A stretch of 30,128 bases of DNA from the IMG/VR virus record IMGVR_UViG_3300032143_000010, positions 1-30,128 of that record; one strand, 5' to 3'. The first letter of the stretch is position 1. Each line of letters begins with the position of its first letter. Source of the stretch: a virus (Duplodnaviria > Caudoviricetes). The position numbers and the translations under genes were made by a program. Below are positions 1-30,128 of this stretch, piece by piece. Below the pieces are notes generated by a model that saw nothing but the letters and a program-made list of their open reading frames with translations, was not told the origin of the DNA and did no database searches.

Positions 1-341
1 ACAAAACTTCGCCAGCCGCGATTCAAGGCTCTCCCAAAACCAAGCACTTCTTCTGAAATTCCAGCATCGGCTTCAGTTGGAGGCAACGGCCCGGCGGTGC
101 TTGGAATGAGATTCGTCGGGGCCTGCACCGCCAACACCGGCGGCGCATTCACGCTCACGTTGCTGATCGCAGGGGCGGGCGGCGGCCCCGGAACCAGCAA
201 CTCGTCCGTCGCCGGCGGAGTGAACCGCAGGGAGCGTCCTGTCCTCTGCGTTACGGGGGCAACAAGCTCATCCGTCTCCGGTGGTTTCCACGAGGGAGCG
301 GGAACAACCAGTTCGTCTGTGCTTGGCGGACTGAAAGCCAT
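1..341 (-). CDS. N-terminal part of a probable large ejection (internal virion) protein, runs off the window
   Basis: Not in the ORF track. ATG at 341 opens MAFSPPSTDELVVPAPSWKPPETDELVAP...FTPPATDELL...GFGRALNRGWRSF with no stop before base 1. Preceded by a promoter-like motif, and third in the run of genes after the nozzle and GNAT. Confidence 0.65.
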   Translation of the reverse strand, partial: MAFSPPSTDELVVPAPSWKPPETDELVAPVTQRTGRSLRFTPPATDELLVPGPPPAPAISNVSVNAPPVLAVQAPTNLIPSTAGPLPPTEADAGISEEVLGFGRALNRGWRSF

Positions 342-376
342 GAAGGCGCTTTACGGCATCCGCAAGAGGGTTTCAA
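342..376 (-). promoter_or_regulatory. Putative leaderless promoter TTGAAA-N17-TAAAGC-N6-ATG
   Basis: -35 at 371..376, -10-like at 348..353, ATG at 341. Same geometry recurs at 7555..7589 and 25133..25167. Confidence 0.6.
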
Positions 377-393
377 CAAAATTCGCTGAGGCG

Positions 394-1569
394 TCACCGC
401 TTGCGCCAGATGTTCCCCTGTGAGTCCAGGTACGCCGCACCGGGCGCAAGGGCATCGTAGTCCGCCTGCGAGTTCACGAGTGCCGGGTTGAACCGCGGCG
501 CGTTCGTTCCGCCCGGCATAACGATTCCGGAATAGACGGGAGACAGAGGCATGGCGCGATTCGTCCCCATCGGCGGGTAACTCTGCGGAGGCATTCCAAC
601 CGGGAACTGGTAGTTCGGAACGCGGCTGCTCGAAAGATTCATCGGCATTCCACCCCCAGCCGGCAAGGCGTACATCTCGCCGGTGTAGGGGAAACTTCTG
701 TCGGCACCGGCAGAGGGAGAGTTCGTCTGCATCGCGCGCATGTGGTACGGCGCTGGCACGGTGGAAAACGCCTTACCTCCCTCCCCGAAAATGATGTTGT
801 AAGCTCTGGGATTTTCCAGCGGTCCTTTGACGATACGTTCAAGTTGCTGTTTGTCCGCAAGCATCGCTTCGTACCCGCGTCGTTTTACAATGTAGTCGGG
901 ATTTTCATGCCTGAATCCATAGATGCCCCCCAATCGAGGAACCGTTCCCGGTAAAGGATTGCCGGATGAATCTTTTGCCAGTCCAAGTTCGGCGGCACGC
1001 TGTTTGATCTGGGAGTTGAGGTCCCAGTAGCTATTTATCAAGGAAGCCGCCTGCTTCGATTGCAAGTGGTTCGATTCCCCAATCTGTTGAATGTCTTGGT
1101 TTCTTGCCCAAAGTGCCTCCGTCCTTCCCGGAGCAAGATTTTTGTATCGTGCGGTGATTTGATCGGGACTGAGGAAAAGCCCCAAGTCGGCATCGTGTTG
1201 CGCGTCTCGATAGTCCTGCTCTTGGAGAGCCGAAAGTTTCGGGTTGGGTGCCTTTGCGGCTTGGTCCGCCAGCGCGTTGTACTGTCGCGTGCGAGCGACA
1301 ATCTCCGGCCCGGTGTACTGATTCTGAAATCTTCGAGACGCCGCTGCCTCGTCAATTCCGGCCTGCAACTGGCGTCCGGCCAAGACATCCGCCTGAGTTG
1401 CCCTGCCGATGTTGTACTGAAGCTGGCGGTTGGCGAGTTCGTTCTGCGCGGCGTATTGGTTGCGCGTCTGCATCATCTGAAAAGCGTTCTGCAATGCGCG
1501 TTCTCGATTCGCTTTTTGAGCTTCGTAGAACCCGAACGCTTGGCCGGGACTATCACCAAAGTAGGCCAT
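394..1569 (-). CDS. Putative ejection/internal virion protein (P22 gp20-like position)
   Basis: 391 aa, Gln/Ala-rich helical N-terminus, Pro/Met-rich low-complexity C-terminal part, terminal motif VNSQADYDALAPGAAYLDSQGNIWRK. Synteny supports the call. Confidence 0.55.
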   Translation of the reverse strand: MAYFGDSPGQAFGFYEAQKANRERALQNAFQMMQTRNQYAAQNELANRQLQYNIGRATQADVLAGRQLQAGIDEAAASRRFQNQYTGPEIVARTRQYNALADQAAKAPNPKLSALQEQDYRDAQHDADLGLFLSPDQITARYKNLAPGRTEALWARNQDIQQIGESNHLQSKQAASLINSYWDLNSQIKQRAAELGLAKDSSGNPLPGTVPRLGGIYGFRHENPDYIVKRRGYEAMLADKQQLERIVKGPLENPRAYNIIFGEGGKAFSTVPAPYHMRAMQTNSPSAGADRSFPYTGEMYALPAGGGMPMNLSSSRVPNYQFPVGMPPQSYPPMGTNRAMPLSPVYSGIVMPGGTNAPRFNPALVNSQADYDALAPGAAYLDSQGNIWRKR

Positions 1570-2640
1570 TTACAATCCCCCTCCCCCAATGGAACTTCCC
1601 TGTGGAACTCCGTAGTTCACGGTGGGCGCCATTGAATAGTACGGCAGGTAGGCGTTTGAACCGCCCCAGAGTCCTTGCGGCGCGAAGGATTGTGTAGGAC
1701 CACCGCCCGGCATTCCGCCTGCGTAGAGGTAGTTTTGAAACGCATCCGCTGACATTGGCGCTACCGGAGCCAATCCAGAATATCTTGCCTGCCCTGTCGT
1801 TGTGTTTGGTGCGGGACCGCCACCACCACCGCCTCCGCCCGCAGCAGCGCCCGCGCTCATCAAATATCCGCCCTGTTCCTTGAGGGCTCCGCCGATGATC
1901 TCCGTCTCGGATGGGTTGTACTTGGAGTACGTGCCTTGATTGAAAAGCTGCTCCAGTGCCGCAAGGTTGCCAAGGTAGTTGCCGAAGTTCTGCTGTCTCA
2001 CGTTCTCAGGCACGAGACCGTAGGCGGCGAGGTCGGCCATCATCTTCTGCCGCTGTCCTGCGAGGCCAAGCTGGTTCTGCGTCAGGTATCCAAGGTCCGC
2101 ACGTTGCGCTGCGGCATCGGCTTGAGCAGCCTGCACGTAGTAAGGCGCCGTAGCGTCAATGAGCATCCGGCTTCCGTAGGAACTGCCTCCTCCTGGCATT
2201 CCGAGCAACCCGGAGTTCACACCGCGAATGGCCCGGTTGGAATACAAGTTGGCCGCGTCAATACCCGCCGCATTCTGTGCCGCTCGCAACTGCGCGAGTT
2301 GCGAGGCCATCTGACCGTTGTAGAATTGATCGATGGTGCCAATCTCCTGTCCGGTGGCCGTCTTTGTGGCTGGGTAATTCGAGAGGTAGGCGCTTCTGTA
2401 CTTCTGGTAAGCCGCGTCTAGCGAGTCTTTAATCTGCTGCGCCAGACTCAGCCCTCCCTTAACCGCAGTTCCAAGCGCCGGCCATTTGAAAGGGAAAGTC
2501 ATCTCTCCCGTATTCCCAAAAAGGGCACCGAGCGCCTCAATGCCTGAACCTGTTCCGGCAGTTATGGCACCTGCCCCGCCCATTGCGGCGCCGCCCGCTT
2601 TGGTCATTCCGCCCATATCCATTCCTGCCATTCCACTCAT
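1570..2640 (-). CDS. Putative ejection protein (P22 gp7 / T7 gp14-like position)
   Basis: 356 aa, Gly/Ala/Met-rich hydrophobic N-terminus, Ala/Gln/Leu-rich helices, Gly8 run. Directly follows the GNAT gene with an ATGA overlap. Confidence 0.55.
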   Translation of the reverse strand: MSGMAGMDMGGMTKAGGAAMGGAGAITAGTGSGIEALGALFGNTGEMTFPFKWPALGTAVKGGLSLAQQIKDSLDAAYQKYRSAYLSNYPATKTATGQEIGTIDQFYNGQMASQLAQLRAAQNAAGIDAANLYSNRAIRGVNSGLLGMPGGGSSYGSRMLIDATAPYYVQAAQADAAAQRADLGYLTQNQLGLAGQRQKMMADLAAYGLVPENVRQQNFGNYLGNLAALEQLFNQGTYSKYNPSETEIIGGALKEQGGYLMSAGAAAGGGGGGGGPAPNTTTGQARYSGLAPVAPMSADAFQNYLYAGGMPGGGPTQSFAPQGLWGGSNAYLPYYSMAPTVNYGVPQGSSIGGGGL

Positions 2641-3080
2641 ATCAACTGTCCAATATGCTCACTTTCGCATTCTGACAAGCCCTTTTTTTGATACCACCTT
2701 GAGATGGCGTGCTTGGGGGCAAGGCTTGCGGCCCAGATGTGCGTCGCCCCAGCGGCCTTGCAGGCGCCACAGAGGGCCTCGAATATCGCAATCTCCCGGG
2801 CATTCTTGAAGTACCAGAACTGGACGAAAGCAATGCGCGCGTTGTGATTATATGCAAACGGGTAGAACATCGCTCCGGCGCAACTGCTCGGCCCCACGAG
2901 ACACAGGCCGCGCGCCAGCACGTCGGCAATGGTCAGGATCGTCGAGGGACCGTCAAAGGGGATGCCCGCGAAAACAACTGCGCCCGCCTTGCGGTAGAAC
3001 TCGCGCAGCAGTTCCAGGATGAAGGGGATGTCACTTGCCGTCGCCAGGCGAAACTCCGGCTTTGCCCATGATTTTGGCAT
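2637..3080 (-). CDS. GNAT-fold protein (T7 gp13-like position)
   Basis: Start moved to ATG 3080. N-terminal FRLATASDIPFILELLREF, later LFEALCGACKAAGAT-like helix and RWYQKKGLS are typical GNAT elements. Lies between nozzle and ejection genes. Confidence 0.7.
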   Translation of the reverse strand: MPKSWAKPEFRLATASDIPFILELLREFYRKAGAVVFAGIPFDGPSTILTIADVLARGLCLVGPSSCAGAMFYPFAYNHNARIAFVQFWYFKNAREIAIFEALCGACKAAGATHIWAASLAPKHAISRWYQKKGLSECESEHIGQLI

Positions 3081-3252
3081 TGAGGTTGAGCTTGAAGTTC
3101 CGCAGCCAGGTCTGCATCGCCTCATCGAACTTCGGCGCCCCGGCCTTCAGCCCGTGTTCGGTGAGGTAGTCCGCGAGTTTGGGCAGTGCCGGCACGTCGA
3201 AATTCTCCGCTTCCGGGGTCTTGGTCGCAAACCTGTCGAGGGGACTTGGCAT
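3031..3252 (-). CDS. Small hypothetical virion-region protein
   Basis: 73 aa, ATG 1 nt after the stop of the upstream gene, natural-looking composition. Confidence 0.6.
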   Translation of the reverse strand: MPSPLDRFATKTPEAENFDVPALPKLADYLTEHGLKAGAPKFDEAMQTWLRNFKLNLNAKIMGKAGVSPGDGK

Positions 3253-3253
3253 G

Positions 3254-5020
3254 TCAGTAGTGCACGATCTCGTACCGTTCGAGTTCGGATGTCACCCGGC
3301 TGAATTCCGCGTCACCGTACAGGCCGTCAATCCTCAGTTCCATGTAGAGAATTTTTCCCCTGCGCAGGAAGCTCCAGCGAAGTGTCGCGCTCGGCTGCGT
3401 GTTCTTCGCCCGATGTTGTGCGGCCGTGTCCGGGCTGAGACACGTCAGATTCTTCAGGCTGTGCTGGTGCCATACGAGGCGGCAATCGTCGGTGTTCGGG
3501 TCCGCCACCTGCGCCGAGACGCCCACGCGCAAACCAATCTGACTCGGCGGCGGACTCTGCGGTGCCGCCAAGGAATCCAGTTCGAGTGAGCGCGCAATCA
3601 CGCCGGCATTCTTGACGAACAAGGGGGCGAATCTCAGGAGCGACGTGATGCCCTCCAACTCGTAGCTGCCTGCGGAACTCTGGTAGCTGGGCGAGACGGC
3701 GAACGTCGCCGACACCATCGGGCTGTCGGTGTAGTTCGCCTTGAACGCCTTCACCCGCAGGACCAACGGCTCGGCCAAATCAAAGGGCACGGCGTAGAGC
3801 GTCGAGGCCGCGGTTGGCGCGTGATTCGCGTCCATCTCCGCGGCGGCTTCTTCTGCGGTGTGCGTTTCAAGGAGGGTCTCAAGTTCATCAGCTTCATCCT
3901 CTGCGGTGTTGAGCGTGTAGCGGATCGCCGCGCCCGCCGTGGCGCAGGTCAGCGTGACTTCCACGCTGTCGGTGAAGTTCCCGCCATCGGGAGAAATCAC
4001 AGGGGCCGCGACCGCCGGCCAGCCTTCCGTCACGTAGCACTGCGGAATGATGACGGTCTGGTCGGATTCCTCGTAATCCACGTACTCCACAACGGACTCG
4101 GGCCATTCCTCCACGAGCCGGGGCACTACCGCGGAATCAAACGAGACCTCGAACGTGAACGTCTCCACGTCCCCGACTTCCATCGTGCCGATGTTCCACG
4201 TCAGAGTTTGCCCTGTGATGTCGTCGGGCACGGGCACGCCGGGGCCAACAAAGGTGACTCCCGTATCGAGAATATCGGTGACAACGACGTTGGTTGGATT
4301 CCCCGCCAGAGCATCGGCAATCTGCGCCAGGACATCTTCCAAATCCTCCGTGCTCGGTGACTCGTAGTAGTAGTTCGGAGCGGTGGCGATGGATTCCAAG
4401 ATCGTCTCTGCAAACACACCCGCGCCAGCAAAATCGGATTCCACTGTGTCCAGATTTAAGCCGATGGTGTAGATGCTCGTTCCTGCGGCCTTGGTCGCCG
4501 TCGCTTCACTTACCGCGGCGTTTGTGCAAGCGTTCGGGCTTGTCGAAGGAGTGGCACAGGAGACGCCGGCACAGGTCTTGTTGGCCACTCCGTCTGACAG
4601 GAGAATCATCACGGGGGCAACATCCTCGCGCCCATTCGCCACAAGTTCATCTTGGCCCGTGTGAATGCCCGCGCACATATTTGTGACGCCGTCTGCGGTG
4701 AGCGCGTTAATGGCAATCTTGACGCTGGCGAAGTCGGTTGTCAGAGCCGAGCGAAGCGTGGCCGTCGTTGCAAATGAAGTCAGACCCACCTTGTCCTGAT
4801 CCGCATCCAACAGGTTAATGAAGGCTATCGCCGCGGCCTTCATGTCTATCAAGGGATCGCCTGCCATTGATGTTGACCCGTCCAAGACCAACATGACATC
4901 CACCGGCTCGCGCCAGTCAGCGTCCCCGAGGCACTTCACCACGAGTTCAATCGAGGCGTGCTCGAACGTCGCCAGCGTGGTTGCCCGTTTCTCGACCGTG
5001 ATGTAGGGAGGGGTGGCCAT
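3254..5020 (-). CDS. VWA + DUF11-like + Fn3-associated (CHB_HEX_C-like) protein with nozzle-like C-terminal domain
   Basis: MIDAS motif VLDGSTSM...T...LSDG. DUF11-like NVVVTDILDTGVTFV...TLTWNIGTMEVGDVETFTFEV. Fn3-associated APVISPDGGNFTDSVEVTLTCATAGAAIRYTL...LRVKAFK...SPMVSATF. The last ~145 aa are beta-rich and end LRWSFLRRGKILYMELRIDG. Confidence 0.8.
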   Translation of the reverse strand: MATPPYITVEKRATTLATFEHASIELVVKCLGDADWREPVDVMLVLDGSTSMAGDPLIDMKAAAIAFINLLDADQDKVGLTSFATTATLRSALTTDFASVKIAINALTADGVTNMCAGIHTGQDELVANGREDVAPVMILLSDGVANKTCAGVSCATPSTSPNACTNAAVSEATATKAAGTSIYTIGLNLDTVESDFAGAGVFAETILESIATAPNYYYESPSTEDLEDVLAQIADALAGNPTNVVVTDILDTGVTFVGPGVPVPDDITGQTLTWNIGTMEVGDVETFTFEVSFDSAVVPRLVEEWPESVVEYVDYEESDQTVIIPQCYVTEGWPAVAAPVISPDGGNFTDSVEVTLTCATAGAAIRYTLNTAEDEADELETLLETHTAEEAAAEMDANHAPTAASTLYAVPFDLAEPLVLRVKAFKANYTDSPMVSATFAVSPSYQSSAGSYELEGITSLLRFAPLFVKNAGVIARSLELDSLAAPQSPPPSQIGLRVGVSAQVADPNTDDCRLVWHQHSLKNLTCLSPDTAAQHRAKNTQPSATLRWSFLRRGKILYMELRIDGLYGDAEFSRVTSELERYEIVHY

Positions 5021-5026
5021 ACGCTT

Positions 5027-6625
5027 TTAGTCCGCCGGCGGTGCCAGGAAATGCTCAATTCCCAATCCTTCCGGGTTCTGGCAAATCTCGCGGTAGAACA
5101 CGCCGCCGAGTTGTTTCAGGCACCAGTCCTGGGAACTCGCGGCAACCCACTTCGCCTCGCTCTTGCACGCCTTGCAGATGTCATCGAGAATTTCGCCGTC
5201 GAGCAGGGCGCAGAGCGAATCGCTCGATGCGGCAGGCTGCGTCCAATCCTCAACCAGCACGCCATCCACGTCCACCGTCTGATCGGTGTAAATGTGGTTC
5301 GGGCCTACGAACCCGTCGGGAAGCTCGAACATCGGGCGAGGCAACCCCTCAAAGACGTAGCCGTGCCCCAGAGCCGTTAGCCCCTCCACCGTGCAAATCC
5401 CATTCTCAATGATGAAATCCCGGATGGTCGGCGTCCGTTGCGGACTGTAGTTGCAAAAGGCCGTGAACCCGTGATCCACCACGTCGCAGGTCTTGTAGCT
5501 CGTGTTGATGCGCAGCGAGACGTTCGGGCACTCATTTTCCTCATCCACTTCCGCGATGCTGAACATCACTTCATCTCCGTTCAGTCCGCCGACGTGGACC
5601 TCGCAGTTCGTCGCGTCAATGTTGTCGAACAAAAGCGTCGTGGCCCGGTGCAGCCACTCAGGACGATCCGGGTTGGCGTAGAGCGGACTGAACACGTTCA
5701 GACCGTCTTGATCCGCGAACAGATGCACGTCCCCGAGATTCACCAGCATGTTCGGGAAGGCCAAGACACCGCTGTTTTCGTTTTTCTCCGCGCTGTACAC
5801 CCGCCTGAAGGCAAAGGACTGCGCCCCGCCAATCACCGACATCTCCCAGATGCCATGCGTCGTGTAGATCAGGAACACGTTGCCAAGGACTTCGCCGGCC
5901 AGAATCGTCTCGTGGGGATAGAGGTCGTAGTAGCCCGTGATCGAAGCCTGCTTGGCCGGATCGAAGCTCGTCGGGTTCGCGTAGTTCGACCACAGAATAC
6001 GATTGCCGTACCGCTGCGAGTCCATCTCCACGTTGGCGAAGAACAGGCAGTTGGCGAACGACCAGACGCACCGGGCACGCCGGAGGCCAATCAAATCGAA
6101 ATCATCAAACTCATAGAGCGATTCACCCTCGATGCCAGTCTGCTCCAAGATGTGGTACTTCGGTTTGTCGAAATCGTTCGTGAACGCCAGGTAGTCCCCC
6201 AGACATGCCGCCTTGAATCGTGGCGCCGACGCACTCGTTGCCGGGACGCCTCCAAACCCTGTGCCGAGAATCTTGTAGTTCCCGGAGTACTCGTTCAGCC
6301 GAGCGATGCAGGATTGATTCGCCAGGAACAACGAGCGCACCTGCCGCATGGACGTGGCCGGATACAACAGCGTAACAGGTTGCCGGATGCGACTTCCGAA
6401 CAGGAGAAGTTGATCGTGGAAATCCTCGTTGTTGTACTCAACCGCGATGTCGGTTGGACTCAGGAACTTCTGAAAGCCTGTGCCCCGGCGGAGCTTCCCT
6501 TCCCCTGTGGTCTGGAAGTTCTGCCTCATTCTGACGGCGCCCTGCGGCAGCGAATCGGGAGAGGAACGCAGGTCCAGCACTCCGGTCAACGGCGCGAGCG
6601 AAAGGTCTTTGGTGTTGGAGGCCAT
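5027..6625 (-). CDS. Tail nozzle / packaged-DNA stabilization protein (P22 gp10 / T7 gp12-like), apparently lacking its C-terminal domain
   Basis: N-terminus PLTGVLDLRSSPDSLPQGAVRMRQNF...GKLRRGTG and internal NRILWSNYANPTSF, VFLIYTTHGIWEM are beta-propeller nozzle-type segments. Synteny supports the call. Confidence 0.75.
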   Translation of the reverse strand: MASNTKDLSLAPLTGVLDLRSSPDSLPQGAVRMRQNFQTTGEGKLRRGTGFQKFLSPTDIAVEYNNEDFHDQLLLFGSRIRQPVTLLYPATSMRQVRSLFLANQSCIARLNEYSGNYKILGTGFGGVPATSASAPRFKAACLGDYLAFTNDFDKPKYHILEQTGIEGESLYEFDDFDLIGLRRARCVWSFANCLFFANVEMDSQRYGNRILWSNYANPTSFDPAKQASITGYYDLYPHETILAGEVLGNVFLIYTTHGIWEMSVIGGAQSFAFRRVYSAEKNENSGVLAFPNMLVNLGDVHLFADQDGLNVFSPLYANPDRPEWLHRATTLLFDNIDATNCEVHVGGLNGDEVMFSIAEVDEENECPNVSLRINTSYKTCDVVDHGFTAFCNYSPQRTPTIRDFIIENGICTVEGLTALGHGYVFEGLPRPMFELPDGFVGPNHIYTDQTVDVDGVLVEDWTQPAASSDSLCALLDGEILDDICKACKSEAKWVAASSQDWCLKQLGGVFYREICQNPEGLGIEHFLAPPAD

Positions 6626-6628
6626 TGC

Positions 6629-6919
6629 CTATTTTGGTTCGTACTGCGCTTCAAACTGATACCACGGATACGCGCCAGAGAAACCATAGCCGGGATAGCT
6701 CCCCTCGACTCCGGGAGCCGAAGTAACGTAGTCGCCTAGGTTTACTGTGATGTCCCCTTCAAGAAGGTGGATCAGGCCGTGCTCTGGAACTCCACCCGCA
6801 GCAGCAACGTGTTCGATTTCAGGAAATCCATCTCCCGCACGGTATCGCTCTCCCAAATACCTCTGCGCCTGAACCAACGTCAGGACCTCCGGGCGTTCTT
6901 TGTAAATCGCGCCGGTCAT
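6629..6919 (-). CDS. Hypothetical protein
   Basis: 96 aa, ATGA-coupled to the tail collar gene. Confidence 0.6.
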   Translation of the reverse strand: MTGAIYKERPEVLTLVQAQRYLGERYRAGDGFPEIEHVAAAGGVPEHGLIHLLEGDITVNLGDYVTSAPGVEGSYPGYGFSGAYPWYQFEAQYEPK

Positions 6920-7554
6920 GCCCGAATGTAAATAAAGACCGCGAGATACGGCGGTATGTTATTGTGCGCCTCTGCACTCACAGGCGGCGTTCCGCTTGTA
7001 GGATCGCCTCCACCCTCCTCAGTGACCCCATTATAATCAGGAGGGCTTGTCGAAGTCTCCTCCCACAAAAACCCAAACTCTCCGGCGTTCGGACTGTTAT
7101 CCTTGGGCACCGTAAATGGATGGGTGTGAGGGGCGAGTTCTTCGAGCGTCAAGACGTGCTCCGCCTCTCCTCCGGTTGAAGCCAACGGTTTGGTGCCGCT
7201 CGTGCCTATCGGGAATCGGTCCTGAAAGTCCGGGATGTTGAATGTGTTCACGCCGTCTCCAGGGCCGAAGGTCGTTCCAATCACTCCGAACAGATTCACA
7301 TAGGTAGTGCGCGACACCGCACGGCCATTGCAGAGGAGCCTCCCCGTCTCCGTCAGTTGCGCGGCGGAGAACTCAAGCGTGCCGATGCCCAAGACGGCGG
7401 GGTTCAGGTTGCCATCGGCGTCCAGAAGCCAGTTGACCAGTTTGTAAAGGAGGGCTCCTCTCCAACTCAGGGCCTTGTTGAACCCAGAGCAAAGCTGGGC
7501 GGTGGTGTCCACCATTGCCGCTTTGAAATCATTCGGCGTTACGGGTGCGCTCAT
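6916..7554 (-). CDS. Phage tail collar domain protein (short fiber)
   Basis: LLCNGRAVSRTTYVNLFGVIGTTFGPGDGVNTFNIPDFQDRFPIG, GGEAEHVLTLEELAPHTH and AHNNIPPYLAVFIYIR are hallmark tail-collar motifs. Confidence 0.9.
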   Translation of the reverse strand: MSAPVTPNDFKAAMVDTTAQLCSGFNKALSWRGALLYKLVNWLLDADGNLNPAVLGIGTLEFSAAQLTETGRLLCNGRAVSRTTYVNLFGVIGTTFGPGDGVNTFNIPDFQDRFPIGTSGTKPLASTGGEAEHVLTLEELAPHTHPFTVPKDNSPNAGEFGFLWEETSTSPPDYNGVTEEGGGDPTSGTPPVSAEAHNNIPPYLAVFIYIRA

Positions 7555-7589
7555 GCCGACGCTTTACGCCTTTCGCGCGGCATTGGCAA
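7555..7589 (-). promoter_or_regulatory. Putative leaderless promoter TTGCCA-N17-TAAAGC-N6-ATG restarting tail-gene transcription
   Basis: -35 at 7584..7589, -10-like at 7561..7566, ATG at 7554. Fills most of the 41-nt intergenic gap. Confidence 0.6.
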
Positions 7590-7595
7590 CAGAAA

Positions 7596-8852
7596 TTAGT
7601 GTTCCGGAAGAATTTCAACTCCCTCACTGGTGGGCACGATGAAGCGCCCCCCCCCTTCAATCCACTGGGAATTCTTGGAGATGATCTCGTCGGTGAAAGC
7701 CCACGCGAACAGGATTGCGTAGCCGGGGCGGTCCCGGAGCAGGGCGCCCTCGTCGGTGATCGGGATGTCGCTGCCGGGAGAATACTTCCACTGCTTCTGC
7801 GGGGTGTTGTCGCAGATGAACGCCACCTCCGTCCGCCTGAACTTGCAGGCGTTGACCCAGACGGTGCTCTTGGCGGCAGCCCCATACCCACAAACGAGTT
7901 TCCCGTGATTAACCACCCTCTCCACAACCTCGCGCAAACTCTTGATTTTACGAGCGCAATCTGTCTGAAAACGCTTCCAATCATCCACGGTGATATTTTC
8001 ATCCTCGATGAATTCCTCCACGATTTTCCGGTTCGGAAACGGCGATCCGCGTTTGCGGAGGAATAGCACGATACTCCCGCCGTGAATCGAAACACGGACG
8101 ATGTTGACGATCTCGAATCTTGTCCTCCGCAGCAATGCCGCCATCGCCCTTAACGTCAGATAACTCAGGTGTTCATGATAGCACTGGTCGAATTCCAAAC
8201 CCCGCAACGTATCACCGCAGTAGGGAACCTCGATCACCACGCATCCCGATTCCGTCGTGCAAATCTCGCAGGCTTGCATGAAACCCAGCCAGTCGTCTGC
8301 ATGACAAAAGACGTGACGGGCGATGATGCAGTCAAACGGCCCGATCTTCCCGGCAATCTCTGGATCGAATACCGCCGGTACGGTCGGAACGCCCTGCGCC
8401 TCGGCCAGCTTCACGAGGTTCATGGCCGGGTCAATTCCAAGAACCCTCTCGGCCCCGTTCGCTTTGATGTACGCCAGAAAATCTCCGTCGTTGCTCCCGA
8501 TCTCCAGAACCTCCTTCGGAGCACACTCCTCCCGGATGGCCTTCCACAGATGCTCGAAATGCCGGCGCATCGTCTCGCTCTTGGACGTGACGTAGTTGTA
8601 CTTCGAGTACAGAATCTCCGGCCTCACCACGACGCTCAGTTGCGCCAGGGTGCAGTTCGGACAGTAGAGAACTTCCAGCGGCGCAAAGCCGGAGCGTTCC
8701 TCGGTTTCGTTGCAGAAATCATTGGCGAGGGGTTGCAGGCCCAGATCAAAGACGGGCAGAAGCCGCTGGGTGAACGGCTGGCATTTGCTTCCGGGTGCAT
8801 TGGGGTTTGTGCCGTAACCGCAGGCGCGGCAGACTGTGTGTGGTTTATACAT
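7596..8852 (-). CDS. NDP-hexose 3-C-methyltransferase family (TylCIII/TcaB9-like)
   Basis: Start at ATG 8852 (MYKPHTVCRACG). Zn ligands CRAC...CPNC, DLGLQPLANDF, SAM motif LEIGSNDG, HVFCH, FDQCYHEH, YGAAAK, KQWKYSPGSDIPI, GGRFIVP. Confidence 0.92.
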   Translation of the reverse strand: MYKPHTVCRACGYGTNPNAPGSKCQPFTQRLLPVFDLGLQPLANDFCNETEERSGFAPLEVLYCPNCTLAQLSVVVRPEILYSKYNYVTSKSETMRRHFEHLWKAIREECAPKEVLEIGSNDGDFLAYIKANGAERVLGIDPAMNLVKLAEAQGVPTVPAVFDPEIAGKIGPFDCIIARHVFCHADDWLGFMQACEICTTESGCVVIEVPYCGDTLRGLEFDQCYHEHLSYLTLRAMAALLRRTRFEIVNIVRVSIHGGSIVLFLRKRGSPFPNRKIVEEFIEDENITVDDWKRFQTDCARKIKSLREVVERVVNHGKLVCGYGAAAKSTVWVNACKFRRTEVAFICDNTPQKQWKYSPGSDIPITDEGALLRDRPGYAILFAWAFTDEIISKNSQWIEGGGRFIVPTSEGVEILPEH

Positions 8853-8853
8853 A

Positions 8854-9546
8854 TTACGAAGGGCTTGAATCAAGCGCCCACAAGACCGTGTGCGCGGGTC
8901 CGCCAAAATGGTTCACAAAAGCGTGCGGGTCGGGCTGGAACGGAGGCCAGGCAATCATGGTGTTCCACTCGATAGAAAGGATCGAAATTCTGATGCCCGG
9001 CCAGTTGTAGGCGACCAGGTTGATTGTGGCCTGTTCCTCATACATAGCCAACTGGTTATCCAGATTGACCGGCTCGTGATCGTAAGCGAACGCCATCATC
9101 TCGCGGACGGCATAAGACTGTTGACACATCCAGAAGCCCGCATTGAAGAATTCCTCCATCGGCGGCAGTTTGGGACTTCCCCCGAAGCGCCCCGAGCATC
9201 TGGCTGCACATGCGGAAAGGGGCTTGTGATAGGCCACTTCTCTCCAATCGTCCTGCCGGCATTGAGGCTGGTAATCGGACACAGCGTACAGGGTGTCTGG
9301 CTGGACGCAGAGGTCAAACACGTTTGGCGCGTGAGTGGAAATCACCGTGTCAGCATCAAAACAAGCCACGGCGTCATAGGCAGCCAGGCGGGCAGCCCCA
9401 AGCGTCTTCGCGCAACTCGGGTATGCCAGGACCGGAGCAAGTATCTCGTGATAATCACAATCCCATCTCTGCGCCGCGGCGATGAACGAGTTGCGAGAAT
9501 GGGGTCTCAGAAACGCATTGATGTTGACGGTAAAGATGCAGTTCAT
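8854..9546 (-). CDS. GT-A glycosyltransferase (GT8-like)
   Basis: DxD motif FDADTVI, FFNAGFWM, EEQATIN, WN, VNHFGG. Confidence 0.8.
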   Translation of the reverse strand: MNCIFTVNINAFLRPHSRNSFIAAAQRWDCDYHEILAPVLAYPSCAKTLGAARLAAYDAVACFDADTVISTHAPNVFDLCVQPDTLYAVSDYQPQCRQDDWREVAYHKPLSACAARCSGRFGGSPKLPPMEEFFNAGFWMCQQSYAVREMMAFAYDHEPVNLDNQLAMYEEQATINLVAYNWPGIRISILSIEWNTMIAWPPFQPDPHAFVNHFGGPAHTVLWALDSSPS

Positions 9547-10511
9547 AGTCGGTAAAATTCCTCAACGTATCCATCGCGCATCATAAAAGGCGCACGGTAA
9601 ACCAATCTGAATCCTCCATGACGATTGATCGCCGAACGCACACTGCTTTGCGTTGTTCCGCCTAGCGGCTGATTGCTTTCGTGGTTGCAGGAATAAAACA
9701 TGCCGTGCTCGGATAGACATTCGTGAATGAATCTGATGTAACCATCCTGATTGGCGAGGGTCATTTCAGGAAGGCTGTTGACGTTCACCATGAGATCGTA
9801 TTGTGACTTTGCCGGCTCATAGTCAAAGCACGAATACCAGCGGAACACTGCGCTGGGATTTGGCGGTTCACCATCCAACCACATGATGCCTTCTCCCAGT
9901 GCTTTCGCCAGAAAGTATGCCGACAGCACGGCAGTAGTGGGAATGTCAATGATCGTGTAATCCCTGACGCCGTGGCTGAACGCCGCCAAAGCAAATCCAC
10001 CCGTTCCGGCGCCTATCTCCAGGATTCGTTTCGGCGGCGGATTGATGAGGGATGAAACGGTGAACCACTGAGCCAACTTTGAAAGATATGTGTAGGGAAT
10101 ACACTTGCTGTTGTCTTTCAAAAGAAAACCGTCTGGAACACGGATTGGGCCAAGAACTTCTTCGATCTGTCTTTTCAATTCCAGCCCATCCTTGGGATTC
10201 CAATTTTCGTCGGGACTTGGATTCAGGGGATGCTGGATGGGGACAACTCCAATGCGCCGGGCCAATCTAGGAAAGTAATCGGTGGTAATTGTTTTTCCAA
10301 AGTATTCAGGTATTGGGGTGTCCAACCCATGCAAAGATGTTATGGTACTTGGAGGGGAATCAAAAATCGCCTGAACAGCACAAATATCCCCCCGCTCCAA
10401 GGCATCGTTAAGCGTCCTTCCAAAGTATTGTAAAATACCGGCCCACATTTCCGATATTTCACCCGCCGTGGCAGATGACCTTTTGTAGAAGTTTATCAGG
10501 CGTTGAATCAT
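9543..10511 (-). CDS. Putative sugar O-methyltransferase
   Basis: Start at ATG 10511 (ATGA overlap with the rSAM stop). ILEIGAGTGG, YTIIDIP...LSAYFL, DLMVNVNSLPEM, GMFYSCNHE, R-x-PFMMRDGYVEEFY. Confidence 0.8.
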   Translation of the reverse strand: MIQRLINFYKRSSATAGEISEMWAGILQYFGRTLNDALERGDICAVQAIFDSPPSTITSLHGLDTPIPEYFGKTITTDYFPRLARRIGVVPIQHPLNPSPDENWNPKDGLELKRQIEEVLGPIRVPDGFLLKDNSKCIPYTYLSKLAQWFTVSSLINPPPKRILEIGAGTGGFALAAFSHGVRDYTIIDIPTTAVLSAYFLAKALGEGIMWLDGEPPNPSAVFRWYSCFDYEPAKSQYDLMVNVNSLPEMTLANQDGYIRFIHECLSEHGMFYSCNHESNQPLGGTTQSSVRSAINRHGGFRLVYRAPFMMRDGYVEEFYRL

Positions 10512-11560
10512 AGATTCCATTTGTCGAAGCTCACCAGGTTGGTGTAAAGGTTGAACCGATACCGCAAACATTCCTTGCACAAAGGATGCCCCTTCCGGGC
10601 GTCGCTCATTTGCTGCTGCGTCATGTCAAGATAGTTCCCAATGTCAAGACGGCGATCCTGTTCGATGGCGCACAGCGTCACTTTTCCGTCCCAACGAATG
10701 TAGCAGCCAATGTCCTTGATCGGGCACTCCTCCGGGATGGGCCACATGGAGTAGAATGCCCTTGCCCATTTGGGTGAGAAGATGAGCCTTTGAATCTGTT
10801 CCTGATATTGCCGTGTTGGCGTTGACAGAATTTCGTTCCAATCAAAACCCCTGGCACACTTGTCCATCGTTGGAACGCCGCCGGTTTCCAGCTTCTCCTG
10901 ACTGCGCAGGTAGGCAAGGGTGTTTTCAAGCGAAATGGCGCGGGCGGGTGACGGTTGCCATTCAAATCCAAGGCCGGTGCAGAATTTCCTGGCCTCCTCG
11001 ATTTCCCCGCGATTGTCTGTGTAAATGTGAAAGTTCGCAATGACTCGAATGGGATGTTTTTCGCGCAAGAAGGCCACTTTGAGCAGGTTGGCTTTTACCT
11101 TTTCAATGTCGCCGCCGCAATGCGAACGCGCATACGTCTCCTGTTTCCATCCACTGAAACCGACGAGCAGGAAAAGCGGTTTCGCCGCCATTGTTTCCTC
11201 CAGGCGTTGCACGTAGTTCAAGTTGGAAGAAAGCTCGAATTTCAACCCCCGCCGGTTGGCGGCGGCAATGATTTCTGGCAGCCACGGATACAGGAACGGC
11301 TCCGAGTTTCCGTAACATCGGATCGTCGCATGAGGATTCTCGGTCTGAATCTTGTCGTATATCCTCTCAACAAGTTCCACTGACATCCTGCCGTGAGGGT
11401 TCTCGTAGTTTGCCGTGTTTCCGGCGAAGCACAGCCCGCATCTCAGATTGCACCGGCTGTCCACTTCCAGATGAAACCAGCGGCAGATCGTGGTTTCATC
11501 TGGCTTCATTGGGCAGACAGTTTCGTAATAGGGCCTCCAGTTTTCGGGTATGTCTTTCAT
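10508..11560 (-). CDS. Radical SAM protein with SPASM/twitch domain
   Basis: CNLRCGLC (CX3CX2C), SEPFL, LSSNLN, and C-terminal CPIKDIGCYIRWDGKVTLC...IGNY...CKEC. Confidence 0.9.
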   Translation of the reverse strand: MKDIPENWRPYYETVCPMKPDETTICRWFHLEVDSRCNLRCGLCFAGNTANYENPHGRMSVELVERIYDKIQTENPHATIRCYGNSEPFLYPWLPEIIAAANRRGLKFELSSNLNYVQRLEETMAAKPLFLLVGFSGWKQETYARSHCGGDIEKVKANLLKVAFLREKHPIRVIANFHIYTDNRGEIEEARKFCTGLGFEWQPSPARAISLENTLAYLRSQEKLETGGVPTMDKCARGFDWNEILSTPTRQYQEQIQRLIFSPKWARAFYSMWPIPEECPIKDIGCYIRWDGKVTLCAIEQDRRLDIGNYLDMTQQQMSDARKGHPLCKECLRYRFNLYTNLVSFDKWNL

Positions 11561-13077
11561 CGCATTATTCTTCCGTTTCTGTCAAAACCAGCGTGAGTGA
11601 TGTTGTCCGTGATAAAAGAGATGTCAACCTTGGTCCTGGCATCAAGGTCGCGCCAATGGTCCGAAAATCTCCACCAAACCAGCATGTTGCTTTGGTCCCC
11701 CCTACGAAATATATTGGGGGGCTTTCTCCAATCCCACCATTCATATTCCCCATCCCACGTCACAAACAGCGCGCGTTTTCCAATCGAATGAACGAATTTC
11801 CAGAATGTCCGTTCGGGATGGCGCTTGTCCTGCTCGAAGCTGTATCGGTCTGCGTTACAGGTTACAGGCCAGGGATAACTTGCGAGCAAAATCGGGTCAC
11901 ACCAAAATGTCCCAGTGTTCAGATGCGGCATTTCCTGATATGAAGTGCTGGACCCATAAACGCCCGGCCCATGCTTGAGTCTGGCTTGGACCATGCGCTC
12001 CATCCAACCCTTGCGCCACAAATAGGTGTACGATCCGAAACAGATTGTCAGTGCCGCGATGGATTGTTTTGCGACTGCGATGAACGCACCGAGGTCGTAA
12101 CCCGAATTGTCATGCTCAAAAAACTTCACTTTGGGAAGTGACCCAAACAATCTGCGCGCACCTTCTGTAATTGGCGCTCCATTGCATACGATGACTGTGC
12201 TGTGAGGATATTCCGGTGGAAAACGATGATACGACTCAATGAATTTGCTGGCTAAATCGTAGTACTTTCCTTCAGTGCGAACCAGTCCTGGTTTTTCTTC
12301 CTCGACCACTTCTCCGCCGTCCAAGGGGTAGATGTAAACGAGTTCTATTGCCGGCGCGGTATCCGGCCAATAGCCAAGGTCTGGAACGGACGGAGACAAG
12401 GTCCGCCCGACCGGAGGCGCTTCGCTACTCGCAATCATGTCCCAGCCTGTCTTGTACTTCACCGGGCAATCCTTGCGCCCGTGAAAGCCAAACGAGGGCC
12501 TGGTGTTCCCCAGTATCTCCGTTGAGAACCGCAGGGCTACCTCCGTCGGAGCGAAACGAATCCCCTGGCGCTCCAGTTGAGCGCGAAATAGATGACAGAC
12601 GCAGAGATCGGACGGATACGCCAGATTTACAGGAATTGAAAGTTTCAGCTTCAGGTCGAGCAACTTCTTGGATTCCATGCAGAACCCTCCATTGCCAACC
12701 CGGCCGTCCGGCCACGGGGCGCCGATGTAATCATAGGCCATGAAGTCGTCAGACCAAAGCTCAGGGGAGATCGGGAACCCGTCCTCGTGAACCGACATTG
12801 CGAATGCCGTGTGAATCTTCTTCGGGACAGAGCACATGTGAAACCGATTCCACTCCTTGATCGTCAGATTCGGAATTCGCTCGACGCGCCAGTGAGCCGG
12901 GGCCGATGGAGGGGCCAGGTGGGTCAGCAGGAGAACCTCGTCAAACTCAAAGTGCCGCTCGCAGAACTTCAAGACGCGGATCGTCCGGCTCAGGTACTCG
13001 GCGTCATTGTGCGCGCAGGACCAGAGTGTCACGCCCTTCAGGCGGCGCCGCTGTTTCTGGATGACAGTCGAAGTCAC
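11557..13077 (-). CDS. DUF5672-like GT-A domain fused to a second glycosyltransferase-like domain
   Basis: N-terminal half VHEDGFPISPELWSDDFMAYDYIGAPW...VGNGGF...ALRFSTE...FGFHG. C-terminal half IVCNG...HDNSGYDLGAF...PHLNTGTFW resembles rhamnan-synthesis-type GTs. Confidence 0.75.
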   Translation of the reverse strand: MTSTVIQKQRRRLKGVTLWSCAHNDAEYLSRTIRVLKFCERHFEFDEVLLLTHLAPPSAPAHWRVERIPNLTIKEWNRFHMCSVPKKIHTAFAMSVHEDGFPISPELWSDDFMAYDYIGAPWPDGRVGNGGFCMESKKLLDLKLKLSIPVNLAYPSDLCVCHLFRAQLERQGIRFAPTEVALRFSTEILGNTRPSFGFHGRKDCPVKYKTGWDMIASSEAPPVGRTLSPSVPDLGYWPDTAPAIELVYIYPLDGGEVVEEEKPGLVRTEGKYYDLASKFIESYHRFPPEYPHSTVIVCNGAPITEGARRLFGSLPKVKFFEHDNSGYDLGAFIAVAKQSIAALTICFGSYTYLWRKGWMERMVQARLKHGPGVYGSSTSYQEMPHLNTGTFWCDPILLASYPWPVTCNADRYSFEQDKRHPERTFWKFVHSIGKRALFVTWDGEYEWWDWRKPPNIFRRGDQSNMLVWWRFSDHWRDLDARTKVDISFITDNITHAGFDRNGRIMR

Positions 13078-13532
13078 GGATTGGCTCGCTTCGCCTCAAG
13101 TTGTTTCAGGTGCCAGTGAAGCACTTTCTCCGCCCACGATCCCAGAACCGGATACTCGTGTGGCATATCCTCCGCGCTGCGCCGCAGATAAAAGGAAATG
13201 GCGTTCTCAATCTCAGCCGGCGTGTAGCTCTCCTCACGCTCGGGAGGGCCGGGAAGATCGGCGTCGTGAATCCCGAGAATGTCCAGCGTGCTGACAATCT
13301 CCGTGCCGTCGCCAAGCTTATGGCTCCCGGTTTTCTCCAGGGTGACGCGATCCCCGATTTTGACTTGGCCCGGCACTTTGGGACCGCTCCCCAGGAGCAC
13401 AACGTCCGCCTCGAACGTCTGCCCCTTTCCACGAGCGCGGCGAGGGAGGAAGATAAGTCTTGAGGCCGTTGTCTCCGGTTCCTCGATGCGACGAATGACG
13501 ATGCGGTTTCCGAGTAGTTTGGTTATGGTCAT
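13074..13532 (-). CDS. groES: GroES-like co-chaperonin with C-terminal extension
   Basis: KLLGNRIVIRRIEEPETTASRLIFLP...VVLLGSG...VKIGDRV...DILGI matches the GroES pattern PLxDRVIV...KSAGGIVL...VLAVGxG...VKVGD...DILA. About 60 extra C-terminal residues. Confidence 0.8.
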   Translation of the reverse strand: MTITKLLGNRIVIRRIEEPETTASRLIFLPRRARGKGQTFEADVVLLGSGPKVPGQVKIGDRVTLEKTGSHKLGDGTEIVSTLDILGIHDADLPGPPEREESYTPAEIENAISFYLRRSAEDMPHEYPVLGSWAEKVLHWHLKQLEAKRANP

Positions 13533-13649
13533 GGTTCAGTCAGATGTGGTGTTGTTCTGTTATTTGTCTTTGCGCGGGTGAGCTTGGTCGTTAGACCGCC
13601 TGGCGAGTGCCGCCTTGATGTGTTGTCATAAATCGTGGCCGTCAGACGA

Positions 13650-13847
13650 CTACGGACGCGCCACCGCGACCATGCCACCCATCTCCACCACGACCGCTTG
13701 CCCGCCGTTGGCACACATCCTCACTACCTCACAGAGGCACCATTCGCGATATGTTACATTCCCGTATTGGGATTGCAGCATTGATTTTGGGTCTCCCCAG
13801 ACTGTGATGTTTTTCCTGGTATCCAATGTTTGTTTTGTTGTTGTCAT
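13650..13847 (-). CDS. Small hypothetical protein
   Basis: 65 aa, ATGA-coupled to the GT4 stop. Confidence 0.55.
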   Translation of the reverse strand: MTTTKQTLDTRKNITVWGDPKSMLQSQYGNVTYREWCLCEVVRMCANGGQAVVVEMGGMVAVARP

Positions 13848-14884
13848 ATCATTTCAAATTCCTCCAGCACGCAGGCCAGCGACAAATTCGACGCCTCCCA
13901 ACTCAGGTGCGCAACCTTCTGTGAGGCGACGATGCCGATGTAGGTGATGTCTGTGGGGTCCGACTTGGCAACCGCCCGCATACACTCGATCAGGGATTCC
14001 TCCGTCGGCTCGGCCCAGTGCCCGCAACCCGCGTAAGCGTCTCTGGCGGGTTTGAGCTTGAAATCCAGTGCCCAACCCATGTCCGACTCGAAAAACTCCG
14101 CCACGCCCCCAAAGCGGACGGAAATGAGGGGTCTGCCGACGGCGAGAGATTGCAACTGCATCAGACCAAATCCCTCCCCCTTGGCCGCGGACACGAAGCA
14201 CGTCAGGCTCTTGAACCATGCCGCAACCTGCTCGTCGGTCCAGTATTCCTGGTGAATCAGAATCCGAGGATCGTCCACCTTCTTGATGGGACAATCCGAC
14301 CACGCCTTGACCTCCAGCCGGACGTTGGATTCGTCAGGGAATGCACGGCTGAAAGCGTCAATGACTTCGTTCAGGCCCTTGCGGATTCCACCGCTGGCCA
14401 TTCTCCCAGCCGCTCCGAACCGAATGACGCGCGGAAAGTCGGCGGGCATCTCGGAGTACTTGAAGATGTCGCTCAGGATTCCCAAGGGAACGACGCGAAT
14501 CGGCTTCTTCACACCGACCGCGCTCAGGCAGGACGCATTCCACCAGCACGGCACAATCACAACCTCGGCCCGGTTCAGCAGGTGAACCCCCATCGGGGGA
14601 GGCTTCGTGGTCTCGATCATGGTGAAGTAGGCCGTTTTCTTTCCGGGCGTCGGCACAAAGTTTGGGGTATGAAGCAACAGTTCCCACTCCTCGGGCTGGG
14701 GACCCGTCACGAATCGCTGCTTGATGTCGAGTGGGATTTTTGAACCGAACAGTTCGGACTGAGTGATGGGCCGGATCGCAACATAAACGTCCAGCAGCCG
14801 GCTCAGGTCGCGCACAATCTGAATCGAGTGCTTGCCAAACCCCATGAAGGCGTTGATGTCGCCGAGGAACGTGAGGCGCTTCAT
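13844..14884 (-). CDS. GT-B glycosyltransferase (GT4-like)
   Basis: GFGKHS, FTMIETTK, VVIVPCWWN, VVPLGI, RKGLNEVIDAF, FVSAAKGEGFGLMQLQSLAVGRPLI. Confidence 0.88.
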   Translation of the reverse strand: MKRLTFLGDINAFMGFGKHSIQIVRDLSRLLDVYVAIRPITQSELFGSKIPLDIKQRFVTGPQPEEWELLLHTPNFVPTPGKKTAYFTMIETTKPPPMGVHLLNRAEVVIVPCWWNASCLSAVGVKKPIRVVPLGILSDIFKYSEMPADFPRVIRFGAAGRMASGGIRKGLNEVIDAFSRAFPDESNVRLEVKAWSDCPIKKVDDPRILIHQEYWTDEQVAAWFKSLTCFVSAAKGEGFGLMQLQSLAVGRPLISVRFGGVAEFFESDMGWALDFKLKPARDAYAGCGHWAEPTEESLIECMRAVAKSDPTDITYIGIVASQKVAHLSWEASNLSLACVLEEFEMI

Positions 14885-15345
14885 TTGCGTGGTTTTACCA
14901 GCCTCACCTTGCAGTTCTCAATGGACAATCCAAGATGCCCGGCAAGTTGGTTAATGGAATCTAGGTTAATGGCCTCGCATTCCTCAGACCATTTCGTCCA
15001 CCGGCGAAGTTCGTCTTGCCCGTTTTTTATGATCTCTGGAAGACTGATATTCCGCAGGTGCTCCACGGTTGATTCGAGTTCCTTCACCCGAGAGGTCAGT
15101 AGCGAAATGTCAACTTCCTGTTGATTTGGTCCGAATAGGCTCATGTTTTTTGATGGGTTAGACTCTGCGGCGAATAGGCAAAAGGCTGATCCGCCGATCA
15201 AGCCCAATCCTAAAAGCCCAACCAACGCCGTTATTAGGATGGGCACGGTCACGTTGCCATTGAACAGCTTCAGTGTGGCGATGATAGTCAGAGTGCTGAT
15301 AGTCAGCACGCAGAACAAGTTGATGATTTTGATGTATGGTTTCAT
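14881..15345 (-). CDS. Membrane protein, two N-terminal TM helices plus coiled coil
   Basis: Hydrophobic IINLFCVLTISTLTIIATL and VPILITALVGLLGLGLIGGSAFCLF, then LTSRVKELESTVEHL. Confidence 0.6.
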   Translation of the reverse strand: MKPYIKIINLFCVLTISTLTIIATLKLFNGNVTVPILITALVGLLGLGLIGGSAFCLFAAESNPSKNMSLFGPNQQEVDISLLTSRVKELESTVEHLRNISLPEIIKNGQDELRRWTKWSEECEAINLDSINQLAGHLGLSIENCKVRLVKPRK

Positions 15346-15351
15346 GGTTGC

Positions 15352-15489
15352 TTATGGTTTCTCTTTGTTCCACCGTTTTCTCGACAGCTTGCGCATTCGC
15401 TTGGAACGCTCGGCCTTGCTCATGTGGCGCCAACGCTTGCGACCGCCTTGGGCGCCGTAGCGTTTGAAGACGTCGAAATCCGGGTTCAC
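15352..15489 (-). CDS. Small basic protein (GxxGG...ER...RW type), 45 aa
   Basis: Not in the ORF track. GTG overlaps the DHH stop (GTGA). Translates to MNPDFDVFKRYGAQGGRKRWRHMSKAERSKRMRKLSRKRWNKEKP and fills the gap. Confidence 0.7.
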   Translation of the reverse strand: MNPDFDVFKRYGAQGGRKRWRHMSKAERSKRMRKLSRKRWNKEKP

Positions 15490-16214
15490 GGGAGGAACGG
15501 AGGTTTATTGCAGGTGAAGATAGCAGAGCTTTTATTTCCGCCGCCGCCATGTTTCACCGCGATTCGCGCATCGCGCTTGGCGTAACAGCGCATGGCGGCT
15601 CTGCCAGCAGGCAGCACTTCGTCCTGGATGTAGTCTGCTTCGTTGCCCGAGCCTTCAAGGAAGATGTCCCAATCAATCTCCACCAGGGCGTCCAGCCCAA
15701 ATTGAAACGCCAGGCAGTCTTGCCAGTCCTTCTCTCCGTGGCTTTGATCCCCCACGTCGTATTCCCCGGCGAGGCGGACGGCGAGGGGTTCGGGAACTTT
15801 GCGTTCGATGTAATAAAACGGCGTCGGATAGAGCGGGTCAGGATCGCTAGTGCCATCGTGGTATCCTCTCGAAAACCACTGCCAAGCGAGGCGCGCGGCG
15901 CTCACACCGTCAATGCGGTAGCCGGGGATGCTGGCGGGATGTGACTCGATGCTGCTCTTGTGATGGTCCAGCCAAACGATCCTTTTGAAAAGTTCCTCTG
16001 TGGTTTGGCCAATCGGGTCTCGCAAGAAATCAAACCCAAACACCCGATCCACCGGCAGATCAAGCACGTAGATTTTTCCATCTGGAATCGTCAGCGGGTT
16101 GTCGGCGAAGTCCCATCCGATGAACTCGGTGTCAGACGGCAGAAACTTGCGGGCGATTTCACGGCAGAAGATGCCGTCGTAATCGCCGGAATGGTACAAC
16201 ACTGTGGTTCGCAT
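15486..16214 (-). CDS. DHH-family phosphoesterase with shortened DHHA1 domain
   Basis: YHSGDYDG, VLDL, WLDHHKS, SAARLAWQWF, GEYDV, and terminal IAVKHGGGGNKSSAIF. Confidence 0.82.
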   Translation of the reverse strand: MRTTVLYHSGDYDGIFCREIARKFLPSDTEFIGWDFADNPLTIPDGKIYVLDLPVDRVFGFDFLRDPIGQTTEELFKRIVWLDHHKSSIESHPASIPGYRIDGVSAARLAWQWFSRGYHDGTSDPDPLYPTPFYYIERKVPEPLAVRLAGEYDVGDQSHGEKDWQDCLAFQFGLDALVEIDWDIFLEGSGNEADYIQDEVLPAGRAAMRCYAKRDARIAVKHGGGGNKSSAIFTCNKPPFLP

Positions 16215-16262
16215 TGGCGGGACAGTAATGCGAACCCGCTCCGCATGTCAACAATTCTTTTT
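16215..16262 (-). promoter_or_regulatory. Sigma70-type promoter TTGACA-N18-TACTGT-N7-ATG with upstream A-tract, heading the accessory block
   Basis: Consensus -35 at 16246..16251, -10 at 16222..16227, ATG at 16214, AAAAAAGAATTG immediately upstream. Confidence 0.7.
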
Positions 16263-16267
16263 CACAA

Positions 16268-17350
16268 TTAATTTCCCCAGCCCGGCCAGCGGTCGTCTCG
16301 CCACGGGGCGGGATACGCTTCGGTCTCGGCAAGGGGTGCCGGGTCGGGAACTTGCGCGCTGAAATACACTCCGTAGTCGGCCTCAGAGGCGCAGGTCTGC
16401 TTCATCATCATCGAGAGGTAATGCTGCGCGTCGTCAATCTGGCTCCCATCCGTGATATTCACGAAATATCCTCCGGTCGCCATGTTCCGCAGCAGCACAT
16501 ACCCGTCTGCTTTGGCGCGCAAGCCGATGCAGATGATGATGCCCCCGGATTCCTTGAAGGCCCGGGCCGCATCCAAGAGCTTCGCCGACTGCTCCAGACT
16601 GAGCATCGGCCGGTTCTCGCCATCCGACAGGATGAGAATGACCTTCCTGTCCTTCGTGCGGGAGGCCAGCGTTTTGACTGCGAAGTCGAAGGCATTGCGC
16701 ATGTCCGTGCGCCGCTGTGTCGAGGGAACCGCCATGACCGTTTCGCCGAGAGCGTCCGCATCCGCCGATTCGTCGAGCAGGAGACTCGCCGGTTCGTTGA
16801 ACGCAATGACAAGCTGACCGTCCAGGTCCTCCCGCAGATGTTCGATCACGCTGGCGGCCATCGCCTTTGCCGCCGTGAGTTTCGTCGAAACACCCCCACC
16901 GAAATCCTGTAGCATTGAACGCGAGTTGTCCATCACGACCGCACTGACCACGCTGATGTTATCGCAACAAGATGCTCCGGCCAAGACTGTGAGTTGCGCA
17001 AAGCCAAGGCAAGGGTCGCCCTCGTTCGGATACCACGTCGCACAGATGGTGACGATGCCTGGCGCCACCGCTGTCACCAAACCCGTTTCTGTCACGGTCG
17101 CAATGCCGGGGCTTGAACTGGTGAACACGTAGTTGTCCTCCACCAGCCTTTCCGTTGTGTCAGACAGGAAGGCGACGCACTGCAACCGGCCTCCGGCGCA
17201 AAGCGTGGCAGTTTCCGGCTTCACCACCAACCGCAATGAGTTCGGGCACAGCGAAGGATTGGCCGCCGCGAAGTCCGCATCCGAACATCGGGGATCCTCA
17301 ACCAAGCCGCCGGTGGCTGGAGAGATGAATCTGTTGCGGTTAGGCATCAT
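16268..17350 (-). CDS. Ig-like (Big_2) + VWA domain virion-region protein
   Basis: FTSSSPGIATVTETGLVTAVAPGIVTICAT (Big_2), VMDNSRSM...RTD...ILSDGEN (MIDAS). ATGA-coupled to the adaptor gene. Confidence 0.85.
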   Translation of the reverse strand: MMPNRNRFISPATGGLVEDPRCSDADFAAANPSLCPNSLRLVVKPETATLCAGGRLQCVAFLSDTTERLVEDNYVFTSSSPGIATVTETGLVTAVAPGIVTICATWYPNEGDPCLGFAQLTVLAGASCCDNISVVSAVVMDNSRSMLQDFGGGVSTKLTAAKAMAASVIEHLREDLDGQLVIAFNEPASLLLDESADADALGETVMAVPSTQRRTDMRNAFDFAVKTLASRTKDRKVILILSDGENRPMLSLEQSAKLLDAARAFKESGGIIICIGLRAKADGYVLLRNMATGGYFVNITDGSQIDDAQHYLSMMMKQTCASEADYGVYFSAQVPDPAPLAETEAYPAPWRDDRWPGWGN

Positions 17351-18135
17351 GTCGCCGTTGTGGCTGCCACAATCAAGTAGTGGTACGCTTTCAGAAATGC
17401 CGGGTCTTGAATCTTTGTGCGTTCACGGCATTCCCAAATCAGGTCGCCGAGGGCTTGGTCAAATCCACCACTACCCGGAGGCATTCCCACCTTGAAGATC
17501 GCAGCCTTCTGAGGGTCCCCGTAATCGCGCTCATGCGCGTGCTGGAAGTAGAGTTTGACGGCCTTTTTGTAGTCCTGATCGGGATTGATGAGATCGTCGT
17601 CGCTCCATTCAGTTTTCAAACCCCGCCACTCGATCACCACCTTCTCCTCGCTGTCAATCCAGGGGTACAGGTAGATTTTGTCGTGGCGCAACGCCCACTT
17701 CCCGGCCAGCGACCGGCCCCAGGGCTTGTCATTGTCCGCGGTCGCCGGAATGAATCCGAGAGGCAGGTCAGGCAGGAGAGCGTCCACACCATCTACAACC
17801 AGGCGTTGACGGGCCAGCACTTCCAATTCCGGCCATTCCACATGATCGTAGTGGATGGCGTTCGACCAAGAATCGTCAGCCAGTGTGTAGATACCGTCCA
17901 CGATTCCACGGACTGCCCGCGCAATCGTCATGCGAGAGTGATAAAACGTCTGCTCGAAGTCGAGCACGTTTACGTTGTCCTCGCGTTCGCAGTCAACCCA
18001 TTTCGCAATCTCGGCCAAAGCCTCCTGGAAAATCTGGTTGTGTGACGTGACAAGGTTCTCGGCTTCGCCTGAAGGCCAACAGGCGTTGCGAATCTCAGTC
18101 TTGAGTTGCAGAACAGTTTTCGCGCCTTGGTCCAT
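17347..18135 (-). CDS. Putative head-to-tail adaptor (P22 gp4 / T7 gp11-like)
   Basis: Helical N-terminus TVLQLKTEIR...FQEALAEIAKW, KIYLYPW, C-terminal helix YKKAVKLYF. Lies shortly after the capsid gene. Confidence 0.6.
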   Translation of the reverse strand: MDQGAKTVLQLKTEIRNACWPSGEAENLVTSHNQIFQEALAEIAKWVDCEREDNVNVLDFEQTFYHSRMTIARAVRGIVDGIYTLADDSWSNAIHYDHVEWPELEVLARQRLVVDGVDALLPDLPLGFIPATADNDKPWGRSLAGKWALRHDKIYLYPWIDSEEKVVIEWRGLKTEWSDDDLINPDQDYKKAVKLYFQHAHERDYGDPQKAAIFKVGMPPGSGGFDQALGDLIWECRERTKIQDPAFLKAYHYLIVAATTAT

Positions 18136-18141
18136 GATCGG

Positions 18142-18615
18142 TTACGCCGTTGTCTTCGCCTTCCGCCTGCCCGTCGGTGGTTTGAACACGGGCTTCACTG
18201 GGGCGGTGGGTGCTTGCGACGGGCGCGTCTCGGCGACGACCGCCTGGGCTTCGACGGAAGTTGCCAATCGGTTCGCAAAGGGTATTTCGCCTGGAGGTTT
18301 AACCGCAACAGTTCCCTGGGCGTTTGCGGCTCGATCTGTCACGCCGGACTGCCCCATTTCCTCCCTCCAGGGCTGTCTGAATGGACTGGAACTGGCTTTT
18401 TTTTTGGCCCATTCCTCGTACTCTGCCTGAGCAATCTCCGTGATCCCGTAACGGTTCTTCTTCATGCAGTCGAAGAAGTGTTCGCAGATCATGGAATTGC
18501 CGGTCGCAACGTAACCTGTGAATCCATCAATCGTCGCAAACGCGATTCCAGTGCGCCCGTCCGGCAGAACCACTTTTGTACCCGGACTGGGCTTTTTGAA
18601 ATATCTGTTCGCCAT
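18142..18615 (-). CDS. Hypothetical protein downstream of capsid
   Basis: Start moved to ATG 18615 (MANRYFKK), because the longer track ORF runs through the terminator. Pro/Lys-rich tail. Confidence 0.65.
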   Translation of the reverse strand: MANRYFKKPSPGTKVVLPDGRTGIAFATIDGFTGYVATGNSMICEHFFDCMKKNRYGITEIAQAEYEEWAKKKASSSPFRQPWREEMGQSGVTDRAANAQGTVAVKPPGEIPFANRLATSVEAQAVVAETRPSQAPTAPVKPVFKPPTGRRKAKTTA

Positions 18616-18650
18616 ATCGCCTCTTGTATTCTCTTGCGCGTACTTTGCAA
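18616..18650 (-). promoter_or_regulatory. Possible promoter TTGCAA-N16-TACAAG-N7-ATG right after the capsid terminator
   Basis: -35 at 18645..18650, -10-like at 18623..18628. A looser match to the recurrent motif. Confidence 0.4.
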
Positions 18651-18653
18651 AGG

Positions 18654-18686
18654 AAAAAAACGAGACCCCCTTTCGAGGGTCTCGTC
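18654..18686 (-). terminator. Rho-independent terminator after the major capsid gene
   Basis: mRNA GACGAGACCCUC-GAAA-GGGGGUCUCGUU then a U-run (7 U in total), GNRA tetraloop, 40 nt after the capsid stop. Confidence 0.9.
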
Positions 18687-18726
18687 CCAACTCAACCAAC
18701 CCTGGGGCCATCTCGCCCCAAGATCA

Positions 18727-20472
18727 TCATTGCCTTACCGCCTCGACCAGAAGGTCGGTGTACGGAGTCGTTCGTCCTGCCGTGCTTGGCACGCCGTCGG
18801 CGAGGCCATGAATCGCGAGGCTGTTGGCCGGGCATTCCACGATGGTCGTCCAGGTCTCGCTTGTGAGGGTGATGTGCTGCGTGGGATTTTCCATCACGCA
18901 GGCCCAAGACATGTCCACCCGGGCCATCCCCTCTATCTCGCCCAGTGTGCGCGTCTTGCGGTTCGACTTGATCTTTCCGGGATAGATCGTTCCACCCTTG
19001 GGGCCGGGCTTCCCGATGTCCAAGCACCACAGCACGCGACCGACAGAGGCAATGTCCTCATTTCCGAAAGCGTTTACCATGTCGTCGTGGAAGTCCGAAG
19101 TCACCAGCGCAATCTTCAGGCCGACGGGATACTTGAGGTTGCTGAAAATCTTCCAGCTAAACCCGAGTTCGTTCCCGCCCGTCTCGATATTGATGCGGAC
19201 GATATCCCCGTACTCCGCTCGGAGATAGTTGATGAAAGCCGTCTCGATGTTCGCGACGTTCTGCTGGTCGGTGTACCAGTCGAGCGTCTCGACGAAGCGG
19301 CCCTGGCTCTTGCGGGCGCGCATGATGCGATAGTTTTCGTCCAGCCACTCGTAGAAGTTCAGGGGGGTGTTGCCGAGGTCAATCACCCGGCCACATGCCT
19401 GCAACTGCTCGATGGCGCCGACGGGGTTGGCGCGAAACTCCTGGAGCATTGCATCACCGCCGTCAAGCGTCCCAGCCGCGAAGCTGTTAATCCTCTCCAG
19501 GCTCTGCCAGTTGGCGAGCGTCTGGTTGGCGGAAATCTTCTTGCTGAAGAAGAAGTCATGCGCCCAATTCGACTGATATTGCTCCTCATCCTGCCGGTTG
19601 TATTCCGCCAGAGGCAGATTTCTGAACAGGTCGAAGTACTTGTTGGACGTTGACAATCGAGCAATGACCTTCTGATACTCGGAGCTAATGCGCCGTCCGC
19701 GCCGGTCCGTCTTGTACCAGTAGGGCACATGGCGGCGAGGATTCAAGGCGGGCCGATTCTCACAGAAATTCTCGTAGTCCGAGACGTTGTTCGTGCCTGG
19801 CATGATGACCATGTTTGCTCCAGGCGTCGCGCTGTAGGGGGTCGTGGAGCCGGCATTCTCGTCGTCAATCAACACGTCAATGTAACTCAGGTCGGCCGCC
19901 ACTTCTGACGCCAAGACCTTCCATTGACCGCGCTGCGAAGCGCCAAAACTGGTGCTGAAGATGTGAATGCGGTCCCGGTTGACGAACCACTTGGAGTCGA
20001 GATCGAATCCGTAGTTGGTTATGACACGGATGATGCGGTCGCCAGCGGCACCGAGAGCTTGCTGCCCCGCAGTAAGCGGCCCGGTCACTTCGGGGGTGTA
20101 GGCGTTGTTCGCCCAACCAGAAGTGATGACCCAGAACTCCTTGTTCACGACAGAATCCTGCCGGCCCATGATGAAGGGACGCAGAAGGCCCGGCCCGCGG
20201 TCCATCGGTTCGGCGTGGAGCAGGTTGCCGACGTTCTTGAAACTGGAACGCAGCCACTCGTACATCGGTTGAATCCGGGTGCCGCACGCCTTCATCTCCA
20301 ACTGCGTCAGAAATGAGGCGTCCATGTCGGCGTACGACCCGTCGGGCTTGAAAAACGCCTCGATCTGCGTCGGTGTCAGATTGGTGAGGCTGGCCTGGGT
20401 GATCGTGCCGTGCGTGTCGTACGTGTTGCCTATCGCAACCGTACACGGAAGGTCTTGAAACGGACTTGCCAT
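18727..20472 (-). CDS. Probable major capsid protein (581 aa)
   Basis: Start ATG 20472 (MASPFQDLPC). Follows portal, small gene and scaffold, and is followed by a strong terminator. C-terminal TLTSETWTTIVECPANSLAIHGL resembles HK97-fold capsid ends. Confidence 0.7.
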   Translation of the reverse strand: MASPFQDLPCTVAIGNTYDTHGTITQASLTNLTPTQIEAFFKPDGSYADMDASFLTQLEMKACGTRIQPMYEWLRSSFKNVGNLLHAEPMDRGPGLLRPFIMGRQDSVVNKEFWVITSGWANNAYTPEVTGPLTAGQQALGAAGDRIIRVITNYGFDLDSKWFVNRDRIHIFSTSFGASQRGQWKVLASEVAADLSYIDVLIDDENAGSTTPYSATPGANMVIMPGTNNVSDYENFCENRPALNPRRHVPYWYKTDRRGRRISSEYQKVIARLSTSNKYFDLFRNLPLAEYNRQDEEQYQSNWAHDFFFSKKISANQTLANWQSLERINSFAAGTLDGGDAMLQEFRANPVGAIEQLQACGRVIDLGNTPLNFYEWLDENYRIMRARKSQGRFVETLDWYTDQQNVANIETAFINYLRAEYGDIVRINIETGGNELGFSWKIFSNLKYPVGLKIALVTSDFHDDMVNAFGNEDIASVGRVLWCLDIGKPGPKGGTIYPGKIKSNRKTRTLGEIEGMARVDMSWACVMENPTQHITLTSETWTTIVECPANSLAIHGLADGVPSTAGRTTPYTDLLVEAVRQ

Positions 20473-20528
20473 AATAGTTCTCGACTTCGGCAACGGCGTT
20501 CATCGCCACTGCGTCGTCGAGAACTATT
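20473..20528 (-). promoter_or_regulatory. 56-nt RNA hairpin filling the scaffold-capsid intergenic region
   Basis: 13-bp perfect inverted repeat AATAGTTCTCGAC / GTCGAGAACTATT plus an inner 9-bp stem with two G-U pairs on the minus-strand RNA. Confidence 0.8.
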
Positions 20529-20529
20529 T

Positions 20530-22092
20530 TCACCGCCCGAACATCTTTTCGATAACGATTTCCTCAAGTTTTTTCGCAGGCGTGTCCCCGGCTGCCGGCG
20601 TCGTTAGCATATCAGATGACGACGACATGGACGGCGGACGAGAGGAAGTTGAAGGTCGCGGCGTGTAAACGGGCTGCGGAGGCGCTGGCTGCGCTTGAGG
20701 CGCCGGCTGGTTCTGTCTATTCCCGTTGGCCGCTCCAAATTCAAGTCGCGCATCTTCCCGGACTTGAGCGATGGTTTTCCGAACCAGTTCAGCCGTCTCT
20801 CTCAACATTTTTGCCTGAATGTCGTCCACTGTGAGGGTGAAGTATTTCCCATACAGGGCATTGATTTTTCGACCTTTCTCCCCATCCGTTCCATCTCCGC
20901 GTTCGATCCCGCCGACCATCGTGTTGAAATCAGAGACTCTGACAAACTGACGGCCCTTTCCTTCAGGATCAACAATCTCCACGGTTGGGTCACTAAGCAT
21001 CTTGTCCTCAGCCTGCTTTGAGTGCTTGTAGATTTCCAAGTTGACGCCTCGAAACCTGTCGTCCTGAATGTCGGGATTGAGGGAGACTCCAAGCCTCTTA
21101 TCGCAACTGGCTTCCAATCTCCCCAACATTGGTCGCATTATTGCGTAGGCTTGGTCAAGCACTCGGTACGCAATCACAGATTTGGCTTGCACAGCAGAGG
21201 CGGTCTCCGGTGTGATATTTGCAGTGCCGTCTGGATTTCTCAGCAGGGTTGCGATTTCTGGATCAACATCCGCAACCATGTCCACGAACATCTTATCCAC
21301 CTTGGATGCTATCTTTGGTCCCGCTTCCTGCAAGGACATCTCTTGTTGCCGACGCTCCTTTTCTTGTTTAATCTCATCAAGCATCGGCTGGACCTTGTCC
21401 ATCGCAGCTTTCTCGGCCGACATGCGGATTCTCGCTTCCTTCAGCATCTCTGGTTCAATGTCGGGTCGGTGTTTGTCGTACCAGTCCTTGTGCTCCTCGT
21501 CGTCGGGGTTGAAGTCGGAGTTTGGATTCTTCGCCAGCCAATTGTCCTGATAGGTGTAATGCGCCTTCAGGTAGGCCAGGTAAGCCACCGGCTTGCCGGA
21601 CCAGTTCTTCGGGTCGGTCTTTTCGAGGTAAAGCAGGGTTTCGTAATCCTGCTGGTCCTCCGGCGACATCTCGAAGGCGGGAGCGGTTGGCTTTGGAGCC
21701 TCCGCCTGTTTCAACAGCGGCGCGATGGCTTCCGCCGTGGCCCTGGCTGACTGCGCAATCAGTTCGGCGTTGCTTGGCTCAGATTCCGGCTTGGGTTCAG
21801 CCTCAGTGCTCGCCCGATCAGGTTCCACCACTGGAGGCGCCACTTTCGGTTCCGGCGAAGGCGGGGTCTCGGGTGGGGGGGATGCTGCTGGCGTTGGCGC
21901 CGGCGTGTCTGGCATCTCTTTCCCCCACATCTTCCGGTAAACCTCCTGCTGGCCTTTGAGGAGTTCGTCGGCAGTGGGCACAACGGCACTTGGCGGCGGG
22001 GATGGCGTTTCCGTCGGGGCGGCGGGTTTGTTGCGAGGCGTTTTGGTGTACGTGACAGTCCGATTCAGTTCGAGGGTGCTGCTTGTGTTCAT
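20530..22092 (-). CDS. Probable capsid scaffolding protein
   Basis: About 520 aa from ATG 22092 (the track start at 22134 overlaps the upstream gene). Pro/Glu-rich disordered N-terminus, charged helices, Pro/Ser linker and short terminal helix KKLEEIVIEKMFGR. Directly before the capsid gene. Confidence 0.65.
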   Translation of the reverse strand: MNTSSTLELNRTVTYTKTPRNKPAAPTETPSPPPSAVVPTADELLKGQQEVYRKMWGKEMPDTPAPTPAASPPPETPPSPEPKVAPPVVEPDRASTEAEPKPESEPSNAELIAQSARATAEAIAPLLKQAEAPKPTAPAFEMSPEDQQDYETLLYLEKTDPKNWSGKPVAYLAYLKAHYTYQDNWLAKNPNSDFNPDDEEHKDWYDKHRPDIEPEMLKEARIRMSAEKAAMDKVQPMLDEIKQEKERRQQEMSLQEAGPKIASKVDKMFVDMVADVDPEIATLLRNPDGTANITPETASAVQAKSVIAYRVLDQAYAIMRPMLGRLEASCDKRLGVSLNPDIQDDRFRGVNLEIYKHSKQAEDKMLSDPTVEIVDPEGKGRQFVRVSDFNTMVGGIERGDGTDGEKGRKINALYGKYFTLTVDDIQAKMLRETAELVRKTIAQVREDARLEFGAANGNRQNQPAPQAQPAPPQPVYTPRPSTSSRPPSMSSSSDMLTTPAAGDTPAKKLEEIVIEKMFGR

Positions 22093-22102
22093 GGGGTCAT
22101 GC

Positions 22103-22417
22103 TCAGGTTGGGAGTTGTGGTTTGAGAGTTGCAAACTGGAGATTCAGGTTGGGTTCAATCATGCGGGTCCGCAATTGCTGAATGAGATCGTTTGCCGCGA
22201 TCATCACGTAAGCCTCCTCGAATATGATCCGGGCATCCACCAAGTCGGTCTCATCCGGCTTTAGTGCTTGGACGGATAGATTCGCGGCTTCAGCCATCTT
22301 GGCCGTCGAGTTGCTGGCGAGATACCGCTGGTAAAGGTGAGTTGCCGGCGAGTTCACCCATTCACGGAGTAGCTTCTGTTCCTCTTGCGTCAGGAGTGTG
22401 GATTCAACCAGGATCAT
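22103..22417 (-). CDS. Small helical protein after portal
   Basis: 104 aa, ATGA-coupled to the portal gene. A common position in podoviruses. Confidence 0.65.
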   Translation of the reverse strand: MILVESTLLTQEEQKLLREWVNSPATHLYQRYLASNSTAKMAEAANLSVQALKPDETDLVDARIIFEEAYVMIAANDLIQQLRTRMIEPNLNLQFATLKPQLPT

Positions 22418-24882
22418 GGGCCGGGGACTGGGGTTGGGGTTGGGATGGGTGCGGAGGCTGGTGCGCTCTGGGGTTCAGCGGGACCGGCTGGCTGGCGCTG
22501 CTGGAGTTGGACCGGAGCGCCCATGCTTTGCAAAATCTGCGCGAGTTGCTGGACATCGGCCGTGTTCTTGGCGACCTCGTCGAGCAGCGGTTTCAACTCG
22601 TTCGGCAGTTCCTTGTGAATCACGATGTCCACGATCTGCTGCAACTGCTGAATGGCTTCCGCCTTCTTTTGCTCCTCGCTTGCTCCCGGGGCAATGTTCC
22701 GCAGCTTGAAGTCTCTCGGGCAGTCAGCGAGGCGCGCGATGTAGTTCGTGATTTCGAGGGCCTGGTCTGGACCGATAGCCTGCGCTGTCATCGGGTTTGC
22801 AAGGAGGGGCTGGAGCAACTGGGCCATCGCCACCGCCGCCTTGGTGTTGGAGACTCGACTTTCGGTGTCACGACTCGAAGCGAACTCCCACAGGTCAATC
22901 GCGGTTCTGTCCTTCTTGACCCGGTATGTGCGATGCCGGTCGAGTGGAGTAACCAAGTCGGGTTTGTCAACGACCGTGAATCCCATCAGTTCCAGAGTCG
23001 CAAGAGACAGCGGGATGTCAGACGGAAGATGGACATAAAAGTCCTCGTCTCCGTTTGCCATGAGAGCCTCGTATGCCTGTCGTTTCCACGCATCGTGATG
23101 AATTTTCACCGGGATGCTCGTAAAGGAAAGCCGCGTGGAACTGCTTGTGGAGATGTCGCGCGCTTCGTCGGCTCTCAGTTCGTGCGTCGCCGCCTGGGCA
23201 ATCTCCGAACTTGAAAGCACGAGAATCCGCTGGAGGAGGTCGAGCACAGTCCGCAGGCACGCAATCAGTTCTGCGACGTTTCCCTTCGGGATGTTGAAGG
23301 ACTGGATCACGTCCGAAACCCGGTTCTGGCCGCGGAAAGCTTTCTTGGCCGAAAAGCCCAAAGCGTGCAAGCCGACATAGGTGTCCGGCCCCATCTTCTT
23401 GATGTAGTTGTACGTATCTTCGTCCAACTGGTCCTTGTCAAAGAGCGCGAAGTTGACGAGGTTCTGCTTCGCCGTAATTATCATCTGCGTCAGGATGTTG
23501 GTGACGATATGCTCGAACGGCAAGACCTCCATCGAGAGGCTGGTGTTCTTCGCCCGGCTTTCGTCGGCATCATAGCCCAGATACAGGATTGGATCGTACG
23601 GAACCGGACTGGCATACATGATGGTGGCGCCATCACCGGCCAACACGAATCGAAACCACACGGGATGAGGATATGTCCCCAATCCGTTGTCCTTGGGAAC
23701 AAACCGTTCCCAGTGCTCCGTCACCAGAACTCCGGCGTCCATCCGGTTTGTCCCGTAGTACTGCGTGGCAATCTGCTTCTCCCGATCACTGCTGCTGATC
23801 CCCACGCCAATCTCAGCCACCAGCGCGGCGCCTCCGGTGGTGGGTTCGACGGGAGTCTGATAAACTGGAATGGCGAGCTTGCAGGCCGAATAAGCGGTGT
23901 TGAAAAACAGGGTGTTCCCCGAGATGAGGTCCGCCGTCCCAAATGAAACAGCGCCCTTGTTCCAATAGTCACCATTGCAGATGTCGCTGTACCGGCAGAT
24001 GCGCCAGTAGCCCGCGAACTCACAACCCGTTCCGTAGTTGTAGGTGTCCTTCCCGTGCGCCATGTCCCAGTACATGCGGGTCGGATGCGGGAGATGATAG
24101 CGCAAACCCTCGGCGGTGGTGGTCGTGATTTCTTCGCCCACGCTCGCCGGCTCTCCCTTGGAGTTTTTTCGTTTGAGGGCCACGTCCGATTCGTCTGCGG
24201 ATTTCAGTTGCTCGACCTTCCACCATTCTTCCTTGGGAAACTGCAAGCAGTAAGAATAGTGCAACATCTTGAGGATTGCCTGCTTCGCCATGTCGAACCA
24301 GCCGCACTGATTGGCCATCAGCCGGACACGATCCGTAATCACCTCGGACTTGACTCGCAGAGGGGTCGTCTGTTTGATCGGTTCGTACTTGAAGAAGTAT
24401 TCCTGCAAGTCCGAGACGATCTTCGCCCAGCGAATGATGACCACGGAGCGCACAAGGGGAACGAGCGCCTCGATGAACGCCGGAAGATTCACCCGTCTTT
24501 TGACGACCTTGCCCTCCTTGTCCTTCTCCTCCGTCACGTAGTCGGTCAGACCCCAGCTTTTGAACTGGTTGTAAACGGCTTCCTCGGTCGGGTTGCTGTT
24601 CTTCAGTGAAAGGAGGAGCGCAGGGGTGATTTGCGAGAATGGCTGGTCCCAGACTTGATCGAGCACGTAGAAGGGTTTGTAGTCGGCGAAGTTGCGGGAC
24701 ATCCCCTCCTGGATTCTTGAACGAATCCGCTGGTGCATTGCCGCCCGCTTCTCGGCGGAGGACTTTTCCTCCCCGGTCAGTTCCGTCCCCGCGGAGGTCC
24801 AAAACTTCGGGTCGCCCGCCAGCCATCGTTTGAGATTGTCACTGGTCAAACCATGAGATTGTAAAATATCGAGGTCAATCAC
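22414..24882 (-). CDS. Probable portal protein
   Basis: 822 aa from GTG. Helical N-terminus, beta-rich middle, stem helix EHIVTNILTQMIITAKQNL, Gln/Pro-rich C-terminal tail. Lies between terminase and scaffold. Confidence 0.7.
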   Translation of the reverse strand: MIDLDILQSHGLTSDNLKRWLAGDPKFWTSAGTELTGEEKSSAEKRAAMHQRIRSRIQEGMSRNFADYKPFYVLDQVWDQPFSQITPALLLSLKNSNPTEEAVYNQFKSWGLTDYVTEEKDKEGKVVKRRVNLPAFIEALVPLVRSVVIIRWAKIVSDLQEYFFKYEPIKQTTPLRVKSEVITDRVRLMANQCGWFDMAKQAILKMLHYSYCLQFPKEEWWKVEQLKSADESDVALKRKNSKGEPASVGEEITTTTAEGLRYHLPHPTRMYWDMAHGKDTYNYGTGCEFAGYWRICRYSDICNGDYWNKGAVSFGTADLISGNTLFFNTAYSACKLAIPVYQTPVEPTTGGAALVAEIGVGISSSDREKQIATQYYGTNRMDAGVLVTEHWERFVPKDNGLGTYPHPVWFRFVLAGDGATIMYASPVPYDPILYLGYDADESRAKNTSLSMEVLPFEHIVTNILTQMIITAKQNLVNFALFDKDQLDEDTYNYIKKMGPDTYVGLHALGFSAKKAFRGQNRVSDVIQSFNIPKGNVAELIACLRTVLDLLQRILVLSSSEIAQAATHELRADEARDISTSSSTRLSFTSIPVKIHHDAWKRQAYEALMANGDEDFYVHLPSDIPLSLATLELMGFTVVDKPDLVTPLDRHRTYRVKKDRTAIDLWEFASSRDTESRVSNTKAAVAMAQLLQPLLANPMTAQAIGPDQALEITNYIARLADCPRDFKLRNIAPGASEEQKKAEAIQQLQQIVDIVIHKELPNELKPLLDEVAKNTADVQQLAQILQSMGAPVQLQQRQPAGPAEPQSAPASAPIPTPTPVPGP

Positions 24883-24886
24883 GCGG

Positions 24887-25132
24887 TTATGCTTCCTCTC
24901 GTGTCAGGTACTCCCGCGGCGTCATCTTTTTAATGGGCGTCTTGGCGGGAATCGCCTTGGCCTTCGCGAACGTATCCACGGAGCACCTGGCGCCGTCATC
25001 ATCCATCTCCAGCACCTTGCCGGTGCAGGTCAGGGAATCCCCAACCTTGAGTTGGTCGTACTTGGGATGCCCCTTGGAAATCGTGAATCCGATTGCCAGC
25101 GGGGCGGTTGCGTCAGATGTTGGCTCTGCCAT
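24887..25132 (-). CDS. Small hypothetical protein, first gene of the head operon
   Basis: 81 aa, small beta-barrel-like LKVGDSLTCTGKVLEMDDDGARCSVD, preceded by the promoter motif. Confidence 0.65.
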   Translation of the reverse strand: MAEPTSDATAPLAIGFTISKGHPKYDQLKVGDSLTCTGKVLEMDDDGARCSVDTFAKAKAIPAKTPIKKMTPREYLTREEA

Positions 25133-25167
25133 GAGCCGCTTTTACCCTTGCATTTCATGGAACGCAA
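25133..25167 (-). promoter_or_regulatory. Putative leaderless promoter TTGCGT-N17-TAAAAG-N6-ATG for the head operon
   Basis: -35 at 25162..25167, -10-like at 25139..25144, ATG at 25132. Confidence 0.55.
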
Positions 25168-25176
25168 CACTATTCT
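25148..25176 (+). promoter_or_regulatory. Sigma70-type promoter TTGCAT-N17-TATTCT for the terminase gene
   Basis: -35 at 25148..25153, -10 at 25171..25176, 40 nt upstream of ATG 25217. Overlaps the divergent promoter. Confidence 0.6.
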
Positions 25177-25216
25177 TTCGAGGTAGCCATGTCCACCAAC
25201 GGTCAGCCCTTCTAAA

Positions 25217-26821
25217 ATGCCGCTCACACCGCAAGGTTTTTGGATTCCTGATCTTTTTGGAAAACAATTCGACGTATTCAACAGCAACGCCCGGGCCTTG
25301 CTCGTGTCAGGCGCCCGTATGGCCGGGAAAAGCGTGGCCACGTTGCACCGGATTGTGCGCCATCTCTGGGAAACCCCCGACGCCCGGGTGGCCGTATTCT
25401 CCCGGATTATGAAAACCTCGAAGGATGCGGGACCATGGAAGAACCTTCAGGAAAACACGATGCCCCAGTGGATCAAATCGGGGATCGGAATGCGGTACAC
25501 GACTCAGAATCGTTACTCGAAGGAGTGGGGAATCATCACCGACGGGCAGACCCGAACCAGCTACTTCAGGGTCACAAATCGCCACGGAGGAGAGAGCACC
25601 TGCCTCCTGTTCAGCCTCGATGACGACGCGGAAGCTGAAATGCGGTTGCGCGAGGTCGAGTTCAGCATGATCTATTTCTCAGAATTATCGAAGTTCACCA
25701 GCCGGGCCGTTCTCAGCTTGGGGCTGCTATGCCTGCGCCGGCCGGGATTGCGTTACGATCAGCAGCAGTGGATTGCCGACACGAATCCGGCAGAGGATAT
25801 GGAAGCCTCGTGGATTTACGAGGTCTGGTACGTCGAACGATGCCAGACCTACGCGGAGTACGTGGAGTCGAAGACGAAACTGGGAATCCAGCCGATGCCA
25901 GAATCTAAATTCACAGAGTTCAAAGCGAAGCTTGGTCTGATCGAGATGTACGCCGAGGACAACCCGCGAATCAGCCCTGAACAACTGAGTGAATTGAAAC
26001 AGGCGTACGACTACGATTCAGAATGGCATCTGCGCTTCGTCAAGGGGATGTGGACTTCTGGAAGCGGGGGCGACACTTCAAGGGTGCTGAGGCGTTACTT
26101 CCGCCCCAACGTCCATCTGGTTGGAAACTGCGAAGACCCAGAGGAAAGTGAGTGGGAAGTTGCCCTGCCCACCCTCAATTGCGTCGAGTTGGTCACTGGT
26201 TGGGACCCGGGCGAGACCAATCACGCCGTCGTCATTCTGGAACGAACGATGATGGACCAGTACATCCCCAGCAAGAAGATCACGGTGAAGCGCAGTTACT
26301 TCACGCTGCTGGAGGAGTGCGTCACGCTCGACGAAGACATTTCCCTGGAAGGCTTCACTCAAATGGTGATGGAGAAGCTTGAAGTTCTGGAGAAGGTGTT
26401 GGGACGCGAGTTGAAACTCGAACGGAACTGGGCTGATCCGTCGGTGTTCAACCGTTACAACGCCACGACTCAGACCTACCCGTATCTCGTCATTCAGAAC
26501 GAGTCTGGAGGACGCATTGAGCTTCAACCGTCAACCTCGGATCGTCACTACGTGGGAATCCGACTTCAGTTGTTGCGACAACTGCTGGCTCAGGAACGCT
26601 TGAAGATTTCGGCTCACTGCGACCACACCATCCGCATGATGAAGAACCTCAAGAAGGGGAAGAACCGCGGAGAGACGATCAATCGCAGCGACACCAACAA
26701 GCATGTGTTCGACGCCTTGACCTACGCGCTGCTCGAAGAATGCAAAGACGAATTGGAGCTTTCTTCATCTTCCAGAGTGGGTCCCAGACCCACCGGAGGC
26801 TTGATAGTGTCAGTCCGGTGA
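25217..26821 (+). CDS. terL: Terminase large subunit
   Basis: Q-motif KQFDVF, Walker A SGARMAGKS, Walker B-like MIYFSE, coupling motif DTNP, DNP, RNase H-like GWDPG, WADPS and KHVFDALTY. Confidence 0.92.
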   Translation: MPLTPQGFWIPDLFGKQFDVFNSNARALLVSGARMAGKSVATLHRIVRHLWETPDARVAVFSRIMKTSKDAGPWKNLQENTMPQWIKSGIGMRYTTQNRYSKEWGIITDGQTRTSYFRVTNRHGGESTCLLFSLDDDAEAEMRLREVEFSMIYFSELSKFTSRAVLSLGLLCLRRPGLRYDQQQWIADTNPAEDMEASWIYEVWYVERCQTYAEYVESKTKLGIQPMPESKFTEFKAKLGLIEMYAEDNPRISPEQLSELKQAYDYDSEWHLRFVKGMWTSGSGGDTSRVLRRYFRPNVHLVGNCEDPEESEWEVALPTLNCVELVTGWDPGETNHAVVILERTMMDQYIPSKKITVKRSYFTLLEECVTLDEDISLEGFTQMVMEKLEVLEKVLGRELKLERNWADPSVFNRYNATTQTYPYLVIQNESGGRIELQPSTSDRHYVGIRLQLLRQLLAQERLKISAHCDHTIRMMKNLKKGKNRGETINRSDTNKHVFDALTYALLEECKDELELSSSSRVGPRPTGGLIVSVR

Positions 26822-27163
26822 CTTCATTCCGTTGAGCACGTCAGCCTGAAGCCGGCCGATCATCCGGCGCTGCTGGGAAGTCAGATTCTTCACGTAGGCT
26901 TTTGATCTCCTCAGCTTCCGGTAGATCGAGGTCTTCGGCTTGCTCAAGTCGAAGCCGCAGGCGGAGCAAAAAGCTGAGATGGTCTTGGCGGTGAAACGAT
27001 CCCAGCGGTCGGTGTTGGAGATTTGGGAGATTCGAGACTCGCTCATTCCTGCCCGTCGTCCAATCTCACGATTTGAAATCGGCGCGCGTCCGTCGTCCAT
27101 TCGGGCTAGCAGACGAATCAGCTTCGGGCCGGTACGATTCAGGTTGTCGAGCCAGTCTGTCAT
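26810..27163 (-). CDS. Helix-turn-helix DNA-binding protein (XRE-like)
   Basis: Start moved to ATG 27163 (ATGA overlap, MTDWLDNL). HTH SNREIGRRAGMSESRISQISN. Its 3' end overlaps terL convergently by 12 nt. Confidence 0.72.
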   Translation of the reverse strand: MTDWLDNLNRTGPKLIRLLARMDDGRAPISNREIGRRAGMSESRISQISNTDRWDRFTAKTISAFCSACGFDLSKPKTSIYRKLRRSKAYVKNLTSQQRRMIGRLQADVLNGMKSPD

Positions 27164-27402
27164 CGCGGCTGGTGTATGCGTTCGGCCATCTTCCGCATCA
27201 TCTCCTGGCTGACTACATACACCGTATTGGTCGCTGTGAAGCTCTGCCCGGCATTGAGTCGCACCAGCCACTCGTCTGCCGGGATCAGCACGATGCGCTC
27301 GGGGGTAACGCAACTGCTTGTCAGCAGCAAGACGCACAGCACCAGCACACCCAGGATCAGCCAGAACCATGATTCATCACGCCAATGGCACAGCGGTTTC
27401 AT
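27160..27402 (-). CDS. Lipoprotein, candidate o-spanin
   Basis: Hydrophobic WFWLILGVLVLCVLLL then lipobox-like LTSS-C, and a ~50-aa mature part. Confidence 0.6.
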   Translation of the reverse strand: MKPLCHWRDESWFWLILGVLVLCVLLLTSSCVTPERIVLIPADEWLVRLNAGQSFTATNTVYVVSQEMMRKMAERIHQPR

Positions 27403-27403
27403 C

Positions 27404-27577
27404 TCAGGTCCTCAGGTCCTTTTGCATCATCTTCTCCAATGCCTTCCCGCCATCGTCCTTGTCCACCGCCGCATCAACTTCAGCCCTGGCCTTGGCCGGC
27501 GCGTCGGCGTCCTTCCGGGCCGCGAGCCGTTGCCAAAGCCAGCCGATGAATGAGAGGATGGACAAGATGGCTTTCAT
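27404..27577 (-). CDS. Small membrane-anchored helical protein, candidate i-spanin (57 aa)
   Basis: Not in the ORF track. MKAILSILSFIGWLWQRLAARKDADAPAKARAEVDAAVDKDDGGKALEKMMQKDLRT, ending 1 nt before the lipoprotein ATG. Confidence 0.6.
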   Translation of the reverse strand: MKAILSILSFIGWLWQRLAARKDADAPAKARAEVDAAVDKDDGGKALEKMMQKDLRT

Positions 27578-27708
27578 ATACCCAATCCCTCAGAACAGGA
27601 ATGACACCTGGCACAATGCCAGCCGTTTCGCCGGTGAAACCAGATGTATCTCCGGTGAAACAGCCGGCACCAGAGCCATTTTTGCATGATGGCCAGGATG
27701 GCTTTCAC
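27574..27708 (-). CDS. Small Cys/His-rich protein (44 aa)
   Basis: Not in the ORF track. GTG 1 nt after the upstream stop, ATGA overlap downstream. MKAILAIMQKWLWCRLFHRRYIWFHRRNGWHCARCHSCSEGLGI. Confidence 0.5.
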   Translation of the reverse strand: MKAILAIMQKWLWCRLFHRRYIWFHRRNGWHCARCHSCSEGLGI

Positions 27709-27709
27709 G

Positions 27710-28279
27710 TCAGAACTTCAGTGTCAATGCCACCCCAACGCGGTAAACCTCGCCGGGGTAAGGCGTCCATTTCTCGCACCCACCCCCGATGCTCAGGTTG
27801 CCCTTCACGCCCCCGCGTTCCCAGTTGAACACCGAGACGCTCACGCCCCCTCCATAAATGCCGCCCACCGATTCGCCATTATCGTTCCCGTTGCTCAGGG
27901 GAAAGATCGCCCCGCCGATGGCAAATGGCGTCACCTCAATCTTGCCGAGAAACGTGAACGGCATTTCCAATGTCACGTCCACACTTGGCGCCCAGAACTC
28001 CGTGGCCATCCAGTCAATGCGCGCTCCGGTCAACCCGCGCACGATGCCCAGGTCTAGCACGGGGTAGAGCACGGCGGCGCACATTCCCCACGGCGCTTTC
28101 TCGCCCTCAACCACAATGTCCGGCGCGTAGCTCGGTGAGAGCACCAGCGTCAGAGATTTATTCGTCTCGACAGCGCGGTTGAAGGAGATGAAGTTATCCC
28201 ACGCCGAGCCGGCGAAGGCCGATACGGTCAGCGCGAGGGCTGCCGCGAGAACTGCGATTTGTTTGATGTGTTTCTTCAT
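27710..28279 (-). CDS. Outer-membrane beta-barrel protein with signal peptide
   Basis: Sec signal MKKHIKQIAVLAAALALTVSAFA, amphipathic Gly/aromatic-rich strands, C-terminal beta-signal YRVGVALTLKF. Confidence 0.75.
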   Translation of the reverse strand: MKKHIKQIAVLAAALALTVSAFAGSAWDNFISFNRAVETNKSLTLVLSPSYAPDIVVEGEKAPWGMCAAVLYPVLDLGIVRGLTGARIDWMATEFWAPSVDVTLEMPFTFLGKIEVTPFAIGGAIFPLSNGNDNGESVGGIYGGGVSVSVFNWERGGVKGNLSIGGGCEKWTPYPGEVYRVGVALTLKF

Positions 28280-28282
28280 GGT

Positions 28283-28492
28283 TTATTTTCCTTTTTTGTT
28301 TGGTTCGTATTGGAGTTGATCGCGGAGCAGGAGCAAATCTTCACGCACACACCGCAAATGTTGCACGGCGTCTGCGACGTAGGCCGATCCCATTTTCACC
28401 CGCTGGTAGCGCGGCAGTTTCAACTGCCGGACCCGTTTCGCCAGCAGCCTCGCGCAGTCTTTCAGCTCGTCAATTTCCGCGAGGGTGTTCAT
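28283..28492 (-). CDS. Small helical hypothetical protein
   Basis: 69 aa, ATGA-coupled to the upstream gene. Confidence 0.55.
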   Translation of the reverse strand: MNTLAEIDELKDCARLLAKRVRQLKLPRYQRVKMGSAYVADAVQHLRCVREDLLLLRDQLQYEPNKKGK

Positions 28493-28776
28493 GTGTTCGG
28501 TGGAGGCGGACTGGGCGGCTTGTTACCCAGATTTTGCGTGTCCCCGTTCCCCTTGCGACTGGCCATGTAGTTCCCGTAGCTGCCGCTCAGGAACGCCAAT
28601 AGGCCGCTGGCACCGCCAATGAACGATGCGGGCAGAATCACTCCCACCCAAACGATCTTCTCCGGCCATGTGCCTGAGTTGGCCCATTGTGCGAGGGACG
28701 ACGACCAGGGCGTGAACGCTCCGATGAAGACGTAGCAGCACCCCTTTGTAACAAGAATGACGGTTTCAAGTTTCAT
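28489..28776 (-). CDS. Holin-like membrane protein
   Basis: 95 aa, two hydrophobic segments (VILVTKGCCYVFIGAFTPW and IVWVGVILPASFIGGASGLLAFLS), hydrophilic tail, AGGA upstream. Confidence 0.55.
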   Translation of the reverse strand: MKLETVILVTKGCCYVFIGAFTPWSSSLAQWANSGTWPEKIVWVGVILPASFIGGASGLLAFLSGSYGNYMASRKGNGDTQNLGNKPPSPPPPNT

Positions 28777-28784
28777 GTTGTCCT

Positions 28785-29096
28785 TTACGGTTTGTCTCCT
28801 CCATTCATGTGTTTCCTCAACAGCGCCATGATCTCGTCAAGTTTTTTGTCGAGACGTTCGCTCCATTCCTTTTCCTGGACTGCCCGGCCCAGCGCCGCGT
28901 CCTTCTCAGTGTACCGTGGCGCGATGTCCTGCCACGCCTTGCTGGCAAGCTGTTGTTTTTGAAGGTCGAATATCTGGCCCGTTACCCAGGTACCCCACGG
29001 GACGACGATGGCGACCAAAACCAGACTGCAAATGGTGGTGATGAGTTGTGCCGCCTTCCAAATAGTTTCCGAGTTGTGATTTGGTTGTTCGCTCAT
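28785..29096 (-). CDS. Single-TM coiled-coil protein (lysis-region/holin-associated)
   Basis: TM LITTICSLVLVAIVVPWGTWV, C-terminal ERLDKKLDEIMALL. Confidence 0.55.
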   Translation of the reverse strand: MSEQPNHNSETIWKAAQLITTICSLVLVAIVVPWGTWVTGQIFDLQKQQLASKAWQDIAPRYTEKDAALGRAVQEKEWSERLDKKLDEIMALLRKHMNGGDKP

Positions 29097-29100
29097 AACT

Positions 29101-30128
29101 CTAAGGGCCGATGTGGAGGTTTACCACGTTCAAAGTGCCGATGGTCGTCACCGTGCCCGATGCCACGGGTGCGTTCGTGCTGCCGTCATCGTAGGCGCCG
29201 ATGTCCCACGTCCCGGCGCGTGTGTTGCCGGCAAAGTCGGTGGTGAAGATCGCGCTTAGATCGGCCCCTGCGTCAATCGCGTAGCCACCGGATTTGAGTG
29301 TGAAATCACGGTTCGCCGCGTCGGCAAAGGTGGTGCTCGCGCCATTCACCTGCCCCGGTGTGCCGCTGGGCACGCCCGCGCCGGTGTTCGCGTAGTAAGC
29401 GTTGTTCCCCTCGCCAGTCGTGACATGATCCGCCGAGAAATAACACGCTTCCCAGATGTTGTTGGTCAGGGTGCAGTTCGCTGTGTTCGTGCCGAAGATG
29501 CGCACCTGGGCCAGCAAGGTCGCACCCGAGATTCCGTAGAAGGTGTTGTTCGCAATCCAGATGTTGGTGCAGGGGATATTGGCCGAAAGATTGTTGATGA
29601 CTCCAGGTGAACTGACACTGAACACCGTCGCGTTTGTGCAGTGAAAGATGTTGTTGTAAATCTGGTAGTCATTGTGTGTCACGCCCACCCCGTCCATCAG
29701 TGCGATGTATCCGGTGCCGAGGATGTTCCGAAAGATGTTATTGCGGAAGATGCACCAGCGGCTGGGCAGATTGTAGGACATCTGAATCCCCTGTCCATGC
29801 CACCCAACGCCGCTGGACCCACCCGTTTCACTGATGACGTTGCTCTCAAACAGCAACCCGTAATCGCTGTAACTGGTACCCACCAGACCACCCAGCGTCA
29901 GGCCGTTCTTATCCACACCATGAATCCAACAAGAGGCAATGTGCAACCCCTTCTGCGGACTGGAAGGGTTGCTGTTGTAAATTCCGTCGCCGCCCTTCAC
30001 CTGTGTTTTGACGCCCGTGCCGCAAATTTCGAGATGGTAGAAGTGATACGGGCCGCCGCCATTTCCAGTGCCAATGGTGTTCGGCGGTTCGTTCACCCCA
30101 TCGTTGAATGTGTTGTAAATCTTGATGC
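29101..30128 (-). CDS. Right-handed parallel beta-helix protein (tailspike/depolymerase-like), 5' end off window
   Basis: Frame stays open to the window edge (IKIYNTFNDGVNEPP). Asn-ladder repeats FESNVI, IFRNNIF, IYNNIF, IANNTF, LTNNIW. C-terminal DFTLKSGGYAIDAG...DFAGNTR...WDIGAYD. Confidence 0.8.
   Translation of the reverse strand, partial: IKIYNTFNDGVNEPPNTIGTGNGGGPYHFYHLEICGTGVKTQVKGGDGIYNSNPSSPQKGLHIASCWIHGVDKNGLTLGGLVGTSYSDYGLLFESNVISETGGSSGVGWHGQGIQMSYNLPSRWCIFRNNIFRNILGTGYIALMDGVGVTHNDYQIYNNIFHCTNATVFSVSSPGVINNLSANIPCTNIWIANNTFYGISGATLLAQVRIFGTNTANCTLTNNIWEACYFSADHVTTGEGNNAYYANTGAGVPSGTPGQVNGASTTFADAANRDFTLKSGGYAIDAGADLSAIFTTDFAGNTRAGTWDIGAYDDGSTNAPVASGTVTTIGTLNVVNLHIGP

Follow-up and report, generated by a model that had tools for sequence, protein, structure and literature searches.

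A split podophage nozzle gene carrying a VWA-Ig-Fn3 module: predicted two-chain re-assembly and likely accessory adhesins

The split nozzle locus

The window, a stretch of 30,128 nucleotides from an uncultured phage with a short tail (IMG/VR record IMGVR_UViG_3300032143_000010), carries on its minus strand two adjacent open reading frames, A (5027..6625, 532 aa) and B (3254..5020, 588 aa), which lie where a preliminary description had placed them. A encodes the front part of a nozzle, namely the N-terminal platform strands, the beta-propeller, a Cys-rich insertion and the first strand of a cut hairpin (A 510-517; 5075..5098), as judged from PHROG 3287, a family profile and the model of a one-chain relative, P0008; the hairpin strand was taken from the predicted interface list of the A+B complex. 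Pfam and homologue alignments show that B consists of a ~443-aa cassette fused ahead of the rear nozzle part (B 445-588; 3254..3688), to which alignments, structure comparison and complex prediction assign the second hairpin strand and the C-terminal platform beta-sandwich.

A ends in ...FYREICQNPEGLGIEHFLAPPAD and a TAA stop, and B opens 6 nt further on with its ATG, in the same frame (junction 5018..5029). The abrupt stop of A, and the opening of the next frame with VWA, DUF11-like and Fn3-associated domains, agree between the preliminary description, Pfam and the reading of the junction; the VWA domains announced there in the plural are one per chain. A second genome (L005) has the same split with a 4-nt spacer and with B out of frame relative to A, the open frame of B overlapping the last 25 codons of A. 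The start Met of B is conserved in all four members of the split clade. The last ~10 residues of A are unrelated to the family and differ between two sub-clades, and TAA is an ordinary stop in the window genome. Because contigs from three of four runs bridge the stop of A without difference (the fourth run has no bridge), a sequencing or assembly error at this position is ruled out; no DNA joint skipping the cassette was found in the contigs of the four runs. Two further non-identical proteins, P0002 and P0003, end at the same site as A. The clade members share 59-86% identity and keep both frames open; the DNA of two of the four (the window and L005) has been seen, and a search for others as DNA returned only copies of these two. 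A search for expression found no RNA data set containing the locus, and the genome-bin labels of related contigs vary widely and were not used as hosts. Collectively, these observations show a nozzle gene cut into two neighbouring ones.

Both genes, cassette included, are under purifying selection. Between the window and L005, dN/dS is 0.18 for A, 0.12 each for the VWA and DUF11 domains, 0.25 for the Fn3 domain and 0.34 for the platform piece, the highest value, against 0.23 for the collar control, the dS values of the cassette (VWA included) being near saturation.

The collar gene (6916..7554, minus strand) encodes a 212-aa tail-collar-domain protein (Pfam Collar, E 6e-16; atlas), likely the ordinary short tail fibre. 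In most loci it lies upstream of the nozzle gene, and the split clade has retained it. The terminase and tail-collar genes, recognised by Pfam and PHROG, and a gene order conserved in related loci mark a virion morphogenesis module, in which portal, capsid and adaptor are putative labels given by size and order; the presumed adaptor had no match in the search.

The VWA-Ig-Fn3 cassette

The cassette opens with a segment common to secreted cellular proteins (B 1-35; 4916..5020), which by sequence likeness would form the first strands of an Ig-like (DUF11) domain hosting the VWA domain. The latter (B 41-232; 4325..4900; PF00092, E 2e-15, above cut-off) carries the MIDAS residues D47-x-S49-x-S51, T113 and D143, invariant in four of four clade members. 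The rear part of the DUF11-like Ig domain follows (B 239-332; 4025..4306; PF01345), its Pfam match being partial (B 242-294, E 8e-5, just under cut-off) and beginning at profile position 33 of 114. From this partial match and the conserved B 1-35, the VWA domain may be inserted in a discontinuous Ig-like domain. The last element is a CHB_HEX_C / Fn3-associated domain (B 336-443; 3692..4015; PF13290, E 2e-11, matched at B 344-440) with a 27-aa acidic insert (B 375-401) that is found in two of the four clade members.

In sequence the module resembles secreted bacterial proteins. B 1-331 is 37-47% identical to cellular proteins, and the nearest relatives of the module belong to the secreted type, with Thr/Pro linkers, and not to the cytoplasmic subunits of chelatases. 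Nozzle parts are absent from all 20 cellular look-alikes of the cassette, many of which open, as judged by eye, with a signal-peptide-like stretch. By the same inspection B has no signal peptide or sortase sorting signal; it begins at the module and ends in the platform. Among solved structures only 4jdu_A matched the cassette at E <= 0.001. As the GC (0.60) and GC3 (0.74) of the cassette match those of the genome (0.57-0.61 and 0.74-0.78), there is no sign of a recent entry, and no repeats bound the cassette. The other VWA gene of the phage (16268..17350) was rejected as its source, with no significant BLAST match (best E 0.07) and a weak profile match (3e-5). In the phage collection, tblastn matched neither P0008 nor B 1-335.

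Descent from a single nozzle gene

A matches PHROG 3287 (E 1e-16), and its family profile matches the VP1 nozzle gp16 (7e-12) and the Pa223 chain 9nwi_Y (6e-14). When relatives with both parts in one contiguous frame were looked for, B 443-588 aligned at the C-terminus of 89 of 98 homologues of A. Family-built profiles find the last residues of A and the beginning of the B tail on a single chain in 93 of the 98, with a gap of 7 residues between them in 80; the other five comprise three split-clade proteins and two fragments. The cassette interrupts the nozzle without loss of flanking residues. Further, the trees of both halves contain the same four-member clade nested among one-chain relatives (support 1.0 and 0.88). 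Since both halves have the same sister groups, replacement of the rear piece by a foreign one is ruled out: the rear piece of B derives from the native nozzle. The entry of the cassette into a loop of an ancestrally single gene is thereby supported, much as the preliminary description had it (an adhesin-type cassette of about 440 aa in a nozzle-gene loop).

Nozzle fold and predicted re-assembly

The model of P0008, a one-chain relative 56% identical to A, has a pLDDT of 91.5 and folds as a podophage nozzle (Pa223, VP1, SU10, P22). Its top Foldseek matches are all nozzles, and residues 1..670 align with Pa223 at a VIA Z of 28.8 (rmsd 3.0, 476 aligned). The central beta-propeller of podophage nozzles is thus present in the family of A; propeller-only chains align to ~44-513 of the model, ending near 513. 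The rear piece alone aligns best with the C-terminal platforms of nozzles (Pa223 410-513, Z 9.8, rmsd 2.2, 101 aligned; SU10 889-1005, Z 8.8; Sf6 gp8 373-472, Z 8.2), with a lead of no more than 1-2 Z units over jelly-roll folds of unrelated proteins (Z 7-8.1). The platform beta-sandwich of N- and C-terminal segments is found here with a narrow margin for B 445-588. Foldseek with the rear piece alone gave no match at E <= 0.001, the best being the VP1 nozzle (3e-3) followed by Eph receptors (4e-3). The proposal that the last ~145 aa of B are the terminal beta-sandwich of a nozzle is borne out by alignments and structure comparison, though not by Foldseek at this threshold.

Complex prediction of A with the rear piece scored 0.86 against 0.00 for the best of three controls. 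The mark of the A+B pair was attained in 116 of 157 solved pairs and in 2 of 215 mismatched ones (counts that hold roughly, own alignments having been used). At least 81% of the contacts are shared between runs, with a partner pLDDT of at least 81. The trans contacts are predicted between A 510-517 and B 453-456, across the cut hairpin, and between the rear piece and A 7-48. Part of this score may reflect resemblance to solved nozzles, which the halves of a split gene would be expected to show. A is predicted to hold the propeller to its end, and B to give the hairpin strand and the remainder of the platform. With the nozzle gene cut in two and its rear piece fused behind a borrowed module, the tail is probably made of two chains, in keeping with the two-chain nozzle of the preliminary description. 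None of the findings named there as speaking against it was made: A alone modelling as a complete nozzle, or a tail of B with no nozzle similarity and never contiguous with A in homologues. Its display of VWA at the tail tip did not hold. The cut falls just after the propeller and just before the platform half, and the platform, in the published domain descriptions, is the adaptor-binding part and faces the head (PMC6702177; 10.1101/2025.06.11.659172); these descriptions and the aligned ranges make the cut head-proximal and rule out tip display.

Comparison with known systems

The preliminary description knew of no characterised example. A split nozzle has, however, been solved in Pseudomonas phage A1002, where two nearby genes encode the nozzle-base gp42 and the nozzle-rope gp39, with another cut site and no VWA domain (PMC13730344). 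As reported there, gp39 completes the platform in trans and begins with a long extension that includes an Ig-like domain. The present nozzle likewise comes from two genes, the rear chain beginning with a long extension that has an Ig-like part and being predicted to complete the platform in trans. In A1002 the cut lies before the last propeller strands (gp39 contains propeller-C 469-519), whereas here it lies after the propeller; the A1002 extension is described as a 300 A rope binding 11 fibre dimers, whereas here globular VWA, DUF11 and CHB_HEX_C matches are found. Further, the present family includes sisters in one chain and a one-chain relative with an insertion in that hairpin, and there are cellular proteins that resemble the cargo.

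The best sequence-profile and structure matches are the Pa223 tail hub gp59 (PDB 9NWI) and the VP1 nozzle gp16 (PDB 8ZKK), each a single chain of 513-521 aa, 12-15% identical and lacking a cassette. Pa223 gp59 is described as a propeller with an adaptor-binding domain made of segments 2-46 and 403-512, and its gene adjoins that of a 215-aa fibre, gp60 (10.1101/2025.06.11.659172), an arrangement resembled by the collar gene beside the present nozzle. T7 gp12, the SU10 nozzle and P22 gp10 share the fold. In T7 gp12 a fibre-dock domain lies on the outer surface between propeller end and platform (PMC6702177), which is the position of the present cut, and the SU10 nozzle carries inserted Ig-like domains (PMC9509320). 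Unlike here, these three are one chain each, and their inserts, as described, are structural or dock separate fibres and include no VWA domain.

The module may also be compared with the pilus tip adhesins RrgA and GBS104, in which a MIDAS-bearing VWA domain lies in a discontinuous Ig-like domain at the end of an Ig stalk (PMC7893114), the layout proposed here. The anchor differs, being a phage nozzle rather than a sorting signal, and among solved structures the cassette has no sequence match to RrgA or GBS104 at E <= 0.001. For RrgA itself, collagen binding by the VWA domain is described as unproven (PMC7893114).

Fission across the family

Splitting is not confined to this clade: 19 of 60 complete loci are split, at three sites, and the cargo at other splits and inserts is Ig, LamG and He_PIG in a census covering the loci in hand. 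One one-chain relative (L019/P0083) has an unrelated domain in the same hairpin, called VWA-like for its DxSxS motif and atlas features (0.90-0.94); Pfam gives no VWA match, and the insert is a lead of moderate strength. A common origin with the cassette was detected neither by BLAST nor by the cassette profile. The VWA cargo, the one-chain VWA-like insert in the same hairpin and the repeated fission across the family are new here.

Proposed working of the tail

The preferred reading, which is probably correct, is a split nozzle whose rear piece has a VWA-Ig-Fn3 module fused before it, whose chains are predicted to re-assemble and which would carry six MIDAS-bearing arms, likely as accessory adhesins. 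A would supply the propeller and the N-terminal platform strands and B 445-588 the rest of the platform, with the cut hairpin predicted to re-form in trans between A 510-517 and B 453-456, and six A+B pairs would make the hexamer under the adaptor. Each arm would start at the free N-terminus of B and hang from the outer shoulder nearer the head, a placement taken from aligned ranges rather than coordinates, with VWA outermost. This would be the position of the T7 gp12 fibre-dock domain, a likeness valid for the T7 topology only, since the fibre attachment loop of Pa223 (354-387) lies one step before this hairpin. Through a Mg or Mn ion, the VWA domain may bind an acidic ligand of the host envelope or of a biofilm matrix. 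Such adhesion would add to that of the ordinary short fibres, for which the likely gene has been retained. The VWA arms likely help the tail stick to surfaces. Fission would let an end-to-end Ig arm project from a tight hairpin, and a domain with neighbouring termini, such as the L019 insert, would fit within one chain; this rule is loose, as split forms also carry cargo of propeller-like and LamG-like kinds.

Alternative explanations

A two-chain nozzle could also bear a VWA arm that is no adhesin, serving instead as a structural brace or an assembly or chaperone-docking domain, or being cut off in maturation. MoxR-type ATPases have VWA partners, chelatase-type VWA proteins are among the NCBIfam matches of B (well under the cut-off), and with the contig ~37% complete a partner ATPase could lie outside it. 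Such a role is unlikely, however, given the secreted-type relatives of the module, the Ig and Fn3 spacers that accompany VWA, the kinds of cargo carried elsewhere in the family and the absence of any AAA ATPase from the 27 ORFs scanned in the window. Much less probable still is the production of A and B, at least partly, as a single ~1120-aa chain with the cassette as an in-chain insertion. The shared frame in the window would allow readthrough, the overlap in L005 would allow frameshifting, and L019/P0083 offers a one-chain insertion at the same hairpin. Yet the sister genomes would require two different recoding events, and the out-of-frame split of L005 makes readthrough unlikely as a general mechanism. 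The kept start Met of B, the ordinary stop and the differing ends of A also speak against a single chain, and an end-to-end Ig arm would be poorly suited to a hairpin tip.

Interruption of an essential gene without loss of flanking residues is also what a mobile or self-splicing element (intron, intein), removed at the DNA, RNA or protein level, would leave. This is very improbable: no Hint, homing-endonuclease or reverse-transcriptase domain appeared in Pfam, PHROG and NCBIfam scans of A and B, nor any endonuclease or recombinase family in B (Pfam, NCBIfam). The cassette has no terminal repeats, the contigs of the four runs hold no joint skipping it, and, as a surface-type protein, it is kept by purifying selection in its own right. 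Decay or mis-assembly of the nozzle gene, for which the raised dN/dS of the platform piece might be cited, is scarcely credible when independent contigs bridge the stop, four divergent members keep both frames open and dN/dS stays well below 1 throughout.

Implications

The split nozzle with VWA arms suggests that an essential, DNA-sealing tail part tolerates cuts at defined loops and re-assembly from separate chains. An evolutionary series from plain nozzle to one-chain insertion, two chains and three chains is visible in one family, so that the way in which the split nozzle of A1002 is proposed to have arisen becomes testable, and natural display sites on podophage nozzles are mapped. A wider reading, tentative and rather doubtful, is that in a large uncultured podophage family the nozzle is a display scaffold that has repeatedly captured modules of bacterial surface proteins (VWA, Ig chains, LamG, propellers) at a small number of outer loops, the essential gene being broken into two or three self-complementing chains that give the arms a free end. 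Here the MIDAS-dependent VWA would be a receptor-binding protein, and the unrelated VWA beside the propeller of L019 would converge on the integrin alpha-I layout, in which a VWA domain sits beside a propeller. No description of a VWA adhesin on a phage tail was found in the open-licence literature; if true, a metal-dependent adhesin of this sort would represent a new type of device for adsorption.

A nozzle gene divided in two

The window (30,128 bases, from a virus record about 37% complete) contains terminase and tail-collar genes together with two adjoining minus-strand genes, ORF A (5027..6625, 532 aa) and ORF B (3254..5020, 588 aa), the front and rear parts of a podophage tail nozzle. 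ORF A ends in TAA, and ORF B begins 6 nt later. Contigs from three of the four sequencing runs compared span this stop codon unchanged. Pfam places a VWA domain at B 41-232, a partial DUF11 at 242-294 and CHB_HEX_C/Fn3_assoc at 344-440, with no match downstream of residue 440. A homologue search with A, in which 8,000 candidates of 292-931 aa were scored, yielded 98 proteins, mostly of about 670 aa. By alignment, B 443-588 matches the C-terminus in 89 of these, which bears out the preliminary description of a nozzle gene split by an inserted cassette. The relatives with both parts in a single ORF, for which it had called a search, were also found: with family profiles made from 84 of the same 98 proteins, the C-terminal end of A and the beginning of the B tail share one chain in 93 of 98, with 7 residues between them in 80. 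The five exceptions are P0001-P0003 and two fragments.

A related locus, L005, has both genes (77% and 63% identical to those of the window, with consecutive accessions for the nozzle pair), while two further split pairs, P0002/P0100 and P0003/P0102, are known as proteins and putatively paired by the equal lengths of their contigs. One four-member split clade was recovered in the front-half tree (72 rows, FastTree, midpoint root, 23 duplicate or incomplete loci omitted; support 1.0) and in the rear-half tree (31 input proteins; support 0.88). In both it sits among one-chain relatives, for example P0008, P0005 and P0018, so that the split is derived and the rear piece native, in line with an ancestrally single nozzle gene. 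The window stretch occurs in sediment metagenomes (at least half of its words in 9 of 20 rows, four of these 9 being possible sources).

Predicted structure and site of the cut

The family profile matches the nozzle chain 9nwi_Y of phage Pa223 (6e-14) and the VP1 nozzle gp16 (7e-12). The one-chain relative P0008 was modelled with a pLDDT of 91.5, and its best Foldseek matches are the nozzles of Pa223, VP1, SU10, A4, P22, Sf6 and T7. Nozzles cover the full model (Pa223: Z 28.8, rmsd 3.0, 476 residues aligned, span 1..670); unrelated propellers cover only about residues 44-513. The last ~145 aa of B had been proposed to form the terminal beta-sandwich of the nozzle, and B 445-588 modelled by itself (pLDDT 89.9) best matches nozzles over their final 100-120 residues, those of Pa223 (Z 9.8), SU10 (Z 8.8) and Sf6 (Z 8.2), narrowly above unrelated jelly rolls (Z 7-8.1). 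The suggested Foldseek comparison agrees in rank, with the VP1 nozzle first, but less so in strength, as E is just 3e-3. Because B 445-588 matches nozzle C-terminal ends, the models indicate that A by itself lacks most of this platform.

A two-chain nozzle had also been envisaged. Co-folding of A with B 445-588 gave a score of 0.86 against 0.00 for the best control. Among solved complexes 116 of 157 attain this mark, as do 2 of 215 mismatches, though these counts are only a rough guide here since our own alignments were used. Contact agreement between runs was at least 81%, partner pLDDT was at least 81, and the predicted contacts reproduce the intact fold: A 510-517 meets B 453-456, and A 29-37 and A 43-48 meet platform strands. 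Split-gene halves tend to score well because they resemble solved structures, so this predicted pairing shows compatibility, not binding.

Display of the VWA domain at the tail tip, as first proposed, does not fit the site of the cut, which falls between the propeller end and the platform. In Pa223 the head-to-tail adaptor is bound by the domain formed from residues 2-46 and 403-512 (10.1101/2025.06.11.659172), and in T7 gp12 the fibre-dock domain, exposed on the outside, occupies the stretch from propeller end to platform (PMC6702177); the cut therefore lies on the head side. In Pa223 and SU10 the fibre loop, an extension of a terminal blade, comes one step sooner along the chain; the correspondence with the T7 dock is therefore one of topology only.

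Origin of the cassette

Searching with B 1-335 returned 24 proteins at E <= 1e-10 from 8,000 candidates. Four are the clade members; of the other 20, none contains nozzle parts and 17 cover the greater part of the module with 36-47% identity. By eye, many of the 20 begin with a signal-peptide-like stretch and have Thr/Pro linkers later; Deltaproteobacteria, Binatia and Anaerolineae are among their source labels. B begins close to the would-be mature N-terminus of several of them. The DUF11 match in B lacks profile positions 1-32 and B 1-35 is conserved in cellular look-alikes, which suggests from sequence that the VWA may be inserted within an Ig domain, as in the pilus tip adhesin RrgA (PMC7893114).

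In P0116 (729 aa, 45.5-kb contig) the VWA-Ig module starts at residue 1 without a signal-like stretch and precedes PF11999; the protein may represent a further case of a phage employing the module, or its start may be mis-called. The Fn3-like domain of B contains an acidic insert of 27 aa (3818..3898, minus strand) in the window and P0100 but not in P0101 and P0102.

Split nozzles across the family

The census comprised 75 entries (74 loci, some near-duplicates, plus the window): 4 window copies, 11 cut by contig ends, 41 one-chain nozzles and 19 split nozzles. Five of the latter are split at the window's site (window, L005, L055-L057), eight near residue 335 and six at two sites. In the front-half tree the split forms fall in at least three separate lineages, the inner nodes of the third being weak. 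In L031-L043 (e.g. L032:3486-7090) the cut near residue 335 lies inside the propeller region, and the front piece carries 500-800 aa of Ig-like domains, which stand in tandem in L032-L043. L061, L063 and L066-L069 (e.g. L063:9989-14077) apparently encode the nozzle in three genes, the middle one ending LamG-like or propeller-like. The propeller-like stretch in L063/L066, and a similar domain forming its own gene between the nozzle halves in L055/L057, were called by eye and from one weak DUF5074 match. L056 carries LamG plus He_PIG cargo; L056, L059, L062 and L065 have a LamG-containing one-chain insert of ~350 aa near nozzle residue 70.

L019:9974-12844 (plus strand; protein P0083) has a 289-residue one-chain insert (~478-766) in the same hairpin as the window cut. 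It is VWA-like by motif (DESAS) and atlas features, with no detectable relationship to the cassette. Its propeller with inserted VWA-like domain is reminiscent of the integrin alpha-I layout. Tandem Ig arms were seen in split forms only, consistent with fission providing a free terminus for an end-to-end arm; the other cargo is found in split and one-chain nozzles alike.

Other features of the window

A second VWA protein (16268..17350, minus strand; Big_2 plus VWA, DNSRS motif) lies in the structural module, with relatives in the corresponding region of L002, L007, L009, L017, L018, L020, L023, L026, L029 and L049; VWA domains seem common on virions of this phage family. Inside the structural module, 7596..14884 (minus strand) encodes methyltransferases, glycosyltransferases, a radical SAM protein, DUF5672 and a GroES-like gene, possibly for virion glycosylation. 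The terminase gene (25217..26821) lies on the other strand (plus) and diverges from the presumed portal gene, as in L028, L054, L056, L058, L059, L063, L065 and L070. The gene at 29101..30096 (minus strand), likely cut by the contig end, has a choice-of-anchor Q match and repeat-like beta character, and its product is possibly a spike or surface protein. By eye, no obvious Shine-Dalgarno motif precedes most of the 13 minus-strand genes inspected, which may hint at the host group.

Proposed role of the VWA arm

We hold with high confidence that the split is genuine and both genes are functional. Decay of the nozzle gene is the least probable alternative: between the window and L005, dN/dS is 0.12 each for VWA and DUF11 (where dS is near saturation), 0.18 for A, 0.25 for Fn3 and 0.34 for the platform piece, against 0.23 for the collar control. 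The cassette as a removable element ranks just above decay; contigs of the four sequencing runs compared contained no cassette-skipping joint. Recoding of A and B into one chain stands second. The two genes share a frame in the window and the frame changes across the 4-nt spacer at L005. The foremost alternative is a VWA arm with a non-adhesive role. The start Met and all five MIDAS residues are retained in four of four B proteins.

It is quite likely that the arm is present on virions and, given that presence, we lean towards MIDAS-dependent adhesion. The window retains a 212-aa collar gene, likely a normal short fibre, and for this reason the arm would act in addition to fibres.

The belief that no example had been characterised is superseded, as a split nozzle has been solved in phage A1002 (PMC13730344), cut instead before the last propeller strands and bearing a fibre-binding rope. 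Searches of open-licence literature on VWA and phage tails and on split or heterodimeric nozzles listed neither a nozzle with a VWA domain nor a solved split nozzle other than that of A1002. The window's nozzle is thus a genuine, new variation on a recently described theme, in a family whose evolutionary series of nozzle splitting is unusually clear.
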